Below are positions 1-64,000 of a stretch of 64,000 nt of DNA, in pieces. The notes under the pieces were generated by a model. It saw only the letters and a list, made by a program, of their open reading frames with translations, ran no database searches and was not told the DNA's origin. The stretch spans positions 1,301 through 65,300 of the forward strand of contig JAGLUP010000004.1 of the NCBI GenBank assembly GCA_023134715.1, read 5' to 3'. Source of the DNA: Candidatus Parcubacteria bacterium. Its GTDB lineage: Bacteria > Patescibacteriota > Minisyncoccia > Minisyncoccales > JAGLUP01. Both the position numbers and the translations under genes were made by a program. Numbering within the stretch: position 1 is the stretch's first letter; every line of letters starts with the position of its first letter.

Positions 1-3000
1 TTGAGATGACCAATGTCCAAGCTCTTTAAACAAGGCGCAGTCAATGTTTAAATCTCCGCCCGAACTAACATTTACATCGCTTTGATAGCTTGCGGAATTT
101 GTTTCTTCAATAACAGCGTTTCTGGTTAAGTTGATAATATAAGAGCCAGTGACATGAGTGTTGGAAAGATTCCCGGTTAAAGTAATTGTTGTTCCCGAAA
201 CACTTGAAATAGTCATTTTTTCTGATTCTCCGAAAGAGTTGCCGCCAACTCCGAGAATATCACCGGCAACCCAGCCGGTTGTATCTGAAGTTATTAAATC
301 AGCTTGACTTGAAGTAGCGTTTGAAGCAAGGGTTGTTTTATAATAACTAAGAACAGCCCCATACATATTTAAAGCCCCGCCGCTATTAACAGTTAAATCG
401 CAGGCGTCATCAGCGCTTGAATTAAATTTAAGAGCCGCTGTATAAGAAGACCCGATTCTGGCTCCGGAAGTTCCAATGCTCAAAGTCCCTGTAATAGAAG
501 TTGTACCGTTAGTAGTAAGAGAAGTATCAGTACTGTTAAGAAAAGTAAGCGTGCCGCCAGAGTTTATTGTCAAGCTTGAGGAGGTAGCGTTGCTAACATT
601 TACAGTTACAGTATGAGTGTCTAAAATTGTAACATCATCCGCTGAAGTTGGAACCACTCCGCCGCTCCAAGTTGAGGTTGCGTCCCAGTTCCCAGTTTGA
701 GCTGAAGATATTGCCGCGTCCACGGCAATCTGCCACGAACGAAGCTCCTTAAACACTAAACTGTCACTATGAAATTCAAGAGGTCCCAGCAAATATAAGT
801 AGGGGCTGATGTCTGGCGCGTCAAATTGATATTTTAATTCATACTCTTCCCCCGCTTCCCAATCAACCTGCCATATAATTTCTTTTGTATTTTCGTGTGG
901 TTTCGTGTTCAGTTTCGTGCCTGTTTCGTGTACTACCTCAAAGCTCGCAGGCGCACTTTCTATTACCTGCCCGACGAAATCTTCATTCGCCTTAATTTTT
1001 AATGTTACCTCATAAAACGCCGGGGGATAAATCCTTGTCGGCCCGATTCTCTCAACATCAAAAGCAACCGATTCACGAACCTCAAAAGAGTCAAAAATTT
1101 CACGAACGCCGTTTCGGGTAATCGCTGTTAAATAGAGCTCATATAATCCCAACTCATCCGGGATATCATAATATGCATAGTAATCAGGGGTATTGGTAAT
1201 AGTGCTTGGCCCGCATTCTGAACTTCTCTGAATTGTTTCGTCTTCAGTTGAAAATTCCTTCTCAACTCCTGCCGGACTTTTTACTATCAGAGTCAAATCA
1301 GCGTTGCAAATTGTTTTTCCAATATCATCTAGTACTCCCATTTGAATATAAGCAGAGCTGTCACTGCCTGATAGATATATCGACTTGTTTATATTTATAG
1401 CTAAAACCCCCCATGTAAAATCTTGTTCTGAAATCAATATCGCTTCATCAGTTTCAATCTCAATCTCCATCTTCCATTTGCCCGGATAAAAATCTCTTCC
1501 CGGTTTTGGAATTTTTATTTCAAACCCTTGTTTATTATCAATAAATTTAGTAATCACATGGGCTTCAATTAAAGATTCCTGGCCCATAGGGTTAAAAATT
1601 TTAATTCTGAAATTATTCGGTTCTACTTGAGCCGCAACTTGAGGAACAAAAACAATTTTCTTAATTGCTTTTTTCATCGCCCCTATTATTTCCCCGCCCG
1701 CCTGATTGTCCTCAGGACTTTCGGCGGGTTCCGTGGTTGTGGCTATCTCTTCTGTAGTAGTTGCCACTGCTTCCATGGTCTTAGCTTCCTCGCCCGCCTG
1801 ATTGTCCGCCCCGTAGGGAACCGCAGGTTCTCCTTCGGGGTCTGGACTTTCGGCGGGCTCAATAATAATTATTTCATTCTGCGCAGGAGTATCGGTTTCA
1901 AGAATGCTGTCGTCAGGCAAAGCTGGCTCCCCGCCCGCCTGATTGTCCGCAGGACTTTCGGCGGGCTCGCCATCTTCTCGATTAAAAATTGGTTCTAAAA
2001 CATTTTCAATAACTTCTTCAACTATCCCGTCAATAAATTCTTTTATCGGCTCAATTATTGAAGCTGTTCTTGTTTCTTGATTCTTATAAAACTCGCCTTC
2101 TATAATTTCCGCCTCGTTAACATTAACAAGTTCTTGAAGCTGCTTGACTGTAAATTCTGGTTCTTTAATTACAAAAACCGGCTCTTCATTAGAATGAAAA
2201 CTTTTCTCGCCAAGAGGAGAAATCAATAAATGACTATCTTTAATCCTTATTCTTGGCTTGTCTTTTGTGTCGATTTCATGTTTAGTTTCGTTTTCTTTCG
2301 TGTAGCTCGCCTCCACCCAGACACTGTCAAGATAAGCCGTAATATTTGTTTCGCCTCCCACTGTTCCATCAAACTTAATTTTTAAATTTTTAATGCCTTC
2401 TTCACTTTTTAAAAGAGGAGCTTCGTATTCAAAATAGCCATGATTTAAAGCATTAGACAAGGGAGAAGAAGAAATAATCCCGAGCTTATCCCATGATTCG
2501 CCATCTAAGGAATACCAGATAATAATCTTATCATCAATGTTAGATAAAACCTCCGGATGTTCGTCCTCTATATTTTCTTCAGCTTCAACTATTATTAAAT
2601 CTCCAATCCCCTTAACCGCTTCTTCAAATTTGCTTCCCCAAGTTTTAATTCGGCTTATTGATTTTTTGAAAGAATTCCAAAAGCCCACTGGCTCTTCTAA
2701 TAAAATGTCCTGTTCTTTTTCACCAAGAGCAAAAGAAAATTTAATTTTTGCTGATTGAAAAACTTTATTTTCCTGAGCTTGAACTAAACCTATGGAACCA
2801 AAAATATTTTTTAATTCCCTTTTCGCTTTCTCAAAAAATGAAATCGGCTCATCAGAAATTACTGGCTCAGAAATAATTTCATCAGCTGCTTCTATCTCTT
2901 CTGTCGTTGTTGCCTCTATTGTCTCCTCAATAATAATTATTTCATTCTGCGCAGGAGTATCGGTTTCAAGAATGCTGTCGTCAGGCAAAGCTGGCTCCCC

Positions 3001-4047
3001 GCCCGCCTGAATATCTGCCCCGCCTGCATCGCTATGCGAAGCATTGCGGGCAGGAAGATTTTCGGCGGGTTCCGTGGTTGTGGCTATCTCTTCTGTTGTT
3101 GTAGCTATCTCTTCTGTTTCACTGACCTCCTCTATCGCCACATCCTCTTCTACCTCAGTTAATTCTTCCACAAATTCATCAATGCCAGTATCTGTCTCAA
3201 CATCGTCATCACTCAACTCTTCACTGACAAACTCTCCGCATATTAATGTAAGCGCCCCTGTTTTATAAACAGCTGAATTTGCTTCAGAAAAATTATTAAT
3301 ATCTCCATTGGACAAAACATCAGGCGGCCCTTGCGCATTTTCTGAATTTTGCCAACCACCCGTAAATTGAGTCGGATAAAAATTAATAATCTCTGTCTCC
3401 CCTCCTGTAATGGCCGTGATAACAGAATTTTGTAAAAATTTTATAGGAGCAAAACCAGAAAGTAAAAACAATACTACAAAAGCCGCTAAAGCAAATCTCC
3501 AACCAAATTGAAAAGTTTTTATAGTTTTTATATGTTTAATCCACGGGATTAAACAATTTTTAATTTCTGAAATTTGCTTTTTTAATTTTTTAAACGCAAC
3601 TACTTTAAACGCAACCACAGGAATAGGAACTGACACACGTCGGGTCTGTGTTAATTTTAAGGTTTTTCTATTTTTATATTCCATCACTGCTCTTTTTGTA
3701 GTTTGTAAAGAAACTCCAGAATAAGCTTTTCTTCCTTTGAGCTTTCCCTCGCGAATCAAAAAACCAATATAGTCAGAACTATAACCAGAAATTTTTGCCG
3801 CTTGTTTTAAAGAAAGATATCTTCTCCTCAATAAAGAAGAAGAATCTCGGGTAGCGAGATTTTTTGTTTTTTTACAGCATTTTATTATCTCTTTTGGAGT
3901 AATTTTCCAAGAACTTTTAAGAGAAATTTTTCTCCCTTTTATTTTTTTCTCCCGAATTAAAAAACCAATATGGTCAGAGCTATAACCAGAAATTTTTGCC
4001 GCTTGTTTTAGAGAAATATATTTACTTTTTTCTTTGTTTTCTTTCAT
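1..4047 (-). CDS. Giant membrane-anchored surface protein, C-terminus off-window (>=1349 aa)
   Basis: The minus-strand frame appears open from ATG (4047-4045) to the window edge; I translated it only in part by eye. It is probably missing from the ORF track because no stop lies in the window. The N-terminus has two HTH-like repeats (YISLKQAAKISGYSSDHIGFLIREKKIKGRK / YLSLKQAAKISGYSSDYIGFLIREGKLKGRK), then one hydrophobic helix (FGWRFALAAFVVLFLLSGFAPI), then an acidic T/E/D-rich linker. The distal part (SSAQTGNWDATSTWSGGVVPTSADDVTILDTHTVTVNVSNATSSSLTINSGGTLTF) looks like parallel beta-helix adhesin repeats. Confidence 0.8.
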   Translation of the reverse strand, partial: MKENKEKSKYISLKQAAKISGYSSDHIGFLIREKKIKGRKISLKSSWKITPKEIIKCCKKTKNLATRDSSSLLRRRYLSLKQAAKISGYSSDYIGFLIREGKLKGRKAYSGVSLQTTKRAVMEYKNRKTLKLTQTRRVSVPIPVVAFKVVAFKKLKKQISEIKNCLIPWIKHIKTIKTFQFGWRFALAAFVVLFLLSGFAPIKFLQNSVITAITGGETEIINFYPTQFTGGWQNSENAQGPPDVLSNGDINNFSEANSAVYKTGALTLICGEFVSEELSDDDVETDTGIDEFVEELTEVEEDVAIEEVSETEEIATTTEEIATTTEPAENLPARNASHSDAGGADIQAGGEPALPDDSILETDTPAQNEIIIIEETIEATTTEEIEAADEIISEPVISDEPISFFEKAKRELKNIFGSIGLVQAQENKVFQSAKIKFSFALGEKEQDILLEEPVGFWNSFKKSISRIKTWGSKFEEAVKGIGDLIIVEAEENIEDEHPEVLSNIDDKIIIWYSLDGESWDKLGIISSSPLSNALNHGYFEYEAPLLKSEEGIKNLKIKFDGTVGGETNITAYLDSVWVEASYTKENETKHEIDTKDKPRIRIKDSHLLISPLGEKSFHSNEEPVFVIKEPEFTVKQLQELVNVNEAEIIEGEFYKNQETRTASIIEPIKEFIDGIVEEVIENVLEPIFNREDGEPAESPADNQAGGEPALPDDSILETDTPAQNEIIIIEPAESPDPEGEPAVPYGADNQAGEEAKTMEAVATTTEEIATTTEPAESPEDNQAGGEIIGAMKKAIKKIVFVPQVAAQVEPNNFRIKIFNPMGQESLIEAHVITKFIDNKQGFEIKIPKPGRDFYPGKWKMEIEIETDEAILISEQDFTWGVLAININKSIYLSGSDSSAYIQMGVLDDIGKTICNADLTLIVKSPAGVEKEFSTEDETIQRSSECGPSTITNTPDYYAYYDIPDELGLYELYLTAITRNGVREIFDSFEVRESVAFDVERIGPTRIYPPAFYEVTLKIKANEDFVGQVIESAPASFEVVHETGTKLNTKPHENTKEIIWQVDWEAGEEYELKYQFDAPDISPYLYLLGPLEFHSDSLVFKELRSWQIAVDAAISSAQTGNWDATSTWSGGVVPTSADDVTILDTHTVTVNVSNATSSSLTINSGGTLTFLNSTDTSLTTNGTTSITGTLSIGTSGARIGSSYTAALKFNSSADDACDLTVNSGGALNMYGAVLSYYKTTLASNATSSQADLITSDTTGWVAGDILGVGGNSFGESEKMTISSVSGTTITLTGNLSNTHVTGSYIINLTRNAVIEETNSASYQSDVNVSSGGDLNIDCALFKELGHWSSQ
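1697..1728 (+). repeat. GC-rich palindromic element, copy 1 (inside giant ORF)
   Basis: CCCGCCTGATTGTCCTCAGGACTTTCGGCGGG. It has a 6-bp outer stem, an internal loop, a 4-bp inner stem and a triloop. Confidence 0.85.
1793..1857 (+). repeat. GC-rich palindromic element, copy 2 (expanded, nested hairpin)
   Basis: It has the same CCCGCCTGATTGTCC...GGACTTTCGGCGGG termini, with an inserted CCCCGTAGGGAACCGCAGGTTCTCCTTCGGGG hairpin. Confidence 0.8.
1858..1942. repeat. 85-bp direct repeat inside the giant ORF (partner at 2926..3010)
   Basis: The string CTCAATAATAATTATTTCATTCTGCGCAGGAGTATCGGTTTCAAGAATGCTGTCGTCAGGCAAAGCTGGCTCCCCGCCCGCCTGA is identical at both sites. A second ~37-bp repeat lies at 1719-1755 / 3059-3095. 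Confidence 0.9.
1934..1965 (+). repeat. GC-rich palindromic element, copy 3
   Basis: CCCGCCTGATTGTCCGCAGGACTTTCGGCGGG. Confidence 0.85.
3002..3069 (+). repeat. GC-rich palindromic element, copy 4 (divergent, expanded)
   Basis: CCCGCCTGAATATC...GATTTTCGGCGGG with a nested GC hairpin (CCCCGCCTGCATCGCTATGCGAAGCATTGCGGGCAGG). Confidence 0.7.
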
Positions 4048-4157
4048 GCCACATATTTATCTTAAATCTCGAAGTTCGAGATTATCGAGTGCCGAGATTA
4101 TTCTATTTTACCTTGTTTTATAAATCAGTGTCAACTCAATAACTGTGGATAACCTTG

Positions 4158-4212
4158 CCCCGTGAAATCCCTGACATGTCGGGGAAAATCTTTACGATTT
4201 TATTTCACGGGG
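4158..4212. repeat. Three-hairpin GTGAAAT element, copy 1
   Basis: The outer stem is CCCCGTGAAAT/ATTTCACGGGG. It encloses two hairpins, CCCTGACATGTCGGGG and AAAATCTTTACGATTTT. Confidence 0.75.
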
Positions 4213-4320
4213 TCCATCTTAACACAACGATAAAAATGTTAAATAAATAAATATGGCCTAAAAATTACATTGATTGCAAAAAAATCTTCAAAAACGTATA
4301 ATGTATTGTAAAAATAAGCT

Positions 4321-4394
4321 ATATCGGATACATAAAATGCCTTAAATAATATCGGATAAATTAAAATTTAAATATAATACGATTTATCCGATAT
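4321..4394. promoter_or_regulatory. Three copies of the 10-mer ATATCGGATA (candidate operator sites)
   Basis: ATATCGGATA occurs at 4321-4330 and 4349-4358 (direct). The inverted TATCCGATAT occurs at 4385-4394. All lie upstream of the giant gene, whose product begins with HTH-like repeats. Confidence 0.35.
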
Positions 4395-4404
4395 AATAAA
4401 AACT

Positions 4405-4431
4405 AAAAAGAGCTGCTGAGCAGCTCTTTTT
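4405..4431. terminator. Bidirectional intrinsic terminator hairpin
   Basis: AAAAAGAGCTGC-TGA-GCAGCTCTTTTT lies just downstream of the DUF167 gene stop. Confidence 0.7.
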
Positions 4432-4473
4432 ATTATTGTAAAACTATGCGCCCATTCTGATAAGGGTGTATTT

Positions 4474-4686
4474 TTATTTTACTTCAAAAACTTTGTTTCT
4501 TTCTCTAAACCCTTTAATCAATCTAACGCTCTGATTGGGAAAATGTTCTGCTAAAACTTTAATCACCGCTCTGTTCGCTTCCCCTCTTATGGGCGCCTCT
4601 TTTACTTTTATCTCAAAACTGTCCTGAGATTTTTTAATTATCTCTTGCTTTATTGAATCAGGAAAAACTTTTACTTTTATTAACAT
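4474..4686 (-). CDS. DUF167 / YggU-family protein
   Basis: This 70-aa protein carries ...EAPIRGEANRAVIKVLAEHF...VRLIKGFRERNKVFEV, which fits the YggU pattern (G-x-AN ... G-x-x-x-R-x-K). Confidence 0.75.
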   Translation of the reverse strand: MLIKVKVFPDSIKQEIIKKSQDSFEIKVKEAPIRGEANRAVIKVLAEHFPNQSVRLIKGFRERNKVFEVK

Positions 4687-4774
4687 TAATTAATTTTAAC
4701 ATAAAAATAAAATCCCTCAAAATAATTTTATTTGCTTCGCCACTAATTATTTGATATGATGAAGTTGCAGTCCC

Positions 4775-4853
4775 GGAGCGGGGCGGTAAGTTAATTGGCA
4801 AACTCCAGGACCTGTCACTCTTGGAAATGCGGGTTCGAATCCCGTCCGCTCCA
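4775..4853 (+). tRNA. tRNA-Asp(GTC)-like gene, aberrant (possible pseudo-tRNA)
   Basis: The T arm GCGGG-TTCGAAT-CCCGT, acceptor 3' CCGCTCC, D arm AGTT-AATTGGCA-AACT and loop CTGTCAC (anticodon GTC) resemble bacterial tRNA-Asp. However, the 5' acceptor is duplicated (GGAGCGG then GGCGG). The anticodon stem pairs only if the loop is 8 nt (CAGGA-CCTGTCAC-TCTTG). Confidence 0.45.
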
Positions 4854-5092
4854 ATGGGGCTGTTTTTTTAGTTTTCCCCACATTAGGACTTGACAAAATA
4901 TCTGACTCTGTTACACTAAAAGTAAAAGAGTGACAGGTCAAGTTTGCCAAACGGCTTACTGTAACGAAAGGGTCCTCCTCATTTTGAGAGGTCTCTTTTA
5001 TTTTATTCAAATTTGTATTATAATAATCTTGTAATGCTGCCATATTATTGGTGGCTTTTTGATTCAACAAGATTGCTGAAACATTGACAATC

Positions 5093-5227
5093 TCAAATCC
5101 TAACCACTGCCCTATTTGCCTCCCCTCTTATGGGCGCCTCTTTTACTTTTATTTCAAAACTATCCTGAGATTTTTTAATTATCTCTTGCTTTATTGAATC
5201 AGGAAAAACTTTTACTTTTATTAACAT
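5093..5227 (-). pseudogene. Truncated 5' copy of the DUF167 gene
   Basis: MLIKVKVFPDSIKQEIIKKSQDSFEIKVKEAPIRGEANRAVVRI* is near-identical in DNA to 4556-4686. The similarity continues about 35 bp into the upstream region, so the repeat pair is roughly 4556-4721 vs 5097-5261. Confidence 0.75.
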
Positions 5228-5311
5228 TGATTAATTTTAGCATATAAACAAAATCCCTTAAAGAGTTAAGGGATTTTGTTTATTTCTTAATCTTTCTTTA
5301 TTCTAAAACTT

Positions 5312-6898
5312 CTAAAAAGAAATTTCAAGGGCAGTGGCTACACTAGCTAAAAATTGTTTGATTGTTTCAAAAAATGTTTGCGGTTCCTCAAAAAAAGGAG
5401 CTGCTTCTTCTGACTGTGGTTCTTGCATAGGCGCAAATTCTTTTTGAGGCATCATCATACCTTGTTCTGGAGGTGTCATTTCTATATATCCTTCTGGAGG
5501 TGTCATTTCTATATATCCTTCTGGAGGTGTCATTTCTATATATCCTTCTGGAGGCGTCATCATTTGTTTCATTTTCTCTGCGTCTTCCGAACTCATCATG
5601 CCTTCTTTGACAGAAAAATTAAAACATTCTTCCATATGTTCAGGATTATCGCAATACGCTTTGCATTCTTCCGGCGTCTGACAACCGCCCGGACCGCCTG
5701 GACCCTCTGGTCCAATTTTTTTAACCATTTCAACTTCTTCCGGCTTTACTAATCCCATTTTCTGACCAAATTCCATACATTCCTGCATATGTTCCGGGTC
5801 TTGACAATAAGCATCACATTCTTCCGGCGTCTGACAACCGCCCGGACCGCCCGGACCGCCAGGCCCAAATTGTTCTCCTATTTTTTTTGTCTCTTCTGCT
5901 TCTTCAGAACTCATAAACCCGGCTTTAACAGCAAATTCCATACATTCCTGCATATTATCAGGATTATTACAATATGCTTCGCATTCCTCTTTTCCCTGAC
6001 ATCCGCCAGGACCGCCAAAAATTCCTGCTTTCGCCATCTTCCTTACTTGTTCTGCTTCTTCAGAGCTCATAAACCCGGCCGCCTCGCCAAAATTAACACA
6101 CTCTTCCATATGCTCTGGCTGGGAACAATAGATGTCGCATTCTTGTTTGTTTCCACACATCGGCGGTTTAATGCCTTTTTCCAATGCCTGAAGCATCATT
6201 CTTGCCTCTTTTTCTTCCTCTGCCGGCATAAGTCCATACTTAAGACCAAACTCTATACACTCTTTCATATGGTCTGGGTTATTACAATAAGCATCGCATT
6301 CCTCTTTTCCCTGACATCCGCCTGGTCCTTTCCCTCCGGTCTTACGAATCATTCCTGCTTCTTCAGAGCTCATAAACCCGGCCGCCTCGCCAAAAGTAAT
6401 ACATTCTTCAAGATGTTCTATCTGAGAGCAATAAATATCACACTCTTGTTTTCCGCGGCAAGGAGGTGGTTTTACTCCTTTTTTAATCGCTATTAGAGCT
6501 TGTTCTGCTTGGGCAAGTTCTTCCGGGGGAATCAAGTTATGCTCTTTGCCAAAAATAATACACTCTTCCATATGCTCCGGCTCATCACAATATATCTCGC
6601 ACTCTTCCTGACCTTGACAGCCGCCTGGGCCAGCCATTGTCTCGAGCATCTCGAGCATTTTCCTGTCTTTTTCTATTTCTTCCTGAGAAAGTAAATTATG
6701 GGCTTCAGCAAAATCAAGACAGGCCTTAGTATTTTCTTCTAAATCGCAATATGCCTCACATTCCTCCATACTGACGCAATTTCCTAATTCAGGAATAGGA
6801 AAATTAACATCAGATAGCAAATCCTCCTCAGCAAACGCAAAACCGCAAAAACCTAAAAAAATAAAAGTAAAAATAAAAACAAAATAAACCTTTTTCAT
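5312..6898 (-). CDS. Secreted cysteine-rich repeat protein (8 x four-Cys module; C-terminal TPPEGYIEM x4)
   Basis: A signal peptide (MKKVYFVFIFTFIFLGFCGFAFA) is followed by eight repeats of about 45-55 aa, of the form (GPGG)C-x4-5-C-x3-C-x8-9-C, e.g. GPGGCQGKEECDAYCNNPDHMKECIEFG. A proline/glutamate-rich tail follows. Confidence 0.85.
   Translation of the reverse strand: MKKVYFVFIFTFIFLGFCGFAFAEEDLLSDVNFPIPELGNCVSMEECEAYCDLEENTKACLDFAEAHNLLSQEEIEKDRKMLEMLETMAGPGGCQGQEECEIYCDEPEHMEECIIFGKEHNLIPPEELAQAEQALIAIKKGVKPPPCRGKQECDIYCSQIEHLEECITFGEAAGFMSSEEAGMIRKTGGKGPGGCQGKEECDAYCNNPDHMKECIEFGLKYGLMPAEEEKEARMMLQALEKGIKPPMCGNKQECDIYCSQPEHMEECVNFGEAAGFMSSEEAEQVRKMAKAGIFGGPGGCQGKEECEAYCNNPDNMQECMEFAVKAGFMSSEEAEETKKIGEQFGPGGPGGPGGCQTPEECDAYCQDPEHMQECMEFGQKMGLVKPEEVEMVKKIGPEGPGGPGGCQTPEECKAYCDNPEHMEECFNFSVKEGMMSSEDAEKMKQMMTPPEGYIEMTPPEGYIEMTPPEGYIEMTPPEQGMMMPQKEFAPMQEPQSEEAAPFFEEPQTFFETIKQFLASVATALEISF
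5467..5560. repeat. 27-bp tandem repeat x3.5 (coding)
   Basis: CTGGAGGTGTCATTTCTATATATCCTT is repeated. It encodes the (M)TPPEGYIE repeats of the Cys-rich protein. Confidence 0.9.
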
Positions 6899-6907
6899 AT
6901 AGCTTTT

Positions 6908-7207
6908 TTATTTAAACGGATTCTTGTATCCTCCTTCAAACGGATTGGTCTTAACTCCTTCCAGCGGATTAGCAGAAGGAAGGTTCTCTACTGGATTGAC
7001 TTCAGCTCCAGCCGTGGTTTTGGAAATCATCTCTTGTTGTTCCGCCTCCACTGCTTTTTTGCCATCATCATATCCTTTGGTATAACCGCTATTATGACCA
7101 GTTTTATAGCCCTCCGTCTGACCGAAATAATAAGCGCCTGCTCCCGTAACTAAAGCAACTGTCATAGCAATGATAATTATTTTTAAATTTTCCATATCTT
7201 TTTTCAT
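6908..7207 (-). CDS. Small membrane-anchored hypothetical protein
   Basis: This 99-aa protein has an N-terminal hydrophobic helix (IIIIAMTVALVTGAGAYYF) and is tightly packed between two secreted-protein genes. Confidence 0.55.
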   Translation of the reverse strand: MKKDMENLKIIIIAMTVALVTGAGAYYFGQTEGYKTGHNSGYTKGYDDGKKAVEAEQQEMISKTTAGAEVNPVENLPSANPLEGVKTNPFEGGYKNPFK

Positions 7208-7261
7208 TATTCAATTATACAATAGAAATTAATTCTTTTCTACGCTCCTGGGTGTGCATAA

Positions 7262-9262
7262 CTATAAATCTAATTCCTGAACTTTTTCCCAATCAATTTC
7301 ATTCAGTACGGTGATTTTATTCTCGCCGATAATATATAAATAATCATTAATGTAAATCGCTCTTCTGGCAGAAATCTGGCTTATTGCTTTTTTCAACTGT
7401 AGTTTGTCATTTTCATAGGAAAAAATATAACCTCCTTTACTGCCGGGCAGGAAAAATATATTATGCTTTTTATCCAGTAAAAAAGCGTGATGGGTATTTA
7501 AAATATCAGACCAGTATTCATTTAAAAGATATTTATCGCGCTCAATAGGTTTTTCCGCAAACTCCACATCAAATAAAGAAATCTTTATTTTTGAGCCCTC
7601 CTTGCCTATGCCCAAAATTTTGTCTTTAGACAGAGGATGCAAATAAGCGGAATAGCCAGGAATTTTTAATTCCCCTTTTAGTTCTGGATTTTTTGGGTCA
7701 GACAAATCTAAAACATAGAAAGGGTCAATCTGCCTATATGTAACAACATATCCTTTGTCTTGAATAAATCTAACCGAGTAAATTCTTTCAGTTAAACCCA
7801 TATCTTTCACAGCTCCCTGAATTTTCAAATTTTTATCCAAAACATAAACATCATTAGCGCTCTCTCCCCTGCCCATGAACCAACTGTCTCCAATTGTAAT
7901 CGCAACTCTTAAATTGCCTTTGTATTCATCTAATGCAAACTGATTTAAAAGACGGCCAGGCACTTTTCCTGCGGCCTTAACCTTAAATCCTTCCAGTCCT
8001 ATTTTTATAATACCTGTTTTTTCCAACTCTCGCTTATGTTTTTTATAATAATCATTCATTCTGTTTTCCATTTCATTCTCTATTCTTAAACGCTCATCTC
8101 TGTCTAAAGAAGCCATATATTTTTCCAAAATTATTTGAAATTCAATAAGTTTTGCCTGCTGGCTAATATCATATTCCTCTAACTTATCAAGCTTGGCAAT
8201 AACATAACTCGGAAAAATATCTCGCGCTTCTTCTTTCAAAAAATCAGCAAAAAATTTAATCATACTTTCATAATAAGAATAAGTAGCGTATATTGAATTC
8301 TCTGACATATAAACAATTGAAGAGCCGGAAGACCCGACAAAAGAAATCTTTTTTTCTACTTTTCCGGATTTAGGGTTTAAAATTGTTGCGGTAAAAACAA
8401 CATCTATCGGTACTGGAGAAACTGGATGATAAATATCTACACATTTTATCTCAAGCTCTGCTCCGTTAACTGTCAAAGGTCTTATCGGACAAGGATGATA
8501 AATATTTATCCTGTCCTTGGTGACTAAATATATTTTATTTTTATAAAGCCGCGCGCTGACTAAATGACTATTATCCTCCAGCTCTATATCCCATTTCTTT
8601 TCAGGTGATTTTGAATCAGAAACATCATAACCATAAATATCCTGCCCAGAAAAAATAATCAAATTATTTCCATCTAAAAGTAAATTTCCTGTTTGAGCAA
8701 TGCTGGAATCTATATCTAAGTCAGACGGAGGAAACGCCTTTATTATTTTTGTTTCTCCCTTGACTGAAGGATGCGGCAGCGCTATCATTTCCCTCATTCC
8801 CCATCCATAATAACTTTTTGCTTGAGAAAAATAAATTTCTTTGCCGTCTGTTTTAACAATATCTGGCTCGTCAATTCCCGCAACCTGAACATTGGTATCG
8901 GAAACTCTTCCTATCACTGCCTCACCCGCTCCTTTCCTCAGCTCTCCGGTTTGCTCCAACATCGGAACCGACATATCACTGACAGAACGGACCGCTCCCA
9001 AGCTAAAACCATAACTTGAATCAAGCGCTCCTTCTACTAAATAATCTTTAAATTCCTGCTCTGAAGAAAATGTTTTAATGTCCTCTACCTTTTCAGAGGA
9101 AAGAGGAGCTTGAGATAATGGAATTTGAGGAAAATGAAGCGAAAGATTTTGAGCTAAATCTTCACAAACTAAAAAAATGCCGCAAACGGCAACGAAAAAA
9201 GCAGCTACAGCAACAGCTAATTTCCCGTCAACTTCTTTTTTTAAAAAATTTGTCATATTCAT
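7262..9262 (-). CDS. Secreted beta-propeller domain protein (COG4880-like)
   Basis: It has an N-terminal anchor (LAVAVAAFFVAVCGIFLV). The motif TNVQVAGIDEPDIVKTDGKEIYF and the later YLHPL...GIGKEG...SLFDV are as I remember them for the secreted beta-propeller family. Confidence 0.65.
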   Translation of the reverse strand: MNMTNFLKKEVDGKLAVAVAAFFVAVCGIFLVCEDLAQNLSLHFPQIPLSQAPLSSEKVEDIKTFSSEQEFKDYLVEGALDSSYGFSLGAVRSVSDMSVPMLEQTGELRKGAGEAVIGRVSDTNVQVAGIDEPDIVKTDGKEIYFSQAKSYYGWGMREMIALPHPSVKGETKIIKAFPPSDLDIDSSIAQTGNLLLDGNNLIIFSGQDIYGYDVSDSKSPEKKWDIELEDNSHLVSARLYKNKIYLVTKDRINIYHPCPIRPLTVNGAELEIKCVDIYHPVSPVPIDVVFTATILNPKSGKVEKKISFVGSSGSSIVYMSENSIYATYSYYESMIKFFADFLKEEARDIFPSYVIAKLDKLEEYDISQQAKLIEFQIILEKYMASLDRDERLRIENEMENRMNDYYKKHKRELEKTGIIKIGLEGFKVKAAGKVPGRLLNQFALDEYKGNLRVAITIGDSWFMGRGESANDVYVLDKNLKIQGAVKDMGLTERIYSVRFIQDKGYVVTYRQIDPFYVLDLSDPKNPELKGELKIPGYSAYLHPLSKDKILGIGKEGSKIKISLFDVEFAEKPIERDKYLLNEYWSDILNTHHAFLLDKKHNIFFLPGSKGGYIFSYENDKLQLKKAISQISARRAIYINDYLYIIGENKITVLNEIDWEKVQELDL

Positions 9263-9270
9263 ATATTATA

Positions 9271-9374
9271 GAAAACGCAGAAAACCAATTTTCTAAATCG
9301 TGGGGCCCCGCCTTGGCGGGGTAGGGCGCGGTTAGGGGGAAACGATTTAGGAAATTAGGTTTTCGGAGTTTTCG
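9271..9374. repeat. Structured intergenic repeat, family A, copy 1
   Basis: A ~30-bp inverted-repeat stem (GAAAACGCAGAAAACCAATTTTCTAAATCGT / ACGATTTAGGAAATTAGGTTTTCGGAGTTTTC) flanks GGGGC-[CCCGCCTTGGCGGG]-GTAGGGCGCGGTTAGGGGGA. Confidence 0.85.
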
Positions 9375-9440
9375 TAAGTTTAATTTGCTTTATTAAAGTA
9401 TACCAAACTTCAAAACGCAAAACAACAAGCTATTTAAAAT

Positions 9441-9479
9441 TATCCTATTTCATCCACGGCCGTGGATGAAATAGGATAA
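9441..9479 (-). terminator. Long perfect palindrome downstream of the prs-like gene
   Basis: TTATCCTATTTCATCCACGG/CCGTGGATGAAATAGGATAA, followed by a U-run on the minus strand (ATTTTAAA). Confidence 0.5.
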
Positions 9480-9508
9480 AATAAAAAAGCTTATCTTGAG
9501 ATAAGCCC

Positions 9509-10378
9509 TTATTTATAATCTCTTATTGCCCTTGCGACTAAGCCGGAAATATCTATGTTTGCCCTTGGGTTGTCTACCGTATTTGTCAAATAAAATCCGT
9601 CATATTTCTGAAAGACCTTTTCCGCCCCACTGGGAATAACACCATGTGTTGCCGCCGCCACAACTTTTTTCACGCCTGCCGACCTGCACTCATCGTAAAA
9701 ATCAACCAATGTATTCCCTGTGCCTATCATATCATCAACAACGCCCACTGTTTTATCTGAAACATTCTCTGTAATTTCTTTAATTTCTACATTATGTGAA
9801 TCTTTTCTTTTCTTCTCTGTGCCCTTTAGTCCTGTTCTTTTTTGCGATCCAATGTCAGGCGCTAAAAAAATAATCTCTGGATATTTTGCCAGCGCGCTAT
9901 TTTTCAATAAATCAACCGCAGAAACATTAACTATTGGGTAATTCTTAACCCATTCTCTATGAGAAAAATGCGCGTCAATAATATAAATTTTCTCAACATT
10001 ATAATAATTAACCAATTTCTCTATCAAATTTCGGGCAGTATTTGTTTCCCCTATTTTCCAAACATTATCTTGTCTTGCATAAGGAAAATAAGTAAAAAAT
10101 ACTTCTATCGGGCGAACTGAATCTCTTGAAATTATTTCTAAAAGTATTTCTAATTCTATCAGTCCTTTATCTGGGTTTGGCGCGCCAGAGTGCAAAACAA
10201 CTGTCCTTCCGTTTATTTCATTAATCTTTGAGAGTCTTGTGTAGACTTCGCCATCAGGAAAATACCTGCTTCCCTCTTTATTTTTGTCCGGAAATATAAT
10301 TTTTAAACCTCTTCCATCTTCCAACTTTTTGGCAATATGCTCTGCCGCCGTAGTCGGAATAATATTACATACATTCAT
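9509..10378 (-). CDS. prs: Ribose-phosphate pyrophosphokinase (short, archaeal-like)
   Basis: PRPP-binding loop VGVVDDMIGTGNTL, plus IIDAHF, at 289 aa. Confidence 0.75.
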   Translation of the reverse strand: MNVCNIIPTTAAEHIAKKLEDGRGLKIIFPDKNKEGSRYFPDGEVYTRLSKINEINGRTVVLHSGAPNPDKGLIELEILLEIISRDSVRPIEVFFTYFPYARQDNVWKIGETNTARNLIEKLVNYYNVEKIYIIDAHFSHREWVKNYPIVNVSAVDLLKNSALAKYPEIIFLAPDIGSQKRTGLKGTEKKRKDSHNVEIKEITENVSDKTVGVVDDMIGTGNTLVDFYDECRSAGVKKVVAAATHGVIPSGAEKVFQKYDGFYLTNTVDNPRANIDISGLVARAIRDYK

Positions 10379-10474
10379 TTTATTTACACCTCTTTTATTT
10401 ATTAAAAAATCAATGAACTATACCAATATACTACCAAATCAATTTTAAAAATCAAGCGCAGCTCCGCGCAACAC

Positions 10475-10499
10475 AAAAAAGCCCTGAAAGGGCTTTTTG
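10475..10499. terminator. Intrinsic terminator
   Basis: AAAAAAGCCC-TGAAA-GGGCTTTTT. Confidence 0.7.
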
Positions 10500-10526
10500 T
10501 TTGATTAACTCGAAAATCTTTTTTTC

Positions 10527-10823
10527 TTATCGATCATATCCTCCGCGAGGAGAAAATTCTTTAAAAGGTCTTTTCTGCATTGGCTTGGCTTTATCAACCA
10601 CAATAGCCCTTCCGTCTAACTCTTTTCCATTAAGCGTTTCTATCGCTTTTTGGACTTCGTCTTCTGAAGACATTTCCACAAAGCCAAATCCTTTTGATCT
10701 GCCAGACATCTTGTCTATAATAATGGTTGCAGAACTAACTGTCCCAGCTGCTGAAAAAAACTCTTTAAGAGAATCTTCAGTTGTGTCGTAAGAAAGACTT
10801 CCTACGTAAAGTTTATTTTCCAT
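10527..10823 (-). CDS. RRM-type RNA-binding protein
   Basis: RNP2 LYVGSL, RNP1 KGFGFVEM, and a C-terminal RGG-like tail. Confidence 0.9.
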   Translation of the reverse strand: MENKLYVGSLSYDTTEDSLKEFFSAAGTVSSATIIIDKMSGRSKGFGFVEMSSEDEVQKAIETLNGKELDGRAIVVDKAKPMQKRPFKEFSPRGGYDR

Positions 10824-10831
10824 TTTATTTA

Positions 10832-10891
10832 CCCTGTGAAATTGTTCCGATTTATCGGAACACCTCCGACTTGTCGGAGGATTTCACGGGG
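10832..10891. repeat. Three-hairpin GTGAAAT element, copy 2
   Basis: The outer stem is CCCTGTGAAAT/ATTTCACGGGG. It encloses TGTTCCGATTTATCGGAACA and CCTCCGACTTGTCGGAGG. The element ends 8 nt from the ATG of the RRM gene. Confidence 0.75.
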
Positions 10892-10992
10892 TGAACTTAA
10901 AATTTACTAACGACCTACTCCTAACTTTCTTATTACTAAAACTTAGCCTAAGACTTAGAAAGCACAACATTTCTTGAAAGAAACGTATTTTT

Positions 10993-11021
10993 AATATACA
11001 CCAAAAACCTCAATTTGTCAA
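10993..11021 (-). promoter_or_regulatory. Sigma-70-like promoter of the RRM gene (long 5' UTR)
   Basis: On the minus strand: TTGACA, a 17-nt spacer, then TATATT. This leaves a leader of about 160 nt. Confidence 0.5.
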
Positions 11022-11025
11022 ATCG

Positions 11026-12093
11026 TCAAGCGCCCGCCTTAATTTCAATAACATCGCCGTCTTGGACAATATAGCCCTTGCCAACAGTGTTAATCAGGCC
11101 TTTTTCCTTAGCTTTGACAAAGCCACAAACATTAATAAGTTCCTGTGAATTAATAACATCTGCCTTAATGAAACAATTTTCAAAATCGCTGTGAATCACG
11201 CCGCCCGCTTGAGGAGCTGTTGCTCCCCTCTTTAATGTCCAAGCGCGGGTCTCATCAGGCCCTGTAGTAAAAAATGTTATCAAATCAAGCAGTTCATAAG
11301 ATTCTTTTATTAAAACATCTAACCTTAAATCAATCGGCAAGCCGAGAGAAGCTCTTTCTTCCGGCTTAAATTCCATTGCCTCAAATTCAGCAAGCACATC
11401 AATAAAAACAAAACGCCAATTATTTTTTTCAAAAACCTGTAAAACATTTTCAGAAATATCTTTTTCCTCTCCGTTTAATAAATACAATCTTGGCTTTAGG
11501 GTTAAAAATTGATACTTATTTAAACATCTTTTTTCATCTTTATCCCAGTCCTGCTCGATTAAAAGACGCTCATCTCCTAAAAAACTCTCTGCTCTTTTTA
11601 GCGCTTCCAATTCTTTAATAATTTCCTTGTCTCCTGTTTTGGCGTCTTTTTCTAATGATTGAATTCTTTTTTCTACTGCGTCCAAATCCTTAACAATCAT
11701 TTCCATATCTAAAATTTCTTTATCTCTTAAAATATCAACACTTGATTGAGTATTAATAATTTTTTCATTCTCAAAACAACGCAAAACATAAATAATAGCG
11801 TTCACCTCTCTGATGTTTGCCAGAAATTTATTTCCCAAACCTTCACCCTTGCTCGCGCCCTTTACCAATCCGGCAATATCAACAAACTCCACTATCGTAT
11901 AAACTTTTTTAGCGGAATTAGTTAATTCAACAAGTTCATCCACTCTTTTATCGGGAACCGCGACAACCCCAACATTGGGGTCAATTGTGCAAAAAGGATA
12001 ATTAGAGCGTTCAACCTGTTTTTTAGTAATGGCTTCAAATAAAGTTGACTTTCCCACATTGGGCAAGCCAACAATTCCAATAGATAATGACAT
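11026..12093 (-). CDS. ychF: Redox-regulated ATPase YchF
   Basis: G1 motif GIVGLPNVGKST and a C-terminal RAWTLKRGATAPQAGGVIHSDFE... segment. Confidence 0.9.
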   Translation of the reverse strand: MSLSIGIVGLPNVGKSTLFEAITKKQVERSNYPFCTIDPNVGVVAVPDKRVDELVELTNSAKKVYTIVEFVDIAGLVKGASKGEGLGNKFLANIREVNAIIYVLRCFENEKIINTQSSVDILRDKEILDMEMIVKDLDAVEKRIQSLEKDAKTGDKEIIKELEALKRAESFLGDERLLIEQDWDKDEKRCLNKYQFLTLKPRLYLLNGEEKDISENVLQVFEKNNWRFVFIDVLAEFEAMEFKPEERASLGLPIDLRLDVLIKESYELLDLITFFTTGPDETRAWTLKRGATAPQAGGVIHSDFENCFIKADVINSQELINVCGFVKAKEKGLINTVGKGYIVQDGDVIEIKAGA

Positions 12094-12094
12094 A

Positions 12095-12373
12095 TTATTT
12101 TTTTATAATTTTTATTGCTTTGCCTTGTATTAATGCCTCTGTTATTTTCTTGCGGGCGGAGATTAAAGTTCGCTGAAGAGTGCTTTGAGAAATTTTCATT
12201 TTCTTGGCAGCTTTAATTTGTTTTAAAGCTTTTAAATCACACAATCTAATCGCTTCTAATTCATCTACACTCAAATTCACCTCTTCTAATATGGAAAGCG
12301 GCACAGCTCTCGGCTTAAAATAAGTAATATTTGGGTTAAACAAAACCCTTCTTGGTTTTATTGGCCTTGGCAT
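12095..12373 (-). CDS. DUF134 (UPF0251) putative DNA-binding protein
   Basis: The MPRPIKPRRV... start and a C-terminal HTH-like ISQSTLQRTLISARKKI. Confidence 0.7.
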   Translation of the reverse strand: MPRPIKPRRVLFNPNITYFKPRAVPLSILEEVNLSVDELEAIRLCDLKALKQIKAAKKMKISQSTLQRTLISARKKITEALIQGKAIKIIKK

Positions 12374-13212
12374 ATTTTTAATTCATCGTAAATATCTTTA
12401 ATCTCATTCTTTGCTTTTAGATTTGTTTCCATAATTGGCGTTAAATTGGAAATGGCTTGGAAGATTTTTTTATCATAAGATATTTTGCCTAAAAATTTAC
12501 CTCGGGCCCATTTTTCCATTCTATTGCTAAATTTTGGATTTATATCCCATTTATTGACCACTACGCCATAAGGAATTTTAAAATGATTAACCACTTCTAA
12601 AACCCTTTTTAAATCAGCAAACCCTGAAGGAGTCGGCTCTGTGATTAAAATAGTAAAATCAGCGTCTTTTAATGCCGCGGTTACCGGACATCCTGTGCCA
12701 GGAGCTGAATCAATAATCATAATAATTTTTCCTTTGTCCGCCATAGCTTTAGCGGCGGCGGATGCTTCGCTTTTTATCTCGTCCACAACCTTGCCTGAAC
12801 CTGTTTCTCCTGGAAAAAGCTGGCCAGAAACCAAAGGAAAATTATACCTTGTCCTTTTAATCCTGATTTCTCCATTCTGAACCGGCTTTAATTTAATAGC
12901 TCCTTTCGGACAAATAACCTCGCAAGCGCCGCAACCCTCGCATAAAAACGGATTTAACGCAGGTTTACCCTGAGGCGTCAACCGAAGGGCGCTAAAGCGA
13001 CAATTCTCAACGCATAATCCGCAGCCATCACATTTTTTATAATCAATCTCTGGTTTTGCGGAAGTAATAACCGGAATAATTTTATCCCAGCTTTTTATTC
13101 CTCCCAACCAAAGAGCTAAATTTGGAGCGTCAGCATCGCAATCCACTGCCACTACTTTTCTTTCTTTAGCAAAAAGCATTGCCAGCGCTGAAGTCAACAT
13201 TGACTTTCCCAC
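12358..13212 (-). CDS. MinD/ParA-superfamily P-loop ATPase with 2x[4Fe-4S] ferredoxin insert (COG1149-like)
   Basis: CDGCGLCVENC and CEGCGACEVIC motifs. The P-loop (ASGKGGVGKS) is encoded upstream of the track's GTG start. The frame is open up to 13266 but contains no ATG/GTG/TTG. Confidence 0.8.
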   Translation of the reverse strand: MGKSMLTSALAMLFAKERKVVAVDCDADAPNLALWLGGIKSWDKIIPVITSAKPEIDYKKCDGCGLCVENCRFSALRLTPQGKPALNPFLCEGCGACEVICPKGAIKLKPVQNGEIRIKRTRYNFPLVSGQLFPGETGSGKVVDEIKSEASAAAKAMADKGKIIMIIDSAPGTGCPVTAALKDADFTILITEPTPSGFADLKRVLEVVNHFKIPYGVVVNKWDINPKFSNRMEKWARGKFLGKISYDKKIFQAISNLTPIMETNLKAKNEIKDIYDELKICQGQ

Positions 13213-13270
13213 TCCCCCTTTTCCACTCGCAATTGTAATTTTTTTTATTTCTTTTTTGATGTATATTTAT

Positions 13271-13376
13271 AAAAACGAAGAAAACAAATTTTGAAATCGT
13301 GGGGCATCCCGATAGGTGAAAGCTATCGGGAGGTAGGGCGCGGTTAGGGGGAAACGATTTCAAAATTTAGTTTTCG
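13271..13376. repeat. Structured intergenic repeat, family A, copy 2
   Basis: It has the same arms and the same GTAGGGCGCGGTTAGGGGGAAACGATTT core as copy 1. The apical hairpin is replaced by CCCGATAGGTGAAAGCTATCGGG. Confidence 0.85.
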
Positions 13377-13382
13377 TAGTTT

Positions 13383-14225
13383 TTAAAATTTAAAATTAAG
13401 CAATTTACCTTTTGAATAAGCCCTTACTAATTCTTTAGAATAAGGAATTTCTTTTTTAATTTTTGTTTTAAATTTTTTAGCGATTTTTTCAACTTTTGTT
13501 TTATCTCCTAAGTCTGCCTGATTTAAAATTATTTTAATCGGTGTTTTAAGCTTTTGGCATAAATCCAAAATTAAACTTAAATCCATTGCTCCCATTGGCG
13601 TTGGTTCAGTAATAATATAAGCGAAATCAACATCTAAAAGAGCGTTAATTACAGGGCAATGAGTGCCAGCCGCCGTATCAAACAAAATATAATCTGCTTT
13701 TACTTTTTTAGCAAAATCTAAGGCAAATTTTTTTGTCTGAGCCACAACCGGCCCTGTTTCTTCAAGTCCTGCATTTGCTTGTCCTGTCGCCAACCAAAAA
13801 TTCTTCTCAATAGGATTAACAAAAATCTGGCCAATTTCTTGTTTTTGAGATTTAATAGCTTTATAAGGACAAACAATCCAGCACGCGCCGCAGCCAGAAC
13901 ATAAATCTTTAACAAATATCGGATATTTCCCTGCCTGTTGAAAAATAGCGTTATTTCGACAGGTTCTAGCGCACAGACCGCACTTTCTGCATTTTGATTT
14001 AATTAATTTTGGAAACTCCGCAAAAACCCTTTGCATCGGTTTTCTTAATTTCTGGCCAAGTAATAAATAGTCATTAGGGCATTCCACGTCACAGTCGCAA
14101 AGAATAACTTTCTTGCCTTTTTTTATTAATTTATTAGCAAATAAAACAGCGACCGTGGATTTTCCTACACCACCCTTGCCGCCGGAAATTGCTATCTGTT
14201 TAATTTTCTTTCGCATTATTCTCAA
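13383..14225 (-). CDS. MinD/ParA-superfamily P-loop ATPase with 2x[4Fe-4S] ferredoxin insert (paralogue)
   Basis: SGGKGGVGKST, CRKCGLCARTC and CSGCGACWIVC. Confidence 0.85.
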   Translation of the reverse strand: MRIMRKKIKQIAISGGKGGVGKSTVAVLFANKLIKKGKKVILCDCDVECPNDYLLLGQKLRKPMQRVFAEFPKLIKSKCRKCGLCARTCRNNAIFQQAGKYPIFVKDLCSGCGACWIVCPYKAIKSQKQEIGQIFVNPIEKNFWLATGQANAGLEETGPVVAQTKKFALDFAKKVKADYILFDTAAGTHCPVINALLDVDFAYIITEPTPMGAMDLSLILDLCQKLKTPIKIILNQADLGDKTKVEKIAKKFKTKIKKEIPYSKELVRAYSKGKLLNFKF

Positions 14226-15435
14226 TTAATTTTAATATACCATTAAGATTTTTATCTGGGACTATTCGAACTTTAATACCAAAATTTTCTAAACCCTGTT
14301 TAGCGTTAGGTCCTATCTCGCGTGTAATTACCTTATCGGCGCGAACCGTCTTGGCAAACCTTGCTCCGTGAGGCAAATCCTTGTTAAAGTAAGGATTTTT
14401 TAAGAACTTTTTTAATAAAATTTTGCTCTCTTTCTGGTCAATTATTAAATATTCGCTTGAACCAAATTGAGGAGCAATTTCCTGTTTTTCAATAGGAATA
14501 ATTGTTCTCTCCCCTATTTTTTCAGGACCGATTTTTTCAAAACCTTTTAAATCTCCTATCTTCTTTCCCAATTTAGGCGAAACTATTGTTTTAGCCATAT
14601 TATACGCTTCAATTGAAATAATTATTTGTTTCAGCTCTGGGATATTATTCAGCAATCTATCTTCCAATGTCTCTGTTATTTTCTGAACCTGCTCAACTTT
14701 TAATTTTGGAGGAAGCTTGATTTTAATCTCAGCAAAATTAAAAGAACCAATCATTCTGGTTTTTAATTCGGCAATTTCTATCTGATGAGAAACGCAAATT
14801 TTTCTAATCCTTTGCTCCACATCTTTATTGGCTACATCCAATAATGAATCAGTGATTTCTTTTCCTATTTGCCAGGATTCAAAAAGAATATAACCGCCGA
14901 TAAACAAAGCAATTACAGCATCAGCTAAATTAAAATAAGGCGCTAAAAAAAGCCCGATTAAAACACCTATTGAAGACAAAGCGTCAGCCCTTGAATGTTC
15001 AGCGTCAGCCACTAAAGCCAAGCTCTTAAATTTTCCGCCGTAATAAAATTTTAATCTGGCTAAAATTTCAGTGACCACAATAGAGATAACCACTACAGCG
15101 ATTGCTCCGATGCTGAGTTCAACTGTTCCTTCTCCAAAAATTCTCATAACCGCTTCATATAAAATCCAAATACCAGAAATTGCCAAAAGTATTGCGACCA
15201 AAAAACCAGCTAAACTTTCCGCTTTCCAATATCCATAAGGGTGCTTTTCGTCAATTGGTTTTTTAGCTGTTCTTAATCCTAAAAAAGTAACAAAGGAAGA
15301 AAATACATCCAAGCTTGAATGTATTCCATCGGCAATCAAAGCCACACTGCCGGTTAAAAAACCAAAAAACAGCTTGGCAATGCCCAAGCCAAGATTTACA
15401 AAAACGCTAATAATGGAAACAGATTGAGGAGTCAT
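14200..15435 (-). CDS. Cation diffusion facilitator transporter fused to a C-terminal NifX/NifB-like (FeMo-cofactor-binding-type) domain
   Basis: The CDF core carries LIADGIHSSLDV and HSRADALSS. The last ~110 aa (IIPIE...APQFGSSEYLIIDQ...ITREIGPNAKQGLENFGIKV) resemble the next gene's NifX-like fold. Confidence 0.7.
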   Translation of the reverse strand: MTPQSVSIISVFVNLGLGIAKLFFGFLTGSVALIADGIHSSLDVFSSFVTFLGLRTAKKPIDEKHPYGYWKAESLAGFLVAILLAISGIWILYEAVMRIFGEGTVELSIGAIAVVVISIVVTEILARLKFYYGGKFKSLALVADAEHSRADALSSIGVLIGLFLAPYFNLADAVIALFIGGYILFESWQIGKEITDSLLDVANKDVEQRIRKICVSHQIEIAELKTRMIGSFNFAEIKIKLPPKLKVEQVQKITETLEDRLLNNIPELKQIIISIEAYNMAKTIVSPKLGKKIGDLKGFEKIGPEKIGERTIIPIEKQEIAPQFGSSEYLIIDQKESKILLKKFLKNPYFNKDLPHGARFAKTVRADKVITREIGPNAKQGLENFGIKVRIVPDKNLNGILKLIENNAKEN

Positions 15436-15863
15436 ATTCTTCCTCTGCCAAAACCGCGGCCAGAACCAGGACCACGTCCAGGACCACGCCTGTAAGGCAG
15501 TGTCTCAGCTATTTCCTGAAGCTTTCCTTCTTGATATTCTTTTAAAACATCCTTTACCTTTGCTCCCGGCTTGCCAATAAAAACCTTTATTCCAGAAGCG
15601 CTTAAAACCATAATAGCGTTAGGCCCAATATTTCCGGTAATCACTGCCTTAACTTTTTCATCAGCCACAATCTGGGCAGCTGTTACGCCAGCTCCCCTCA
15701 TTGCTTCTACTCCATGATTCTTAATAGCTTTAATTAATTTTCCTTTGCTGTCAACAAATAAAAAATATACAGCCCTGCCAAAACGCGGGTCTAAAAACGC
15801 GTTTAAATCCCTGCCTTCAGCAGTAATACAAATTTTTGTCTTTTCAGATATTTTCTTCGTCAT
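15432..15863 (-). CDS. NifX/NifB-C-terminal-like (dinitrogenase FeMo-cofactor-binding family) protein with RG-rich tail
   Basis: ICITAEG...LDPRFGRAVYFLFVD...ITGNIGPNAIMVLSASGIKVF; tail RGPGRGPGSGRGFGRGRI. Confidence 0.75.
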   Translation of the reverse strand: MTKKISEKTKICITAEGRDLNAFLDPRFGRAVYFLFVDSKGKLIKAIKNHGVEAMRGAGVTAAQIVADEKVKAVITGNIGPNAIMVLSASGIKVFIGKPGAKVKDVLKEYQEGKLQEIAETLPYRRGPGRGPGSGRGFGRGRI

Positions 15864-15872
15864 AATAAAATT

Positions 15873-16088
15873 TTATCTCTCTCTGGTCATTGGCTGACCG
15901 CATTTTGAACACTTTCTTTCATAACAAGGAACTCCTCTTTGATGAGCAGCGCTTTCCCCGCAACTTGGACAAACACACTTGCCTGCCGGCCCTAATCCAA
16001 AACCACCGGGCTGGCGGCCGCGGCCGCCTCCACCAGGCGCTCTAAATCTTCCGCCGGGAGAAATTGAATTATCTCTTCTATTTTGCAT
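15873..16088 (-). CDS. Small Gly/Arg-rich, four-Cys protein (DUF5320-like)
   Basis: This 71-aa protein has an N-terminal [18 protein letters not shown] segment and two CxxC pairs (CPSC...CSKC). Confidence 0.5.
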
Positions 16089-16170
16089 ATTATTTACCCT
16101 GTTAAAGGTGAATTATTAATTAATAATACTTCGACTCTTGTTTTGAGTATATACCCATTATAATACCTTG

Positions 16171-16923
16171 TCAAGTTTTTATTCCGATTGGACAATGGTC
16201 TGAACCCATCACTTTATTGAGAATAAAAGCTTTTTTCAGCTTCATAGACATATTTTTTGAAACAAAAATATAATCCAATCGCCAACCCAAATTTCGCTCC
16301 CTGCAATTAGCAATATGCGGCCACCATGTATAATTTCCCGTTTTTTTATTAAATTTTCTAAAAGTATCGATAAACCCCATTTTAATTACTTTATCAATCT
16401 GCTTTCTTTCTTCTGAAGTAAACATTATATTCTTTTGATTTTGTTTCGGTCTCGCTAAATCAATTTCCTGATGGGCTACATTGAAATCTCCCACCAAAAC
16501 AATTTTTTGATTCTTAATTTTTTTCAAATAGTTTAAAAGATATTTATAAACTTCCAGCTTGTAACCTAAGTTTTCTTTTTGTCTTCCACCGTGCGGCAAA
16601 TAAATATTGATTAAAGTAAAATCAGGATATTTTAGTTTTAAAATCCTGCCCTCTTGGTCAAATCTTTTTAAACCTAATTTATTTTCTACTTTTAACGGCT
16701 TTTTCTTGGAATAAATCGCAACTCCAGAATAGCCCTTTTTAACGGCCTGATTAAAATAAAAATAATAACCCTTTGGCTGAAGCAAATCATCTGGCAGCTG
16801 CTCTTTTTGCGCTCTTATTTCCTGCAAGCAAACAATATCTGCTTTGGATTTTTTAAACCAATTCAAAAAATTCTTTTTACAAGCCGCTCTAATTCCGTTT
16901 ACATTCCAAGATATAATCTTCAT
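16171..16923 (-). CDS. xth: Exodeoxyribonuclease III
   Basis: MKIISWNVNGIRA..., CLQE, and SDHCP at the C-terminus. Confidence 0.9.
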   Translation of the reverse strand: MKIISWNVNGIRAACKKNFLNWFKKSKADIVCLQEIRAQKEQLPDDLLQPKGYYFYFNQAVKKGYSGVAIYSKKKPLKVENKLGLKRFDQEGRILKLKYPDFTLINIYLPHGGRQKENLGYKLEVYKYLLNYLKKIKNQKIVLVGDFNVAHQEIDLARPKQNQKNIMFTSEERKQIDKVIKMGFIDTFRKFNKKTGNYTWWPHIANCRERNLGWRLDYIFVSKNMSMKLKKAFILNKVMGSDHCPIGIKT

Positions 16924-16929
16924 TATCTT

Positions 16930-16938
16930 ATTCTACCA
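16930..16938 (-). promoter_or_regulatory. Extended -10 TGGTAGAAT, 6 nt from the xth ATG (leaderless type)
   Basis: Minus strand: TTTTTTGGTAGAAT-AAGATA-ATG. Confidence 0.5.
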
Positions 16939-16974
16939 AAAAACCGCCTGCTTAGCCAGTTTTACGTTTTACAC

Positions 16975-17003
16975 TTGACACGACCCATTCTTAGAACTAA
17001 AAT
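16975..17003 (+). promoter_or_regulatory. Sigma-70-like promoter of the glycosyltransferase operon
   Basis: TTGACA, a 17-nt spacer, then TAAAAT. Confidence 0.5.
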
Positions 17004-17064
17004 TAGAGTACAATCTAATAAAATTCCAAAAAATAAAATCCCGGGAAATCCGGGCTTTAAAAAT

Positions 17065-18345
17065 ATGAGTAACGGCAAAAATAATCACAAAAAAAGAATA
17101 GCAATGTTCAGTGTTCACTCTGACCCATCAGCTAAGTTGGGCGGGCACGAAACAGGAGGACAAAATGTTTATGTTTCTGAATTAAGCAAGGCATTAGGAC
17201 GAATCGGCTGGTCAGTTGATATTTTTACTAGATTGACCAGGAAAAGAACAAAATTAGTCAAAGCTTATGGAAAAAATGTAAATATTATATATATAAAGGC
17301 AGGCCCTCGCTATCTTATACCTAAAGACAAAGCACTGGAAAAATTACCAGAATTTGTTGGTAATTTTCTTGCTTATAAGGAAGAAAACAAAATTAATTAC
17401 AAAATAATTCATGGAAATTATTACTTGGGTGGATGGACAGCTGCTCAAATCAAAAGAATACTGCGTGTTCCAATGGTAGAAACCTTTCACTCATTGGGTC
17501 ATATTCGTCATCGCACTTTAGAAAAATTTGAAAAAGAAAATATTAACATTGAAAACTTTAAAGAACGACTAATAGCTGAAAAAGAAATAATGGAAGCAGC
17601 TGACACTATAATTGCAACGAATCCTCCAGAAAAAAAAGACCTTATGCATTATTATGATTTTGATTTGGAGAACAAAATAAAAATTATCCCCTGTGGAGTT
17701 AATTTAAAACGTTTCCAGAAAGTAAACCTTGAAAATGCCAGAGATTATATCAATCATTTTTCTAAAAAAGATAAAATAATCACATACATCGGGCGGATAG
17801 ATTGGCGCAAAGGAATTGAAACATTAATTAGGGCTTTCCCTTTAGTTTCAAAAAGATTACCTGAATTAAGTTTAAATATAATAATTGTAGGCGGAAAAAT
17901 CGGCAAAAAGGGCGACCCAGCTGACAAAAAAGAAATTGCCCGATTAAAAGATATAGTTAAGGAATTAAAGATTGAGAAAAAAATCTTATTTTTAGGTAGA
18001 AGAGATCAGAAAAAACTCCGTTACTATTATTCAGCTAGCGACATCTTTGTAATTCCCTCTTACTACGAACCATTTGGTATGACAGCATTAGAGGCAATGC
18101 GCTGTGGCGTGCCTATTATTGCCTCAAATGTAGGCGGACTTTCTTATATTATACAAAATAGAAAAACAGGAATTTTTTTCCCGCCAAAAAATCATAGAAT
18201 TCTTGCAAGAAAAATCATCGAACTTTTAAAAAACAAAAAGCTAAGAAATAAATTAACTAAAAACGCTGAAGTAATCGTAAAAGAAAACTATGGCTGGAAT
18301 AAAATTGCTTCAGATGTGTCAAAATTATACCAAGAATTATTATGA
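17065..18345 (+). CDS. GT4 glycosyltransferase (sucrose-phosphate-synthase / MshA-like)
   Basis: IAMFSVHSDPSAKLGGHETGGQNVYV and YYEPFGMTALEAMRCGVPIIA. I prefer the start at MSNGK because the track's longer ORF overlaps xth antisense. Confidence 0.8.
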   Translation: MSNGKNNHKKRIAMFSVHSDPSAKLGGHETGGQNVYVSELSKALGRIGWSVDIFTRLTRKRTKLVKAYGKNVNIIYIKAGPRYLIPKDKALEKLPEFVGNFLAYKEENKINYKIIHGNYYLGGWTAAQIKRILRVPMVETFHSLGHIRHRTLEKFEKENINIENFKERLIAEKEIMEAADTIIATNPPEKKDLMHYYDFDLENKIKIIPCGVNLKRFQKVNLENARDYINHFSKKDKIITYIGRIDWRKGIETLIRAFPLVSKRLPELSLNIIIVGGKIGKKGDPADKKEIARLKDIVKELKIEKKILFLGRRDQKKLRYYYSASDIFVIPSYYEPFGMTALEAMRCGVPIIASNVGGLSYIIQNRKTGIFFPPKNHRILARKIIELLKNKKLRNKLTKNAEVIVKENYGWNKIASDVSKLYQELL

Positions 18346-19457
18346 AAAAAAAGCTCAAAATTGCTTATTATTGCTCAAATAGAACTATCTTCCCTCCCCC
18401 AAACAATATTATCACAGCTAATGCCGATATAATGTATGAAATCGTAAAGGCAATGATTGAGAAAGGACATGATGTGACTATTTACGCGTCAAAAGGGTCG
18501 TCTATGAAAAAAGCAAAAATAGTTGACCTAAGATTGCCTCCCCATAAACTCGACCATGCTTATCTATCTGAAGAATGGGTAAAAGACCTGCATAATGCTT
18601 ATAGAATAACCTATATCAGTGAACTAATTAACAATTCTAATAAATACGATATCATTCATTTTCACGTTGGACGCCCAATTTTTGGAGAGCCCTTTGTTAA
18701 ATTTGCAAAATGCCCAATAATTTTTACAATCCATGAAAACTTTGTGCCATCTTTCGGCCCATTAATGAATTTCTTTAAAAAATCAAAGCTGATATCGATT
18801 TCAAACGCTCAGAGAAAAACCTTCGCATCTCTAAACTATATAGCCACTATTTATCATGGAGTTCATGTTGAAAACTATCCTTTTAATCTAAATCCAAAAA
18901 GAAATTGTATCTTCTTAAACAGAGTTTCAAAAGAAAAAGGCGTGGAGCTGGCAATCAAAGCTGCTCAAAAAAGTAAAATTAAGTTAGATATTTACGGTCC
19001 GGGCAACGAAAATTATTTAAAAAAATCTGTACTTCCTTATCTTAATAAAAATATATCTTACAAAGGAATGATAAAAAAATATTCTAAAAAGTGGTATAAA
19101 GCTTATTCAGAAGCTAAGGTTTTGCTTATACCTATTCAATGGGATGAACCGTTCGGTTTGGTTATGATAGAAGCTATGGCTTGCGGAACACCTGTTATTG
19201 CTTTTAATAGAGGCTCTGTGCCGGAAATAATGAAAAACAGAGAAACTGGATTTGTTGTTAAGCCATTTGACAAGAATGGAAAACCAAATATAAAAGGATT
19301 TGTGGAAGCAGTAAAGAAGCTCTACCAAATGCCAGAAGAAGAATATATAAAAATGCGACATAATTGCCGCAAACATATAGAAAAAAATTTTACTACCAAA
19401 AAAATGACAGATGAACATGAAAAATTATATTATAAGGTTTTAAAATTTCAAAAATAA
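18342..19457 (+). CDS. GT4 glycosyltransferase
   Basis: WDEPFGLVMIEAMACGTPVIAFNRGSVPEI, with a 4-nt overlap to the upstream GT gene. Confidence 0.8.
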   Translation: MKKKLKIAYYCSNRTIFPPPNNIITANADIMYEIVKAMIEKGHDVTIYASKGSSMKKAKIVDLRLPPHKLDHAYLSEEWVKDLHNAYRITYISELINNSNKYDIIHFHVGRPIFGEPFVKFAKCPIIFTIHENFVPSFGPLMNFFKKSKLISISNAQRKTFASLNYIATIYHGVHVENYPFNLNPKRNCIFLNRVSKEKGVELAIKAAQKSKIKLDIYGPGNENYLKKSVLPYLNKNISYKGMIKKYSKKWYKAYSEAKVLLIPIQWDEPFGLVMIEAMACGTPVIAFNRGSVPEIMKNRETGFVVKPFDKNGKPNIKGFVEAVKKLYQMPEEEYIKMRHNCRKHIEKNFTTKKMTDEHEKLYYKVLKFQK

Positions 19458-19541
19458 TTTGAATATTTGAATTATTTTTGTTTTAATATTATATTATAAA
19501 TATTAAGCCGCTATTCGCGGACTTTTAATTTAAGAAAAAAT

Positions 19542-19718
19542 ATGGAAATTCGTAATATCGCAATTATTGCCCATATTAATCATGGAAAGACAGCTCTTAC
19601 TGACGCAATTATGCGCCAGACAGGAACGTTTGGAAAAGGAATGAGCATGGACACAAATACTCTTGAAAAAGAAAGAGGAATTACTATTTATGCAAAAAAT
19701 TACAAAATAAAAAAATAA
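19542..19718 (+). pseudogene. 5' fragment of a typA/bipA-like GTPase gene (58 codons)
   Basis: [58 protein letters not shown] aligns with the N-terminus of the full typA at 30207-32000. The DNA is diverged, with many substitutions. Confidence 0.7.
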
Positions 19719-19741
19719 AATAAAAATACATAAGACAAATC

Positions 19742-19785
19742 TTGTATAACACATATACCACGATCGTTGTATGTGTGTTATACAA
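19742..19785. repeat. 44-bp palindrome centred on CGATCG, copy 1
   Basis: TTGTATAACACATATACCACGATCGTTGTATGTGTGTTATACAA. Confidence 0.85.
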
Positions 19786-19851
19786 ATAAAAAATAAGAAT
19801 TGGGCTAAATTTTGCAAATTTCTCTCAATTTTTTTACAAGCTATAGAATAT

Positions 19852-20871
19852 TTATCTTTTAATTTCTATTGTCTTATTTTTTATTTGGTTAAGCAGCTGT
19901 GGAGAGCTTCTTAAAGATAATTTTTCAAGAAATTGAGCAGCGTCTTTTTGTTCCATTAAAAATGGCTGGCTTAAATGACTTTTAATAGGAAAAATTTTAT
20001 AAACAAATTTTTCAGGATAAATTTCTAATCCTACTGCTAATCCTTGTTGTGTTTCTTCTGAAAAATACTGGTCAAAAATAAAATTCCCTAAAGAATAAAA
20101 AATAAGCTTTCTATTATATTCTTCTATTTCCTGAACAACATGAGGATGAGAGCCAATAATTAAATCCGCGCCCGCGTCAATTGATTGATGAGCTAATTTC
20201 TGTTGATGAATTGAGCTTTTCGGCTGATATTCTTCTCCCCAATGTAAAATAACAACCACAAAATTTTCAGAATTTGAATCTCTTGTCTTTTTTATAACTT
20301 CTGCGATTTCATCGTCAGAACAATTAAACGGAAAAGTTTTATTAAAAGCCAAGTAAATTATATTATCTTTTTTAAATAAAAAATCTTTATCGCATCCGAG
20401 TGGTTCGCCGACAAAATTAATATCTGCCTTTTTTAAAAAATCTTTTGTTTCCTCTAATCCAGCTTTTCCCATATTAGTGGTATGATTATTAGCTAAAGAA
20501 AATAAACCAAAATTAGAAGAAACAAGCCCCTGAATTACTTTTGGCGAAAAAGCAAACATCAAAGAACCATCTGGAAAACTCGTAGGATTCTCTACGATCG
20601 GACCCTCTAAATTACCAACCAGAAAATCAGCTTCTATTAGAAACGGGCTGATTTTTTCAAAAGGATAAAGAAAATCATTTTTTGTCATTAAATACTCCAC
20701 TCCCCTGTCCAGCATAATATCTCCCACAAATAAAATTGTTTCTGGCTCAAAAACTTTTTTCTCTTCCTCTTTGAAATGCGATTCTGTTTCTTTGATATTA
20801 GAAATTACTTGACTTGATCCAAAAATCAGAAAAAACAATAATAGTATGACTAATAAATTTTTATCTTTCAT
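19852..20871 (-). CDS. CapA-family (PGA_cap metallophosphatase-like) protein
   Basis: ILFVGDIMLDRGV, ANNH, HWGEEY and GSHPHV. Confidence 0.75.
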   Translation of the reverse strand: MKDKNLLVILLLFFLIFGSSQVISNIKETESHFKEEEKKVFEPETILFVGDIMLDRGVEYLMTKNDFLYPFEKISPFLIEADFLVGNLEGPIVENPTSFPDGSLMFAFSPKVIQGLVSSNFGLFSLANNHTTNMGKAGLEETKDFLKKADINFVGEPLGCDKDFLFKKDNIIYLAFNKTFPFNCSDDEIAEVIKKTRDSNSENFVVVILHWGEEYQPKSSIHQQKLAHQSIDAGADLIIGSHPHVVQEIEEYNRKLIFYSLGNFIFDQYFSEETQQGLAVGLEIYPEKFVYKIFPIKSHLSQPFLMEQKDAAQFLEKLSLRSSPQLLNQIKNKTIEIKR

Positions 20872-20875
20872 TATT

Positions 20876-21841
20876 TTAATATTTTTGTTTTATTATATCG
20901 CGCAATATCTTCTCAACTCGCTTCACACTCTTATCGTCAATTATAGAAATTGGAACCACTTCCCTGCCTGTTTTTTTTAACTTATTGAGTTTTTTCTTAA
21001 TTTCGTCTTTATCCAACAAATCGGCCTTGCTCAAAAAAATATATTCTGGCTTATCTAAAAGCTCCTTATTGTAAACACCTAACTCGTTTCTAATAATTTC
21101 ATAATCTTTTACTGGCTCAGGAGATTCCGCGGAAATAAAATGAAAAAGGATTTTTGTTCTTTCAACGTGGCGTAAAAATTTAATTCCAAGTCCCTTGCCA
21201 ACAGAAGCGCCTTCAATAATGCCGGGAATATCAGCCAAAATTAATTCATAATAAGCGCCTAAATTCGGGTCAAGTGTTGTAAAGGCATAATTAGCCACCT
21301 TGCTTTTCGCGTTAGTTAATTCGTTCAATAAGCTGGATTTGCCAACATTGGGCAAACCGATAAATCCAACATCAGCGATAAGTTTAAGCTCTAATCTCAA
21401 TTCGCATTCTTTACCAGGAAAGCCCTGCTCAAATTCCTTCGGGCTTGTATTAGTTGATGAGCGAAATTCAAAATTACCTCTACCGCCCCTCCCCCCTTTT
21501 GCTATTAACAAACGCTGGCCGATAGAAACAATTTCCAAATTTTGACCGGTTGATAAATTATGCGCCACAACGCCAACCGGCACTTTTAAAATAAGGTCTT
21601 TGCCGTCTGCGCCATGGTCAAGTTTAGTTCTTCCATTCTTGCCGTTTTCCGCTTTCAATTCTTTTTTATAGCGAAACAGCTTAAGCGCGCCAAGGTCTGG
21701 CACGCCCTCTATGTAAACACTGCCGCCGCTTCCGCCATTAGCGCCTGTTGGCCCAAGATTCATTTTTACCTTGCTGAATCCTACTGCGCCGCTTCCGCCA
21801 TCACCGGCCTTTACTTTAATTTTTACATCATCAATTAACAT
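20876..21841 (-). CDS. obg: GTPase Obg/CgtA
   Basis: MLIDDVKIKVKAGDGGSGAVGF..., GLPNVGKSSL and DIPGIIEGAS. Confidence 0.95.
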   Translation of the reverse strand: MLIDDVKIKVKAGDGGSGAVGFSKVKMNLGPTGANGGSGGSVYIEGVPDLGALKLFRYKKELKAENGKNGRTKLDHGADGKDLILKVPVGVVAHNLSTGQNLEIVSIGQRLLIAKGGRGGRGNFEFRSSTNTSPKEFEQGFPGKECELRLELKLIADVGFIGLPNVGKSSLLNELTNAKSKVANYAFTTLDPNLGAYYELILADIPGIIEGASVGKGLGIKFLRHVERTKILFHFISAESPEPVKDYEIIRNELGVYNKELLDKPEYIFLSKADLLDKDEIKKKLNKLKKTGREVVPISIIDDKSVKRVEKILRDIIKQKY

Positions 21842-21849
21842 ATTATTTT

Positions 21850-21858
21850 ATTCTACCA
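21850..21858 (-). promoter_or_regulatory. Extended -10 TGGTAGAAT, 8 nt from the obg ATG (leaderless type)
   Basis: Minus strand: hairpin, then TTTTTTGGTAGAAT-AAAATAAT-ATG. Confidence 0.5.
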
Positions 21859-21884
21859 AAAAATCGCCCTCTTGGCGATTTTTT
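21858..21884 (-). terminator. Intrinsic terminator of the csp gene
   Basis: AAAAAATCGCC-CTCTT-GGCGATTTTTT. Confidence 0.7.
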
Positions 21885-21907
21885 GTTTGATTCTTTCAAA
21901 TCAATTT

Positions 21908-22105
21908 TTAAACGCGAGATACACCTACCGCGTTTGGTCCTTTTTCGGAATCAGCTTTCTCAAAAGAAACTCTGTCTCCTTCTTTTAACTCTTCATAACT
22001 TACTCCTTTGAGTTCATTGCTGTGAAAAAATAAATCTTTATCTTCACCATCAACAGTAATGAATCCAAATCCTTTGTCTGTAAGAGTTTTAATTACTCCT
22101 TCCAT
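21908..22105 (-). CDS. cspA: Cold-shock protein (CSD)
   Basis: KGFGFITVDG...DLFFH. Confidence 0.9.
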   Translation of the reverse strand: MEGVIKTLTDKGFGFITVDGEDKDLFFHSNELKGVSYEELKEGDRVSFEKADSEKGPNAVGVSRV

Positions 22106-22223
22106 ATTTTTAGTTAAACTTAAATTAAACTAATTAATGTTTAAGGTTTTACCCTAAAGTATTGCGCTAATAAACTCGACTACTTTTTGATTAGACAACC
22201 ACTCTACATAAATAATACTAACA

Positions 22224-24587
22224 TTAAAAAAACAACTTGTCAACCCTTACAACTTTTCTGACAAACTCTCCATACTTCTCCATATCTATCTTGGTTTCAA
22301 GCTCAAATTCATCAAGCTGAGCCCCCAAAGAAATTCCAGATTCTGACTTATATTTTCTAACCTCGTCAATTGCCTGAATAGCTGAATCAAAATCAGATAC
22401 ATCAGACACATTCTTCAACTCTATTTGTTCAGGCCAAAGAGATAAATGAATACTCTTCGCCTCTTCCATTTCAGCAAAAAACTGCTGATATATTTCTTCT
22501 GTAACAAAAGGAAGAATCGGAGCAAACATCTTGAGAATAGAATAAAAAATAATTAACAATGTTTGTTGAGCCGCTTTTTTAGATTTCTGGTCATCGCTAA
22601 AAAATCTATACTTAATGAATTCAATATAATAATCAGTAAATTTTGACCAGAAAAATGAATCTATCTCATTTCTTGCCTTGGCAAACTCGTATTGCTCAAA
22701 GTCATTAGTGGCTTTTTCAATTGCCTCGTTTAATTCCCGCATTATCCATATATCTGCGAACTCAAAAGCAATATTTTCTTTGCTTAATTTAAAATCATCT
22801 ATATTCATTTCTAAAAACTTAGCAACATTCCACAGCTTAATAGTTGTTTTCTTTCCTTTTTTAAACTCCTCAATGTTAAGGCGAAGATTTTGTCCCAAAC
22901 CTGCTCCAGTCGCCCAATAGCGAATCGCGTCAGCTCCATACTTTTTTAAAAGAGTATCCGGAGAAACATAATTTCCTAATCGTTTGGATATTTTTTTCCC
23001 TTTTTCATCAAATCCATGCCCGGAAATCATAACGTCCTTAAACGGAATAGTGTTAAAATTATAATGGCTCTTAACAATAGAATAAAAATCCCATGTTCTG
23101 ATAATTTCAAAAGCATTAGCCCTCAACGTGGCTGGAAAAAGCTTGTCTTTTGCTTTTCCGCTTACTAATTCTCTTAAAAGAAAAGGAGTGCATGAAGAGG
23201 TCGCCCATGTGTCCATAACATCTTGCTCAGGAATAAATTTTGTTCCTTTGCATTTAGGACATTTTTTAACCGGCGGCTTGTCTTCAAAAGGATTAACAGG
23301 CAAATCCTCATCTCTGGCGAAAATAGGTTCTTCGCACTTTGAACAATACCAAATCGGGAAAGGAACCCCGTAATATCTCTGCCTGGAAATACACCAATCC
23401 CACTTAATTGATTTAACCCATAATTCATAATCCTTAAACCTATAACCAGGATACCAATTTAATTGCTTTCCCCTCTTCAGCCAAACATCTTCCATATCAG
23501 TAATTTTAATAAACCATTGCTTGCTAAGGATAAACTCTGTTGGAACGCCGCACCTTTCGTGAACATTAACTGTATGAGTTAGCTCTTCCTGCTTTATTAG
23601 ACACCCCTGGTTTTTTAAATCATCTATTATTCGCTCTCTTGCTTCTAATAATTTTAATCCTTGATATTTTCCTCCGAGTTTTCTAAGGGTTCCGTCTTCC
23701 TCAATTAAAGCCCTCGTGTCAAGATTATCAGTCCTCCATTTGTCTAAATCGTCCTGGTCTCCCCATGTGCATACCATCATTAAACCGGTTCCTAATTCCG
23801 CGTCCACTTCATCGCTGGCTTTAATGGGAACTTCATAATTAAAGAGCGGGACAACGGCTTTTTCGCCTATTAAATTCTTAAACCGAGCATCTTTTGGATT
23901 AACATATAAAGCAACACACGCTGGTATAAGTTCTGGCCGCGTAGTGGCGATTGTCAAATCTTTGCCTTTAGCAGTTTTAAAACTAATATAATTCATTTTA
24001 GAATCGCTTTCCTTGTCTTCTAAATCTGCCTGGGCAACTGCTGTTTGGCAAGAAGGACACCATAAAACAGGAGATTCTTTTCTGTATAAAACCTTTTTTT
24101 TCCACAAATCTATCAAAGACCTTTGAGAAACTTTTACAGCCACAGGACTGATTGTGCTGTATGTTTTAGACCAGTCAACTGAAATGCCAAGGTCATTCCA
24201 AAGTTTTCTGTATCTTTCAGCTCCTTTTTCTGTTTCTTTTAAGCAAATTTTTACAAACTCTGATTTTGTAATTTTTGATTCATCAATATTATATTTTTTT
24301 TCCACAAACCTTTCTGTCGGAAGCCCGTTATCGTCAAATCCCATAGGATAAAAAACATTATACCCTCTCATTCTTTTAAATCTAATAATAAATTCCGCCT
24401 GAGAATAAGACATAATATGCCCTGCGTGTAAATGGTCTGCGGAAACATAAGGAGGAGGCGTGTCAACTATATACAAAGGACGTTTTGCGTCATAATTAAA
24501 CTCATAGGTCTTTTCTTTTGCCCAAATTTTCCTCCACTTATTCTCAACTTCCTCCATATTATATGTTTTTGGCAATTCTTTTTTCAT
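22224..24587 (-). CDS. valS: Valine--tRNA ligase (short, archaeal-like form)
   Basis: A class I synthetase with PPPYVSADHLHAGH (HIGH region), KISKRLGN (KMSKS region), TTRPELIPACVALYVNPKD and WCPSCQTAV. Confidence 0.7.
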   Translation of the reverse strand: MKKELPKTYNMEEVENKWRKIWAKEKTYEFNYDAKRPLYIVDTPPPYVSADHLHAGHIMSYSQAEFIIRFKRMRGYNVFYPMGFDDNGLPTERFVEKKYNIDESKITKSEFVKICLKETEKGAERYRKLWNDLGISVDWSKTYSTISPVAVKVSQRSLIDLWKKKVLYRKESPVLWCPSCQTAVAQADLEDKESDSKMNYISFKTAKGKDLTIATTRPELIPACVALYVNPKDARFKNLIGEKAVVPLFNYEVPIKASDEVDAELGTGLMMVCTWGDQDDLDKWRTDNLDTRALIEEDGTLRKLGGKYQGLKLLEARERIIDDLKNQGCLIKQEELTHTVNVHERCGVPTEFILSKQWFIKITDMEDVWLKRGKQLNWYPGYRFKDYELWVKSIKWDWCISRQRYYGVPFPIWYCSKCEEPIFARDEDLPVNPFEDKPPVKKCPKCKGTKFIPEQDVMDTWATSSCTPFLLRELVSGKAKDKLFPATLRANAFEIIRTWDFYSIVKSHYNFNTIPFKDVMISGHGFDEKGKKISKRLGNYVSPDTLLKKYGADAIRYWATGAGLGQNLRLNIEEFKKGKKTTIKLWNVAKFLEMNIDDFKLSKENIAFEFADIWIMRELNEAIEKATNDFEQYEFAKARNEIDSFFWSKFTDYYIEFIKYRFFSDDQKSKKAAQQTLLIIFYSILKMFAPILPFVTEEIYQQFFAEMEEAKSIHLSLWPEQIELKNVSDVSDFDSAIQAIDEVRKYKSESGISLGAQLDEFELETKIDMEKYGEFVRKVVRVDKLFF

Positions 24588-24695
24588 AATAAAAACTTAA
24601 ACTTAATTCTAAATTACCACTTTTCCGCCCAAAAAACAATATTGAGGCGATACAAAAAACAGGGCTTTCGCCCTGCCCTAAATCTATTTCGCAAT

Positions 24696-24917
24696 CTAAA
24701 GTTCTTCTTTTTGAAACTTTTCTTCCTGCATTTCGTCTAATTTTCTGATAACTCTTATCAACTCGGCGACATGTTCCTTTTCGTCATCTCTAATATGCTC
24801 TAATACTTTCTTAATTTCTTCATCGTCAATTTCGTCTATATGCTCCTGATATTGATTGATAGCGTCTAACTCCCCTGCTAAGTCGTCTCTCAAGTTTATT
24901 AAAATTTTATTGTCCAT
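24696..24917 (-). CDS. Small ferritin-like / rubrerythrin-like helical protein
   Basis: This 73-aa protein carries ELDAINQYQEHI and DEKEHVAEL (paired E..H motifs). Confidence 0.4.
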   Translation of the reverse strand: MDNKILINLRDDLAGELDAINQYQEHIDEIDDEEIKKVLEHIRDDEKEHVAELIRVIRKLDEMQEEKFQKEEL

Positions 24918-24927
24918 ATTTTTTTAC

Positions 24928-24982
24928 CCGGTGAAATAAAAATCTGAAAGATTTTTCCCCGATGTGTCGGAAATTTCACTGG
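24928..24982. repeat. Three-hairpin GTGAAAT element, copy 3 (inner hairpins in the opposite order to copy 1)
   Basis: CCGGTGAAAT-AAAAATCTGAAAGATTTTT-CCCCGATGTGTCGGAA-ATTTCACTGG, 10 nt from the ATG at 24917. Confidence 0.7.
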
Positions 24983-25018
24983 TTAACGATTATTTTTTAT
25001 TTATTTGACCTTTATTTG

Positions 25019-25549
25019 CTACTCAAACATCTCTTTTTTGGTAAATCGCGAAAGCGCGTAAATAATTGTCCTTTCAAACGCGCTTTTCCTCGGAATTAAA
25101 TTATCTGTCATGAAGCCAACACAACCCTCGTGTTGTTTCGTATTTTTCAACCCCCTCATTTCGTCCATCACGTCGCCCAATTCTTTTTTTTGTTCTCTTA
25201 CTTTTTTAACAATTTTTTCAGGCATCAAAAGTCCACTACCCTGAGCATACCCCCAAATCCCCTGTCTATCAACTATCGCCACAAAACCGCTTAAAAAAGT
25301 GCCTATTTTTTCATTTTCAAACCCGCCCTCTAATCCAACGCCAAAATCGGCATCTATCTTCTGTCTCGCTCTATCCGCTCTATTTCTAGAGCCCTCAAGC
25401 ATTTCTTCAAAACTTATAGGCATATCAGAAACACCAGAAGAAACAGAAATGCCAATAATTTCCACACTAGAACCGAACACTCTTTCAAAAGCGCTTTTTG
25501 TTGCTTCAATTTTAATTGGATTTTTAGAACCTATCGCTATTTTTAACAT
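25019..25549 (-). CDS. Inosine/xanthosine triphosphatase (YjjX/DUF84 family)
   Basis: MLKIAIGSKNPIKIEATKSAFERVFG... Confidence 0.7.
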   Translation of the reverse strand: MLKIAIGSKNPIKIEATKSAFERVFGSSVEIIGISVSSGVSDMPISFEEMLEGSRNRADRARQKIDADFGVGLEGGFENEKIGTFLSGFVAIVDRQGIWGYAQGSGLLMPEKIVKKVREQKKELGDVMDEMRGLKNTKQHEGCVGFMTDNLIPRKSAFERTIIYALSRFTKKEMFE

Positions 25550-25607
25550 ATTACTTTTGCTATATTAAACTCCAATCCTATTCTTCGAATTAAAGTTCCT
25601 CTTTTTA

Positions 25608-26240
25608 TTATTTCCTTTCTGATATTACCTTCGCGAATGCTGAACTATTTTCGTAAAATTTAGTTTTTCCAGTCCATAATTTTCTAATCTTGAATTTTTC
25701 TTTTAATTTTTCTTTAAAATATTCTTCGCTAAAAAAATGTCTAACATGACCGTTTAAGACATACATATCTTTTTCAATAAGTTTCCCCTTTCCATAAAGA
25801 GGGTCATTAGTAGATTTACAGCAAGCACAAAAAATGCCCCCTCGCCTCAAAACTCTTCCAATTTCCTTAAAAATTCTTTTTGTGACTATATCATTAAAAT
25901 AATGAAGTGCCAGATGAGCATAAATTACATCAAAAGAAGCATCTTTAAAATTAAATTTCTTGCTTATATCTTGATTTAAAAAATTGATATTTTTAACGCC
26001 CAAGCTTTCAGTATTTTTCTCTGCTTTTTTTACAGCTTCTTTAGAAAAATCTATAACAGTAATCTTGTGTCCATTTTTGCTAAAAAAGATAGAATCTTTA
26101 CCTATTCCACAGCCAAGCTCTAAAACTCTTGATTTCTTTGGAAAATATCTTATACACTCTTTTGCGAATTCGCTGGTTTCTAAACGAAAAGGTCTTTCTC
26201 TAAAAATTTCATCCCACATTTTCTTTTGATTATAAGTCAT
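25608..26240 (-). CDS. Class I SAM-dependent methyltransferase
   Basis: VLELGCGIGKDS. The start is set at MTYNQKK, which lies 7 nt after a TGGTAGAAT box. Confidence 0.8.
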   Translation of the reverse strand: MTYNQKKMWDEIFRERPFRLETSEFAKECIRYFPKKSRVLELGCGIGKDSIFFSKNGHKITVIDFSKEAVKKAEKNTESLGVKNINFLNQDISKKFNFKDASFDVIYAHLALHYFNDIVTKRIFKEIGRVLRRGGIFCACCKSTNDPLYGKGKLIEKDMYVLNGHVRHFFSEEYFKEKLKEKFKIRKLWTGKTKFYENSSAFAKVISERK

Positions 26241-26311
26241 ATATTCTATTCTACCAAAAAACCATCTTCCTATCAAAAGCAAAACAGGGCTTTCGCCCCG
26301 TTTTTGATAAC

Positions 26312-26944
26312 TTATTTTTTCTTGTCTTTCTTCGCCTTTTTCTTTTTATCAACAGGTTTCTTGAGCTTCTTTGCTTTTACTTTCTTTTTAACTGGTTTTT
26401 TCTTCTTGACTATCACCTCTTTCCTTTGCTCTTTTGCCGGAGCAATCGAAGTTAAGACGCTTATAATCCTATCAAGCTTAATATTCAACATATCAAACTG
26501 TTTTTTATATTGATCAATAGCATTGTCACTATTTTTATTTACAGAACTACCGCCTCTGTCAAAACATTCATTACAATAAACTGGCTTGCTCCCAGTTGGC
26601 CTGAAAGGAAGTTCAAATCTTTTTCCACATTTATCGCATGTTGCGTCAAACATTTTTTTATCTTGAAATCTAGGTCTTTCATAGCTTCTTCTTTCGGGTC
26701 TGTTAGAGCTTGAGCTCTCCCTGCGGCTTGAAAAGCATTGACTGCAATAAACCGGCTTGTCGCTAGTTGGCTTGAAAGGTATCTCGCACTTCTTGCCGCA
26801 ATCACTGCAAATTGCCTCATGCATCTGCGGTCTTTCTCTGTCTCTATTACCAGATTGCCTTCCTCCTCCGCCCCCTCTCCTATAATCTCTTTTTCTTGAA
26901 TCGCCACCTCCCCCTTGACTAAATGTATTATTAAAATTTTTCAT
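26312..26944 (-). CDS. Tandem CxxC-x17-CxxC zinc-ribbon protein with RGG-rich N-terminus and Lys-rich C-terminus
   Basis: CSDCGKKCEIPFKPTSDKPVYCSQC and CDKCGKRFELPFRPTGSKPVYCNEC, with GGGGDSRKRDYRRGGGGGRQ at the N-terminus and a KKKK tail. Confidence 0.7.
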   Translation of the reverse strand: MKNFNNTFSQGGGGDSRKRDYRRGGGGGRQSGNRDRERPQMHEAICSDCGKKCEIPFKPTSDKPVYCSQCFSSRRESSSSNRPERRSYERPRFQDKKMFDATCDKCGKRFELPFRPTGSKPVYCNECFDRGGSSVNKNSDNAIDQYKKQFDMLNIKLDRIISVLTSIAPAKEQRKEVIVKKKKPVKKKVKAKKLKKPVDKKKKAKKDKKK

Positions 26945-27069
26945 AAGATTTTATTAATTATTTATTTAATACTTTTATTATATCAGAAAACAACTATTTT
27001 AGCAATCTTTGTAAAACAAAACAGGGCTTTCGCCCTGTTTCAAATAACTTGATTTATTTACTTTCTGAT

Positions 27070-27510
27070 TTACTTGCTGAAAGGCCTATAACCTTTGCCA
27101 TATTTACTGCCAAATTTTTTGAAAACACTTAAATCAATTTCATTTTCTTCTGCCCAAGCTTTCATCATCTCTTTCATCTCCTGCATCCTGGCTTTTTTCT
27201 CTTCAAAAGAAATATCTTCTCCTCTTAATGCTCCACACTCTTCCCTCAATTCCTGTTTTTTCGCCTTTAGGGCTTGTAATTGCTCTTCTGTGATACCTGC
27301 TTCTGCTAATCTTTCCTGCATCCTTTCTTCGCGATTCTTATCAAAAAATTCTTTTACTTCGCCAGTATCAAGATTAAATCGCTCAGCAAGTTTCTCAACA
27401 ATAGGCGGATATTTTTCTCCAACATCTTCGGCTTGAATACTAACAGTAGCTATGCCGCAGAGACCGAGAACAGCAACTGCCATTATTGTATAAGTTAAAA
27501 TTTTCTTCAT
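27070..27510 (-). CDS. Secreted helical hypothetical protein
   Basis: A signal peptide followed by a charged helical region; last gene of the ECF sigma unit. Confidence 0.5.
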   Translation of the reverse strand: MKKILTYTIMAVAVLGLCGIATVSIQAEDVGEKYPPIVEKLAERFNLDTGEVKEFFDKNREERMQERLAEAGITEEQLQALKAKKQELREECGALRGEDISFEEKKARMQEMKEMMKAWAEENEIDLSVFKKFGSKYGKGYRPFSK

Positions 27511-27590
27511 AATTTTATTACTCCTCTCTCTTATATCAATTCCCGACCTTTCTATCTATTATTACAACTAAACTTATTTTTTCTTTCATT

Positions 27591-28310
27591 CTATCTTCTA
27601 AAAAACCTGCCTTTATTAACTTTACGTATATCGATAGCCTGCACTGCGCCATCACTTCGTTTTCCTAAAACAACTACAACATCGCCTTTTTTAATATCTG
27701 CTTTTAATGGAAAATGAGTTTTAGAACTAATAATTATAGTAAGCTCTTCGCCACAGGGGGTCTCTATTTTAAAACCACTTTTAATTACTTCAAAAATAAC
27801 TCCATGATGCGCGTTGCCAATCCGCGGAGCTCCAAAATCACGATAAATTATTCCTATAGCTGGCAAGCGTCTTTCTTGAGCTTTCCTAAATAAATTTGGA
27901 TGAAATCCTGTTTTGTCTATTAAAAAACTTCCTGCGGCTACAATAATTATAATAACCAATAAAGAATAAATAATTGGCCGACGATAAACAAAAGTAAATC
28001 TTTTAGCAAATATCTCTAATGATATAATCAATGTTGCGGCTATTAAAATTAAAAGCCACGGCAGAGCGTTAAATAAAATCTTCATGCCAGAAAAGCCAAA
28101 TTTTGGCAAAAACAAAGCCCCGCTTGCCCGTAAAGAAAAAATAATAAAACTAATAAAATAGATAAGAAAAAAAGTTAAAACTAAAATCCCCAATATCAGC
28201 AAAACCGCCCTCAGAACAAAGTATGCCCTGGACTTCATTTTAACTTCTCCGCTTTTTATCTTATCAAGCACTTTTTCAGCAATAAAATTTTTTTCTTGTT
28301 GATTATTCAT
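27591..28310 (-). CDS. Multi-pass membrane protein, candidate anti-sigma factor
   Basis: It has a 4-nt overlap with the ECF sigma gene, about 4 TM helices and a C-terminal small beta domain. Confidence 0.45.
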   Translation of the reverse strand: MNNQQEKNFIAEKVLDKIKSGEVKMKSRAYFVLRAVLLILGILVLTFFLIYFISFIIFSLRASGALFLPKFGFSGMKILFNALPWLLILIAATLIISLEIFAKRFTFVYRRPIIYSLLVIIIIVAAGSFLIDKTGFHPNLFRKAQERRLPAIGIIYRDFGAPRIGNAHHGVIFEVIKSGFKIETPCGEELTIIISSKTHFPLKADIKKGDVVVVLGKRSDGAVQAIDIRKVNKGRFFRR

Positions 28311-28879
28311 AATCTATATCCTAATTTTTTAAAAATAAATTTCATTTTTTCCTTTGCTCTTTTTATTCTTATTCCAACAGTTGAAATTGGAATTCGCATT
28401 ACCTCGGCAATTTCCTTGTAGGATAAATCCTCTAAATAATAAAGAATAATCGGCTCGCGGTATTTTGGTTCCAATTGATCAAGACATTTATTAATCATCT
28501 TCTGCGTATCTTGACTGTCTATGTCCTGACTAAAAGAATCGTCTTTAATGCTATAAGGAAGAAAGGTGTCTAAGTCAAACAAAGGTAATGTATTTTTCTT
28601 TCTCTTTTTAAGCGCGTTAACAAGTTCATTGTGGGCAATCCGATAAAGCCAGGAAGAAAATTTTCGATTTATATCAAAACTCTGAATGTTTGTATAAGCT
28701 TTTATAAAAATTTCCTGAATAATATCGCTTATATCTTCATTATCAGAAAGAAATTTCCTTGCGTAACGAATCATTTTTTCTTTATAACGATGGATTAAAA
28801 CCCCAAAAAAATCAACATCACCTGCCTGAACTAAGGCGGCAATATCTTCATCTGATTGCTGAGATTTTTTTTGCTCCAT
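28307..28879 (-). CDS. ECF-type RNA polymerase sigma factor
   Basis: Region 2 is WLYRIAHNELVNALKKRKK and region 4 is LSYKEIAEVMRIPISTVGIRIKRAKEKM. Confidence 0.85.
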   Translation of the reverse strand: MEQKKSQQSDEDIAALVQAGDVDFFGVLIHRYKEKMIRYARKFLSDNEDISDIIQEIFIKAYTNIQSFDINRKFSSWLYRIAHNELVNALKKRKKNTLPLFDLDTFLPYSIKDDSFSQDIDSQDTQKMINKCLDQLEPKYREPIILYYLEDLSYKEIAEVMRIPISTVGIRIKRAKEKMKFIFKKLGYRL

Positions 28880-28984
28880 TTTTATTACTACAACTAAAGT
28901 ATACTTTTTATTTCATTAATGTATACTTCATACTATCAAAAAACCGCCCAAATGGCGATTTTTTATGTACAAACTCTTTATTTT

Positions 28985-30199
28985 CTAACTAACAAATGTT
29001 AAAGCTTTTCCTCGCTTAGTTCCACGGCCAGTTCTTCCGATTCTATGAATGTAATCATCGTATGTTTCTGGAATTTCATAATTAATAACATGCGTAACAT
29101 CATTAATATGCAACCCGCGCGCGGCAACATCAGTTGCCACCAAAGCCTGTACACGATTCTCTTTAAAATTTAGCAATGCTCTCTTCCGCTGTGACTGCGA
29201 TTTATTACTATGAATAGATTCTACTTTTATCCCGCGTTTTGTCAGCATGCGTGATAAATTTTCTACTCCACGCTTTGTTCGTCCGAATACTAAAACTTTT
29301 TTAAACTCGTTATTTTTCAATAAACCGTGCAACACATCTACCCTGTTTAAATTACGAACCCGTACAATATCTTGCTCAATATTTTCTGGAGTTTCCGCTG
29401 TTTTTACGGAAACTGTGCTTGGATTTTTTAAAAAATCATTAATAATCGCCTCTATATTTTTTGACATAGTCGCGGAAAAACAAAGTGTTTGCCGCTCTTC
29501 TGGAGTATGAGCCATTAAAATCCTAATGTCATTTACAAAACCCATATCAAGCATTCTATCCGCTTCATCAAGTACAACCGTACGCGCTTCGCTCAAATTA
29601 AGGGCGCCTCGCTTTACTAAATCAATAAGACGGCCCGGAGTTCCAATAATAAAATTGTTTTTACGTCTTAATTTTCTAATTTGTGGTCCCATATGTTCTC
29701 CCCCCACGCATGTTGTGAAATATACACACATTTGCTTAGTAATATTCTGAAGCTCTTGTTCTATTTGCGGCGCAAGCTCCCGGGTAGGAGTTATAATAAG
29801 AATTTGTTCATGCGTATTTTGTAATACTTTCTCAATAAGCGGGATGAGGAACGCTGCTGTTTTTCCTGTTCCTGTATTCGCAAGCCCAACCACATCTTTT
29901 CCTTGAAGAATAGAAGGAATAATTTTATCTTGAATAGGAGTCGGTTGCGCGTATCCCGACCGCCTAACAGAATGTAATAATACAGAGCTTAGTTCAAAAT
30001 CCGCGAATGAATGTTCTGGCGTAAACACCTCTTTTGGAACGCATGAAGCTACCGCTTTATTAATAAAAGAAGAAATATCTATCTTTTGACCTTTTGGCTT
30101 GCCGTTTTTTACTCCAAATCGTGAACGCCCACCACGAAATCCACCACTTTTCTTTGAGCGGCTGAATCTTCTTGCTTTGAATGTTCTTTGATTATACAT
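28985..30199 (-). CDS. DEAD-box RNA helicase with RGG-like N-terminus
   Basis: PTPIQ, ANTGTGKT, DEAD, SAT and HRIGRTGR. Confidence 0.95.
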   Translation of the reverse strand: MYNQRTFKARRFSRSKKSGGFRGGRSRFGVKNGKPKGQKIDISSFINKAVASCVPKEVFTPEHSFADFELSSVLLHSVRRSGYAQPTPIQDKIIPSILQGKDVVGLANTGTGKTAAFLIPLIEKVLQNTHEQILIITPTRELAPQIEQELQNITKQMCVYFTTCVGGEHMGPQIRKLRRKNNFIIGTPGRLIDLVKRGALNLSEARTVVLDEADRMLDMGFVNDIRILMAHTPEERQTLCFSATMSKNIEAIINDFLKNPSTVSVKTAETPENIEQDIVRVRNLNRVDVLHGLLKNNEFKKVLVFGRTKRGVENLSRMLTKRGIKVESIHSNKSQSQRKRALLNFKENRVQALVATDVAARGLHINDVTHVINYEIPETYDDYIHRIGRTGRGTKRGKALTFVS

Positions 30200-30206
30200 A
30201 TTATTT

Positions 30207-32000
30207 TTATTTACTTTCTCGTTTTGCCCTTACGCGTTCTATTTCTGTAAGATATTTCTTTCGCAACCTTACGCTTTCAGGCGTTATTTCCAGATATTCA
30301 TCTTTATCCATTATCTCTAAACCTGTCTCAATAGTTATAATTTGAGGACTCGTAAGATTAATCGCGTCGTCAGAACCAGAAGCCCGCATATTAGTAAGAT
30401 GCTTTCCTTTAATTGGATTTACCGTCATCTGTTCCCCTTTCGCTGTATTGCCGATTACCATACCCTCATAAACTTCAGTATTTTCTTTGATATATAATGT
30501 GCCTCTGGTCTGTAAATTGTCTAACGAATAAGCCAATGCCTTGCCTGTTGCTCCAGAAATCATAGACCCCTTTTTTCTTTGCGCAATTTCTCCCGCGTGT
30601 GGACGGTATCCAACAACCCGTTTTGCTAAAATTCCGTTTCCTTTTGTGTCTATAACAAATTGATTTCTATATCCAAGCAAACCACGGCTTGGACCTTCAA
30701 ACTGCATAAAACAACGGCCTTCTTTCACCTCCATATCTATCATTCGCGCTCCGCGAGAACTCAACTTTTCAATAACTGTTCCCTGAAACTCTTCCGGCAC
30801 ATCTGCTATAATTTCTTCAAAAGGTTCATGTTTCTTGCCGTCAATTTCTTTTATAATAACCTGCGGCCGAGAAACCTGAAGCTCATACCCTTGTCTACGC
30901 ATATTTTCAATAAGAATAGCTATATGCAATTCTCCTCTTCCATATACAACAAATTGTTCACTCGTTTCCGTGTCAAAATCTATTTTTAATCCCACATTTA
31001 CCTCAAGCTCTTTTTCTAATCGTTCTCTAATCTGCCTGCTTGTCACAAATTTTCCCTCGCGTCCGGCGAACGGAGAGTTGTTCACTAAAAATGTAAGTTC
31101 AATAGTCGGTTCATCTACTGAAATACTTTCGAGCAAGGCCTCATCTGCGGATTTTACCAATGTATCTCCAATATATATATCTGGAAGTCCGGCAATCATT
31201 GCAATATCGCCTGCCTCAACAATTTGCGCGTCTTTTCTAATAATTCCCTTAAATGTAAATAGTTTTGTTATCTTATGGCTTGTAGTTTGCCCAGAATGCT
31301 TTTTTACATATACAGTATCTCCGACATTAACACTGCCGCTATACACGCGAACAATCGCAAGCCGCCCCAAAAAATTATCATACGCTAAATTAAAGGGTTG
31401 AGCGCGAAACACATCGTCGCGAGCTTTTGAAGCTATCGGCGCATGCTCTAAAATTATATCTAATACTGGAGTAATATCTTTTGCTTCGTCAGCAAGATTG
31501 CGTTTTGCGAGCCCATCTCTCGCAATGGCGTATACCACTGGAAAATCAAGCTGCTCTTCTGTTGCCCCAAGCTCCGCGAATAATTCAAATACCTGGTTGT
31601 GCGTACGCTCTGAATTTGCCGCTGACTTATCAATTTTGTTAATCACTAATATGGGCCGCAATCCAAGCTCCAAAGATTTTTTTAATACAAAACGAGTTTG
31701 CGGCATTGGGCCTTCTTGCGCGTCCACCACCAACAACACTGAATCAATGGAACGCAGCACCCTCTCTACTTCAGAACCAAAATCCGCGTGCCCTGGCGTA
31801 TCTACAATGTTAATTTTAGTATCTTTATATAATACAGCGGCATTTTTTGAGTAAATCGTAATGCCGCGCTCTTTTTCAAGCGTGTTTGAATCCATACTTA
31901 CTCCTTTCTCCGCGGCTCCTGTTTGCCGCAAAATAGCGTCAGTAAGCGCGGTTTTCCCATGGTCCACATGGGCAATAATAGCTATATTTCTAATTTCCAT
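30207..32000 (-). CDS. typA: Translational GTPase TypA/BipA
   Basis: [20 protein letters not shown] and NKID, at 597 aa. Confidence 0.95.
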
Positions 32001-32088
32001 TTTAATAAATTTAATCTAATTAAAAAATCTCCCTACATATAAGGAGATCCTCATAACTGTGTCTCTCCTCCCTTCTCTTCTCTACTAA

Positions 32089-32117
32089 AGAATACCACAT
32101 TCCCCCTCTCCTGTCAA
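32089..32117 (-). promoter_or_regulatory. Sigma-70-like promoter of typA
   Basis: Minus strand: TTGACA, a 17-nt spacer, then TATTCT. Confidence 0.45.
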
Positions 32118-32149
32118 GTATTGGTATTTCCATCCAAATTAAAAACCTT

Positions 32150-32710
32150 TTATAATTCATCAACCCATACATAAGTACTGCCTGCTGGAACAAATCCGTA
32201 TTTTGTAATCTTACAACCTATCCTTTCGCTTTCTCTAATTAGAATATCATCAAACGATTCTACTTCTATTAACTCAATGTCTTTTGCGTTATTTGTTATA
32301 TATTTTAATTTATTGTCTTTGTCTCTGAAAACAGTTGCCGCATGCTGTCCTTTCATCTCGCCGCTTAACTTGAGACACATTATTTTTACATCATACCCAT
32401 GTTGTTCTAATACATATGAACCAAATGTGGCAAGATTTTTACAATCCCCTTCTTTTATATAAAAAAATTCCTCTGGCGGAAAAGAAATATGTCCTTCGCA
32501 ATCTCTCCATTTAAAATTTTTCTTAATATAATCCAATAACTTTTTTGGCGTGTCTAATTCGCTAACAACTTTTTCAAAATTCGGTTTCTGAATTTTAGAT
32601 TCTGCTTTTTCATCCAGTTCCGTTGACCACAGCGTTGCTGAAATCAAAACCGCCGCTAAAATCAAAACCGCAACACCAATAACACTAATTATTTTTACTC
32701 TATTCTTCAT
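32150..32710 (-). CDS. Membrane-anchored transglutaminase-like (Cys-His) protein
   Basis: An N-terminal TM helix, then EGDCKNLATFGSYVLEQHGY...GQHAATVF, which is compatible with a transglutaminase-type Cys/His core. Confidence 0.45.
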   Translation of the reverse strand: MKNRVKIISVIGVAVLILAAVLISATLWSTELDEKAESKIQKPNFEKVVSELDTPKKLLDYIKKNFKWRDCEGHISFPPEEFFYIKEGDCKNLATFGSYVLEQHGYDVKIMCLKLSGEMKGQHAATVFRDKDNKLKYITNNAKDIELIEVESFDDILIRESERIGCKITKYGFVPAGSTYVWVDEL

Positions 32711-32716
32711 TATTTT

Positions 32717-32725
32717 ATTCTACCA
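32717..32725 (-). promoter_or_regulatory. Extended -10 TGGTAGAAT, 6 nt from the ATG (leaderless type)
   Basis: Minus strand: TTTTTTGGTAGAAT-AAAATA-ATG. It is preceded by the terminator hairpin at 32750-32774. Confidence 0.5.
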
Positions 32726-32909
32726 AAAAATATCGCTCCTATCAAAAACAAAACAGAGCTTCCGCTCTGTTTTTAATCATTTGCCTCTCTGGCGATTTTC
32801 CTTAGCTCGGCTCCCCTTGCGGGACGCGTTCAGAACCGTTGTCCTAAAAAATAAAAACTACCAATTTTGGTAGTTAAAAACGGATCACCCTGAAATGAAA
32901 CATTTGATA

Positions 32910-33281
32910 TTATGCTGCCGCTTTTTTCAATAAAGAAGTTATATCAACTTTTTCTGGGCTAAACTCTGATTCTTTAGTAGAATAAGCCCTGTTTGCAGCT
33001 ACGATACGGAGCATTTCCGAAACATCATTCTCGGCATTTATAAAAGATATCTCTTTCCTATTTGAAACTTTACTTTCAAATCTCGCTTTCAATAGAAGTA
33101 AAGAATGAGCCGCTGAGCGAGAAACAAATTTAACATCGGTAAAATCTAAAATTACTGACATGGTATCAGTTTTTTTTATCATTTGCTCTAAAACATCAGC
33201 TACATCACGAGAACTTATGATTGTTGCCAATGATTTAGCTATGCTAATTTCAAATAAATTTTGACTTTTATTAATTTTCAT
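32910..33281 (-). CDS. STAS-like (DUF4325-type) protein
   Basis: This 123-aa protein carries SSRDVADVLEQMIKK...VILDFTDVKFVSRSAAHSLL, which fits the STAS-like pattern (lDF.gV..is.sfa.el). Confidence 0.55.
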   Translation of the reverse strand: MKINKSQNLFEISIAKSLATIISSRDVADVLEQMIKKTDTMSVILDFTDVKFVSRSAAHSLLLLKARFESKVSNRKEISFINAENDVSEMLRIVAANRAYSTKESEFSPEKVDITSLLKKAAA

Positions 33282-33336
33282 ATTAGTAGAATCGTTATCT
33301 ATATCAACTATACCATAAAATAGAATAATTAGTATA

Positions 33337-34191
33337 TCACTCTACATACTTAAGATAATCAATATCGCCAGTTGGTTTTGGTATTCTATAAGCAACGATA
33401 GCTCCCTGCCAATGAAAATCGTGCAAAAACACTAATTTCTCGCTCCGATTAGTGGCAACTAATGCACAAGAACCAGAAATTAAAATAAATCCACCTCCTT
33501 TTAGCGCTTTACATACAACATCCTTTGAAGTTCTCAAACCGTAGCCTCGTTCTTTATCTTTCTTTACCGAATTACCCATCATCGCTTCGGTAATGGCTTG
33601 TTCATCTGTTAAATTTAGCCCTTTCTCTTCTTTGTAAGCTGTAGCAAAACCTCTGCCACAGTCAATAATACAAATATCTAAATAGTCTTTTTGGGGATAA
33701 AACTGTGCAAAAATATAGCCTGAATCCCTCTTACTGTGTTCAAAAACATTGGTTATTAATTCTGACATAGGATACCAAAGAGCACTCCGAGCCCCAGATA
33801 CATTACCAAGAACTTTATAAACTTTTTCTTGAAATAGTGCTTCTAATTTTTCTCTCCCAACTTTCTCTTCTTTATTTAATACGCTTATTGGTATAAAAGT
33901 TCTATGCCTCTGTACCTGTTGCTGAAAAGAAGAGATAGAATTTATACCTTTCGGGAAGCTTACTTTTTCTAAATAAGACCTTATACTACAACTGTCTATT
34001 TTAAATCCGCTTTTCGTTTCGTTTATATAGGCACTTATGGGCAAGATTAAAAGTGGACAAACCCAATTTAATAACGATAAATCAAATTCTAATTTCTCGC
34101 CAAAAGTAACGCCCTTAAATATATTATAAAAAGACCCTAATTGAGCAACAAGAGAATCATTTTTTGGTTTTGGGACTATAATACTTTTCAT
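33337..34191 (-). CDS. GHKL (HATPase_c) ATP-binding protein, SpoIIAB/RsbW-like kinase fold
   Basis: N box ELITNVFEHS, G1 IIDCGRGF, G2 ERGYGL. I do not recognise the N-terminal ~130 aa. Confidence 0.7.
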   Translation of the reverse strand: MKSIIVPKPKNDSLVAQLGSFYNIFKGVTFGEKLEFDLSLLNWVCPLLILPISAYINETKSGFKIDSCSIRSYLEKVSFPKGINSISSFQQQVQRHRTFIPISVLNKEEKVGREKLEALFQEKVYKVLGNVSGARSALWYPMSELITNVFEHSKRDSGYIFAQFYPQKDYLDICIIDCGRGFATAYKEEKGLNLTDEQAITEAMMGNSVKKDKERGYGLRTSKDVVCKALKGGGFILISGSCALVATNRSEKLVFLHDFHWQGAIVAYRIPKPTGDIDYLKYVE

Positions 34192-34410
34192 AGTTCTTAT
34201 ATTAATTTTGAGTTCATTCTTTTTATTTTTCCTTTATTTTATTATACCAAATAAAGGAAATAAGAAAAACCCAAGAATTCTTTTTGGGCTAATTTGGCTC
34301 CGCATCGTGAACAACGTTAGAACCGCAATCCAAGAAGCAGATGGGCATATTTATATACCGGAATTAAAATAAAAGGTGACTAATTCCATTTTCTTCTAAT
34401 TTTAGAACGC

Positions 34411-35343
34411 TTATTTTTGGCTCGGCAAAAACTTTTTTGAGTCTTGAGTCTCGCTTTTTAAATATGCAACAATCTCACCAAAGAGCCCATTTAATGCATT
34501 ATTGAAAGACATAATTTCATTAAACAATGTGCCATAATATCCTTCACTAATTAATGGAAACATCCTGCCCTTTTTATGGCCTTCTGGAGTTCTAAATTTT
34601 TGAGTAAAAAGCTCGTAGTCTTCAACTATGTTCCGTAATTTTTTAACTATTTTTAGTTCAGTTTTTCCGCTATTTTTTAAAAAAACAGACCTTATCCTTT
34701 TAGCTTTTTTAAGTTTTTTGTAATACTCTAAACTGCTATCTATCCTCGCAACTAAAAAGATCAGTTCTTCTATCTTGGCTCCAGTAATAAAAATATTCGA
34801 TAAAATAATTGAGTACTGTTTCAAAGCATGCGCCTTGCCTTGTTCCATGGTGACTAAAATTTGTATGCCGGAAGCAATAAAAATATAAATATCTAACAAA
34901 TATTTTCTTATTTCATTATCCAATTGTTCATTCTCAATGAGATCTCTACACTGGTATGGCTCCAGCATGACAGGATTTCCATCAAAAACGACATCATCAT
35001 ATATCTCCGCCAATTTCTTCCTTGATTTTGGATAAAATCCAAAATTTCGAAGATCAAAGATTATATTATTTGGTTTGAGGGCGAGACAGCTGAGGGATTG
35101 CGTGGATCTATGTTGTTCTCGAATCGTCATAATGTCATTCTTAGCTGCTTCAGCCTTTTTATCATATCGAACACATAAAACTTCTTCCTTGGAATCAGGC
35201 AAAAGCCCTTCATCTATCTTGTCAAAAACAGCAAGTATGTGGCTAAACCCAGACCTAAGTTCATATCCTTTCATTCTGACAAGATAAGTACGGACTGTTG
35301 CAACAGTCCAATGTTTTTTATTAAAAAGTAGGATGGTTTTCAT
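34411..35343 (-). CDS. Hypothetical protein (310 aa), possible C-terminal HEPN-like R-x4-H
   Basis: A long clean ORF in a very AT-rich stretch. It is helical and carries a single RTPEGH motif near the C-terminus. No family recognised. Confidence 0.6.
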   Translation of the reverse strand: MKTILLFNKKHWTVATVRTYLVRMKGYELRSGFSHILAVFDKIDEGLLPDSKEEVLCVRYDKKAEAAKNDIMTIREQHRSTQSLSCLALKPNNIIFDLRNFGFYPKSRKKLAEIYDDVVFDGNPVMLEPYQCRDLIENEQLDNEIRKYLLDIYIFIASGIQILVTMEQGKAHALKQYSIILSNIFITGAKIEELIFLVARIDSSLEYYKKLKKAKRIRSVFLKNSGKTELKIVKKLRNIVEDYELFTQKFRTPEGHKKGRMFPLISEGYYGTLFNEIMSFNNALNGLFGEIVAYLKSETQDSKKFLPSQK

Positions 35344-35538
35344 AACTTTTGTTTAAAAACTTCAGTAAAAAGGTAAAAAGGGGGACGTTTCACTTTTAGT
35401 CAAGGTTTTAGGCGTTTTTAGTTTTTTGCTTCATTTCTCTACTTTTTCTTGAATTTCCAAAAGTTTTATAAATTGCTTACCAGGAATTGAATTGGTAATA
35501 ATTTTGGCATTTTCTGATAAATAATATTTACTGAACAT

Positions 35539-36042
35539 TTATTTATAAACAGCAATTATTTGTCTTACGATTAACTCATTCGGCTTTATATATTCCCCTA
35601 TGAAATCAAACCACACTTTCATAAAATCATCTCTTTCCAGCTTTCTAATTTTTCCTATTTCAGGATCTTGAAGATGGATAAATTTATCATCAAGCCCAGC
35701 GACAACCGAGTAGTGTCCGTCAGCGACATCAGAATCAGAATAATCTTTTCTGCCCCTGGTAAACCAACCTACAATAACAGGAACTTTCCTATCAAGCCAT
35801 TTTTCAATGTCTTTAAAGCTGCTATTATTTTTTATTTTTACCTTGAAACCTAAGCATTTTGCCGCCTTTTTAATCCCCTTATCATCTATTCCTAAATCTT
35901 TATTCCATCCAGTCATTTCGGCTAATTCTTTTTCTGTTTTGTCTATCCCGTAATATTTCAGAACTATTTTCAAAGACGCAGGTCCGCACATTCCCGAATT
36001 AAGAGTTTCTTGAAATGGCTTAATATTTAATATTATTTTCAT
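35539..36042 (-). CDS. Peptidase C39-like (papain-fold) domain protein
   Basis: QETLNSGMCGPASLKIVLKYYG...DGHYSVVAGLDD...LQDP. The start is set at MKIILNIK, which lies 6 nt after a TGGTATAAT box. Confidence 0.6.
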   Translation of the reverse strand: MKIILNIKPFQETLNSGMCGPASLKIVLKYYGIDKTEKELAEMTGWNKDLGIDDKGIKKAAKCLGFKVKIKNNSSFKDIEKWLDRKVPVIVGWFTRGRKDYSDSDVADGHYSVVAGLDDKFIHLQDPEIGKIRKLERDDFMKVWFDFIGEYIKPNELIVRQIIAVYK

Positions 36043-36048
36043 ATTTTT

Positions 36049-36057
36049 ATTATACCA
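36049..36057 (-). promoter_or_regulatory. Extended -10 TGGTATAAT, 6 nt from the ATG (leaderless type)
   Basis: Minus strand: hairpin AAAATCGCCTTTTTGGCGATTTT, then TTGGTATAAT-AAAAAT-ATG. Confidence 0.5.
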
Positions 36058-36209
36058 AAAAATCGCCAAAAAGGCGATTTTCCTACAAGCTCCGGATAAG
36101 AAACCGCATCAAACTTAATGCTAGAGGCTATAAAAAATTAATTAAAAAACAAAAAATAATCTAGTAAACTAAATTTCTAGAATTCAATAAAGATGCCCCT
36201 TATATTCTT

Positions 36210-36272
36210 TTACATATCGCTACCACAAGAATTTTCTATAAATTCTTCGAAAGTAACATTTTCTGTCTCCAT
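36210..36272 (-). CDS. Candidate 20-aa peptide METENVTFEEFIENSCGSDM
   Basis: It is not in the ORF track because it is too short. It starts 14 nt after the radical SAM stop, on the same strand and before the unit's terminator. An ORF this short could be chance. Confidence 0.25.
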   Translation of the reverse strand: METENVTFEEFIENSCGSDM

Positions 36273-36286
36273 GGTTTAAAGTTGTT

Positions 36287-37306
36287 TTATTTTTTATTCG
36301 ACTTTTTATTATTATAAAAACATAATGGGTCAGATGTCAAGGGGTCGCCAGTTTCTATATATGCTGCGGCACGACAACCCCCACAAGACAAAATTCTGTC
36401 ACATCTTCCACATTTTCCCTTTAATTCTCTATTTCTTAACTGTTTTAAAATTTTTGTATTATTCCAAATTTTTTTTAAAGAAATTTTCTTAATATTCCCC
36501 AATAATAATTTTAATTTTGTGCATATATAAACATTTCCATTAAAATCGACTGACAAAGAGTTAACTCCAGCCAAACAACCACTGTAAGTGTCTATTCTTT
36601 TATAAGATGAAGCTGGGAAAGGATCATTAAAAGAAATCTTTTGCTGTATTTTTAATTTATTAACATTGTTTACTAATTTTCTATAATTAAATTGTGATAA
36701 TATTAAGCTCTGGTCAGATTCCTTTCTTACCGGTATATAGCGCTTAATTGTCAGAAAAACTCCAATATCTTTTGCTATTTTTGCCACAGCAAAAAGTTCA
36801 TTTAAATTATGCGCATGCGCGGTAAATGCTATCGAAGTATTGAAATGTTTTTTAATCTTCTTGGTTGCTTCTAATGATTTATTAAAGGCGCCATTTGACC
36901 CTCTGATTTCATCGTGTTTTTTGGCGGATCCAGCATCTAAACTAATATTAACTTTATCGATTAAACCTTTAAATTTTTCGATAAAAACGCTGTCAATTAA
37001 TGTTCCATTTGTGGCAAGAAAAACTAATAATTTCTTTTTTTTAGCAAAATTTACTAGTTCTAAAAGATCTGTACGCACAAGAGGCTCTCCTCCCGTAAAT
37101 AAAATAGCTCTTAAGCCCAAAGGAATAGCATCTTCTATTATATCTTTTCCCTCTTGAGTAGACATTTCATCTAAAATGCTTTCTTCTGAAAAAACTTTAT
37201 TATAGCAATGTCTGCATTTCAAATTACACCTGCAAGTAATATTCCAAGTCAGATAATAGAGAGGGAAAATCATTCGTTTATTTTTTGATATATTTTTGAT
37301 TGCCAA
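36287..37306 (-). CDS. Radical SAM enzyme with C-terminal SPASM domain
   Basis: CNLKCRHCY (CxxxCxxC), GGEPL, and a C-terminal CGRCDRILSCGGCRAAAYIETGDPLTSDPLC. Confidence 0.85.
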   Translation of the reverse strand: MAIKNISKNKRMIFPLYYLTWNITCRCNLKCRHCYNKVFSEESILDEMSTQEGKDIIEDAIPLGLRAILFTGGEPLVRTDLLELVNFAKKKKLLVFLATNGTLIDSVFIEKFKGLIDKVNISLDAGSAKKHDEIRGSNGAFNKSLEATKKIKKHFNTSIAFTAHAHNLNELFAVAKIAKDIGVFLTIKRYIPVRKESDQSLILSQFNYRKLVNNVNKLKIQQKISFNDPFPASSYKRIDTYSGCLAGVNSLSVDFNGNVYICTKLKLLLGNIKKISLKKIWNNTKILKQLRNRELKGKCGRCDRILSCGGCRAAAYIETGDPLTSDPLCFYNNKKSNKK

Positions 37307-38582
37307 GATATGGCCTCAATACTTCGGGAATTAAAATAGAACCATCTTTTTGCTGATTGCATTCTAGAAGCGCTATTAAAATTCGAGGAGAGGCAATTAC
37401 TGTATTATTTAAAGTATGAACATAGCGCTTATTTTTTTCTTTCGTTCTGTATCTAATATTTAATCTTCTAGATTGCCATGTAGTAAGGTTTGAATCAGAA
37501 TGGGTTTCGCCAAAAGCATTTCTTGATGGCATCCAAGTCTCAATGTCATACATTTTATGTTTTCCAATACCCATATCGCCAGTACATATTTGTATAACTC
37601 TATGAGGCAATTTTAAATCTTTTAAAATTTCTTGAGATATTTGCTTCATCTCCTCTAGCCACTTATTCGATTCTTCTATATCATCCCTGCAAATAACAAC
37701 TTGCTCAACTTTCATAAATTCGTGAAGACGATATAACCCATGAGTATCTTTCCCATAACTTCCCGCTTCGGATCTGTAACATTGAGATATTCCGCAAATT
37801 TTAATTGGCAAATCTTTTTCATCTAATGTTTCATCGGCATAATAACTAATTAATGATGGCTCTGCCGTACCCGCTAAAAACATGGGTTCTTTAGTAGCTT
37901 TTTTATTTTCAAGTCTACCAAAATTCGCGATTTGATAAACCTCTTCACGCGCTGTCGGAAAATGACCACTGCCAATTAAAGAAAATTCGCGAATAATCGT
38001 AGGAGGAACAAATAACTTAAATCCTTTTTGTTCCATTTTCTTTATTGAAAGCCACATTAAAGAGAAATGGAGTAAAGCAGCTTCATTTTTTAAAAAATAT
38101 CCTCTAAATCCTGATATTTTTACTCCTGCCTTAGTATCAATTAAATCTAATTCTTTGCCTAATTCTATATGATTTTTAATTAAAAAATCAAATTTTGGCA
38201 CCTCTCCCCATCTTTCTATTTCTTTATTAAATTTTTCACTTGCCCCAACTGGAGAATCTTCCGAAGGAATATTTGGGACTAGAAGCATAATAATTTCAAA
38301 TTCTTTATCTATTTCTTTAAATTCTTTTTCAATCTTGTCTATCTTTTTATTTAATTTTTGCATTTCTAGAATAATATCTTTTTTTTCTTCAAAATTTTTT
38401 GATTTTTTGATTTTTTGATTTGCTTTATTCTTTTGCGCTCTCATATCTTCAACTGTCCGAAGTAATTCTCGCCTTAATTCATCTATCTCTAATAATCTGT
38501 CAATATCAACTCTAGCTTGTTTTTTTTGACAAGCATCTTTTATAATATCAGGGTTGGTGCGAATGAAATTAATATCTATCAT
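37278..38582 (-). CDS. serS: Serine--tRNA ligase
   Basis: MIDINFIRTNPD..., class II motifs (YRSEAGSYGKDTHGLYRLHEF), and TVIASPRILIALLE. Confidence 0.95.
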   Translation of the reverse strand: MIDINFIRTNPDIIKDACQKKQARVDIDRLLEIDELRRELLRTVEDMRAQKNKANQKIKKSKNFEEKKDIILEMQKLNKKIDKIEKEFKEIDKEFEIIMLLVPNIPSEDSPVGASEKFNKEIERWGEVPKFDFLIKNHIELGKELDLIDTKAGVKISGFRGYFLKNEAALLHFSLMWLSIKKMEQKGFKLFVPPTIIREFSLIGSGHFPTAREEVYQIANFGRLENKKATKEPMFLAGTAEPSLISYYADETLDEKDLPIKICGISQCYRSEAGSYGKDTHGLYRLHEFMKVEQVVICRDDIEESNKWLEEMKQISQEILKDLKLPHRVIQICTGDMGIGKHKMYDIETWMPSRNAFGETHSDSNLTTWQSRRLNIRYRTKEKNKRYVHTLNNTVIASPRILIALLECNQQKDGSILIPEVLRPYLGNQKYIKK

Positions 38583-38637
38583 ACTTCTTTAATTAATTCA
38601 AAACTCTTAGAGCAATTAATTTATCTCTTTATTATAG

Positions 38638-38709
38638 CTCCGCGGGTAGGATTCGAACCTACAACCTAATGCTTAACAGGCATTCGCGCTACCATTGCGC
38701 CACCGCGGA
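38638..38709 (-). tRNA. tRNA-Asn (GTT)
   Basis: Cloverleaf: acceptor TCCGCGG/CCGCGGA, anticodon arm AATGC-CTGTTAA-GCATT, T arm GTAGG-TTCGAAT-CCTAC. Confidence 0.9.
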
Positions 38710-38757
38710 ATGTGAAATCTATATATTAGTATAAACGAAAAATAAAATTTTTCAAGG

Positions 38758-39996
38758 TTAGTAGCCGCGAAGTTTTTTTAGTTTTTCGTGTTCTCTGATT
38801 TTTTGAAGGGACTTGGCTTCAATTTGCCGAATTCTTTCTCTGGTAACGCTAAATACCACTCCCACTTCTTCCAAAGTATGAGTAATATCATCCTTTAAGC
38901 CAAACCTCATTGACAAAATCTTTTGCTCACGCGGACTTAAATCAGATAAAATCTCATTCAATCGCTCTCTTAAAAGCTTTCGCGCCGCGCCCAAATAAGG
39001 CGGAGCTGTTTTTTCATCTTTAATAAACTCTGCCAAAACATTATCTTCTTCTTTTTCTCCAACCGGTGTTTCTAAAGAAATTACTTCTTGAGAAATTTTC
39101 ATTATGTGGCGAACTTTGGGAATACTAAGTTCCATCTCAGCCGCGACTTCTTCTGGCAAGGGTTCCCTGCCCAAGCTCTGCAAAAGCTGCTGCCTAACTC
39201 TGGTATATTTAGAAATTGTTTCCACCATGTGAACTGGAATCCGCACAGTTCGAGCGTGGTCGGCTAAAGCTCTGGTAATTGCCTGCCTTATCCACCAAGT
39301 AGCGTAAGTAGAAAACTTATATCCCCTTCTCCAGTCAAATTTTTCTACTGCCCGAAAAAGCCCTAAATTTCCTTCTTGGATTAAATCAAGCATGGTTAAA
39401 TTTGGCGACCGTCCGACATATTTCTTAGCGATAGAGACAACTAATTTCAAATTCCGCCAAATCATTTTTCTTCTTGCTTCATCGTCTCCCTTTTCAATTC
39501 TTTTAGCTAATTCTTTTTCCTCTTTAGCAGTCAAAGATTGCGATCTGCCAATTTCTTTTAAATAAATTTGAATTGGATCTATTTTTGCCCGGCCTATTGT
39601 TTTAACCGGCTTTTCTGAATCTTTTTTTATTTCTAAAAATTCTTTTCTGTCTTTTATTTCAATTCTTTCCTGCTCTAATTTATAATAAAGATCTTCTAAA
39701 TTTTCAATATTTTGTTCTATATTCGGAAAAAAGTTTAAAATTTCGGCAAGAATAACAAAACCCCGCTGCCTTCCCCTTTTAATTAAAGAAGCGACTTTTC
39801 CTGCGTCTAATTCCCGACGGCCTATTCGCTTTTTAGGTTCTGCTTTTTTAAAAACCTTCTTTTTTATTCTTTTCTTTATTGTTTTTTTCTCTACTTTTTT
39901 CTTGGTCGGTTTTAAAATCTTTTTCTTTTTTTGAAGTTTTCTTGCCCGCCTGATTGTCCGAAGGACTTTCGGCGGGTTGATTTTTTTCTTAATCAT
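38758..39996 (-). CDS. rpoD: Primary sigma factor RpoD with Lys-rich N-terminal extension
   Basis: [13 protein letters not shown], region 4 [24 protein letters not shown]. Confidence 0.9.
39945..39976 (+). repeat. GC-rich palindromic element, copy 5 (inside rpoD, different frame)
   Basis: CCCGCCTGATTGTCCGAAGGACTTTCGGCGGG, read here as [11 protein letters not shown]. Confidence 0.85.
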
Positions 39997-41741
39997 ATTA
40001 ATTCTTGTGTTAATTTATTAAACTCTTGAGTCAGGGTCTCAACCTGCTCTTTATTATTTTCTTGCTCAGCTTTTTTTATAGCCAAAGAAATTTGATCTAA
40101 TCTTTTCTTTACTTCTAAATTTTGAATTTCTCTCAAGCAAATTTGTATTTCTTTTTTTGGTTCTTCTTCCTGCTCCAACTCTGCCATTAAACAAAGCTCG
40201 TTTAAAAAATCAGTCAAATGAGAAGGAAATTTTTCAAGCAGGGCTTTATCCTGAAAATTAAAATTTGGAATCTGTTTCAGAATAGATAATATCTCTTTTG
40301 TTTGTGAAGAAAAAAAAGATAAAAACTTTTCCTCAATAAGAGATAAATCCTGCGGTCTTTTTAAAATTAAAGAAATAATTTTTTCTTCCAAAATCTCTTT
40401 CCTGGTTTTACTTGGTTTGCCCTGAACCTCCCGATTTATCGGGATGGTTTGCGGCTTGTCCTCTTGAATTTTCTTCATTTCAATATCTATATCTTCTTCT
40501 TTTACTCCTAATTTTCCGGCTAATTCTTGAATCCAATGGGATTGCTCAATCCGATTAGGAATTCTTTTGATAATCGGCAAAAGAATATTGGAAATTCCTT
40601 TTTTTCCTTCCGGCGTCTGGCAGTCAAATTTAGAAAAAGTGGTTTTAAAATAAAAATCTAAAATAGACAAAGCTTTTTTAATAAGTCCCTCCCATTCTTT
40701 AGGATTTTGAGAAACAACATCTGCTGGATCTTTTCCTTCAGGCATTATCGCTACCTTTATATTAAACCCCTGCGCTTGAGCTAAGTCAATACCTCTCTTT
40801 GTCGCCGAATCGCCGGCAGTATCCATATCAAAAGCAGTAATTAAATTATTAGAATATCTTTTCAAAAGACCTAATTGATATAAAGTAAGGGCTGTGCCTG
40901 ATGTGGCAGCTACATTTTTAAGCCCTGCCTGACAGGATAAAATAACATCTGTCTGGCCCTCAACTAAAATACAAGCGTCTTTTTTCCTTATTTCCATTTT
41001 TGCTTTGTCTAATCCGTATAAAATTCGGCTCTTATCATAAAGCAATGTGCTGGGAGTATTCACATATTTTCCTTGCCCATCTCCCTCCTTGCCAAATGTC
41101 CTGCCGGTAAATCCAACCACCTGACCGCTTAAATCAAAAATAGGAAACATTATTCTTGCCCTAAACCTATCATACCATTTTACAGCGTCTTTTTTTATCG
41201 CTAATCCAGATTTTTCAATCTCTTGTCTTTTATATCCTTTGCCTACTAAAAAATCAGAAAGGCCCTGCCATGTTTCTGGCGCGTAGCCAATCCGCCAGGT
41301 CTCAATGCTTTTTTCGCTTATTCCTCTATTTAAAAGATATTCTTTCGCTTTTTTTCCAACCTGCCCCGCTTCCAATTGTTTCTCAAAAAAACTACAGCTC
41401 ATATCGCAAATTTCATAAAGCCGCTGACGCTCTGTTACTAATTTTGGGTCTATTTTCTTCAGCTGAATCCCGGCTTTTTGAGCTAAAATGCGCAAAGCAT
41501 CGCCAAACTCTACTCCCTCAATTTTCATTACAAATTTAAAAATGTCGCCTCCTTCGGAACATGACCCAAAACAATGCCAAAGCTGGCGGGACGGAGAAAC
41601 AAAAAAAGAAGGATTTTTTTCTGAATGAAAAGGACAAGGCGCCCGAAAATTAATCCCGGCTTTTTCCAATTTAATATAGCCGCCAATTACCTCAACTATA
41701 TCCAGCTTATTTTTAATTTCTTCAATCGGCGAATTAATCAT
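39993..41741 (-). CDS. dnaG: DNA primase
   Basis: Zinc finger [11 protein letters not shown] and TOPRIM EGQTDV...DMDTAGD. Confidence 0.9.
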
Positions 41742-42301
41742 TATTTTTGATTTCTGGAAAAATTAGAAATAATTTTTATCTGGCCGTTGGGGACATAATG
41801 TTCTACTCCTTCTAAATCTTTAATAGTTGTCTTTCTTAAGTTTAAATTTTTTACCTCTCCATTAATCCCTGCTATTTTCACTTTTTCCCCTACTCTATAC
41901 TGATCCTCAATTATAATAAAAAGCCCGGACAGATAATCCTGAATAAGACCTTTTGCTCCCATGCCAAAGGCAAGGCCCATTACTCCAATACCTGCGAGAA
42001 GCGGCGCAATATTAATCCCAAGCTCAGGCAAAATCATCAAACCCGCAGCCAACCAAATCACAACTTTTAGAGCAGAACTAAAAACATTTTCTAAGGTCTT
42101 TTGTCTTTCTTCTTGAATCTTATTTTCGTTTTTCCCCGCCCTTATTAAATAACTTTTTTTAATAAAACCCTTAATTACTTTTAAAATAAAAATTCTTCCA
42201 TAGCGAATAGCTAAGTTTGCGGCAAATAAAATTAAGACAATCTTAATGCCTGAAGAAAAAAACCAGAGAATCAAATTTTGAAAAAAATTTTCTAAAATCA
42301 T
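41741..42301 (-). CDS. Small MscS-family mechanosensitive channel protein
   Basis: LIQDYLSGLFIIIEDQYRVGEKVKI...G.V..L.LR.T. Confidence 0.75.
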   Translation of the reverse strand: MILENFFQNLILWFFSSGIKIVLILFAANLAIRYGRIFILKVIKGFIKKSYLIRAGKNENKIQEERQKTLENVFSSALKVVIWLAAGLMILPELGINIAPLLAGIGVMGLAFGMGAKGLIQDYLSGLFIIIEDQYRVGEKVKIAGINGEVKNLNLRKTTIKDLEGVEHYVPNGQIKIISNFSRNQK

Positions 42302-42339
42302 ATATTTAAAGTTAAAACTAATAATTAAATTTAATTTAT

Positions 42340-42837
42340 TTAATTTTTTGAGTATTCTATTTGGTCGGGACTGGCTCCTTTCAAAATTTGGTCCACCATT
42401 TCAACTTCTTCCAATAATCCTTCTACCAAATCATAATTTTTCGCCTCTTCATAACTCACCCACTTATAATCAATATTCTCTTCATTTAATTTTACTTCTC
42501 CGGATTTATAATCACAATAATAACTTAAAATTATACACGGAATTCCGCTTGGCAGAATAAAAACCATATCTACAAGATATTTTAGTTTTCCAACTTCCAA
42601 ATTTACCTCTTCTCTTATCTCCCTTCTCAAAGATTTTTCTATGACAAAATACCAAATATCAGAAGTGGTTTTAGGTAAATTAATATAATCATCTACTTCC
42701 AGTCCTCCGCCCGGCACTGCCCATTTTCCAGGAAAAGCTTTTTTATCCAAAGCCCGACGGGCAATTAAATACTTGCCATCTTTATGAATAATAGCCGTAG
42801 AAGTAATCCGATGCAATTCTCTATTTTGAATTTCCAT
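42340..42837 (-). CDS. NUDIX hydrolase
   Basis: The Nudix box is ...GGGLE...SLRREIREEVNLEV. Confidence 0.7.
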   Translation of the reverse strand: MEIQNRELHRITSTAIIHKDGKYLIARRALDKKAFPGKWAVPGGGLEVDDYINLPKTTSDIWYFVIEKSLRREIREEVNLEVGKLKYLVDMVFILPSGIPCIILSYYCDYKSGEVKLNEENIDYKWVSYEEAKNYDLVEGLLEEVEMVDQILKGASPDQIEYSKN

Positions 42838-42879
42838 AAACAAAATTTTAAACTTTCTAAATTTACCCTGCCATACTAT

Positions 42880-43550
42880 TTACAGCTCGCCTTTGATTTC
42901 TTTTTCTAATCTATCTAAAAAACTTTTGTAAAATTTCATTCTTTCTTTGCAAATCTTCTTTGCTTGTTTTGTGTGCAATTTATCTATCAAAAATTTCAAT
43001 TTAGTTTCAAATTCTACTTGTGGACTATGTTTAGTTGTATCCTGTATTCGGCCATTAATTTTCCCGCCAAGATTATCTTTAATATATTCATCAATATCAA
43101 CATCAGTATATATTTTAGCGTTGTTTTTACTAATCCACAGAAACGCGCGAGCAACTCCAATCGCGCCCAAAGTGTCTAACTTGTCCGCGTCAAATAAAAT
43201 TTGGCCTCTATAGTTTTTGCTTTATTCCCTGTTCTATATCTATGAGAAATAATACAATCTTGAATATGTTTTATTTTATCATCTGAAAAACCTAATTTCT
43301 GTAAAATTGGAACCGCCATTTCTGAACCAACTATTGCATGATCTGTATTTCCAGTGGGATCATTGTCTTCTTTAACTCTCGCAATATCGTGCAATAAGGC
43401 AGACGCTTGAAGAACGTCTAAATCAACATTTTCATTTTCAGCAAGACGCAGGCATAGATTATAGACTCTCATAATATGATCCATGCTGTGAGCAGAACAA
43501 GAAAGCTCTTTCTCAACCACCTCTTTTATTTTTTGAAATTTTTCATCCAT
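42880..43550 (-). pseudogene. HD-domain phosphohydrolase interrupted by a -1 frameshift
   Basis: ORF 43176-43550 (SALLHDIAR, HD motif) ends as ...IEAKFYLTRTS*. Shifting one base at GCCAAATTTTATTTGAC (~43185) restores (A)K-ILFDADKLDTLGAIGVARAF, which joins ORF 42880-43170. Confidence 0.7.
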
Positions 43551-43650
43551 TTTTTATTTATTTATCTTTAATATCAAAATTTAAGCTCGCAAATCACCTG
43601 TTTTTCTGACGAAACGACAAAGCTGTACATTTTTTAAGGACTATCAAAAA

Positions 43651-44001
43651 TTACCTCCCGCATTCACTTTCACATCGATGAATTTCGACAACATCGTTTT
43701 TGTAATCTTCTAAACATTTTTCAACACAAAATTTACATTCTTCAAATTCTACCTTCTTAACTAATTGACACCTTCCCTCAATAATCTCACAACTAACATA
43801 TTGGCGACAGCGGTCGCCAAGCATGTACATCATTGTACATTGTTTCGGAACATTGGGTCCGCAGGTAATATCAAGGCCATGACAATTTTCTATCCCGCAT
43901 TTATGCAGAGATGAACTACGAAATGAAAATATAATAACAGCCAGGACAATTAATAATACAGTAGCTGAAATTCCATAAAATAACTTTTTGCTTTTTGTCA
44001 T
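43651..44001 (-). CDS. Membrane-anchored cysteine-rich small protein
   Basis: An N-terminal TM helix and 12 Cys in about 85 aa. Confidence 0.5.
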   Translation of the reverse strand: MTKSKKLFYGISATVLLIVLAVIIFSFRSSSLHKCGIENCHGLDITCGPNVPKQCTMMYMLGDRCRQYVSCEIIEGRCQLVKKVEFEECKFCVEKCLEDYKNDVVEIHRCESECGR

Positions 44002-44216
44002 AAATTTTATTTATACTATTTTAATAATTTTTTATCTTGTGGTTTTTCTAAATAATTTCTCTTTGATGAAACTGACTTGCCGCTCTTTTTTTCTAAATCT
44101 CTTCTAATTTCAGTTGTCGGCAAAATGTCGATAATTCAATTTTCAAATATAACTTTTGTAATTTGTGTGAGTAATTTGTAATTTGGGATAAATTTTTACT
44201 AACGCAAAAATTTATG

Positions 44217-44301
44217 CGGAGAGGGAGGGATTCGAACCCTCGATACCTTGCGGTATACCGCCTTTCCAAGACGGGGCACTCGGCCACTATGCGACCTCTC
44301 C
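44217..44301 (-). tRNA. tRNA-Ser (GGA)
   Basis: A type II tRNA: acceptor GGAGAGG/CCTCTCC, anticodon arm CCGTC-TTGGAAA-GGCGG, a long variable arm, and T arm GAGGG-TTCGAAT-CCCTC. Confidence 0.9.
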
Positions 44302-44318
44302 AAAATATTGTTCACAAT

Positions 44319-45398
44319 CTATTCAATAAATTCTTCCACGATTTGTTTTGCCTCGCTGTCTGTTTTCTGAACTAAAGGGTGCTTCATAAAATAAGAACTT
44401 ACATCAAGATAACCGCCAATTCCTCTGTCCAGAGCCAACTTAGCGCAACGGATAGCGTCAACCACTATTCCCCCGCTGTTTGCCTTGTCGTCTACGTCCA
44501 AACGCAATTCCATAGAATAAGGAATATCAGCAAACATTTTCCCCTCTATTCGAATAAATGCTAATTTGGTGTTTCCTAAAAAAGGAATAAAATCACTGGG
44601 CCCGATATAAACATTTTCTGCTGAAATTTCTTTTTCCACCTGACTGGTCACGGACTCTGTCTTGCTGATTTTTTTACTTTTTAATCGTTCCTGCTCTTTC
44701 ATATTTAAAAAATCCGTATTTCCGCCGACATTTAATTGATATGTCTTATCAATAGTCGCTCCCCTGTCATTGCAAAGCCGAGCTAAAACCCGATGAACAA
44801 TTGTCGCGCCAACCTGGCCTTTAATGTCATCGCCGATGATTGGAACGCCCTGCTTTTTAAAAAGCTCTGCTAATTTTTCCTCAGAAGCGATAAATTCAGG
44901 AATGCAGTTTATAAAAGCGCATTTTGTTTTCAGCGCCATTGCAGCCCAAAACAGAGTCGCTTTCTGGCTTCCCACTGGCAAATAATTAACTAAAATTTCT
45001 GTTCCAGTGCTTTTAATCTCTTCTTCAATCTGATTTTTTAATATATCTGAATTAGTGGGATTTGGCAAGGGTTTTATTTTATTTTCCACATAAATACCGA
45101 TTCCATCTAAAACAGGCGCCTCTTTCACCATAACTTCGCTTTTTGGCAAATCTACCCATTTTACTAAATTAGGAGTAGAGCAAACTGCTTGGTCTAAAGA
45201 TTTTCCAATTTTATTTTCCCCTACATCAAAAGCAGATGTAAATTCAATATCATCAAACTTATAAGAGCCAACGGTCTTATGCATTAAACCTATTGGCTCT
45301 TTGTCCCTGTTCTGCTTATAATATTCTATCCCCTGAATTAAACCGGCAAAGCAATTACCGACCCCGATTATTCCTACTTTTATTTTATTTTCATCCAT
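44319..45398 (-). CDS. myo-Inositol-1-phosphate synthase (short prokaryotic/archaeal type)
   Basis: KVGIIGVGNCFAGLIQGIEYYK, followed by a conserved NAD-binding and catalytic core layout. Confidence 0.8.
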   Translation of the reverse strand: MDENKIKVGIIGVGNCFAGLIQGIEYYKQNRDKEPIGLMHKTVGSYKFDDIEFTSAFDVGENKIGKSLDQAVCSTPNLVKWVDLPKSEVMVKEAPVLDGIGIYVENKIKPLPNPTNSDILKNQIEEEIKSTGTEILVNYLPVGSQKATLFWAAMALKTKCAFINCIPEFIASEEKLAELFKKQGVPIIGDDIKGQVGATIVHRVLARLCNDRGATIDKTYQLNVGGNTDFLNMKEQERLKSKKISKTESVTSQVEKEISAENVYIGPSDFIPFLGNTKLAFIRIEGKMFADIPYSMELRLDVDDKANSGGIVVDAIRCAKLALDRGIGGYLDVSSYFMKHPLVQKTDSEAKQIVEEFIE

Positions 45399-45402
45399 AA
45401 TT

Positions 45403-46299
45403 TTATACCTTTATTCCGCGGAGAGCTTTTGTTCTCTCCTCTACTGGCGGATGGGTCTGAAAAAGTTTAGTAAACCAACTTTTAGATTGATCGCCTCTAA
45501 AAGGCGAAGAAATATAAAGATGCGCCGTTGAATTATTAGCTCTTTTTAAAGGAGCTGAATCAGCTGAAATTTTTTCTAAAGCACGAGCTAATCCTTCTGG
45601 ATATCTTGTAAGCAAAGCGCCTGTGGCGTCAGCTAAAAATTCTCTTTTTCTGGAAACAGCAAGCTTAATCGTTGTTGCCGCCAAAGGAGCTAAAATTGCG
45701 GCTAAAATTCCCAAAATAATCAAAAGTGTCCCTCCTGATTCTCTGCGCCGCCTCCCCCCGCCCCAAAAAGTCATTCTTAAAAACATATCTGAAAGTATTG
45801 CCACAGTCCCGACTAAAACCACGACAACTGTTCCTAAAAGCATATCTTTATTCTTAATATGAGCAAGTTCGTGAGCAATCACGCCTTCTAATTCTGCTCT
45901 GTCTAATTTTTCCAATAATCCCTTAGTTACCGCTATTACCGCATGCTTTTCATCTCTACCAGTGGCAAAAGCGTTTGGCTGAAGTTCGTTTAAAATATAA
46001 ATTCTTGGCAAGGGCAAACCAGCGGTAATGCAAAGATTTTCAACCAAGCGATAAAGCTCTGGATTATCTCTTTTTTCAATTAATTTAGCATGAACCATTG
46101 CCAGCACAATTTTGTCTGAATACCAATAACTGGTAAAACTCATTAAAACGCTAAAAACCACTGCTATTATCAAAATAATCTGATTATCAAGCGTATAGCT
46201 GAAAAACCAGCCAAGAGCAATGACAAAAATAAGAAAACCTGTTATCAATAACCAAGTTTTCCGAGTATTTGATTCGGCGTGACTATATAATGTAGACAT
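45403..46299 (-). CDS. htpX: Zinc metalloprotease HtpX (M48)
   Basis: HELAHIKNKD and TM helices. The start is set at MSTLYSH because the upstream 10 codons belong to a repeat element. Confidence 0.9.
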   Translation of the reverse strand: MSTLYSHAESNTRKTWLLITGFLIFVIALGWFFSYTLDNQIILIIAVVFSVLMSFTSYWYSDKIVLAMVHAKLIEKRDNPELYRLVENLCITAGLPLPRIYILNELQPNAFATGRDEKHAVIAVTKGLLEKLDRAELEGVIAHELAHIKNKDMLLGTVVVVLVGTVAILSDMFLRMTFWGGGRRRRESGGTLLIILGILAAILAPLAATTIKLAVSRKREFLADATGALLTRYPEGLARALEKISADSAPLKRANNSTAHLYISSPFRGDQSKSWFTKLFQTHPPVEERTKALRGIKV

Positions 46300-46303
46300 A
46301 AAA

Positions 46304-46440
46304 GAAAACGCAGAAAACAAATTTTTCAAGGCGAAAATTCTGTATTTTCTGAGACGCGTAGGGCTCCCTCCCGATAGGTGGAAGCTATCGGGATGGGATA
46401 AAGCGCGAAGAAAAGACAGAATTTGAGCAAGAAAAATTTT
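46304..46440. repeat. Structured intergenic repeat, family B copy 1 (preceded by a family-A-like arm)
   Basis: GAAAACGCAGAAAACAAATTTTT (the family A arm), then GCGAAAATTCTGTATTTTCTGAGACGCG-TAGGGCTCCCT-[CCCGATAGGTGGAAGCTATCGGG]-ATGGGATAAA-GCGCGAAGAAAAGACAGAATTTGAGC. Confidence 0.85.
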
Positions 46441-46993
46441 AAAACTGAACTTTTGGTGTTTCTCGCTCTTCTGCTTCTGTTAGTTCAAATAATTCCATCT
46501 TTTTAAAACCAAACATATTGGCAATAATACTTGATGGAAAACTCTCAACCTTAATGCTTAAATCCCGAACATTAGTGTTGTAAAATCTTCTTGCCGCTTG
46601 AATTTTATCTTCAGTATCCCGCAATTCTCTCTGAAGCTCTAAAAAATTCTGAGACGCTTTTAAGTCAGGATAACTTTCAGATACGGCAAAAAGAGATTTC
46701 AAAGCGCCGGTAAGCATATTTTCCGCTTGTCCATGCTCTTGAACTGATTGCGCTCCCATTGCTTTAGTCCTGGCTTCGGTCACTTTTTGAAAAACTTCTT
46801 TTTCATGACCAGCATATCCTTTCACTGTTTCCATCAAATTGGGAATTAAATTATATCTTCTCTTTAGCTGGACATCAATATCAGCCCATGCCTCTTGCGC
46901 CCGATTGCGAAGTTTTACCAAGCTGTTATAAACAGCAATTATTCCTAAAGCCAAAACCGCAACCACGATTAAACCTAAATATAATGAATCCAT
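46439..46993 (-). CDS. lemA: LemA family protein
   Basis: An N-terminal TM helix and the motifs RYNLIPNLMETVKGYAGHEKE...RRFYN. Confidence 0.85.
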   Translation of the reverse strand: MDSLYLGLIVVAVLALGIIAVYNSLVKLRNRAQEAWADIDVQLKRRYNLIPNLMETVKGYAGHEKEVFQKVTEARTKAMGAQSVQEHGQAENMLTGALKSLFAVSESYPDLKASQNFLELQRELRDTEDKIQAARRFYNTNVRDLSIKVESFPSSIIANMFGFKKMELFELTEAEERETPKVQF

Positions 46994-47017
46994 AATATTT
47001 TTTTAAAAATTAAAAAA

Positions 47018-47395
47018 TTAAACCTTCGACCTTTTTTCTCTTTTTTCCAATTTTTTGATTTCCTGCTTCAGCTCTATCATTTTTAATTCTCTGCCTATTG
47101 TTAAACGATGAAATTTTTCTAACTCATCTAATCGCTCCCGCAGTTCTTTTGTTCTTTCTCCAACTCTTTGCTCTAATGTTTTATTTAATTCTTCTAATTC
47201 TTTTGTTCTGGCTTTTACTTTTATTTCTAAAACATTTCTTGCTTCTTCTGTTTCTCTAAGAGATTTTTCTAATCTCCTCCTGGTTTCTACTGTTTCTTTG
47301 GTTTTCTTAATTATAAATCGGGATAAACGAAAAACCTCTTGTTTTTCTAATTTAAGCTCATTTTTTAAATCTTTTGTTGTTTTTTTCTTTGCCAT
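47018..47395 (-). CDS. Charged coiled-coil protein
   Basis: This 125-aa protein has K/E/R heptad-like repeats and lies directly downstream of the FIST gene. Confidence 0.5.
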   Translation of the reverse strand: MAKKKTTKDLKNELKLEKQEVFRLSRFIIKKTKETVETRRRLEKSLRETEEARNVLEIKVKARTKELEELNKTLEQRVGERTKELRERLDELEKFHRLTIGRELKMIELKQEIKKLEKREKRSKV

Positions 47396-47403
47396 TTTTA
47401 AAT

Positions 47404-48612
47404 TTATTCACTCATCAGGCCTACTACTATTGTTTCGTTATGCAGCATCCACTCTTCTTCTTCTTTTCTTGAGCATATTTCTCCGGCATTCCAAGAGCCG
47501 AATAAAGGAATATCTTTCCCAATCTTTTCTATCACTGCCTTGCTCTCTCTTCCCTGGTCTGGCATTAAAAGGCCCTTTCTAATAGTACAGCTAAATAAAA
47601 ATGCTAATTCTGGAGATTTTCCATCTAACTGAGTCATAGCATCTTCGGTCACTTCTTTTGCTGTTTCAACCATCTTGTCTGTCTGAACTTGAAGTATTCT
47701 AATTGTGGCGCCTTCTGAAATAGGGGTAAAAAGAATTAATTCTCCTGCTGGAGTAGCTCCGACAATAGCTTTAACTATAACTTTTTGTGAATTTTCTGAA
47801 ACAATTCCGAAAGGATAAAAAGTCCCCTCCTTTGTAAAAAATTCTGGATTTAATATCTCTTCTTTAGTTTTCTCTAAATATTTTTCAAAAACCTCAATTG
47901 CCGGTTTTCCATCTATCTCCTGAATAAGTCCTGGTTTTGTTTTTGTGACTTTCATTTCTAATCCAATCGGTTCCCAGCCATGCCCGCTTACCGCGCTAAA
48001 CGAAAAATCTCCCCAAAAGCCTACGGCCACAATACTATGTTGTTTAACTTCTTTATTGTAAAATTCAAAACCAGGTAAAACTTTTCCTGATTTAAAAAAT
48101 TCTTCACTTATACCGCCTCCTCCTATTATTGAACTGTTCTTTAGTTTCTTTTTTAGTCCTTCCAAAAACATATTTATATCAAACATTTGATTCTCTTTTT
48201 CTGCTGGAGACAAGAATAACATTACTAATTTCGGCTCTTCTTCGCATTTTTCTAATAATTCTTCTCCTAATTTAATTCCTTTTTCAACTAAATTTTCATT
48301 AGAAAGGCCTTCAACGCAAGCTGTGGCAAACTTTGCCTTCTCAAACTTTAAAGCCATTATGGCAACTCCTTGGTCTTCCAACCCCTTTTCAGTAATAACT
48401 CCTCCCAAGGGAGATCCTCCAGCTAATGGAACATCAGGAAAAACAGAATCTATGCCAGCCAATATCTTTGGTTGCTCATAACTTGAAGAAGCCCTAACTA
48501 AAATCAATTGGGGCTCTACGCCAGCCATTTCTTCTTTGGCTTGTTGAGCGGCATCTTTGCCTGCTTCAAAAGCGTCTTGATTATTGCTTATGCCTGTTTT
48601 TGCTGTAATCAT
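47404..48612 (-). CDS. FIST (N+C) sensor-domain protein without output domain
   Basis: The length and N-terminus (GISNNQDAFEAGKDAAQQA..., later GGVITEKG, SFSAVSGHGWEPIG) fit the FIST_N/FIST_C layout as I recall it. Confidence 0.65.
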   Translation of the reverse strand: MITAKTGISNNQDAFEAGKDAAQQAKEEMAGVEPQLILVRASSSYEQPKILAGIDSVFPDVPLAGGSPLGGVITEKGLEDQGVAIMALKFEKAKFATACVEGLSNENLVEKGIKLGEELLEKCEEEPKLVMLFLSPAEKENQMFDINMFLEGLKKKLKNSSIIGGGGISEEFFKSGKVLPGFEFYNKEVKQHSIVAVGFWGDFSFSAVSGHGWEPIGLEMKVTKTKPGLIQEIDGKPAIEVFEKYLEKTKEEILNPEFFTKEGTFYPFGIVSENSQKVIVKAIVGATPAGELILFTPISEGATIRILQVQTDKMVETAKEVTEDAMTQLDGKSPELAFLFSCTIRKGLLMPDQGRESKAVIEKIGKDIPLFGSWNAGEICSRKEEEEWMLHNETIVVGLMSE

Positions 48613-48817
48613 AAACCTTAAATAACCATAACTATGACCATAACCATGACATTATTATATCGTCATCGTCATCGTCATCGTCGTTGTTATTATTTTATTA
48701 TAATTAAAAATTTTCTTAAAAACAATGATGTTGACAAAAATCAAAAAATTTGCCATATTAAACTTAAAGCATTGTTTTTTTAACAAATCAAAATAATGAG
48801 ATAATGAGGTGATATAA

Positions 48818-49090
48818 ATGAACTTACTTATATTTAAACAGGAAGGCATGAAAGATGTTGAAAGCGTGAAAATAACCGGAGATAGGTTTAGGAAAACAGC
48901 CATAATTACGCTAAAAGATGGCAACATAATGAAATTTGAAACATCAGAAAAAATAATATTAAAAGATAAAGAGGGTAATTATGTGGCAGAAATAAACAAA
49001 GGAGATTTTAGCTTCATAAATATTAAGATGGTATCTGTGACAATATATTCAAAGGATGATAGGACAGAAATGAGCATTTTTTCAAGCTAA
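48818..49090 (+). CDS. Hypothetical protein (90 aa)
   Basis: It is one of the few genes here with a clear SD (GAGGTGA, 6 nt before the ATG). It also has a TTGACA-17-CATATT promoter. Confidence 0.5.
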   Translation: MNLLIFKQEGMKDVESVKITGDRFRKTAIITLKDGNIMKFETSEKIILKDKEGNYVAEINKGDFSFINIKMVSVTIYSKDDRTEMSIFSS

Positions 49091-49149
49091 TACTAATTAT
49101 GCCAAGATATTTTTTCTTGGCGTATTTTTTTTACTAAAAAAACAAAAAT

Positions 49150-49659
49150 TTATAATCCTTGTTTAGTGCCTTTGATTTTTTTGATAAGTTCTTCGCGCAA
49201 CTCTTCGGCTCTCTTCATCTCAATGCCAGGCAAATTTCCTTCTGCTGAACTGCCCCATTTTCCCTGCATTCCGCCAAAGCCCGCTGTCTGAATTCTAAGA
49301 TCGCTTAATCCTAAAAGCCGAGCCATTATTCCTCTATGAATATCAATATTTTGAATTCTTTCATAAGGAATAGAAACATATCTCTTATAAATTACGCCAT
49401 GTTCCATTTTAAATGTGTCTTCTGTCGCTTCATACTTCCAAAAATTATAAGTCCATTTAGCCCAAATATAACATAAGGCAAAATATACGGCTAAAAAAAG
49501 CAAAGGGACCAAAGATATCAAAAAAATACTGTCTCCGGCAATCAACGGTAAAATAATTAAAGGAACCAAATAAATGCCAAAGAAAAATAATAAAAATAAT
49601 CCCACGAAAATAAACTTAAAAAAGAATAACCAAATTGCTTTAGGATGTAATTTCTCCAT
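49150..49659 (-). CDS. Membrane protein with bacterial PH domain (bPH_2, YdbS/YdbT-like)
   Basis: Two N-terminal TM helices, then YERIQNIDIHRGIMARLLGLSDLRIQTAG. Confidence 0.75.
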   Translation of the reverse strand: MEKLHPKAIWLFFFKFIFVGLFLLFFFGIYLVPLIILPLIAGDSIFLISLVPLLFLAVYFALCYIWAKWTYNFWKYEATEDTFKMEHGVIYKRYVSIPYERIQNIDIHRGIMARLLGLSDLRIQTAGFGGMQGKWGSSAEGNLPGIEMKRAEELREELIKKIKGTKQGL

Positions 49660-49841
49660 ATAATGCGATATTAATATACAAATTCATCCGAATCATACGA
49701 ACAAATTTTATTCGTAAATTTGAATATATTCATAAATTAATATCATTTAATCTATTTTTTGTTCCATGTTCTATGTTTTATGTTCTATGACTTTATTATA
49801 ACCAAAAACCCCTTAAAAAGCAAAGAGATTTTGGGAAATTT

Positions 49842-50366
49842 TCATAATACTTTTGATAAAGTCGTGTCTAAATTTGGCGCAACATTGTATTCATTAAGCT
49901 GTTCGGGCCTAATCCATTTGTATTCTGTATGTTCCCAATCTAATTTTATAGTAGGTTTATTTTTTAATTCAACTAATGCAGGAAAAATTATCCAGGTTTT
50001 CTGAATATCTTTATCGTAAAACTCATAAGGACTGCCTAATTTTGTTTTTAGAATATTATCAGCGCTAATACCAAGTTCCTCATTTAATTCTTCATACGCT
50101 TTTACATCAATTGGTTTTACTTCATCTAAATATCCAGCGACCGCATTCCATAGCCCCTGATAAGCGCGGACTTTATCGCTTCGCTTTAAAATCAATATTT
50201 TTTCTTGATATTTTACAAAACAAGTTAAGACCGGAGCTTTATCAGAATTAGAATAATCAATCCTGCCGTCAGAAAATTTGGGTAATTTCTCAGAAAATTC
50301 TTGTATCACATTTTCAAATTTGATATTATCTTCAGTCATAAAAATTATAAATTTATTTGAATTCAT
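49842..50366 (-). CDS. NUDIX-family hydrolase (degenerate box)
   Basis: WNAVAGYLDE...AYEELNEELGI. Confidence 0.6.
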   Translation of the reverse strand: MNSNKFIIFMTEDNIKFENVIQEFSEKLPKFSDGRIDYSNSDKAPVLTCFVKYQEKILILKRSDKVRAYQGLWNAVAGYLDEVKPIDVKAYEELNEELGISADNILKTKLGSPYEFYDKDIQKTWIIFPALVELKNKPTIKLDWEHTEYKWIRPEQLNEYNVAPNLDTTLSKVL

Positions 50367-50398
50367 ATAGCTTAGGATACAAGGACTACTCGGAATTA

Positions 50399-50920
50399 CT
50401 AAGAAATATACCTAAAAATATCACTCAATTTTTTAATAGTTCTCTTTGCCTGTGTCTTCATCGGCTCATATTCTGATTCAAGTAGTAAGGCATCAATACC
50501 CATTTCTTTTGATGGCTTGTAATCCCACTTATAGCTGTCGCCCACTATCAACGCTTTTGACTTTGGTATTTTTCTTTCCTTTAAAATTCTTAACATAAAT
50601 TCTCCTTTCGACTCATGATACTCTCTTGTTGCATGTACTTCATCAAATAATTCTGCTAATTTAAAATGTTTTATCTTCTCTTTGAGAAGAACATCTGCTT
50701 CTTTTGGTGGATGAGGATGCGTAGAAAGAACAACTGTAATTATCCCTTCTCTTTTTAATCTCTTTATTGTTGAGAGCGCTGACGGAGTCATGACAAGATG
50801 ATTCGCATGATTTTTAAACCTTTTATCTCTGTAAAGCCAAACAGGATGTTTTGCATGCTTTGTTTTCTTGGGATGCCAAAGAGTTCCATCACCATCAAAA
50901 AATATTATCTTCTTTTTCAT
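50399..50920 (-). CDS. HAD-superfamily hydrolase
   Basis: IIFFDGDGTLW (DxDxT) and a C-terminal GDSYKWD. Confidence 0.75.
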   Translation of the reverse strand: MKKKIIFFDGDGTLWHPKKTKHAKHPVWLYRDKRFKNHANHLVMTPSALSTIKRLKREGIITVVLSTHPHPPKEADVLLKEKIKHFKLAELFDEVHATREYHESKGEFMLRILKERKIPKSKALIVGDSYKWDYKPSKEMGIDALLLESEYEPMKTQAKRTIKKLSDIFRYIS

Positions 50921-51039
50921 CGTCTGTTTATAAAAATAAAATTTATTCTAAATAACTAATTATTATACAATCTTTTTACTCTATCATAACCAAAAACCCT
51001 CTCTAAAACAAGAGAGGGTTTTTACGAAAATTGGTTTTG

Positions 51040-51657
51040 CTAATTAAATTTTTGTTTTATTGTTTCCTGAAAATATTTTTTAACTTCTTGCCAGTCAATT
51101 TCTTGAAGCATTATCGGCATTGGCTCGCTATCTGCTTCAACAAAATAAACCAAGCTTTTCAAAATATGAAGTTGATTATATTCTATCTTCTGATATTTTT
51201 TATTAAAAAATCGCATTAATTCAACCAAAGAACAATCTTTTAAAATAAAATATAAATCAATAAAATCCTTTTTAGCGCCTCTTGATGAAACTGCGTCTAA
51301 TTTCATACAAGCGATATCTCGCGGGTCAGCCAATTTAATCCCGCGCCATTTTACAAAAGGAAAAAGCAATTTATATGGATAACCCAAAAAACTTAACTTA
51401 ACATTATTTATTGTTAAATTAAGAGTGTTTTTTTCTTCGGAATCAATAATAATTTTGCCTAATTGCGCAAGGTCTTTTTTTAGTTTAGCTGTATCAAAAT
51501 CTTTTTGATTAAACCAATCCAAATCAATTGATTTTCTGTGCCCGTATTGAAGAGCTAAAGCCGTGCCGCCAGCTAAATAAAAATCTTTAATAATCTTGCT
51601 TTCAGTTAGTTTTGATAAAAGATTTTCAGTTTTTTGATTTATGACTTTTTTATGCAT
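51040..51657 (-). CDS. Nucleotidyltransferase AbiEii/AbiGii-family toxin (DUF1814-like)
   Basis: FYLAGGTALALQYGHRKSIDLDWF...DIACMKLDAVSSRGAKKDFIDLYFI. Confidence 0.75.
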   Translation of the reverse strand: MHKKVINQKTENLLSKLTESKIIKDFYLAGGTALALQYGHRKSIDLDWFNQKDFDTAKLKKDLAQLGKIIIDSEEKNTLNLTINNVKLSFLGYPYKLLFPFVKWRGIKLADPRDIACMKLDAVSSRGAKKDFIDLYFILKDCSLVELMRFFNKKYQKIEYNQLHILKSLVYFVEADSEPMPIMLQEIDWQEVKKYFQETIKQKFN

Positions 51658-51889
51658 GAACTGGCAGGTTAAAAATAATGCTCCAAAAGTTTAAACTTTT
51701 TTTATTAGGATAACTAATTTTTTTAGCTACGCTTTTTAGTTTTTTAATTCCGTACTTCTTTTTAATAATTTGATAATCTTTTATATCCCCAAAAGAAAGA
51801 ACCCGTCCAATAATAAAACGACTATGCTTTTCATAATTAAGCTTTTTAAATTCTACATCCCAAAATAACTTTTTACTCACCTGAATCAT
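51650..51889 (-). CDS. Small partner protein of the AbiEii-like toxin (putative antitoxin)
   Basis: This 79-aa protein overlaps the toxin gene by 8 nt and begins FWDVEFKKLNYEKHSRFIIGRVLSFGD. Confidence 0.5.
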   Translation of the reverse strand: MIQVSKKLFWDVEFKKLNYEKHSRFIIGRVLSFGDIKDYQIIKKKYGIKKLKSVAKKISYPNKKSLNFWSIIFNLPVHA

Positions 51890-52037
51890 ATATTATACGG
51901 TCTTATTATCTTTATTTATTGTCTTTATTATAACCAAAAACCCTCTCTGAAACAAGAGAGGGTTTTGGAAAATTTCATAACTGTATTTTGAGATTCTTCG
52001 CCTGCTGGCTCAGAATGACAAATGGGGAGGAACTAAG

Positions 52038-53994
<1,957 letters not shown>

Positions 53995-54080
53995 AAAACA
54001 TTGAACATAAAACATAGAACATAAAACATAAATTTGTTATGTGTTATGTATTATGTGTTATGTGATTAATATATACTCTA

Positions 54081-54108
54081 TTCTAACCATTAAAAAAAAT
54101 TTGTCAAA
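54081..54108 (-). promoter_or_regulatory. Sigma-70-like promoter of groES-groEL
   Basis: Minus strand: TTGACA, a 16-nt spacer, then TAGAAT (with an upstream TGG). Confidence 0.5.
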
Positions 54109-54116
54109 TTTTTAAC

Positions 54117-55388
54117 TTAGTTGTTGCTATAAGCCATATGTTTCTGCATTTTTTTAAGGAAAATCAAACTTGCCATTATTATAAATATCATAGAAATCAC
54201 AGCTACTTTATAACGCAAAGGTCCAAACTGCCTAAGGCCCACAACAAACAAACTCCATACAAGAGGTCCCAATATAGCGGCGAAACGTTCTGCGCATCCA
54301 TAAAAGCCAAAATATTCGCCTCTTTCTGTCACGGGAATAATAGCAGTGTATAAAGCTCTTGTAATTGTCCATGTCCCGCCGAAAAGAATACCCATAAGAG
54401 CGACTGCAATTATAAGACTCAACCCACCACTATTAATCTGTATAAAAAACATTAAAGCCATAACCCATCCTATAATTACAGCGTTTAATAGTTTTGCATA
54501 ACCAAATTTATCTCCAAGTTTCCCGATTACTATCGCACCAACAGCGCCCATTGTAAGAAGTAAAGCGCCAAGAAAAACTTTTTCCTGATCTGGAATTTTT
54601 AAAACTATTTCAAGGTATAAAGGAAAATTATCCTGGATTGTGAGAACTGCGTCAATAAAAAGCCAATAAGCGATTAAAAAGTAGAATATTTCCGGCCTAG
54701 TTCTTAATCCTTTAAAATCTTTCAGCACTTTACTGTATGCCTGTTTCATACTTATCTTTTTCGGCTTTGGTATAACGGTTTGCGGTTCTTTTAAAAATAT
54801 AAAAACTATACTTATGAGTACTGCGAAAATCAATGCGCTCGGTATAAATGCCTGCAATCTGCCTCCTGGCTGAAAAAATGGAATTTGTCCGCTAACAAAG
54901 GGTAGAATCAATAGTAGTCCGACAATAGCGCCAATCCATCCTGCAGCCAATCCTATTCCAGAAACTGTTCCATATTTTTCACGCTTCGCAAGATTTCCCA
55001 ACATGGAATGATAAAAAATCAAACTTAACTGGTAAAAATAAATTACAAAAATAAAAGAAAGAATGCCGATTATAATTGGAGAAATCCCTGTAAAAACCTG
55101 TCCAGAAAACCCAATCAAAAATGTAAAAAAGAATATTGGTATAGCTGTCAATTTCATAAACAACACTCTTTTATTGGTTATATCTGAAATCACACCCAAC
55201 GCCGGCAGGGTTAATAACAGGAGAACTGTAGCGGCTACATCTGTAAAATTAAACCAAAACTCACTAACTCCCTGCTCAATAACAAGCCATTGCGAAAAAT
55301 ATAATCCTAAATTAATGATTACTATTGAATTAGCAAAATCGAAAAGAGCCCACCAGAGTATTTGACGAGATTGTTTTGGGTTATCCAT
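54117..55388 (-). CDS. MFS transporter (UMF1/Atg22-like)
   Basis: About 12 TM helices over 423 aa. Confidence 0.7.
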   Translation of the reverse strand: MDNPKQSRQILWWALFDFANSIVIINLGLYFSQWLVIEQGVSEFWFNFTDVAATVLLLLTLPALGVISDITNKRVLFMKLTAIPIFFFTFLIGFSGQVFTGISPIIIGILSFIFVIYFYQLSLIFYHSMLGNLAKREKYGTVSGIGLAAGWIGAIVGLLLILPFVSGQIPFFQPGGRLQAFIPSALIFAVLISIVFIFLKEPQTVIPKPKKISMKQAYSKVLKDFKGLRTRPEIFYFLIAYWLFIDAVLTIQDNFPLYLEIVLKIPDQEKVFLGALLLTMGAVGAIVIGKLGDKFGYAKLLNAVIIGWVMALMFFIQINSGGLSLIIAVALMGILFGGTWTITRALYTAIIPVTERGEYFGFYGCAERFAAILGPLVWSLFVVGLRQFGPLRYKVAVISMIFIIMASLIFLKKMQKHMAYSNN

Positions 55389-55437
55389 ATATAATTATTA
55401 TAGCAAATCATAAATTTTTGTATAACTTTGCATAACA

Positions 55438-55481
55438 TTGTATAACACATATAGCACGATCGTTGTATATGTGTTATACAA
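55438..55481. repeat. 44-bp palindrome centred on CGATCG, copy 2
   Basis: TTGTATAACACATATAGCACGATCGTTGTATATGTGTTATACAA. Confidence 0.85.
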
Positions 55482-55549
55482 AAACAAACAAAAAATAAAT
55501 TGGTTGACGTTGGGATTGACTTATTTTTATTGTTTGTTATTATGGAATA

Positions 55550-55909
55550 ATGTTCAAAGGACTTGTTCTCCATATTGCCGCTGGAATTTTAGGCCTTTGG
55601 CTCGCAGTTAAATTTGTTGCCGAAGTAGAATTTATCGGCGAAATTCAAAGCTTACTTTTGGCCGGAATAATACTGGGTCTGGCTAACTTATTCCTAAAAC
55701 CGATTTTAAAACTTATTACTTGGCCTTTAAGAATAATAACCTTAGGACTTTTTACTATAATCATTAATTTGGCTCTGGTTTGGGGAGTAGATATTTTATT
55801 TCCAGAACTAATAATCAGAGGAATACTGCCATTATTTTATACAACTATTATTGTCTTGACGCTAAATTTTTTACTTCCAAAACTTTTCCCTGAAAAAACA
55901 ATCGCTTAA
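55550..55909 (+). CDS. DUF360 / phage-holin-family-IV-like membrane protein
   Basis: Four TM helices, with LKPILKLITWPLRIITLGLFTIIINLALVW. Confidence 0.65.
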   Translation: MFKGLVLHIAAGILGLWLAVKFVAEVEFIGEIQSLLLAGIILGLANLFLKPILKLITWPLRIITLGLFTIIINLALVWGVDILFPELIIRGILPLFYTTIIVLTLNFLLPKLFPEKTIA

Positions 55910-55913
55910 AACT

Positions 55914-56138
55914 ATGCAAGAATATTTACCTATCGCGCAAATCATTGTCTCAATCCTCTTAATTATCTCTATTCTGATTCAGCAGAGAGGGACAGCTATG
56001 GGAGGCGCTTTTGGCGGCGGCGGAGAAAGCAGCGGCTTTTATTCCACCCGTCGCGGCCTTCAACAAAAAATTCTCTGGGCAACAGTAATTTTAGGTATTC
56101 TTTTTATTTCTCTTGCCTTTATTGACCTTGTCTTATAA
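55914..56138 (+). CDS. secG: Preprotein translocase subunit SecG
   Basis: This 74-aa protein has two TM helices separated by a Gly-rich loop (QQRGTAMGGAFGGGG). Confidence 0.8.
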   Translation: MQEYLPIAQIIVSILLIISILIQQRGTAMGGAFGGGGESSGFYSTRRGLQQKILWATVILGILFISLAFIDLVL

Positions 56139-58128
56139 AAATATCAAAAAAAAATACAGAAAATTTCCTGCTTTTTCTCAATGGAAGCAAGTTTTTAAAG
56201 TTCTTAATAAAAATGAAAAAATAATTCTTTGCTCTTTTTTTATTTTAACTTTTACTTCTTCAATTTTTCTTATTTTCAATTTTTATATCCAAAACACTCA
56301 AACCCAGCCAGCTGACGGCGGAATCTACAGAGAAGGAGTAGTCGGCAGACCCAGATTTATCAACCCTGTTTACAGCGCGGCAAATGATGTTGATAGAGAC
56401 CTTACCGAACTAATTTTTTCAGGTTTAATGAAATATGACCGAGAAGGAAAAATAGTGCCCGACTTAGTTAGAGATTATAAAATTGACGAGCAAGGAACTA
56501 TTTACGAATTTTATTTAAAAGACAATATTCTTTGGCACGATGGAAAAAAGCTCACAGCTGAAGATGTAGTTTTTACTATAAAAACAATCCAAAATCCTGA
56601 TTACAAAAGTCCGCTTTGGATTAATTGGCTGGGAATAAAAGTGGAAAAAACCTCTGAATTAGTTGTCCGCTTTACACTCAAAAAGCCATATCCTGGTTTC
56701 TTAGAGACAGCTACGGTAAAAATTATGCCAAAACACATTTGGGAAAACATCTCTCCCCAAAATTTTCCGTTAACAGATTATAATTTTCAACCAATCGGAA
56801 CAGGCCCATATAAATTAAAAAACATAGAACGAGATAAATTGGGCGTTAGTTTTTTAATTTTAGAAAAAAACCCAGATTATTTTAATAAAAAACCATTTAT
56901 TTCAGAAATCTCTTTCCGCTTTTTTGAAGAAGAAAAGGACTTAACGCAAGCGGCAGCCAGAAAAGAAATTGACGGATTTTCAATTCTTAATTTTAAAAAT
57001 TATAATACAGCAACTAATCAAGATTTTGCTGACTATCATTTCTCTTTGCCAAGATATTTTGCCGTGTTCTTTAATCAATCTCAATGTAAAATCTTATCTG
57101 AAAAAGAAGTAAGAGAAGGGCTTGCTTACGGAACAAATAAGCAAGAAATCATAAACAAAGCTCTCTCTGACCATGGAAAAATTGTAAACTCCCCAATCCT
57201 ACCCAATATCTATGGCTTTTCTCCTCCCCAAGATTCTAAACAATTTAATATTGAAAAAGCTAAACAAATTTTAGAAGATGCAGGATTTAAAGAGAGAGAG
57301 GATGGTATAAGAGAAAAAACTACAGAGAAAAAGCCCTCTTTTGAATTTAAAAGCCGTCTCCAAACAGGATCTCGAGGAGATGAAGCAAGAGAACTTCAGA
57401 AATGTTTATCTCAAGACGCTGAGGTTTATCCCGAAGGAGAAATTTCCGGCTACTTTGGCAGTAAAACAAAACAAGCTGTAATTAAATTCCAGGAAAAATA
57501 TTCTGAAGAGATACTTGAGCCATTTGGCCTAAAAAATGGAACAGGAATAGTTGGTAAAAGCACCAGGGCAAAATTAAATGAACTCTGCGCGGCTCCAAAA
57601 GTTGAAATTCTACCTCTCCAATTTACTCTTACCACAGTCAACCAGCCCCAACTTTTAGAAGTAGCTGAAGTTCTAAAACAACAATGGAAAAAAATAGGCG
57701 TAGAAATTCAAATTGAATCATGGGAACCGTCCGAGCTAAGCCAAGATATTTTAAAACCGAGAAATTATCAGGCATTGCTGTTTGGAGAAGTTTTGGGAAG
57801 CATAATTGACCCTTTTCCTTTTTGGCACTCTTCTCAAAAACAAGCCCCTGGCCTTAATTTAACAATGTATGAAAATGAAAAAGTTGACAAACTTCTTGAA
57901 GAAGCGCGCCAATCCACAGATGAAAAAATAAGAAAAGAAAAATATGAAGAATTTCAAGCTCTAATAATTGAAGAAATTCCTGCTATATTTCTCTATACTC
58001 CTGATTTCCTTTATTTTGTTAATGAAAAAATAAAGGGCGTAGAACAAAGTATAATTGTTGACCCTTCAAAACGATTCTCGGGAATTGAAAATTGGTACAT
58101 TAAAACTCACAGAGTATGGAAAAAATAA
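56113..58128 (+). CDS. Family-5 (peptide/nickel type) ABC substrate-binding protein with inserted peptidoglycan-binding domain
   Basis: An N-terminal anchor and SBP_bac_5-like blocks (GIYREGVVG...INP; LLEKNPDYF). The insert at about 57367-57590 is GSRGDEARELQKCL...GYFGSKTKQAVIKFQEKY...GIVGKSTRAKL, which follows the PG_binding_1 pattern. Confidence 0.75.
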   Translation: MPLLTLSYKNIKKKYRKFPAFSQWKQVFKVLNKNEKIILCSFFILTFTSSIFLIFNFYIQNTQTQPADGGIYREGVVGRPRFINPVYSAANDVDRDLTELIFSGLMKYDREGKIVPDLVRDYKIDEQGTIYEFYLKDNILWHDGKKLTAEDVVFTIKTIQNPDYKSPLWINWLGIKVEKTSELVVRFTLKKPYPGFLETATVKIMPKHIWENISPQNFPLTDYNFQPIGTGPYKLKNIERDKLGVSFLILEKNPDYFNKKPFISEISFRFFEEEKDLTQAAARKEIDGFSILNFKNYNTATNQDFADYHFSLPRYFAVFFNQSQCKILSEKEVREGLAYGTNKQEIINKALSDHGKIVNSPILPNIYGFSPPQDSKQFNIEKAKQILEDAGFKEREDGIREKTTEKKPSFEFKSRLQTGSRGDEARELQKCLSQDAEVYPEGEISGYFGSKTKQAVIKFQEKYSEEILEPFGLKNGTGIVGKSTRAKLNELCAAPKVEILPLQFTLTTVNQPQLLEVAEVLKQQWKKIGVEIQIESWEPSELSQDILKPRNYQALLFGEVLGSIIDPFPFWHSSQKQAPGLNLTMYENEKVDKLLEEARQSTDEKIRKEKYEEFQALIIEEIPAIFLYTPDFLYFVNEKIKGVEQSIIVDPSKRFSGIENWYIKTHRVWKK

Positions 58129-58670
58129 GATATTTATATGATATGAAATTAGTTCTCTATGACCAAGATTGGGCAAAAACAGCTCCAAATCTTGAATTAT
58201 ATTATATGCATAGAGGAGTAAGAACCAAAGATAATTTAAGATATGATATTACAATTATTCCGGCAATGATGCTGGGAACAGAATTTATAAAAACAAAAGG
58301 TCATCGCCATCAAAAATATCAAGAACTTTACACTATTCTTGAGGGCAAGGCAATTTTCTTGCTTCAAAAAATAAATAATAATAAAATAGAAGATGTTTAT
58401 ATGGTAAAAGCAAGAAAAAATGAAATTGTAATTATCCCCTCTCTTTACGACCACATCACAATTAATCCTCTGAAAAAGGAATTAAAATTAGCAAACTGGA
58501 TTTCCTCAAAATGCAAAAGCGATTATAAATTTATTGAAAAGAAAAAAGGCGCCTGCTATTTCTATACTAAAAAGGGCTGGATAAAAAATAAAAACTATAA
58601 AAACATCCCCAAACTTCGTTCTGAAAAACCGCTAAAATCAATTCCTAAAAACTTAGATTTCTTAAACTAA
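58116..58670 (+). CDS. Cupin-type glucose-6-phosphate isomerase (archaeal type)
   Basis: TKGHRHQKYQELYTILEG and IIPSLYDHITINP match the cupin PGI metal-site pattern (T-x-GH-x-H...E-x-Y; PP..aHR..N). Confidence 0.55.
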   Translation: MEKIRYLYDMKLVLYDQDWAKTAPNLELYYMHRGVRTKDNLRYDITIIPAMMLGTEFIKTKGHRHQKYQELYTILEGKAIFLLQKINNNKIEDVYMVKARKNEIVIIPSLYDHITINPLKKELKLANWISSKCKSDYKFIEKKKGACYFYTKKGWIKNKNYKNIPKLRSEKPLKSIPKNLDFLN

Positions 58671-58681
58671 ATAAAACTTAG

Positions 58682-58768
58682 GCGGGTGTGGCGGAATTGG
58701 CAGACGCGTACGGTTCAGAGCCGTATAGCCGCAAGGCTGTGGAGGTTCAAGTCCTCCTACCCGCACCA
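58682..58768 (+). tRNA. tRNA-Leu (CAG), CCA encoded
   Basis: A type II tRNA: anticodon arm TACGG-TTCAGAG-CCGTA, a long variable arm, T arm GGAGG-TTCAAGT-CCTCC, 3' ACCA. Confidence 0.85.
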
Positions 58769-58777
58769 ACAAAAATT

Positions 58778-60478
58778 ATGTATAAATCAACAAAACACCA
58801 ACAATTTAAAAAACCAGATAACCTGCGAATTATTCCTCTCGGCGGGCTTGGCGAGGTTGGACGAAATATGACGCTTTTTGAATACAAAGGCAAGATTTTA
58901 ATTATTGACGTAGGCCTGCGAATGCCGGAAGAAGATATGCCGGGAATAGATTTTATTATTCCAGATATCAGCTATCTTAAGAAAAAACAAAAAAATATCC
59001 TAGGTATTGTCTTTACTCACGGCCATTATGACCACATCGGCGCTCTCCCCTATCTTGTTGAGAAATTAGGCAATCCCTTAATGTTTGCCTCCAAATTAAC
59101 TAAGGGAATTATCCTAAAAAGACAGGAAGAATTTCCTTTTAAGTCAAAGTTGGAAATTGTAGAAGTGGAAGATAAGTCCCGAATTAAATTAGGACCCTTT
59201 AAAATTGAATTCTTTCATCAAAACCACAACATTCCGGGCAATTTGGGTCTTTTTATTCAAACGCCAGCTGGAAATATTGTTCATACCTCTGATTTTAAAT
59301 TTGACAAAACTCCGATAAATGAAGCTCCTGTTGATTTTAATTATTTAGAACAAATAGGCAGGCAAAAAATTCTTCTCTTAATGTCTGATTCAACAGGGGC
59401 AGAAGAAAACGGGCGATCTCTTTCAGAAAGTGATATTTCTAAAAATTTAGAAGAAATTTTCAAAAACGCGCAAGGCAGAATTATTTCCGCCACTTTTTCT
59501 TCTTTAATTAATCGGATTCAGCAAATTATTTCTCTCTCGGAAAAATATAAAAGAAAAGTCGCAATAGAAGGATATTCAATGAAAAACAATATAGAACTCG
59601 CGAGGAATTTAGGATATCTTAAGATCAAAAAAGAAATTATTATTTCTACTAAAGAAATTAAAAATTATCCTGATTCCAAGGTAACTGTTCTCTGCACCGG
59701 CGCTCAAGGAGAAGGCCGCGCGGCTCTAATGAAAATCGCCAATAGAGAACACCGCATTCTGCGCCTGAAAAAAAATGACACAATTATTTTTTCATCCTCT
59801 GTTATCCCGGGAAATGAACGAACTGTCCAAATTTTAAAAGACGAACTCTACAGGCAAAAAGCAAAAGTTTTTCATTATAAAATGATGGATATTCACGCGG
59901 GCGGCCACGCCAAGCAAGAAGAACTGAAAAAAATGATACAGCTGATAAAGCCAAAATTCTTCCTCCCTATCCATGGCCAGTATTCTATGTTAGTAAGCCA
60001 TGCTGAACTTGCTCAAAGCGTTGGCATTCCTCAAAAAAACATAATAGTTATTGAAAACGGCCAAGCAATTGATTTGAATGTTCAAGGATTTTCTTTGGAT
60101 AAAAGAAAAATTCCTTCAAGCTATGTAATGGTTGATGGATTAGGAGTCGGAGACATAGGCGAAGTAGTATTGCGCGATCGCCAAGCGTTGGCTGAAGATG
60201 GAATGTTTGTTATAATTGTAGTTATTGACAGGCAAAAAGGCAAAGTCAAAGGAAGTCCTGATATAATCTCCAGAGGATTTGTTTATCTTAGAGAATCAAA
60301 AGGACTGCTTCAGGAAACCCGGAAAAAAGTAATTGAAATAGTTGACAAAGCAGCTGGAACAGGAGGCGCGGTAAACTGGGTTTATGTAAAAGATGAAATC
60401 AGAAACAAAATCGGCCAATTTTTCTTTTCTAAAACCAAACGCCGACCAATGATCTTGCCTGTAGTAATTGAGGTCTAA
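58778..60478 (+). CDS. rnj: Ribonuclease J (beta-CASP metallo-beta-lactamase)
   Basis: LRIIPLGGLGEVGRNM and HGHYDHIG. The start is set after the tRNA. Confidence 0.9.
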   Translation: MYKSTKHQQFKKPDNLRIIPLGGLGEVGRNMTLFEYKGKILIIDVGLRMPEEDMPGIDFIIPDISYLKKKQKNILGIVFTHGHYDHIGALPYLVEKLGNPLMFASKLTKGIILKRQEEFPFKSKLEIVEVEDKSRIKLGPFKIEFFHQNHNIPGNLGLFIQTPAGNIVHTSDFKFDKTPINEAPVDFNYLEQIGRQKILLLMSDSTGAEENGRSLSESDISKNLEEIFKNAQGRIISATFSSLINRIQQIISLSEKYKRKVAIEGYSMKNNIELARNLGYLKIKKEIIISTKEIKNYPDSKVTVLCTGAQGEGRAALMKIANREHRILRLKKNDTIIFSSSVIPGNERTVQILKDELYRQKAKVFHYKMMDIHAGGHAKQEELKKMIQLIKPKFFLPIHGQYSMLVSHAELAQSVGIPQKNIIVIENGQAIDLNVQGFSLDKRKIPSSYVMVDGLGVGDIGEVVLRDRQALAEDGMFVIIVVIDRQKGKVKGSPDIISRGFVYLRESKGLLQETRKKVIEIVDKAAGTGGAVNWVYVKDEIRNKIGQFFFSKTKRRPMILPVVIEV

Positions 60479-60489
60479 AATTTTTGAAT

Positions 60490-60578
60490 GCGAAAATTCT
60501 GGATTTTCTGAGACGCGTAGGGCTCCCTCCCGCCTTGGCGGGAAGGGATAAAGCGCGAAGAAAAGACAGAATTCGAGC
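60490..60578. repeat. Structured intergenic repeat, family B copy 2
   Basis: It has the same backbone as 46331-46428. The apical hairpin is replaced by CCCGCCTTGGCGGG. Confidence 0.85.
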
Positions 60579-60597
60579 AATGAAAAAAAAATAAACA

Positions 60598-61572
60598 ATG
60601 CGAGTTTTAAGCGGCATTCAGCCGACTGGACAATTACATATTGGAAACTATTTAGGAGCAATAAAACAATGGATTGAACTTCAACAAGAAAATGAATGTA
60701 TTTTTTTTATTACTGATTTGCACGCCATAACTCTTCCACGCGACCCTAAAACTTTTCAAAAAGAAATTTTAAATACAGCGGTAGAATATCTTGCCACAGG
60801 GCTTGATCCAGAAAAATCCATTATTTTTGTTCAATCTCAAGTTAAAGAGCACACTGAACTTTGCTGGCTTTTAAATACCATCACGCCTGCAGCGGAACTA
60901 TTTCGTATGACCCAATACAAAGATAAAAGCCAGCAATTTAAAAAAAATATTAATGCCGGACTATTAGATTATCCTGTCCTTCAGGCCGCTGATATTCTTC
61001 TTTATCAAACTGATATAGTGCCTGTTGGAAAAGATCAGCTCCAACATTTAGAATTAAGCAGAATTATTGCTCGAAAATTTAACAATCGCTTTGGTGAAAC
61101 CTTTAAAATTCCAAAAGCATATGTATCTAAAACAGGAGCCAAAATTATGTCTTTAGAAAATCCAAAAAAGAAAATGTCAAAATCAATCCCATCCTCCTGC
61201 CTTTTCCTATTTGACGAACCAAAAGAAATTAAGAAAAAAATTATGTCAGCCACCACTGACTCTCAAAAAATTATAAAATACGACCCAAAAAAAAAGCCGG
61301 GGATATCTAATCTCCTAACCATCTATTCGCTTTTCAGCAACAAATCAATAAAAGATTTAGAAAAAAAATTTAAAGGAAAAAATTACGCTGAATTTAAAAA
61401 ATCCTTAGCCCAGCTTCTAATTTTAAAATTAGAACCTTTCAGAAGAAAGAAAAAAGAACTTCTCTCAAGAGAAGTTTATGTCCAGGAAATCCTTAATAAG
61501 GGAGAAAAAAGAGCTCGCTCTATTGCCCAATCCACAATCACAGATGTCCGCCAAAAAATGGGCCTTGCTTAA
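60598..61572 (+). CDS. trpS: Tryptophan--tRNA ligase
   Basis: SGIQPTGQLHIGNYLGA and KMSKS. Confidence 0.95.
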   Translation: MRVLSGIQPTGQLHIGNYLGAIKQWIELQQENECIFFITDLHAITLPRDPKTFQKEILNTAVEYLATGLDPEKSIIFVQSQVKEHTELCWLLNTITPAAELFRMTQYKDKSQQFKKNINAGLLDYPVLQAADILLYQTDIVPVGKDQLQHLELSRIIARKFNNRFGETFKIPKAYVSKTGAKIMSLENPKKKMSKSIPSSCLFLFDEPKEIKKKIMSATTDSQKIIKYDPKKKPGISNLLTIYSLFSNKSIKDLEKKFKGKNYAEFKKSLAQLLILKLEPFRRKKKELLSREVYVQEILNKGEKRARSIAQSTITDVRQKMGLA

Positions 61573-61658
61573 AAATGGTTTGTCATATTTTATTGACTTT
61601 TGAAATTATTTTATTAGAATAAAATTAATAAATAATAAATAGTATCTTGAAAATAAAA

Positions 61659-61967
61659 ATGGCTGAATTGACATATGTTATTAAAGGACACGAGGGAAAG
61701 GAGGCAATAGATATTAACAAATTGCATGAATATCAAATTTTCGAAAAACAAAGCGGGAAGAAATTGAATGAAAAAGAAGTTACAGAGCTAATTGAGCGAC
61801 TAAGGAAACAGCTGAAAGAACCAGTGCCATGCTTAGTAAAGACAGATGGTTCATATCTTCCCTTAAATAAGATAAAAGTCGGAGATGAAGTGCTTGCTTG
61901 GGTATACCCGAAAAGTGGAGGAAGGCATACCGGAATACCGACAGATGCAATGATTATGGAAAAATAA
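61659..61967 (+). CDS. Hypothetical protein
   Basis: A 102-aa ORF followed by the terminator hairpin GCCGAAATCACTCGGCTCTTTTTT. Confidence 0.5.
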   Translation: MAELTYVIKGHEGKEAIDINKLHEYQIFEKQSGKKLNEKEVTELIERLRKQLKEPVPCLVKTDGSYLPLNKIKVGDEVLAWVYPKSGGRHTGIPTDAMIMEK

Positions 61968-62073
61968 ATAAGCCGAAATCACTCGGCTCTTTTTTATAAA
62001 AAAAGTATTTTTTATTCTTTATAGCCAATATTACAAAATCAACAACAAATCAAAACAAATCAACAACTTATAA

Positions 62074-62099
62074 CTCAAATACTTTACCTGCGGCCGCAG
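62074..62099. repeat. Half copy of the NotI-centred palindrome
   Basis: CTCAAATACTTTACCTGCGGCCGCAG. Confidence 0.85.
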
Positions 62100-62115
62100 A
62101 TCGTTTATAAAAAAT

Positions 62116-62865
62116 TTATTTGTAAAGATATTTTTTAAAAAATAAATAAGCCTCTTCTCCCTGCCAATCTTCTGGCAAAAGCTCTACGGGAAGCTGAGGG
62201 TCTCTGCTTAAAATAGACATATATTCAAAAATCATTTTCTCTGGTTTTTTCTTTTGAGCTTTTTTAATAAGCTCTTGATAATGATTGTTGATTTCTTTTA
62301 AATTCCAAATTTTATTAGCTAAAATCCTTGATTCTTCTCTGCCTACTTTATCGGAAACAGCTAAAATTACATAAATGGAAAGATTATATTCTTCAACAAT
62401 CTCTTCTGCTTCTTCTAAAAAATTAAAAGGGGATATCCACAAGCTGGCATGTAATTTGCCAAATCCTAATCGTTTCAAATTCTCTCTTAAAATCTCGCGA
62501 AACCTCTTCTTTTCTTCCGGAATGTCATAACTTACTAAATACCAATTTCCATCCCATTTTCTTTTTTCAAAATATTCTGGCAAAAAACCTTGTAATCTTT
62601 TCCTCCCCTCTTTCGTTAAAGTTAAATCATTTTTAATCCATCCCTTATGTTCAGCGTTATACATCGCGCGTTTTATAGTCAAATAATTAAACTTTTTTAA
62701 ATTTTTACTAGCTGAAAATGGCGCTCTTCCCAATCTTGCGGGAGAACCACTTGCGAAACCAACCTCGGACAGATAAAAAGCATTCCATAACACTAAATCC
62801 ACCAAAGAAGAAAAAACGCCCTCAGAAACCTTTAACACTATTTTAGAAATTTCTTTTCGTTTCAT
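62116..62865 (-). CDS. PaaX-like regulator (winged helix + Cas2/VapD-like C-terminal domain)
   Basis: WDGNWYLVSYDIPEEKKRFREILRENLKRLGFGKLHASLWISP is the PaaX C-domain signature as I recall it. Confidence 0.6.
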   Translation of the reverse strand: MKRKEISKIVLKVSEGVFSSLVDLVLWNAFYLSEVGFASGSPARLGRAPFSASKNLKKFNYLTIKRAMYNAEHKGWIKNDLTLTKEGRKRLQGFLPEYFEKRKWDGNWYLVSYDIPEEKKRFREILRENLKRLGFGKLHASLWISPFNFLEEAEEIVEEYNLSIYVILAVSDKVGREESRILANKIWNLKEINNHYQELIKKAQKKKPEKMIFEYMSILSRDPQLPVELLPEDWQGEEAYLFFKKYLYK

Positions 62866-62934
62866 CTTGTTTATCTTTATTTGCTCTATAGTCTATTACT
62901 TATTCTTTATTATTATAAACTATTACTCCTAAAC

Positions 62935-62974
62935 CTCAAATACTTTACCTGCGGCCGCAGGTAAAGTATTTGAG
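62935..62974. repeat. 40-bp perfect palindrome centred on GCGGCCGC
   Basis: CTCAAATACTTTACCTGCGG/CCGCAGGTAAAGTATTTGAG. Confidence 0.9.
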
Positions 62975-62979
62975 TATGT

Positions 62980-64000
62980 TTATGTTATAGACACTATTTT
63001 GGTTATTTCTTTTTGTTTTTTTTCTAATAATACTTTTGTTTTTGCTTCTATAACTAATTTTAAAATCGGCTCGGTATTGGAAGCGCGGATATTAAACCAC
63101 CAATCTTTAAAATCAATTCTCAAACCGTCTAAGCGGAAAATTTTCCCGTTTTTATATTTTTTTTCTAAAATTTTAAAAATCTTTTTTGAATCCTTGACTC
63201 TGAGAAAACGTATCTTTTTGGATTTATGATATATTTCATACGGCTTGACTATTTCTGAAAGCTTATTTTTTTTCTCTGACATTTCTTCTAATATTTTAAA
63301 TAAAACAAAAAATGGCGACTCGCAAAAATAATGCGTTTTTAAATAATAATGCCCAGAATACTCGCCTGCAAAAAAGATATTCTCTTTTCGCATTTTTTCT
63401 TTAATTAGAGAATGCCCCACCCTTCCCTTTATTGCAATGCCTTTATTTTTTTCTATTGTTTCTTTGACTATATTGCTAGAGCAAATATCATATAAAATTT
63501 TCTTTCCTGAATTTTTTCTTAAAATTATTTCGGAAATAACAGCTGTAATAACGTCAGACGGAATTGCCGCTCCCCTTTCGTCAGTAAAAATAATCCTATC
63601 TCCATCTCCGTCAAAAGCAATTTTCAAATCAGCTTTTGAGCAGTTAGAATAATAAATTTTACAGGGAAGTTTTGCTAAAATATTGCGAACCGCTTCTGAT
63701 GGCAAATTTTTAGGCAGAGCAACTACAATTTTAAAAGGTTTAATTTTCTGAAAATCAAAATCTGAAACAACAAATTTTACATAATCGCTAATAATTCTTT
63801 TTTTAATTATCTTCCCTCTCTTTTTGCTCCCCGTCACTTTTTTAGCAATGAATTTCTCCATCAACTTTTTAATCTCTTCTAATCCAGTTTCCCCGCTTAC
63901 TGAAATCGTTTTTTCTCTAACCACCTTAAAACCATTATATTCAACAGGATTGTGGCTGGCAGTAATTTCCACTCCTCCATCAAGCTCATAATAACCAACA
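62980..64000 (-). CDS. Phosphomannomutase/phosphoglucomutase, N-terminus off-window
   Basis: The active-site ITASHNP, FDGDGDR and GEYSGH are present. The frame stays open past 63972 to the window edge. Confidence 0.85.
   Translation of the reverse strand, partial: VGYYELDGGVEITASHNPVEYNGFKVVREKTISVSGETGLEEIKKLMEKFIAKKVTGSKKRGKIIKKRIISDYVKFVVSDFDFQKIKPFKIVVALPKNLPSEAVRNILAKLPCKIYYSNCSKADLKIAFDGDGDRIIFTDERGAAIPSDVITAVISEIILRKNSGKKILYDICSSNIVKETIEKNKGIAIKGRVGHSLIKEKMRKENIFFAGEYSGHYYLKTHYFCESPFFVLFKILEEMSEKKNKLSEIVKPYEIYHKSKKIRFLRVKDSKKIFKILEKKYKNGKIFRLDGLRIDFKDWWFNIRASNTEPILKLVIEAKTKVLLEKKQKEITKIVSIT

Follow-up and report, generated by a model that had tools for sequence, protein, structure and literature searches.

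The SPASM enzymes PapB and QhpD make thioethers between cysteine and an acidic residue, anSME generates formylglycine by oxidation of serine or cysteine and accepts those two residues, and AhbD and MftC carry out oxidative decarboxylation. CPR bacteria (Patescibacteria) have tiny genomes with, as generally assumed, very little capacity for secondary metabolism. PapB links the cysteine of its substrate to an Asp or Glu on the C-terminal side, fully converting CX1-5D motifs; CX2D spacing is accepted, and the residue carrying the C-terminal carboxylate can also serve as the acceptor (PMC9413430, PMC12373016). Aminoacyl-tRNA synthetases (aaRS) and GNAT acetyltransferases adjoin genes for very short peptides in two other systems: AbmK, the SerRS of the albomycin cluster, both provides substrate and confers immunity, and in microcin C the GNAT MccE2 detoxifies aminoacyl-nucleotides (PMC8323819).

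In the window, that is, the whole 64,000-nucleotide stretch of Candidatus Parcubacteria DNA analyzed here, the gene of a radical SAM (rSAM)/SPASM enzyme is followed by an unannotated ORF of 20 codons. The explanation that we consider probable is that the enzyme and a 20-residue substrate peptide constitute a minimal RiPP-like cassette, which forms the terminator-ended tail of the serS operon and to which the C39-like peptidase encoded next to it is unrelated. Very likely, the rSAM gene and the peptide ORF make up a two-gene cassette for peptide modification that rides on this operon and had not been described before; the literature searched contains no account of it. The rSAM gene, the short ORF, and the peptidase gene were all located where the original prediction had placed them, and the features of the locus were as follows:

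37278..38582 (-): serS, which encodes seryl-tRNA synthetase and opens the operon (TIGR00414, 449 bits with a cut-off of 302)
36287..37273 (-): radical SAM/SPASM enzyme of 328 aa when read from the ATG (Pfam, NCBIfam, alignment, AF2, and Foldseek)
36299..36306 (-): conserved 8-mer AAAAGTCG, which is AAAGGTCG in orthologues, at the same relative site in 10/10 loci
36210..36272 (-): unannotated 20-codon ORF METENVTFEEFIENSCGSDM, predicted substrate (precursor) peptide, with a homologous ORF at 10/10 loci
36057..36083 (-): intrinsic-terminator-like hairpin GGAAAAUCGCC-UUUUU-GGCGAUUUUUU, 11 bp, in both the MFE and the centroid structures
35539-36069 (-): C39-like peptidase, 167 aa from the likely ATG at 36042 (Pfam Peptidase_C39 and C39_2)

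The rSAM gene appears in the ORF list as 36287-37306 (-) with a TTG start at 37306, and a protein of 339 aa had been proposed on this basis. The rSAM/SPASM architecture assigned to it was retained, whereas translation more probably begins at the ATG of position 37273, since the resulting 328 aa match the database protein P0001 and leave a gap of 4 nt after the serS stop codon. The peptide ORF (36272-36210) begins 14 nt after the rSAM stop codon on the same strand and lies ahead of the terminator, as predicted. RNA folding placed the hairpin, 11 bp followed by a run of U, downstream of the peptide ORF and upstream of the peptidase gene (36083-36057, minus strand), and this terminator-like element likely marks the end of the serS–rSAM–peptide unit; the automated terminator scan returned none, although folding gives a clear hairpin. 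The 8-mer (AAAGGTCG or AAAAGTCG) occurs 23–36 nt 5' of the peptide ATG in 10/10 loci, either inside or outside the rSAM reading frame depending on the locus, and in differing frames; possible roles are those of a promoter, processing site, or translation element. A tRNA-Asn 5' of serS was considered as a relevant feature and rejected, as was a role of the small ORF as an upstream attenuator, since it sits 3' of the genes and the terminator comes after it.

The enzyme matched Radical_SAM (PF04055, 1.3e-25) and SPASM (PF13186, 1.9e-10), both above the gathering thresholds. Alignment of 28 relatives revealed an invariant or nearly invariant CxxxCxxC motif at residues 16–23 (C16, C20, and C23) and seven similarly conserved SPASM cysteines (C233, C251, C288, C291, C297, C300, and C318) with the spacing C233-x12-G-x4-C251 ... 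C288-x2-C291-x5-C297-x2-C300 ... C318, which corresponds to the superfamily pattern of CxxxCxxC with the seven-cysteine arrangement CX9-15GX4C...CX2CX5CX2-3C...C. The SAM-cluster cysteines begin at residue 16 of 328, and no RRE (PqqD-like) domain was detected in the enzyme or in the products of neighboring genes. The AF2 model had a pLDDT of 93, and its top Foldseek matches were PqqE, CteB, SuiB, SkfB, and anSME; by both sequence and fold, these peptide- or protein-modifying SPASM enzymes are the nearest solved structures. The enzyme scored under every NCBIfam cut-off. AhbD, NirJ2, and TIGR04053 were the top NCBIfam matches for 28/28 clade members (best E = 3e-71), with at most about 240 bits against cut-offs of 500. 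The clade is tiny, forming a single cluster at 50% identity among the 1.84 billion representatives and comprising about 20 sequences. A profile scan of genome contigs with the rSAM alignment retrieved only relatives of no more than 46% identity, and a scan of metagenome contigs with the generic patterns CNL[KR]C..HC and ILFTGGE gave, among the matches listed, AhbD-like loci of no more than 35% identity.

The presence of the short ORF is not significant in itself, since 101 ORFs of at least 20 aa were counted within 9 kb, in agreement with the earlier caution that such an ORF may arise by chance; its significance comes from conservation. Conservation beside orthologues, a check set beforehand, was assessed at the 10 loci of close rSAM orthologues (57–71% identity) with retrievable flanking DNA, and a homologous ORF was found 6–77 nt 3' of the rSAM stop codon on the same strand in every one, while the genes further downstream differed at all 10 loci. 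The peptides share the tail [LIV]-[TS]-F-x-[EDK]-[FL]-x4-C-x-S-D-hydrophobic-stop, represented in the window by the recognition-like motif TFEEF and the C-terminal core C-x-S-D-x. C-x-x-D is invariant in 11/11 peptides and the serine nearly so, whereas the final residue varies (Y, F, M, or L, and N in a sister clade). The pN/pS ratio was 0.37 in frame versus 0.89 and 1.42 out of frame, the pairwise differences at codon positions 1, 2, and 3 were 0.32, 0.23, and 0.48, and the conserved Cys, Ser, Asp, and Phe codons differed only synonymously (TGT/TGC, AGC/AGT, GAT/GAC, and TTC/TTT). The peptide ORF is real and carries a coding signature, and a chance origin was rejected on its conservation. A search of called proteins with the peptide alignment retrieved only five called peptide genes, as the length of most falls short of what gene callers accept; two further called peptide genes bear the same motif, and none of the cassette peptides of 20–23 aa was found among 15 billion predicted proteins. 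Searches of Pfam and NCBIfam with the peptides gave nothing meaningful, and neither partner of the pair has a Pfam or NCBIfam family of its own. Against the cassette reading, the conserved core at two loci (L154 and L155), where frameshifts occur at runs of A, lacks an in-frame start codon, and no obvious Shine–Dalgarno sequence precedes the peptide ORF. Matches to C.SD.* in Thermodesulfovibrio loci proved to be out-of-frame chance matches within hemE.

The rSAM genes of the sister clade (43–45% identity to the window enzyme) are doubled or fused, and the associated peptides, aligned in the same register, end in C-M-C-D-N, with Cys at position -3 in place of the Ser of the core clade. One rSAM domain goes with one cysteine in the peptide and two rSAM domains go with two cysteines. 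In L003 and L002 the peptide ORF lies 5' of the enzyme genes, and in L161 3' of them; the pairing therefore outlasts changes in gene order.

PapB with its substrate PapA (freyrasin) and QhpD resemble the cassette in the SPASM class of the enzyme and in a substrate cysteine with an Asp C-terminal to it, and the C-x-x-D spacing of the 11/11 peptides conforms to the Cys-to-Asp/Glu spacing of the PapB family. The window enzyme, however, scored 87 bits against the PapB model with a cut-off of 340 (NF047865) and has no N-terminal RRE, its peptide of 20 residues carries a single motif at the extreme C-terminus instead of six repeats, the organisms are CPR bacteria, and the thioether is here only predicted. 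MftC and MftA (...CGVY) share with the cassette a short, acidic, unannotated peptide with Cys-Gly near the C-terminus and, in many cases, an aromatic end, as well as a SPASM enzyme that has about 330 aa and no RRE (residues 18–334 align to positions 13–336 of the 339 in the profile). Membership in the mycofactocin system was nevertheless rejected: the score was 135 bits with a cut-off of 265, the accessory families were absent from the loci (no mftB, mftD, mftE, or mftF), the peptides end in SD followed by Y, F, M, or L rather than in GVY, and the peptide gene follows the enzyme gene, whereas in mycofactocin loci it precedes it. AhbD (heme b synthase) and NirJ2 gave the top curated scores (211 and 208 bits, respectively, with cut-offs of 500) and have the same seven-cysteine SPASM layout and a similar size, NirJ2 aligning over the full length. 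The identification of the enzyme as a true AhbD was rejected in view of scores under 45% of the cut-offs and the absence of tetrapyrrole genes nearby; the neighbors of the cassette are serS, a GNAT gene, and varied genes, whereas hemE occurs only at true AhbD homologues (L010 and L014, no more than 34% identity), which have no peptide. The grouping of the enzyme with heme or cofactor maturases, named in the original prediction as a refuting outcome, was borne out only by half, in that the nearest curated families by HMM score are the heme-type AhbD and NirJ2; the low scores and the lack of the peptide at true AhbD loci mean that it does not overturn the peptide reading.

Taken with the fold class of the enzyme, the pairing bears out the core of the original prediction, a rSAM/SPASM maturase adjoined by a short cysteine-containing peptide, and we infer that the peptide is the substrate, an assignment predicted from sequence. 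Its recognition and its modification are likewise put forward as a proposal. Since the enzyme has no RRE domain, it probably recognizes the peptide directly, through the conserved [LIV]-[TS]-F-x-E-F stretch. SAM would be reductively cleaved at the N-terminal [4Fe-4S] cluster, and the 5'-deoxyadenosyl radical, together with the two SPASM auxiliary clusters, would modify the invariant C-terminal core Cys(-5)-x-Ser(-3)-Asp(-2)-x(-1). This would most likely yield an intramolecular thioether joining the cysteine sulfur to the carbon adjacent to the carboxylate of Asp, with a change of -2 Da; by analogy with PapB and QhpD, such a Cys-to-Asp thioether is our best guess for the chemistry. The cassette reading has to contend with the fact that the best curated matches are the tetrapyrrole enzymes and that the PapB model scored far under its cut-off, and the conserved unit contains no RRE, transporter, protease, or immunity gene. 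A simple Cys–Asp thioether, moreover, leaves the conservation of Ser(-3) and its replacement by Cys in the sister clade unexplained.

The proposal that the C39-like peptidase belongs to the locus and trims the leader off the rSAM-modified peptide did not withstand comparison and is now extremely improbable. In the window, the two genes do adjoin each other on one strand, and the peptidase has papain-type Cys and His residues and matches Peptidase_C39 (1.7e-15) and C39_2 (8.3e-12). It is, however, absent from all 10 orthologous rSAM loci and from every other retrieved rSAM locus, and it is a stand-alone protein with more than 1,500 homologues in several CPR lineages (names as given by the source; the best 120 at 73–86% identity), a family spread about 100 times as widely as the rSAM clade with its about 20 sequences. 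In L162, several kb separate the peptidase gene from typA, on the side where the window also has it, and no rSAM gene is nearby. No GG, GA, or GS leader site occurs in the peptide, whose conserved part is preceded by only about five residues. Neither the double-glycine motif nor the co-occurrence with a maturase expected of a C39 leader peptidase of a bacteriocin export system was found. The peptidase gene also forms a separate transcription unit, since the hairpin terminator and its own extended -10 element TGGTATAAT, directly upstream of its ATG, lie in between, which agrees with the promoter predicted for it. The peptidase is therefore an unrelated housekeeping-type CPR gene outside the cassette. 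It is also very unlikely that the enzyme acts on a non-peptide substrate, tetrapyrrole-like or another cofactor, with the ORF as an accessory micro-protein or regulatory element. The affinity of all 28 members to AhbD, NirJ2, and TIGR04053, the missing RRE domain, and the conserved nucleotide motif 5' of the ORF are consistent with it; the scores, on the other hand, are far under the cut-offs, none of the loci carries a heme or tetrapyrrole gene, purifying selection acts on the amino acid sequence of the peptide and not on the DNA alone, and the peptide stays with the enzymes through changes in gene order. Another chemistry of the same pair is somewhat easier to envisage, though still unlikely: Ser or Cys at -3 would be converted to formylglycine, or the Asp side chain or the C-terminal carboxylate would be oxidatively decarboxylated, possibly followed by addition of the cysteine, giving a product that is perhaps cofactor-like rather than a bacteriocin. 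The two residues found at -3 are those accepted by anSME, and a single step leads from the Ser codon, AGY in all ten cases, to TGY; AhbD, NirJ2, and MftC rank among the top curated families by score, anSME and PqqE are among the best structural matches, and tiny genomes without a transporter or immunity gene would suit an intracellular product. Yet the anSME motif C/S-x-P/A-x-R is absent (the core C-x-S-D-x is followed directly by the stop codon, and anSME is a distant relative of the enzyme by sequence and fold), formylglycine formation alone leaves the invariant Cys(-5) without a role, the C-terminal residue varies (Y, F, M, L, or N) where the Tyr of MftA is invariant, and no homologue of MftB, MftD, MftE, or MftF is present.

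The gene order upstream of the cassette raises a further alternative. Directly 5' of the rSAM gene, serS is found at 7/10 orthologous loci, and at the other three its place is taken by a RimJ/RimL-type GNAT gene overlapping the rSAM start by 4 bp, a conserved linkage missed by the original prediction. In the sister clade, cysS lies beside the C-M-C-D-N clusters upstream in L161 and downstream in L003, and it also lies beside an rSAM gene in L008; neither serS nor cysS was found at about 148 other rSAM loci (1.27 Mb in total). The residue that distinguishes the clades (Ser or Cys) matches the neighboring synthetase, and functional coupling to the adjoining aaRS (serS with C-x-S-D, cysS with C-M-C-D, and a RimL/MccE-type GNAT as the alternative partner) was considered, although its probability is small. 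The product might be an aminoacyl-adenylate-like inhibitor of SerRS (CysRS in the sister clade), for example an aminoacyl-adenylate mimic that arises through radical chemistry or through addition of 5'-deoxyadenosyl, in which case self-protection would come from the linked aaRS or GNAT; alternatively, the aaRS might supply an activated amino acid and take part in maturation. AbmK and MccE2 are precedents for an aaRS or a RimL-type GNAT adjoining the gene of a very short peptide (PMC8323819), but only by analogy; no MccB/AbmF-type nucleotidyl-transferase is present here. Also in favor of coupling, SerRS diverges far more between loci (30–38% identity) than the rSAM enzyme (57–63%) or the CTP-transferase-like gene (54–59%), and the backbone neighbors (CTP-transferase-like, NUDIX, and alpha/beta hydrolase) are partly syntenic at 42–59% identity; horizontal transfer of the cassette may be the source of the low SerRS identity. 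Against coupling, the associations number only two or three independent cases, and the pattern was spotted post hoc; there is no adenylating enzyme or transporter, no aaRS occurs at L002 or the GNAT loci within the available DNA, serS and cysS both pass the housekeeping equivalog cut-offs and are probably sole copies in tiny genomes, and hitch-hiking on a constitutive operon for expression would explain the adjacency as well.

A two-gene cassette of an rSAM enzyme and a peptide, conserved and invisible to automatic annotation, is notable in CPR bacteria. With no RRE, protease, or transporter, it would be about the smallest conceivable RiPP system, suited to the study of leader-independent recognition by a SPASM enzyme related to the heme-type enzymes. 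The repeated adjacency of serS or cysS matching the Ser/Cys position of the peptide hints that a modified peptide may be linked to translation in host-dependent organisms, and coupling to the aaRS, if true, would mean that the ultra-small genomes of CPR and DPANN have a RiPP that is made by a new route or put to a new use. By-eye inspection of the sequences revealed hairpins similar to that of the window 3' of the peptide ORF in L150, L152, and L156.

The best-supported reading of the locus is a minimal RiPP-like cassette consisting of a radical SAM (rSAM)/SPASM enzyme and a short peptide. All features described in the original prediction were present in the window (AT-rich DNA of a Parcubacteria, i.e., CPR, genome), where they follow one another in this minus-strand order:

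38637-38709 (-), tRNA-Asn, ahead of serS
37278-38582 (-), serS, between tRNA-Asn and the rSAM gene
36287-37273 (-), counted from the ATG, rSAM/SPASM gene (both signatures confirmed by Pfam)
36210-36272 (-), 20-codon peptide ORF, after the rSAM gene
36083-36057 (-), hairpin terminator, between the peptide ORF and the peptidase gene
a few bases 5' of the peptidase ATG (-), extended -10 element TGGTATAAT
35539-36042 (-), C39-like peptidase (C39 domain confirmed by Pfam)

The original prediction had joined the enzyme, the peptide and the peptidase into one RiPP-type locus; the enzyme–peptide part was upheld, whereas the peptidase is not part of the cassette. Between the cassette and the peptidase lie a terminator and the peptidase's own promoter, and tblastn detected the peptidase in none of the 163 other loci retrieved. 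In locus L162 of another genome (peptidase at 5001-5528), there was no rSAM gene near the peptidase, but typA was present at a distance of several kb, on the side that it also occupies in the window; the peptidase thus belongs to the local backbone. It had no ABC-transporter fusion, and the peptide had no double-glycine site, with only about five residues ahead of its conserved part. The peptidase represents a family of stand-alone proteins of ~167 aa, for which over 1,500 homologues were found (the best 120 at 73-86% identity; those with a source name came from Parcubacteria, Andersenbacteria, Moranbacteria and Pacebacteria). The family is vastly commoner and better conserved than the rSAM clade, and conservation this strong suggests a central role in the biology of CPR bacteria. 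Downstream of the peptidase, on the same strand, were an ORF at 33337-34191 (-) with a weak, sub-threshold match to HATPase_c_2 (RsbW-like), an ORF at 32910-33281 (-) with a weak, sub-threshold match to STAS (anti-sigma-antagonist-like), and a 186-aa ORF at 32150-32710 (-) without a family match, which by eye resembled a membrane-anchored Cys protease of the transglutaminase type; together, the three look like a partner-switching module.

Taken alone, the peptide ORF was no better than chance, since the surrounding 9 kb contained 101 ORFs with 20 codons or more. Nevertheless, in all nine other loci that could be retrieved for close rSAM orthologues (L150, L152-L159), a same-strand ORF with the same end motif began 6-77 nt past the rSAM stop (for example, MENEILTFEEFLKTFCGSDY, MEEKEEKALTFDEFIATFCGSDY, MEKETLTFEELLRTICGSDF, MEEENLTFEEFLETFCGSDY and MEKEIITFDEFLETFCGSDM, and the peptide ends ...GITFREFMRVSCKSDY, ...PSFEELLKDSCMSDM, ...LSFEDFIKKSCKSDY and ...LTFNKFLKNSCMSDL). 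In these core peptides, the Cys and Asp were invariant and the Ser nearly so, and the N-terminal part varied from acidic to lysine-rich. Pairwise differences over the last 15 codons amounted to 0.32, 0.23 and 0.48 for the first, second and third codon position, respectively, and pN/pS was 0.37 in frame versus 0.89 and 1.42 in the two alternative frames. The 45 nt 3' of the peptide stop were unalignable among orthologous loci, and the genes beyond differed in every one of them. Conservation across the loci, the codon-position differences and the pN/pS values thus show that the ORF is a real, conserved, unannotated gene. Versions of 20-23 residues had no match among 15 billion predicted proteins, only longer, lysine-rich versions having been called as genes, and the peptides matched no Pfam or NCBIfam model. 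In L154 (5061-5139) and L155 (5255-5352), the conserved peptide core lacked an in-frame start codon, the sole ATG being in a different frame across the A7-A8 runs that encode the lysine-rich leader; this could reflect assembly error, pseudogenisation or poly-A slippage. In the database protein P0125 (56 aa, from a 1,092-nt contig), the first ~35 residues of an rSAM orthologue were joined directly to a peptide copy (…CYNDSFKIMEKETLTFEEFLKTFCGSDF); either the enzyme gene has been deleted there or the join is an artefact of assembly.

An 8-mer, AAAGGTCG, was conserved 23-36 nt 5' of the peptide ATG in 10 of 10 loci, with the variants AAAAGTCG in the window and AAAGGCCG in L152:

36299-36306 (-), window
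5969-5976, L150
5978-5985, L153
5028-5035, L154
5211-5218, L155
4385-4392, L156
3263-3270, L157
2762-2769, L158
2433-2440, L159

The 8-mer was located inside the rSAM coding tail in some loci, in different frames, and past the stop in others, which marks it as an element conserved at the nucleotide level. Inside the last rSAM codons of the window, at 36311-36340 (-) and ~38 nt 5' of the peptide ATG, was a perfect sigma-70 consensus (TTGACA, 18 nt, TATAAT; 12/12). This consensus could give the peptide a strong transcript of its own; it was not kept in the orthologues, where the best match was 7 to 10 of 12.

The sequence of the window enzyme was the same as that of the NCBI entry 'radical SAM protein [Candidatus Parcubacteria bacterium]'. 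It had ~18 close relatives at 57-71% identity, all metagenomic (two named, Parcubacteria and Nealsonbacteria), and ~10 further relatives at 39-53%; identity then fell to 37% or lower, the level of generic AhbD-like proteins. When 1.84 billion representatives were searched exhaustively with a profile, the clade proved to be small: its core formed one 50%-identity cluster (P0004, 593 bits), a few sister-clade proteins scored 320-400 bits, and the other hits formed a continuum under 275 bits. The 7-Cys SPASM region was complete, and the CxxxCxxC motif occupied residues 16-23, too close to the N-terminus for an RRE domain to precede it. The confident AF2 model (pLDDT 93) had PqqE, CteB, SuiB, SkfB and anSME as top structural matches, all of which act on peptides or proteins, and a PDB sequence search returned the same set. 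The best NCBIfam scores of all 28 clade members were to NirJ2, AhbD and TIGR04053, with no cut-off reached (208-211 bits on NirJ2/AhbD for the window protein versus a cut-off of 500), and the peptide-maturase models scored lower still (WgkB 156, MftC 135, StsB 128, PqqE 118 and PapB 87 bits). Real AhbD homologues in Thermodesulfovibrio differ in adjoining hemE and having no such peptide.

The enzyme would bind the conserved [LIV]-[TS]-F-x-E-F segment of the peptide directly and would then modify its C-x-S-D-x C-terminus. By analogy, the most economical product would be a thioether in which the invariant Cys is linked to the carbon beside the invariant Asp carboxylate. PapB makes this thioether for Cys followed by Asp or Glu, fully converts CX1-5D motifs and is also able to accept a C-terminal carboxylate residue (PMC9413430, PMC12373016). 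Two other chemistries, anSME-like oxidation of Ser/Cys at position -3 (counted from the C-terminus) and AhbD/MftC-like oxidative decarboxylation, are still alive as rivals to the Cys–Asp thioether in view of the closest curated relatives of the enzyme and of the Ser/Cys swap. Radical SAM/SPASM enzymes paired with a small substrate peptide are already a well-known kind; for this particular family, no description was found in Pfam, in NCBIfam or in the literature searched. The cassette differs from known systems in lacking an RRE, in having only two genes, in its AhbD/NirJ-like enzyme, in a peptide of just 20 residues and in being embedded in an aminoacyl-tRNA synthetase operon.

The rSAM genes with 43-45% identity to the window enzyme were tandem or fused doublets (L161, L003, L002 and P0246), adjoined by peptides in the same register as the core peptides but with another ending (C-M-C-D-N). 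The peptide was downstream of two rSAMs in L161 (...LTPKEFTEMACMCDN), upstream of a 665-aa fusion of two rSAMs in L003 (...LTPKEFVELSCMCDN) and upstream of the rSAM genes in L002 (...MSAEEFVELSCMCDN). The peptide kept its place beside the enzymes despite the changed gene order, and this sister clade strengthens the enzyme–peptide assignment. One rSAM domain went with one Cys in the peptide and two domains with two, a match that is suggestive, though the numbers are small.

In 7 of 10 loci (window, L154-L159), serS was directly upstream of the rSAM gene (gap or overlap of -13 to +58 nt). The remaining three loci (L150, L152 and L153) had in its place a RimJ/RimL-type GNAT (Acetyltransf_3), with a 4-bp overlap with the rSAM start. 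Three further loci carried cysS:

2616-3980, L161, directly upstream of the sister-clade cluster
~6756-8150, L003, downstream of the sister-clade cluster
185-1669, L008 (a Nanoarchaeota contig), directly upstream of an rSAM gene

The serS and cysS products passed their equivalog cut-offs, and neither gene was found in ~148 other rSAM loci (1.27 Mb in total). Position -3 was the sole core position differing systematically between the peptide classes, and its residue (Ser or Cys) corresponded to the adjoining synthetase gene (serS or cysS). The cassette-linked SerRS of the window and L154-L159 fell into three groups with a mutual identity of only 30-38%, compared with 57-63% for the rSAM, 54-59% for a CTP-transferase-like gene, 45% for an alpha/beta hydrolase and 42% for a NUDIX gene of the same loci. 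The region is thus partly syntenic, yet the SerRS is unusually divergent, pointing to either unusually fast evolution or replacement. The synthetase linkage may be plain hitch-hiking on constitutive operons. Functional coupling of the cassette to the adjoining synthetase, for which albomycin and microcin C would offer a parallel, seems improbable; in albomycin, the cluster SerRS AbmK gives substrate supply and immunity, and in microcin C, the GNAT MccE2 detoxifies aminoacyl-nucleotides (PMC8323819).

CPR bacteria may harbor further rSAM peptides that have escaped annotation, with candidate precursors in four loci. Two more distant Patescibacteria rSAM loci, L055 (6008-6160) and L057 (1594-1734), encoded other peptides containing ...GFTLQEFVTSCSTCMGKEGLL..., with a related F-x-L-x-E-F-V-T-S-C start. 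A third rSAM in L161 was followed by METVNEAIERMSREGFLSKARSLKCSICLGMDGDG (7772-7879), and in L013 (4831-4935 and 6030-6299) the rSAM was preceded by a Cys-Cys peptide and followed by a PqqD-like protein.

Follow-up and report, generated by a model that had tools for sequence, protein, structure and literature searches.

A 32-nt palindrome close to the start of rpoD in a Candidatus Parcubacteria bacterium is probably one copy of a dispersed DNA element, inserted in frame into the N-terminal extension of the primary sigma factor and tolerated and translated there in the manner of REPs and RPEs. The same nucleotides occur in many unrelated genes, which makes a dispersed DNA-level element the right category, and since the rpoD copy keeps identical nucleotides and flanks in another reading frame, it is the nucleic acid and not the peptide that is conserved. 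Translated small palindromes in essential genes are a known concept, so far discussed mainly for Rickettsia and a few REP-rich bacteria; new here is an analogous but distinct element of the CPR that is very short, modular, frame-preserving, and mostly intragenic, and that is nearly identical across genomes of 35–50% GC. Such elements in Patescibacteria were not found described in the searchable literature, and the family is apparently undescribed. Worth following are its conservation across lineages, its bias in frame, and the two-frame case in the primary sigma factor, where the reading of the same bases in two frames offers a natural test of DNA-level against peptide-level constraint.

The copy in rpoD

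Within the window (the whole 64-kb stretch of DNA analysed here), the 32-mer CCCGCCTGATTGTCCGAAGGACTTTCGGCGGG matches positions 39945–39976 exactly on the plus strand, at an offset of 20 nt from the A of the rpoD ATG, as an earlier note made from the sequence alone had reported. The features of this region are:

38758–39996, minus strand: rpoD, the primary sigma-70 factor, 412 aa, with Sigma70 regions r1.1 to r4
39993–41741, minus strand: dnaG, primase, whose TGA stop overlaps the rpoD ATG (ATGA)
39945–39976, plus strand: core hairpin element, 32 nt, orientation CCCGCCTGATTG...CTTTCGGCGGG, located by sequence matching and a covariance model
39939–39978, plus strand: extended element, the core with TTCTTG (5') and TT (3'); consensus TCCTYG-core-TT

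The core is antisense to rpoD, and the mRNA carries CCCGCCGAAAGUCCUUCGGACAAUCAGGCGGG. Codons 7–18 of rpoD fall within the element and encode a basic peptide of 12 residues (given as 13 in the earlier note), and the claim of that note that the element is read in two frames holds, the other reading being the acidic PAESP(A/E)DNQAG of copies in a giant gene of the same window. The flanks TTCTTG and TT are retained in rpoD although the frame differs. The host region is the Lys-rich N-terminal extension of RpoD (codons 1 to ~61); Pfam regions r1.1, r1.2, r2, r3, and r4 are matched in RpoD homologues.

The rpoD start is anchored at 39996 by the overlap with the dnaG stop, an arrangement also found in the relatives L033, L035, and L038; in L037, the overlap of the called genes is 7 nt. 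Codons 2–80, which precede conserved region 1.1, contain no in-frame ATG, GTG, or TTG, the Lys-rich extension runs from the first Met in all RpoD homologues, several of which begin with MIKKK, and GenBank entry MCK4781752.1 (Candidatus Parcubacteria bacterium) is exactly this 412-aa product. The missing start codons, the conserved ATGA and MIKKK, and the GenBank product together speak strongly against the downstream start that the earlier note had named as fatal to its reading, and the copy, lying within the only usable rpoD reading frame, is predicted to be translated. A noncoding copy, placed in a 5' UTR or intercistronic structure by a later start or skipped by ribosome bypass, would fit the unusual position of a stable hairpin 20 nt past a start codon and has a precedent in that many N-terminal 'intragenic' REPs may be misannotations (Di Nocera et al., PMC3733652). 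However, with the start evidence above, and with the frame preserved through the element here and likewise in every other host, such a reading is largely refuted, and we consider it very improbable.

The junction is also found in an independent Logan assembly contig (L039) that is 100% identical to window positions 39958–44242. The contig covers dnaG and the rpoD start and breaks off in the hairpin loop, with the first half of the element included. This match speaks against an artefact of a single assembly, the other concern raised earlier, though the reads are possibly the same. The element also points to one origin of contig breaks and of the odd 'low-complexity' inserts in annotated CPR proteins.

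The comparison of RpoD N-termini that had been proposed as a check supports, at the level of sequence, an insertion relative to close relatives. In L033, whose RpoD is 81% identical, MIKKK-LQK constitutes an empty site, where the window has MIKKK and KLQK separated by 14 residues. L035, in which the rpoD core is 88% identical in nucleotides and the aligned 86% of RpoD is 93% identical in amino acids, also lacks the element; a palindromic element of another, Y-shaped kind lies there a few codons off, and the Nealsonbacteria-type RpoDs of L037 and L038 contain yet other GC-rich palindromes in the same extension. These other insertions mark the N-terminal tail of RpoD as a place where GC-rich palindromes land repeatedly. 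Short direct repeats (TTG, CTCG, TTCG) stand beside some copies of the element, inconsistently, and the rpoD context is an AAG/AAA Lys-codon repeat too repetitive for a duplication to be called; no convincing target-site duplication was found. The palindrome in L035 belongs to a family that is found intergenically at window positions 4157–4214.

Copies elsewhere in the window and in other genomes

The other four copies in the window are hosted by acidic linkers of a giant gene for a surface protein, with HTH_17 at the N-terminus and a G8 domain near residues 1126–1240:

1–4047, minus strand: giant gene, 5' part, at least 1349 aa, starting at 4047 and running off the window start
1697–1728, plus strand: element copy with loop TCA, two mismatches to the 32-mer, read PAESPEDNQAG
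1934–1965, plus strand: element copy with loop GCA, one mismatch to the 32-mer, read PAESPADNQAG
1793–1857, plus strand: nested copy of 65 nt with an extra GC-rich hairpin in the loop (net +33 nt), read PAESPDPEGEPAVPYGADNQAG
3002–3069, plus strand: diverged nested copy of 68 nt with an altered internal loop and a different hairpin inside, read PAENLPARNASHSDAGGADIQAG
1858–1950, plus strand: 93-nt segment with the left element arm, duplicated at 2926–3018 with 97% identity
1716–1773, plus strand: 58-nt segment with the right element arm, duplicated at 3057–3114

A scan of the window for the 32-mer with up to 3 mismatches returned only two further matches, against a chance expectation of 0 (100 dinucleotide-preserving shuffles). 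The copies at 1697–1728 and 1934–1965 differ from the rpoD sequence in the 3-nt loop alone and share its orientation. The nested copies have the outer arms CCCGCCTGA...TTTCGGCGGG in common, and a covariance model run across the 64 kb with filters off found no copies beyond the five, all of which are antisense to minus-strand genes. The 93-nt and 58-nt repeats point to segmental duplication or recombination inside the giant gene; because these flanks are shared, the four copies there cannot be counted as separate insertion events. The rpoD copy lacks the long flanking repeats that the giant-gene copies have in common.

Among public sequences, scanning a single genome for each GTDB species with the exact arms gave 8 loci, and a metagenome scan with the inner stem left free gave 24. 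About 30 Patescibacteria-type loci carry the hairpin, most of them inside long ORFs and, except for two high-GC outliers, at 35–50% GC. Exact-arm copy number is low, with 3 in one 422-kb contig (L016 and L025). Host genes, identified with Pfam or by ORF reading, were:

NusA: C-terminal tail, three species
L7/L12: N-terminus, three species
TrwB/TraD-like ATPase: C-terminal tail (L005, L021, L014)
L22 and S16: C-terminal tails, with double hairpins
SerRS: tip of the coiled-coil arm (L018, L022)
Trigger factor: after the FKBP domain (L025)
Large surface proteins: linkers (L006/L027, L008/L016, L023)

Every copy in an identified host lies outside Pfam domain cores or at a coiled-coil tip, which agrees with the earlier suggestion that the insertion is tolerated in the Lys-rich extension of the sigma factor. 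The element offers a route by which new peptide segments arise in hypervariable tails and linkers of CPR housekeeping proteins, the sigma factor included. The SerRS encoded in the window itself is without the element.

In nearly all hosts, the element is read as PAESPxDNQAG, and the host ORFs all stay open. One orientation and one frame (PAES) account for ~12 of 13 independent intragenic sites, and the frame bias alone has a binomial P of ~2e-5 at 1/3 per frame; rpoD is the only solid case of a non-PAES frame. A peptide word search of a 5.8-billion-protein collection returned 2 candidates for the four non-PAES frames and 7 for the PAES frame, but the positive control missed nearly all known hosts, so the search is too insensitive for 11-aa motifs and uninformative on frame frequencies. 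Viral contigs gave 0 matches to the strict pattern and one to a looser pattern, a high-GC phage tail-fibre-like gene that has no inner stem and is probably a chance match.

Structure and conservation of the hairpin

In the predicted fold, a 6-bp outer stem is separated by a 1-nt bulge, 2 bp, and a 2x2 internal loop from a 4-bp inner stem, which a triloop closes. As sense RNA, the rpoD element has a predicted folding energy of -18.3 kcal/mol (z = -4.3), and the nested versions form single continuous hairpins of -40 to -45 kcal/mol (-45 for the copy at 1793–1857). The conserved unit comprises ~33–40 nt and has the form TCCTYG-CCCGCC-TGATTG-(variable stem-loop)-CTTTC-GGCGGG-TT. Variants of the inner stem are fully compensated (GTCC/GGAC, GCCC/GGGC, GGCC/GGCC, and also 6–7 bp versions): in the 38-nt class, all six of the six varying inner-stem pairs are altered on both sides, 96.7% of cells are paired compared with 32–48% in slid controls, and none of 500 shuffles matches the observed paired fraction, the count of cells changed on both sides, or the covariation score. 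Neither the outer stem nor the asymmetric internal loop (TGATTG/CTTTC) varies among the recovered copies, an invariance that is partly by construction since the search patterns fixed those positions. The TCCTYG flank and TT lie outside the search patterns and are nevertheless conserved in ~20 of 24 non-redundant single copies. The 33rd nucleotide (the C of GGC), a synonymous third-codon base also outside the search pattern, is conserved too. Copies fall into length classes of 32, 38, 65, and 68 nt, each followed by the conserved 33rd base, with steps in multiples of three. In many of the metagenome copies, another hairpin, CCCGCC-CAAAC-(stem)-GATTGT-GGCGGG, comes immediately before the element, and the two form a double-hairpin module of ~70 nt (~66–75 nt) that encodes ~25 aa. 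G.T wobbles number ~5 on the plus strand and 1 on the other, too few to choose the folding strand. The GC skew of the window tracks gene orientation and so gives no independent replication direction.

These patterns bear on whether the repeat might be a conserved peptide module, PAESPxDNQAG, or else a product of chance or of assembly error. Nearly all copies do encode the same peptide, as a module would require. Yet the same nucleotides stand in rpoD in the other frame, the synonymous positions are all identical across genomes of 35–50% GC, and the stem covaries as a palindrome; chance predicts no copies in shuffled sequence, and the junction is reproduced in an independent contig, with synteny as in relatives. 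The difference in frame and the identity at the nucleotide level refute this set of readings, to which we give almost no credence.

A function for the hairpin deserves more weight. The element may be a cis-element kept by purifying selection, an RNA or ssDNA site for a conserved Patescibacteria factor, with translation as a by-product; it could, for example, affect how mRNA is processed or how stable it is, or act on DNA, the location inside genes would follow from the scarcity of intergenic space in these compact genomes, and an origin by insertion is compatible with all of this. The copies at orthologous sites in NusA (three species) and L7/L12 (three species) are 94–100% identical, the differences being loop changes or one substitution in the inner stem, whereas the flanking coding DNA is 45–82% identical, an estimate inflated by the finding of these loci through exact matches to 23–29 of 32 bases. 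Further points in its favor are the conservation of the unsearched 33rd base and TCCTYG flank, the compensated inner stem, the constancy of the TGATTG/CTTTC loop (among copies selected for those bases), the nearly uniform orientation relative to the host gene, the preponderance of highly expressed information-processing genes among the hosts, and an RNase J encoded in the genome. On the other hand, the rpoD copy is missing in close relatives and so cannot be essential there, the host genes and the positions within them (N-terminus, C-terminus, internal) are heterogeneous, some copies are diverged and decaying (in L023 and at window 3002–3069), and neither an Rfam family match nor a known partner protein was found. 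We regard such a cis-element as possible, though less probable than an insertion that is tolerated.

More tentatively still, the 33–40 nt hairpin might be a functional nucleic-acid module, an RNA or ssDNA recognition site, that is maintained in core genes. Its hosts would be NusA, L7/L12, L22, S16, SerRS, trigger factor, and RpoD, and the peptide would be constrained only to be harmless; the rpoD copy could then represent a recent recruitment in a different frame. Were this module real, it would constitute a class of dual-coding cis-elements specific to ultra-compact genomes. Should the conservation at orthologous sites hold up when sampling is unbiased, it would point to a hairpin-recognising activity in these organisms. 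Rfam gave only chance-level matches at the rpoD element (E above 1), none at the double hairpins, and none to the elements in six element-bearing loci. In the Rfam scan of the window, tRNAs alone reach gathering scores.

Another possibility is that antisense transcription is blocked at the element or ends there as at an intrinsic terminator, a GC hairpin being followed by a T-run that derives from Lys codons. The plus strand at rpoD reads GGCGGGTTGATTTTTTT, and TTTTTTT or TTTTTTC follows the copies in L002, L005, L012, and L021. Most copies in acidic contexts have no T-run, however, a consensus terminator scan makes no call at the rpoD site, and T-richness is expected from the antisense of Lys and Glu codons in a 35% GC genome, making antisense termination improbable. 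On the sense strand, the sequence continues CAAGAAAACUUC with no U-tract, the T-run being confined to the antisense strand.

Relation to known elements and possible mode of spread

The closest parallels are palindromic repeats that are translated within genes. RPEs lie in frame in unrelated, often essential Rickettsia genes and are translated, at lengths of ~100–150 bp (PMC10969869). The element resembles them in its in-frame position in coding genes, its predicted translation in permissive parts of proteins, its presence in several related species, and its small AT-rich genome. RPEs, however, form the Rickettsia families RPE-1 to RPE-10 with tens of copies per genome, whereas the element has a core of 32–33 nt, occurs in Patescibacteria with only a few exact copies in each genome, and contains an inner stem that varies, covaries, and can host nested hairpins; the comparison is with RPEs as described in the literature. 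Intragenic GTAG/CGTC REPs are found at the N- or C-terminus, where dimers encode 20–30 aa (PMC3733652). The likeness to REPs and REPINs extends to a 20–40 nt imperfect GC-rich palindrome in which a bulge or mismatch and a short terminal motif are conserved, and to the occurrence of both singles and inverted or adjacent dimers; a 32-nt hairpin repeated in the 64 kb as three canonical copies and two nested ones fits the description of a REP in size. Its conserved end motif is TCCTYG, though, and the GTAG or CGTC tag that defines REPs (PMC3733652) is absent from all 24 of the 24 non-redundant copies. REPs are predominantly extragenic and of high copy number, whereas the element is mostly intragenic in this sample, low in copy, and dominated by one orientation and frame, and no RAYT or IS200-IS605-type Y1 transposase is encoded among the ~60 ORFs of the 64-kb window, itself part of a contig of at least 391 kb. 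In short, the element works like RPEs and intragenic REPs but lacks defining features of both, differing from RPEs in size and taxon and from REPs in tag, extragenic location, and copy number. MITEs are defined by TIRs that bound ~50–500 bp and by a target-site duplication; the element as a whole is a single 32-nt hairpin.

Fungal mitochondria offer a more distant parallel in GC clusters, double-hairpin elements, and byps, all of them short GC-rich hairpins that are scattered through a genome rich in AT. Some of these elements lie in coding regions, and they nest in one another. Byps are skipped by ribosomes, and their frame need not be preserved. The steps of three in the length classes of the Patescibacteria element and its open host ORFs point instead to read-through translation. 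An analogy with the Rfam motif PAGEV, taken to be an RNA of coding regions that owes its name to its peptide, was dropped, as the paper shows a plasmid-associated motif.

The hairpins might alternatively be stem-loop tigRNA units of a TIGR-Tas system, which likewise has palindrome-flanked, RNA-like units in the CPR, in Patescibacteria/Staskawiczbacteria, lying in frame in disordered protein regions (bioRxiv 10.64898/2026.09.09.750476). A stem-loop TIGR unit there holds two 14-nt intervals (box C, a 9-nt spacer, and box D) and a loop and needs at least ~37 nt within the stem, whereas only 20 nt, self-complementary, lie inside the outer stem here. Moreover, the intragenic cases in that work lie within tas itself and its arrays at or in the tas gene, whereas the copies described here are scattered in housekeeping genes with no arrays, and the window ORFs include no Nop/Tas gene. 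Since the dual spacer and box C/D are absent, we reject this identity on anatomy and rate it highly improbable.

For the reading we prefer, that of a dispersed, translated insertion, a mode of spread can be outlined. The element would enter genes at the DNA level through a REP/RPE-like mechanism that depends on the hairpin and on an enzyme acting in trans from another locus, and existing copies may also recombine with one another and so provide portable homology for rearrangement. Selection would then retain only lengths that preserve the frame and whose peptide suits the local context: the acidic, disordered PAESPxDNQAG may suit most hosts, and the basic 12-residue peptide the polybasic RpoD tail. 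The earlier note had argued for insertion of a mobile or recombinogenic hairpin, and its interpretation is supported as regards insertion by the empty site in L033, the absence of the element from L035, and the copies in unrelated genes; mobility itself is something we infer from the distribution of the element, and none of the ~60 window ORFs carries a transposase, HUH/Y1, GIY-YIG, HNH, or Nop domain. The near-uniform orientation and frame need strong selection or a directional mechanism, and the identity at orthologous sites exceeds what simple selfish decay would predict, though the exact-match search biases that estimate. GIY-YIG proteins were considered as partners and kept as a lead only, given that their orientation is inconsistent and that most element loci, like the window, are without such a gene. 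In L019 and L031, small GIY-YIG genes sit directly beside the double hairpin, and in L033 and L038 such genes are close to rpoD.

Palindromes within and at the ends of coding sequences

The N-terminus of RpoD is a site at which palindromic sequence differs between relatives. L037 (1580-1690) and L038 (1585-1630), two loci that both encode a Nealsonbacteria-type RpoD, differ there by ~66 nt that form a GC-rich composite palindrome, with near-identical direct repeats on either side (GACCCACCCGCC and GACACCCACCCACC). Because of these flanking repeats, the palindrome could have been inserted with duplication of its target or could have arisen by slippage. RpoD of L035, a locus from a close relative, contains a member of a second palindromic family, which is Y-shaped, with two inner hairpins enclosed in an outer stem (CCCCGTGAAAT/ATTTCACGGGG). 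This copy (L035 811-872) lies in-frame within the RpoD N-terminus and encodes HPVKSPTSRGISPKAKLFNRV, while the copy in the window (4157-4214) is intergenic and located 5' of the giant gene (start at 4047, minus strand, running off the window start).

Two public loci carry the element (32-nt core) as a double hairpin, flanked by what we read from the sequence as two convergent ORFs (L017 619-684 and L030 2458-2523). The product of one of these ORFs looks TruB-like by eye, and this ORF appears to terminate at a TGA within CCCGCCTGA; for the ORF on the opposite strand, the apparent stop codon is a TAA located in the loop of the hairpin (…PAESGE*). If both predicted ends hold, the element at these loci provides two C-terminal tails and two stop codons.

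Hairpins, GIY-YIG genes, and tRNA sequences

Near rpoD of two relatives there are small GIY-YIG genes of 84-92 amino acids (L033 13330-13700 and L038 2740-3090). On its 5' side each gene is flanked by a copied tRNA 5' end of ~28 nt, split by a GC hairpin, and on the 3' side the same tRNA sequence recurs, this time complete in L033, where the GIY-YIG ORF extends into the tRNA. Together with their flanks, these genes look like tRNA-targeted mobile cassettes. Small GIY-YIG genes also accompany intergenic double-hairpin copies of the element in two public loci (L019 2560-2660 and L031 3930-4110), with the double hairpin at most ~20 nt from the start codon of the gene and, in L019, a tRNA-like fragment immediately upstream. 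The two loci differ in orientation.

In the window itself, a tRNA-like gene (4780-4853), to which ARAGORN gives an abnormal anticodon ('tRNA-???', anticodon 'gt'), lies between the two copies of a 171-nt direct repeat (4551-4721 and 5092-5262; 90% identical) that overlaps the 5' part of a DUF167 gene and its upstream region. The repeat and the gene that it brackets look like an insertion with duplication of its target.

Hairpin modules in intergenic scaffolds and high-GC contigs

Hairpins are exchanged within two pairs of intergenic sequences.

Intergenic GC-rich scaffold pairs in the window
9285-9350 and 13290-13365, first pair
46335-46420 and 60495-60580, second pair

The architectures of the two pairs are AAATCGTGGGGC-hairpin-GGTAGGGCGCGGTTAGGGGGAAACGATTT and TCTGAGACGCGTAGGGCTCCCT-hairpin-GGGATAAAGCGCGAAG. 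Inside each pair the central hairpin is exchanged: one member has the module CCCGCCTTGGCGGG and the other CCCGATAGGTGRAAGCTATCGGG, and this holds for both pairs. An Rfam search of the scaffolds returned no families at threshold; the scaffolds may be structured RNAs that have yet to be described, or a further family of modular repeats.

Copies of the hairpin are also found in high-GC contigs, at L009 9497-9530 (61% GC) and at L028 397-625 (Ga0180431_10012433, 67% GC), the latter with two copies in tandem and related double hairpins. The hairpin family may reach past low-GC Patescibacteria, or these copies may be unrelated look-alikes.

Assembly breaks and strand composition

The Logan contig L039, which is 100% identical to window positions 39958-44242, ends at 39958, in the loop of the rpoD hairpin. 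Palindromes such as this one probably break de Bruijn assemblies of these genomes exactly at the sites of interest.

The GC skew of the window follows the coding strand: the minus strand carries almost all genes between 5.3 and 55.4 kb, and the skew is strongly negative (about -0.2) over positions 1-56000, relaxing solely where the gene strand switches (16.8-19.5 kb and 55.5-61.6 kb).

Follow-up and report, generated by a model that had tools for sequence, protein, structure and literature searches.

The spacer between lemA and htpX is filled by a long inverted repeat, and this locus raises two questions: whether the repeat controls htpX or belongs to a dispersed family, and whether the arm beside it stems from a second family. 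The spacer lies in the window, the whole stretch of 64,000 nt analysed here, which has approximately 35% G+C and carries almost all of its genes on the − strand. It comes from a Parcubacteria bacterium, and assembly GCA_030673145.1 contains it too. From the lemA stop codon (46439–46441, − strand) to htpX (− strand) it measures 139 nt. With a probability of about 0.65, we read 46304–46439 as a composite of two related, non-autonomous palindromic interspersed repeat families (A and B) of the Rickettsia RPE or ERIC-like kind; the repeat is real but selfish-looking, and it is not a switch for htpX. The sequences that a first-pass annotation had quoted from this locus were all found where it had placed them. 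The features are as follows.

45403–46299, − strand: htpX (M48 peptidase), start ATG at 46299 (MSTLYSH...)
46304–46318, + strand: orphan outer left arm of family A, GAAAAC-GCA-GAAAAC = GAAAACGCAGAAAAC, unpaired in the fold
46319–46327, + strand: 5' half of the outer AT stem, AAATTTTTC, paired with 46431–46439 in RNA and DNA folds
46331–46428, + strand: family B body (copy B1), covariance model R1, 47.6 bits, E = 4e-12
closing part of B1, + strand: GC/GC pairs, then a GAA/UGA internal loop (from the fold)
46336–46350 with 46409–46424, + strand: stem P1 of B1, followed by a GAGA/A loop
46355–46359 with 46403–46407, + strand: stem P2 of B1, CGCGU/GCGCG, followed by an AGGGC/UAAA loop
46365–46368 with 46395–46398, + strand: stem P3 of B1, UCCC/GGGA
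46370–46392, + strand: apical hairpin module of B1, CCCGATAG-GTGGAAG-CTATCGGG
46431–46439, + strand: 3' half of the outer AT stem, GAAAAATTT, abutting the lemA stop codon
46439–46993, − strand: lemA, whose stop codon touches the element; relatives keep the same gene order, with lemA before htpX

The composite region folds as one long rod (−51.8 kcal/mol, z = −6.8; none of 200 shuffles folds as well). The fold and the covariance model bear out the inverted-arm body that had been proposed at 46331–46428. A single further exact occurrence exists for each core block, at 60510 for GAGACGCGTAGGGCTCCCT (46351) and at 60545 for GGGATAAAGCGCGAAGAAAAG (46395); shuffles lead one to expect 0. The apical hairpin allele of B1 is also present in a family A copy of the window (A2, 13308–13330), and a close variant occurs in a family A element of a relative (L019).

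The first-pass annotation had extended the family A arm to 46326. This stood for 46304–46318, which is identical to the arm of copy A1, but 46319–46327 pairs as the outer AT stem of B. The second B copy, B2, has an AATTTTT/AAAAA outer AT stem at the matching place; therefore, 46319–46327/46431–46439 is part of the B unit of this genome, and only 46304–46318 is specific to family A within the composite. Because AAATTTTTC resembles the start of the long stem of A, AAATTTTGAAAT, a plausible A/B junction lies at 46319–46327. The orphan arm stays single because there is no right-hand GTTTTC-NNN-GTTTTC to pair with it; where this partner would lie, the lemA coding sequence starts (46439).

Exact matches to GAAAACGCAGAAAAC occur in the window at 9271 (9271–9285, in A1) and at 46304, against a chance expectation of approximately 1e-4 estimated from the window base composition. 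The similarity at 46304 extends through AAATTTT, as in A2, A3 and the L019 family A copies. The arm might be taken for a chance AT-rich similarity beside an ordinary B copy, since the sequence is A-rich, the genome is AT-rich and matches to GAAAACGCAGAAAAC with up to three mismatches are common; the first-pass annotation had itself named a chance resemblance of about 23 nt, with no other chimeric copy, as the outcome that would speak against it. However, the match is an exact 15-mer that extends to 21–23 nt, the orthologous locus of L019 holds a family A element with the same arm and orientation, and L023 carries a second chimera. A chance origin, which had hardly any probability, is thus already refuted.

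The remaining copies in this genome are as follows.

9266–9377, + strand: A1, between PRPP-synthase-like and beta-propeller genes, both on the − strand
13266–13388, + strand: A2, between two MinD/ParA-Fer4 paralogues, both on the − strand
L029:18105–18233, + strand: A3, the third A copy, approximately 4.7 kb to the right of the window, from the rpoC stop codon to the ftsK GTG
60479–60592, + strand: B2, between the RNase J stop codon (60478) and the trpS ATG (60598)

A1 is built from an outer stem GAAAAC/GUUUUC, a GCA/GGA loop, a long stem, AUCGU/ACGAU and a GGGGC loop, and the 22-nt family A core lies at 9322 and 13334. Against the covariance model of B, A1 obtains 21.9 bits (E = 4e-4), with strand and layout in agreement; the A model scores B copies weakly. 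Judged from sequence, families A and B are related to each other. They also have apical hairpins in common in this genome: CCCGCCTTGGCGGG is found in A1 and B2, and CCCGATAGGTGRAAGCTATCGGG in A2 and B1. A3, which is oriented like the other four copies, carries a third apical hairpin, CCCCCTCCTTTTCGCGCTTGCGCAAAAGGAGGGGG. The four G tracts of the A core make a G-quadruplex possible, but the conserved hairpin would be in competition with it, and no such tracts exist in B. To the left of A2, the MinD/ParA-Fer4 gene at 12358–13257 (− strand) has no ATG, GTG or TTG in frame upstream of its P-loop; it probably starts with ATA or ATC, or its start region was altered by the neighbouring A element.

Outside the window, a pattern with the exact B core retrieved 18 further copies, one in the GTDB genome L001 (a MAG) and 17 in metagenome contigs; the invariance of the B core is therefore partly imposed by the way the copies were gathered. 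Exact-pattern scans of viral contigs for the A and B cores gave no match. The covariance model also finds divergent B cores at L015:369–456 and L023:7325–7413. MAFFT full-arm alignments left some copies out of register and were replaced by a hand-structured, ungapped seed of nine sequences, from which model R1 was built and then used to align the 20 copies. All 20 adopt the same fold, whose consensus is as follows.

outer part: outer stem of 3–5 bp; internal loop of approximately 4 by 4 nt (GnAA / YGRA)
middle: stem of 17–22 bp, differing in sequence between loci; GAGA/A loop; P2 CGCGU/GCGCG
tip: AGGGC/UAAA loop; P3 UCCCGC/GCGGGA; variable apical loop, often C(GNA)G

Allowing for an alignment that was fitted to the model, 98% of the cells in the 20-copy alignment are paired and 21 of the 31 pairs show changes on both sides. 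None of 500 shuffles reached these values of pairing and covariation, and slid registers pair in only 31–59% of the cells. Compensatory changes keep the arms paired at the old orthologous loci efp, galT and prmC, and selection for a function and conversion from copy to copy fit these changes equally well. B1, A1/A2 and three metagenome copies gave no credible match to Rfam 15 on either strand at gathering or permissive thresholds; the sub-threshold matches were generic hairpins (microRNA precursors). A search of the literature on repeats and structured RNAs in candidate-phyla-radiation bacteria likewise found no description of either family, and both are apparently undescribed hairpin repeat families of approximately 100 bases.

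Three other readings of the conserved parts were discarded. A small ORF on the folding strand, AAGGAG-N-ATG ... GGA TAA, can be drawn as MKFCETRRAPAAAG in L005, L007 and L018, but the second codon is TAA or TGA in L004, L008, L009, L015 and L016. A box C/D-like GUGAUGA...CUGA lies in Watson-Crick pairs of the stem, and its CUGA is often CUGG or CGGG. A promoter serving the folding strand, or one within the arm serving the downstream gene, would require a consistent −10/−35 signal, which the copies do not show.

The idea that the two families recombine or nest, put forward from the htpX locus, gains support from the exact 15-mer, the shared apical hairpins and two loci in relatives. The lemA–htpX spacer of L019/L020 holds a complete A element with the orientation and left arm (GAAAACGCAGAAAACAGATTTT) seen at 46304. 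The groES–groEL spacer of another genome (L023:7289–7467) holds the second composite, in which A-type arms (GAAAACCAATTTTTTAAA / TTTAAAAAATCTGGTTTTC) surround a window-subtype B body; the folding energy of this composite is −58.4 kcal/mol for the element strand and −43.9 kcal/mol for the gene strand. The outer AT stem of the B units in the window, AAATTTTTSAAKGC, resembles the start of the long stem of A, AAATTTTGAAATCG, so that a series can be drawn from the full A shell in L023, through the left arm and AT stem of B1, to the AT stem alone of B2. At the htpX locus, a resident A element, as in L019, might have had its interior replaced by B via the AAATTTT stretch; alternatively, the newcomer might have been a B-in-A composite like that of L023, whose right outer arm was then lost where it met the lemA coding sequence. 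Both histories are recombination or nesting, leaving only the left A arm.

A typical copy fills its spacer: the upstream stop codon touches or lies within the 3' arm, and the downstream ATG is 4–13 nt from the 5' arm. The downstream genes are mutually unrelated (galT-like, gnd-like, ftsQ, efp, femAB-like, htpX, gatA, groEL, ftsK, trpS, beta-propeller and MinD-like). Three of approximately 24 copies lie in frame inside ORFs. One is in the linker of DprA, between DNA_processg_A and DprA_WH; the other two are at one site of two orthologous PrmC-like methyltransferases, just before the MTS domain, where the arms differ and covary. All of these ORFs stay open. Read in reverse complement, the core is free of stop codons in all three frames; the folding strand contains TAG and TAA. 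For annotation, it matters that the repeats encode the additional peptides of DprA and PrmC.

The first-pass annotation had suggested comparing the htpX upstream regions of relatives, and empty, A-filled and B-filled states were found. Together with two further spacers, the states are as follows.

lemA–htpX, L025 (HtpX 93% identical, same downstream synteny): empty, 15 nt
lemA–htpX, L019/L020 (HtpX 89%): complete family A element
lemA–htpX, L021 (HtpX 78%): empty, 6 nt
lemA–htpX, L023 (HtpX 77%): empty, TAATG overlap
lemA–htpX, L027 and L028 (HtpX 80–81%): other hairpins
lemA–htpX, L016 (HtpX 67%): family B
RNase J–trpS, DG_74_2 and L030/L031 (TrpS 90%): empty, TAA-AAAT-ATG
RNase J–trpS, L021: genes adjacent, empty
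groES–groEL, L023: filled, 179 nt
groES–groEL, L019, L021 and the window: 4–19 nt

All three spacers thus show both filled and empty states among the relatives compared, and copies have been gained or lost even between close relatives. A comparison of filled and empty states at these spacers revealed no target-site duplication, only A/T-rich microhomology, and the gene tables of the loci compared contained no transposase or autonomous parent element. The empty lemA–htpX spacer of L025 (L025:206–220), AGAAAATTCTAAATT, shares a 9-mer, GAAAATTCT, with the B left arm and, like the window spacer, ends with AAATT. This could be what a deleted element left behind, or it could mark a preferred target.

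The position directly upstream of a heat-shock protease gene, and the B copy that precedes htpX in L016 as well, would suggest a regulatory leader specific to htpX, for instance a riboswitch or an RNA thermometer responding to heat shock. However, the same families precede efp, galT, ftsQ, femAB-like, gnd-like, gatA, groEL, trpS and ftsK, L025, L021 and L023 carry no element in the htpX spacer, it is the htpX-antisense strand that folds, and Rfam gave no match. Such a leader is therefore extremely improbable and already contradicted. Since the htpX spacer is empty in L025 and the families occur beside many unrelated genes, the element is not tied to htpX.

The start of htpX itself had been placed at MSTLYSH (46299) rather than at the called ORF start, and this placement proved correct: the 298-residue product is 100% identical to, and of equal length with, an NCBI Parcubacteria M48 peptidase. 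The htpX orthologues open with MxxLYxHAESN (e.g. MNLYTHAESN), and the ten extra codons from TTG 46329 simply read the A arm in reverse complement. The TTG-extended start is an artefact of the repeat arm, and ORF callers will extend upstream genes into such elements.

Shine-Dalgarno sites are absent from most genes in the window, and almost no gene has one. An extended −10 box, TGGTAGAAT, lies 5–8 nt before the ATG of at least four genes versus 0.01 expected (− strand, 16921–16938, 21839–21858, 26238–26256 and 32708–32725, plus related copies of repeat family D4), and these boxes are usually preceded by a GC hairpin and a T run. Many genes here carry TGGTAGAAT 6–8 nt ahead of the ATG. The scarcity of Shine-Dalgarno sites and the TGGTAGAAT boxes before ATG codons suggest leaderless messages, and the organism appears to use them with the promoter directly against the start codon. 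In the empty spacer of L025, a TAGAAT −10 box lies 5 nt before the htpX ATG. This box is lost in the window, so that htpX is probably transcribed from lemA by read-through, behind a hairpin of approximately −47 kcal/mol. On the gene strand the orphan arm reads GUUUUCUGCGUUUUC and lies 4 nt upstream of the htpX AUG; it would probably supply a 19-nt unpaired, U-rich tract between the hairpin and this AUG.

This arrangement raises the question of whether the hairpin acts on the gene strand as a terminator or processing site that ends or cuts the lemA message, or couples htpX translation by bringing the lemA stop and htpX start codons together at its base. The element occupies the entire spacer from the stop codon to the ATG, many B copies have the upstream stop codon inside an arm and the ATG 6–13 nt past the hairpin, the local genes lack Shine-Dalgarno sites and the gene-strand RNA of the B1 region still folds to −47.5 kcal/mol. 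However, wobble pairing points to the other strand in 19 of the 20 copies, copies are also found inside coding sequences or between divergent genes, and the spacer is empty in L025. Neither strand has a T run after the hairpin; no terminator-like or promoter-like site was predicted at B1 or B2, and the flanks of the 20 copies lack T runs. We consider this function improbable.

In 19 of the 20 B copies, the written strand is more stable than its complement, and over the 20 copies there are approximately 50 G-U pairs on the written strand versus approximately 12 on the complement. Family A shows the same asymmetry (−48.2 vs −38.3 and −44.0 vs −36.6 kcal/mol). DNA parameters favour the same strand with smaller gaps. 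Mutational bias was considered as the source of the one-strand excess of G-U pairs and rejected, since the GC skew of the window implies that deamination on the G-rich gene strand would place wobble pairs on the opposite strand. Because the wobble asymmetry runs against deamination, it reflects selection or the manner of copying.

The folding strand is antisense to both flanking genes at approximately 14 of 16 independent loci; many other loci are not independent because they are orthologues. The exceptions are B2, the only copy in sense with its flanking genes (RNase J and trpS), and the L013 copy, which lies between divergent genes. Within the 72 kb covered of the source genome, the five copies share one orientation, and this includes B2, which sits amid oppositely oriented genes. 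A replication origin at 55.4 kb was considered as an explanation for the sense orientation of B2 and rejected: the + gene blocks have a skew near 0, not a positive one, and the divergent gene arrangement is conserved in relatives. Gene orientation and GC skew suggest a replication direction which, if correct, puts the folding strand on the leading-strand template. Ton-Hoang et al. (2010) reportedly found the opposite for single-strand transposons of the IS200/IS605 type.

Long hairpin repeats unrelated to A and B occur in the groES–groEL and lemA–htpX spacers of other relatives (L027:1394–1528 and L028:9779–10000). The L027 hairpin folds to −50.4 kcal/mol in the direction antisense to the genes versus −31.3 kcal/mol, and the L028 repeats are likewise far more stable in the antisense direction. 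The strand asymmetry may be general for the intergenic hairpins of these bacteria.

These properties could point to a host function, in which a structured nucleic acid antisense to the genes, a small RNA or a single-stranded DNA site, would mark gene boundaries, for example by halting antisense transcription or by organizing replication or recombination. It would be bound through its core by a putative conserved Parcubacteria protein, and mobility would be secondary. The core is conserved across genomes with HtpX only 67% identical, the long stem covaries, pairing is kept at old orthologous loci, even within prmC, and the G-U pairs lie on the strand opposite to that expected from deamination. 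The strong orientation bias and the like asymmetry of the unrelated L027 family also fit such a role. However, copies are absent from the matching spacers of the closest relatives, and therefore no copy is needed at a given gene pair. There is no promoter-like site upstream and no U tract downstream, a promoter for the folding strand would need to sit in the first codons of unrelated genes, Rfam gave no match and one copy is in sense orientation. We regard a host function as rather unlikely.

A doubtful proposal of similar standing is that the families are not decaying selfish repeats but a new class of strand-specific hairpin elements of candidate-phyla-radiation bacteria. Such a class could be of either of two kinds. 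The first would be a mobile element in single-stranded form, incorporated at gene junctions as part of the nascent lagging strand, with template exchange allowing shells, cores and apical hairpins to be swapped. The second would be a host-maintained antisense-strand structure, bound by a putative conserved protein, that punctuates operons of leaderless genes without Shine-Dalgarno sites. If this were true, the one-strand wobble, the uniform orientation of the five copies and the compensatory evolution in prmC would be functional signatures, not by-products.

Our preferred reading, a composite of two non-autonomous interspersed repeat families, accounts for the element as a rod of 95–130 nt with a short outer stem and a small purine-rich internal loop, followed inward by a long AT-rich stem, in which pairing alone is required, then the conserved G-rich core and, at the tip, an apical hairpin that can be exchanged. 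The elements would spread or be exchanged as a single-stranded hairpin, of DNA or RNA, with a putative protein recognizing the conserved core. Copies may recombine together via their common AT stems and the CCCG...CGGG base of the hairpin.

Among the nearest known systems are the RPE, which are palindromic, form several related families, lie between genes and in frame in unrelated housekeeping genes, where they add a peptide, and have no known transposase (PMC10969869). Families A and B resemble them as palindromes of approximately 100–150 nt in a reduced genome, with related families and with in-frame copies that spare the protein domains. They differ in their Parcubacteria host and in that most copies are intergenic, exactly between stop and start codons. 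RPEs are not known to show so strong an antisense bias, one-strand wobble, nesting of families or a common pool of apical hairpins. Since the hosts are unrelated, the likeness is an analogy, judged from descriptions.

Imperfect intergenic palindromes of approximately 100–130 nt in operons, with a conserved core, also recall ERIC/IRU, Correia/NEMIS, BOX and RUP. Repeats of the ERIC/IRU type have internal-insertion variants and presence/absence differences between relatives, and BOX is modular (in part from the review PMC10969869). In contrast to ERIC/MITE-like palindromes, A and B showed no IS-type terminal inverted repeats and no TA or other target duplication at the sites compared, their sequences are unrelated and in-frame intragenic copies are frequent. 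With classical MITEs they have in common that they are small, non-coding and multicopy (five or more copies within the 72 kb covered of the source genome, and over 20 beyond it), with long inverted arms and insertion polymorphism between related genomes; however, the lack of target-site duplication at the three spacers with filled and empty states sets them outside this group.

A GTAG beside a GC-rich stem, in B as GCGTAGGGC-UCCCGC and in A as G(G)TAGGGCG, recalls the REP sequences, whose hairpins are likewise thought to act single-stranded. GTAG-tagged REPs (RAYT/TnpA-REP) lie mainly between codirectional genes, and some are intragenic (PMC3733652). REPs are 20–40 bp long with the tag abutting the stem, whereas the A/B unit, with its long AT arms, measures 95–130 nt, three times the length of a REP. 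In B, 3 nt separate the tag from the stem; in A1/A2 the tag is found 3' of the hairpin, and L019 has ATAG in its place. An unsystematic look through 315 kb noticed no RAYT gene. The attC sites and IS200/IS605 ends are similar in that one strand folds and its orientation is fixed relative to genes or replication. Their recognition by structure and a few conserved unpaired bases is what we propose for A/B. However, A/B have no R'/R'' GTTRRRY consensus, cassette array or nearby integrase or TnpA; their ends are GAAAAC/GTTTTC or AGCC/GGCT and their neighbours core housekeeping genes, and they do not qualify as attC sites. Families A and B are best described as new families of a known kind of element, unusual in their one-strand signature, antisense bias and module exchange.

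Although the genomes of Parcubacteria are tiny and their stop and start codons overlap, 100-nt hairpins are tolerated or kept exactly at these junctions and inside essential genes. The families provide a ready marker of recent genome change among close relatives and show, in nature, how repeat families recombine by modules. The one-strand pairing signature has to be explained, by a single-stranded intermediate or an antisense function.

Several other features of the window were observed. A CATAACA/TGTTATG-type inverted repeat lies upstream of groES (53995–54075), with a related copy at 49756–49789; it may be a heat-shock operator unlike CIRCE. groES itself probably starts at 53994 (96 residues, as called in L029), not at 54015. 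A 44-nt near-perfect palindrome, TTGTATAACACATATAGCACGATCGTTGTATATGTGTTATACAA, is present in two copies (19742–19785 and 55438–55481), the latter in the divergent intergenic region between an MFS transporter and the holin-like/SecG/RNase J/trpS block; the palindrome might serve as an operator or belong to a further repeat family. ARAGORN calls a tRNA at 4780–4853 (+ strand) with a two-base anticodon 'gt' and no assigned identity, which the Rfam tRNA model scores at 48 bits; this is a tRNA with an unusual anticodon loop or an interrupted tRNA. Tandem and dispersed coding repeat families with periods of 27 nt and approximately 155 nt occupy 5312–6898 (− strand), within a cysteine-rich ORF of 528 residues, and the region to its left at 1600–4100.

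Follow-up and report, generated by a model that had tools for sequence, protein, structure and literature searches.

Two families of intergenic hairpin elements with common tip hairpins in Parcubacteria

Four hairpin elements, which belong to two families named here A and B, lie between genes in a stretch of 64,000 nucleotides of the Candidatus Parcubacteria contig JAGLUP010000004.1; this whole stretch is called the window. TrpS homologues place the source among Nealsonbacteria-like Parcubacteria, the nearest genome being Parcubacteria DG_74_2 with 90% amino-acid identity in TrpS and the next nearest reaching at most 77%. B2, a rod hairpin of the form GCGA...GAGC at 60490-60579 on the + strand (fold; CM R1, 85.5 bits), has a fold z of -5.0 as RNA and -4.0 as DNA and is located between the genes of RNase J (58688-60478, +) and TrpS (60598-61572, +); its entire insertion, gauged against the empty sites in relatives, covers about 60481-60597. 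B1 is a rod hairpin at 46330-46429 on the + strand (fold; CM R1, 87.5 bits), between the genes of an M48/HtpX peptidase (45403-46299, -) and LemA (46439-46993, -), and is extended to about 46304-46438 by an A-type left arm (46304-46318 onward) and an outer AT stem. The A model matches the B1 region at 46301-46358. A1 (9271-9373, +; A model, 117 bits) is built by arms of about 30 bp (GAAAAC-NNN-GAAAAC... / ...GTTTTC-NNN-GTTTTC), a G-rich asymmetric core and the tip hairpin hp1, and has a PRPP-synthetase-like gene and a beta-propeller protein as neighbours, while A2 (13271-13384, +; A model, 120 bits), which has the A1 backbone with the tip hairpin hp2, lies between two MinD/Fer4 ATPases. The neighbours of all four elements were assigned with Pfam. 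The backbone common to A1 and A2 is distinct from that of B1 and B2. A third A copy, A3, is found on the + strand of L001 at 18110-18229, which corresponds to about 68.7 kb in window terms, 4.7 kb past the window end, and is located between the rpoC stop and the ftsK start. Its tip is a third hairpin, hp3, of the form CCCCTCCTTTTCGCG-CTTG-CGCAAAAGGAGGGG. These five copies come from about 75 kb read of a 391-kb scaffold.

The two families have tip hairpins in common. The hairpin hp1 (CCCGC-CUUG-GCGGG) matches CCCGCCTTGGCGGG exactly on A1 (9307-9320, +) and on B2 (60529-60542, +), and these are the only two occurrences of CCCGCCTTGGCGGG in the 64-kb window, a number reached in 0 of 100 shuffles. 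The 23-nt hairpin hp2, represented by CCCGATAGGTGGAAGCTATCGGG, is present on B1 (46370-46392, +; loop GTGGAAG) and, with one mismatch, on A2 (13308-13330, +; loop GTGAAAG); the window has this one exact and this one single-mismatch occurrence, and the shuffles have no matches. A scan of the window for GC-rich hairpins detected hp1 and hp2 nowhere outside the four elements, and no copy of hp1, hp2 or hp3 was seen standing alone or anywhere but at the tip of an A or B element. B1 and B2 have 95% identity across 55 nt 5' of the hairpin and 92% across 48 nt 3' of it, which bears out the original prediction that B2 is the B1 backbone with the hairpin of A1, and the B1 hairpin is indeed that of A2 with one base different, a substitution in the loop. 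The gene context and strand had also been described correctly, B1 lying in the minus-strand lemA-htpX unit and B2 in the plus-strand rnj-trpS unit with both copies on the + strand. The proposal of two interchangeable cassettes on two backbones stands insofar as hp1 and hp2 each occur on both backbones, but at least four tip variants exist. The picture of two cassettes is a sampling effect, as at least three tip types are found on the A backbone in the source genome. The identity of hp1 (14/14) and of hp2 (22/23) across two unrelated backbones points to recent copying between tips, and the homology that flanks the exchanged hairpins consists of TCCC/GGGA alone.

Every element folds, on either strand and both as RNA and as single-stranded DNA, into a single long hairpin with imperfect pairing, with a stem of 25-40 bp and a stability of z -4 to -8.6 relative to shuffled controls. 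The predicted fold energy is -33 to -58 kcal/mol for the A and B copies of the source genome, and the spacers of A1, A2, B1 and B2 are the most structured intergenic regions of the window. No coding capacity was found in the A and B elements. From the outside inward, the B hairpin has an AT stem, a GC segment with a G·A/A·G mismatch, a 7-bp stem, a tandem G·A and a 6-bp stem, followed by a GAGA bulge opposite a single A, a CGCG/CGCG helix, a UAGGGC / UAAAG loop, a UCCC(U)/(A)GGGA helix and the tip hairpin. The conserved 5' core of B, GAGACGCGTAGGGC, located on B2 at 60510-60523 (+), contains the GAGA bulge, the CGCG helix and the UAG... loop and is invariant in 8/8 B copies from three lineages; the conserved 3' core in the B alignment, TAAAGCGCGA, is located on B2 at 60549-60558 (+). 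The interior of A, after the arms, is formed by UGGGGC, the tip hairpin and about 20 nt of unpaired G-rich sequence, GUAGGGCGYGGUUAGGGGGAAA. The heptamer GTAGGGC is common to A and B, at the 5' side of the tip in B and at the 3' side in A, and it occurs four times in the window, only on the + strand and only in the four elements.

In the alignment of eight B sequences, 84.9% of the helix cells are paired, compared with at most 60% when the partner is slid, both sides have changed in 12 of the 29 pairs, and 0 of 500 shuffles reach the observed level of covariation. Compensatory changes are also present in the arms of A. Covarying stems are combined with invariant internal loops, and the structure is maintained.

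The fold favours one strand. Among the non-Watson-Crick cells of the B helices, 32 are G·A or A·G and 10 are G·U, compared with two A·C. The G-rich strand is 2-10 kcal/mol more stable than its complement in 11 of 11 elements and has 24 G·U pairs against 4 on the complement, and CUUG caps hp1, hp3 and the tip of the B variant Y, described below, on this same strand, which also contains Shine-Dalgarno-like sequences. With G·A and G·U as its mismatches when read on the G-rich strand, the fold is strand-specific and not orientation-free.

Orientation is not random either, as all five source-genome copies are on the + strand. GC skew is below zero throughout the window, in each of its 4-kb bins and also in the two islands of plus-strand genes, and from this indirect indicator we infer the leading-strand template to be the + strand. 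Of the 14 A and B copies in the genomes compared, 11 have the G-rich strand antisense to both flanking genes, the exceptions being B2 and two copies in a Wildermuthbacteria gap-B-ppa-B-fba arrangement. Gene direction and strand can be told apart in the source genome by B2 alone, and the orientation of B2 goes with the strand. In this small sample, the orientation pattern is compatible with mobilisation tied to replication or with selection against the G-rich strand in mRNAs. A G-rich strand that is usually absent from mRNA and that lies on the inferred leading-strand template does not fit the simplest model of single-stranded DNA at the lagging-strand template.

An exact 19-mer of the B core, searched in one genome each of 185,579 species, was found in two CPR MAGs and in one chance match, the latter in L006 (Terriglobia) with no hairpin around it. 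The two MAGs are Minisyncoccales JBARPC01 and a bin with Ppa annotated as Wildermuthbacteria. Such large DNA scans used exact-match patterns and would not show diverged copies. The core GAGACGCGTAGGGCUCCC...GGGAUAAAGCGCGAG in both MAGs is identical to that of the source, while the outer stems have a wholly different sequence with the pairing kept, and the tips in L002-L005 are a bare 3-nt loop (UCCC-UUU-GGGA or UCCC-UCG-GGGA). One protein alone is common to the source and JBARPC01 loci, and its two versions have 58% identity. About 110 kb of sequence from the relatives of the source genome contain neither B nor A copies, a metagenome scan with the A core GTAGGGCGCGGTTAGGGGG gave just one GC-rich chance match (L007), viral contigs have no match to the A core, hp2 or the gapped B core, and blastn searches of B2 against a phage collection and of A1 against a plasmid collection gave no match. 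In the Wildermuthbacteria arrangement gap-B-ppa-B-fba, two B copies flank ppa. In Wildermuthbacteria MAGs, 17 nt of the B 5' end (GGCGAAGGAAGCGTTCT) also recur a third time, just ahead of the fba start codon (L022, which is the same as L002, 787-812; L020, 3900-3920), and the AAGGAAG of this copy sits at the position of a Shine-Dalgarno sequence.

The ribosomal-protein operon of JBARPC01 contains four elements, all antisense to the genes: a B copy at secY-adk; Y, a B variant with a fourth tip, CCCAGCC-CUGCUUGCAU-GGCUGGG, at rpsE-rplO; X, an A-like element, at rplO-secY; and a truncated B at rplX-rplE. In the relative L015, whose flanking genes have 84-91% nucleotide identity to those of JBARPC01, X is present at the orthologous site with one mismatch in about 82 aligned nt and without the 30-nt tip hairpin of the JBARPC01 X, an indel bordered by GGGC...GGGC, and a mere 18-nt remnant of an element end is left at rpsE-rplO. 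The ends of the B unit, AATAACAACAAGGTGGCGAGG...CCGAGCAAACYG, are identical in the secY-adk spacer and within an A/X-type tip at L004, where the A model spans 2078-2251 full-length with B as an insert (E=3e-6). A-type left arms precede Y and also, in the window, B1. The layers are concentric, with the arms outside, then the A core or B rod and then the GC mini-hairpin, and the tip is the place where new material appears, which can be a mini-hairpin or a whole B unit. Tip hairpins that behave as modules independent of the backbone are supported by these arrangements, and the presence of hp1 and hp2 on both backbones would be explained by tips that gain, lose and copy stem-loops between elements. 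In the exchange, the mini-hairpins may insert independently, or palindrome centres may undergo ectopic gene conversion.

The junctions that hold the elements are nearly empty in relatives. The rnj stop and the trpS start are separated in the source by 119 nt, occupied by B2, and in L008, L011 and L012, relatives with TrpS 90%, 75% and 74% identical that include DG_74_2, by 4, 4 and 20 nt, respectively. The site of A3 is an overlap of rpoC and ftsK (ATGA) in DG_74_2, and secY-adk, which is filled by B in JBARPC01, has a 2-nt spacer in L015. B2 and A3 are insertions, since the same gene junctions measure 0-20 nt in the closest relatives. The identical core, the sporadic distribution and the empty sister sites together indicate a mobile element, possibly horizontally spread, and they do not fit a vertically inherited housekeeping RNA.

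Target-site duplications (TSDs), which the original prediction had proposed to look for, are not consistently present in the comparisons of filled and empty sites at rnj-trpS, rpoC-ftsK and secY-adk. The secY-adk junction reads CAT-AT-TTAA when empty (L015) and CAT-97 nt-TTAA when filled (JBARPC01), with no duplicated flank, and no TSD was seen at A3 (rpoC-ftsK) relative to the empty site in DG_74_2. B2 is flanked by a 6-7-nt repeat, AATGCGA, which may be a duplication or part of the element, as GCGA belongs to every B copy; both this repeat and GAAAAC/GAGAAC at element Y are explicable as part of the element or as a remnant. The left flanks of the insertions (TAAA, CAT, CAC and so on) have no common tetranucleotide in this small sample. 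The A and B elements enter tiny stop-to-start spacers without a consistent target-site duplication.

Like classical MITEs, A and B have long arms that are inverted repeats, measure about 100 nt, lie between genes and are present in several copies. Classical MITEs are deletion derivatives of an IS with a DDE transposase and are moved via terminal inverted repeats (TIRs). This origin is very improbable for A and B. No TSD was seen at secY-adk and rpoC-ftsK, and the AATGCGA at rnj-trpS could be a TSD or a part of the element. It is the internal core that is invariant between lineages, the outer arms being entirely different, whereas recognition of TIRs would predict the opposite. No related IS was found in the window, and no transposase, RT or HUH domain (including Y1_Tnp) is encoded by the window ORFs in 64 kb.

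Signatures of RNA genes or of regulation were not found at the elements. Rfam at gathering score gives four tRNAs and nothing else in the whole window, and around B2 and A1 it gives, at E<=10, nothing but eukaryotic noise matches. No terminator-like site (GC stem plus T-run) overlaps A1, A2, B1 or B2 on either strand, and no promoter-like site is located at any of the four. The promoter module of this genome, which is a terminator, then TTTTGGTAGAATAA and then ATG 6-8 nt downstream, is absent at the elements. Elsewhere in the window, TTTTGGTAGAATAA, an extended -10, follows a GC hairpin terminator and precedes a minus-strand ATG about 6-8 nt past the -10 (16928-16941, 21848-21861, 26246-26259, 32715-32728, 34239-34252 and 36047-36060), with 10 matches to the module against 2.9 expected, so that many leaderless, monocistronic transcripts are implied. 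The functions of the genes next to the elements are unrelated, and B is in sense orientation in rnj-trpS and gap-ppa-fba and antisense in lemA-htpX and in the spc operon; the mixed orientation and the unrelated neighbours are not those of a strand-specific cis-riboregulator. The original prediction had favoured a DNA-level or orientation-free element over a riboregulator. Its first part holds, with DNA-level insertion at the empty B2 and A3 sites, unrelated neighbours and no Rfam match, promoter or terminator, but the element is not orientation-free, as its fold is strand-asymmetric.

Several known motifs were compared with the elements and rejected. Judged by eye, a hammerhead does not agree with the sequences, as CUGA is not conserved and is replaced by CCGAGA or GCGAGA in other lineages, and a K-turn does not agree either, as the GAGA/A loop has no 3-nt bulge followed by tandem G·A. 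The loops of the hairpin ribozyme mismatch and it has no Rfam match, and SRP RNA was considered by eye and dropped. The G-tracts of the A core are borderline for a G-quadruplex, and the FtsK KOPS (GGGNAGGG) fits A1 and A3 only and on the wrong strand.

In another proposal, each element would be a small RNA gene of its own, present in several copies and transcribed as the G-rich strand whatever the direction of the operon around it, and the copies together would make up a new class of structured ncRNA in which the apical helix varies. Invariant internal loops and covarying helices in three lineages agree with this proposal, and so do the better folding of the G-rich strand in 11/11 elements, its 24 G·U pairs against 4, the CUUG tetraloops on hp1, hp3 and the Y tip, and apical helices of variable length, which are typical of RNA families. 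Such genes are nonetheless improbable, as a conserved upstream promoter is absent (the TTTTGGTAGAATAA type does not occur at the elements), there is no terminator, and the exact core is sporadic, being found in just 2 of many GTDB Parcubacteria genomes. Moreover, sister genomes have empty sites, truncated and nested copies exist, and antisense transcription through r-protein operons at four sites would be costly.

The main rival, which is not exclusive of the main reading given below but is rather unlikely, is that the elements are cis-acting structured RNA modules of polycistronic mRNAs, namely processing or stability hairpins (RNase III, 3'-exonuclease barrier) that are selected and whose spread by insertion is secondary. 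They are always located between a stop and the next start in apparent operons (lemA-htpX, rnj-trpS, the spc r-protein operon and gap-ppa-fba), their stems are long, at 25-40 bp, and they have no promoter or terminator of their own. The best evidence of constraint is X, which two species have kept at rplO-secY and whose arms have changed less than the genes. However, in most copies it is the C-rich complement that is transcribed, whereas the G·A, G·U and CUUG features belong to the G-rich strand, and both orientations relative to the genes occur, with B2 and L002 sense and the others antisense. Close relatives manage without the elements at the same junctions, and the functions of the neighbours are unrelated.

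A full-text literature search found no description of interspersed palindromic repeats in CPR bacteria, and several known systems share part of the properties of A and B. ERIC (or IRU) sequences are imperfect palindromes found in transcribed intergenic spacers in either orientation, with a core conserved across distant hosts and with size variants produced by insertions at fixed internal sites; they are not known to have a transposase or a TSD. A and B resemble them in being palindromes of about 100-130 nt with a conserved core, internal size variants and no TSD, but there is no sequence similarity, and A and B vary at the hairpin tip, have modules common to two families and reside in CPR hosts. 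REP/REPIN (RAYT) sequences and BIMEs are similar in their GC-rich imperfect hairpins, absence of TSD and mosaic modules, and also in their likely recognition as single-stranded hairpins and, for REPINs, in conserved ends with a variable centre. The GTAG that lies next to the hairpin in REP sequences has a possible counterpart in GTAGGGC, which every A and B copy has on the + strand only, but on different sides of the tip (5' in B, 3' in A). In contrast to REP/REPIN sequences, no RAYT gene was seen in the 64 kb searched, the arms of A and B are AT-rich and long, and copies are few, about one per 15 kb. The BOX elements of Streptococcus pneumoniae (boxA-boxB-boxC) have interchangeable sub-units and stable transcript hairpins like A and B, but their modules are linear with boxB in tandem, whereas those of A and B are nested concentrically in one hairpin.

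Correia elements and other bacterial MITEs are intergenic inverted repeats of about 100-150 nt that are co-transcribed as hairpins cleavable by RNase III, a likeness to A and B; their TIRs match an IS and they have a TA TSD, whereas in A and B no TSD was found and the conserved part is internal. The GC clusters of yeast mitochondria are, like the tips, short GC-rich palindromic modules that spread to multiple sites in an AT-rich genome, but they belong to an organelle and have another sequence, and hp1-hp3 are found only at A and B tips. Integron attC sites and IS200-IS605 ends share with A and B a strand-specific conserved structure that has few invariant unpaired bases and a free stem sequence, but A and B have no integrase or TnpA nearby, no R'/R'' core sites and no cassette array. 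PATEs derived from IS200/IS605, which have distinct subterminal hairpins at the left and right ends and insert 3' of a fixed tetranucleotide, also differ from A and B, which are a single long hairpin with no fixed tetranucleotide at the left flanks. Like mosaic repeats of the ERIC/BOX/BIME type, A and B are multi-copy, non-coding, intergenic hairpins present in either orientation and with modular variants.

A and B look like the kind of small palindromic repeat known from other bacteria and not like a gene regulator. Our main reading, with a probability of roughly 0.55, is that they are non-autonomous, TSD-less hairpin interspersed repeats, similar to REP, ERIC and BOX, with tips that are hot spots of module exchange. 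They would represent two families of non-coding hairpin insertion elements, of about 90-135 nt, in some Parcubacteria, and each hairpin has three layers, which are AT-rich outer arms, a family-specific middle and a variable tip. The middle layer has invariant purine-rich loops, GAGA / CGCG / UAG...UAAAG / CGCG in B and UGGGGC with the G-rich segment given above in A. At the tip hot spot, GC-rich stem-loops (hp1, hp2, hp3 and others) and whole B units would be gained, lost and copied. Recognition would depend on the structure and the invariant loops in a single-stranded form, with the G-rich strand folding best, and would involve a factor supplied in trans. After insertion, the elements would be merely co-transcribed with the flanking genes, and a very stable hairpin would be put into the mRNA in either orientation, possibly forming an RNase III or stability site as a side effect and not as the reason for its existence.

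Some observations count against this main reading. The 64-kb window encodes no transposase, HUH or RT domain that could move the elements. X is kept at one site in two species with 1 mismatch in about 82 nt while the genes are 84-91% identical, and its conservation looks like purifying selection, and so function, or like homogenisation, rather than neutral junk. Invariant loops, tandem G·A, G·U and CUUG caps are typical of functional RNAs. A tentative alternative, held with less confidence than the main reading, takes A and B for undescribed strand-specific, TSD-less hairpin mobile elements of CPR bacteria, which would insert at stop/start junctions and, by preference, at each other's tips with 'Russian-doll' nesting and would use a single-strand-specific recombinase that reads the B core (GAGA-CGCG-UAG...UAAAG-CGCG); otherwise, the B core may be a mobile functional RNA motif.

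CPR/Patescibacteria genomes have about 1 Mb and are thought to be streamlined. If the repeats are of the kind proposed in the main reading, selfish or semi-selfish DNA does invade these minimal genomes, with recent insertions into junctions that measure 0-20 nt in sister genomes and, in a related lineage, into the r-protein operon. How palindrome tips become hot spots of recombination and insertion can be approached through the concentric modularity of A and B, and the B core, common to lineages with about 58% protein identity, is a candidate for the site that an enzyme recognises or for an RNA motif. A and B repeats will also confound the assembly of MAGs and the annotation of intergenic RNAs in CPR genomes.

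A common origin with an intragenic palindrome of the window, CCCGCC-TGATTGTCC-NCA-GGACTTTC-GGCGGG, had been suggested on the basis of the CCCGCC/GGCGGG stem. The 6-bp stem is indeed common to both, but it is weak evidence of kinship because it is common in the window, where the + strand has CCCGCC 19 times and GGCGGG 11 times. One copy of the palindrome, at 39939-39979, lies in the N-terminal linker of RpoD, and three more (1691-1731, 1928-1968 and 2996-3036) lie in an ORF that has a G8 domain, exceeds 1352 aa and continues beyond the start of the window. The peptide encoded by the palindrome would be ...PAESP.DNQAG..., and the palindrome could be an in-frame insertion like the RPEs of Rickettsia or a common peptide linker. 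Three of its four copies are within larger in-gene direct repeats.

Other palindromes and repeats are present in the window and in related genomes. Long near-perfect palindromes with a CGGCCG or CGATCG centre, such as TTATCCTATTTCATCCACGGCCGTGGATGAAATAGGATAA, are located downstream of genes at 9440-9479, 19742-19785, 55438-55481 and 62945-62975, and palindromes of the same style, with covarying arms and a conserved centre, occur in related Parcubacteria (L014, 13487-13649; L015, 13415-13528). The S10-spc operons of L014, L015 and L018 have other palindromic spacers of 80-240 nt at many junctions, all antisense to the genes and at sites that vary between genomes. Some of these spacers have AT-rich arms of tandem 7-8-mers (TTTAACAT..., AATTTCT.../...TTGAAAA), and another family has G-rich cores and ends similar to those of B, 5' AAGCGAGG ... 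CCGAGC(A/G)A 3'. At 4780-4853 (+), ARAGORN reports a tRNA whose 'anticodon' is undetermined and has 2 bases; the Rfam tRNA model gives 48 bits here, and the site lies between two copies of a 171-nt direct repeat that are 90% identical (4551-4721 and 5092-5262). A 528-aa ORF with no Pfam match (5312-6898, -) contains tandem repeats of about 150-160 nt (5438-6619) and four copies of a 27-nt repeat.
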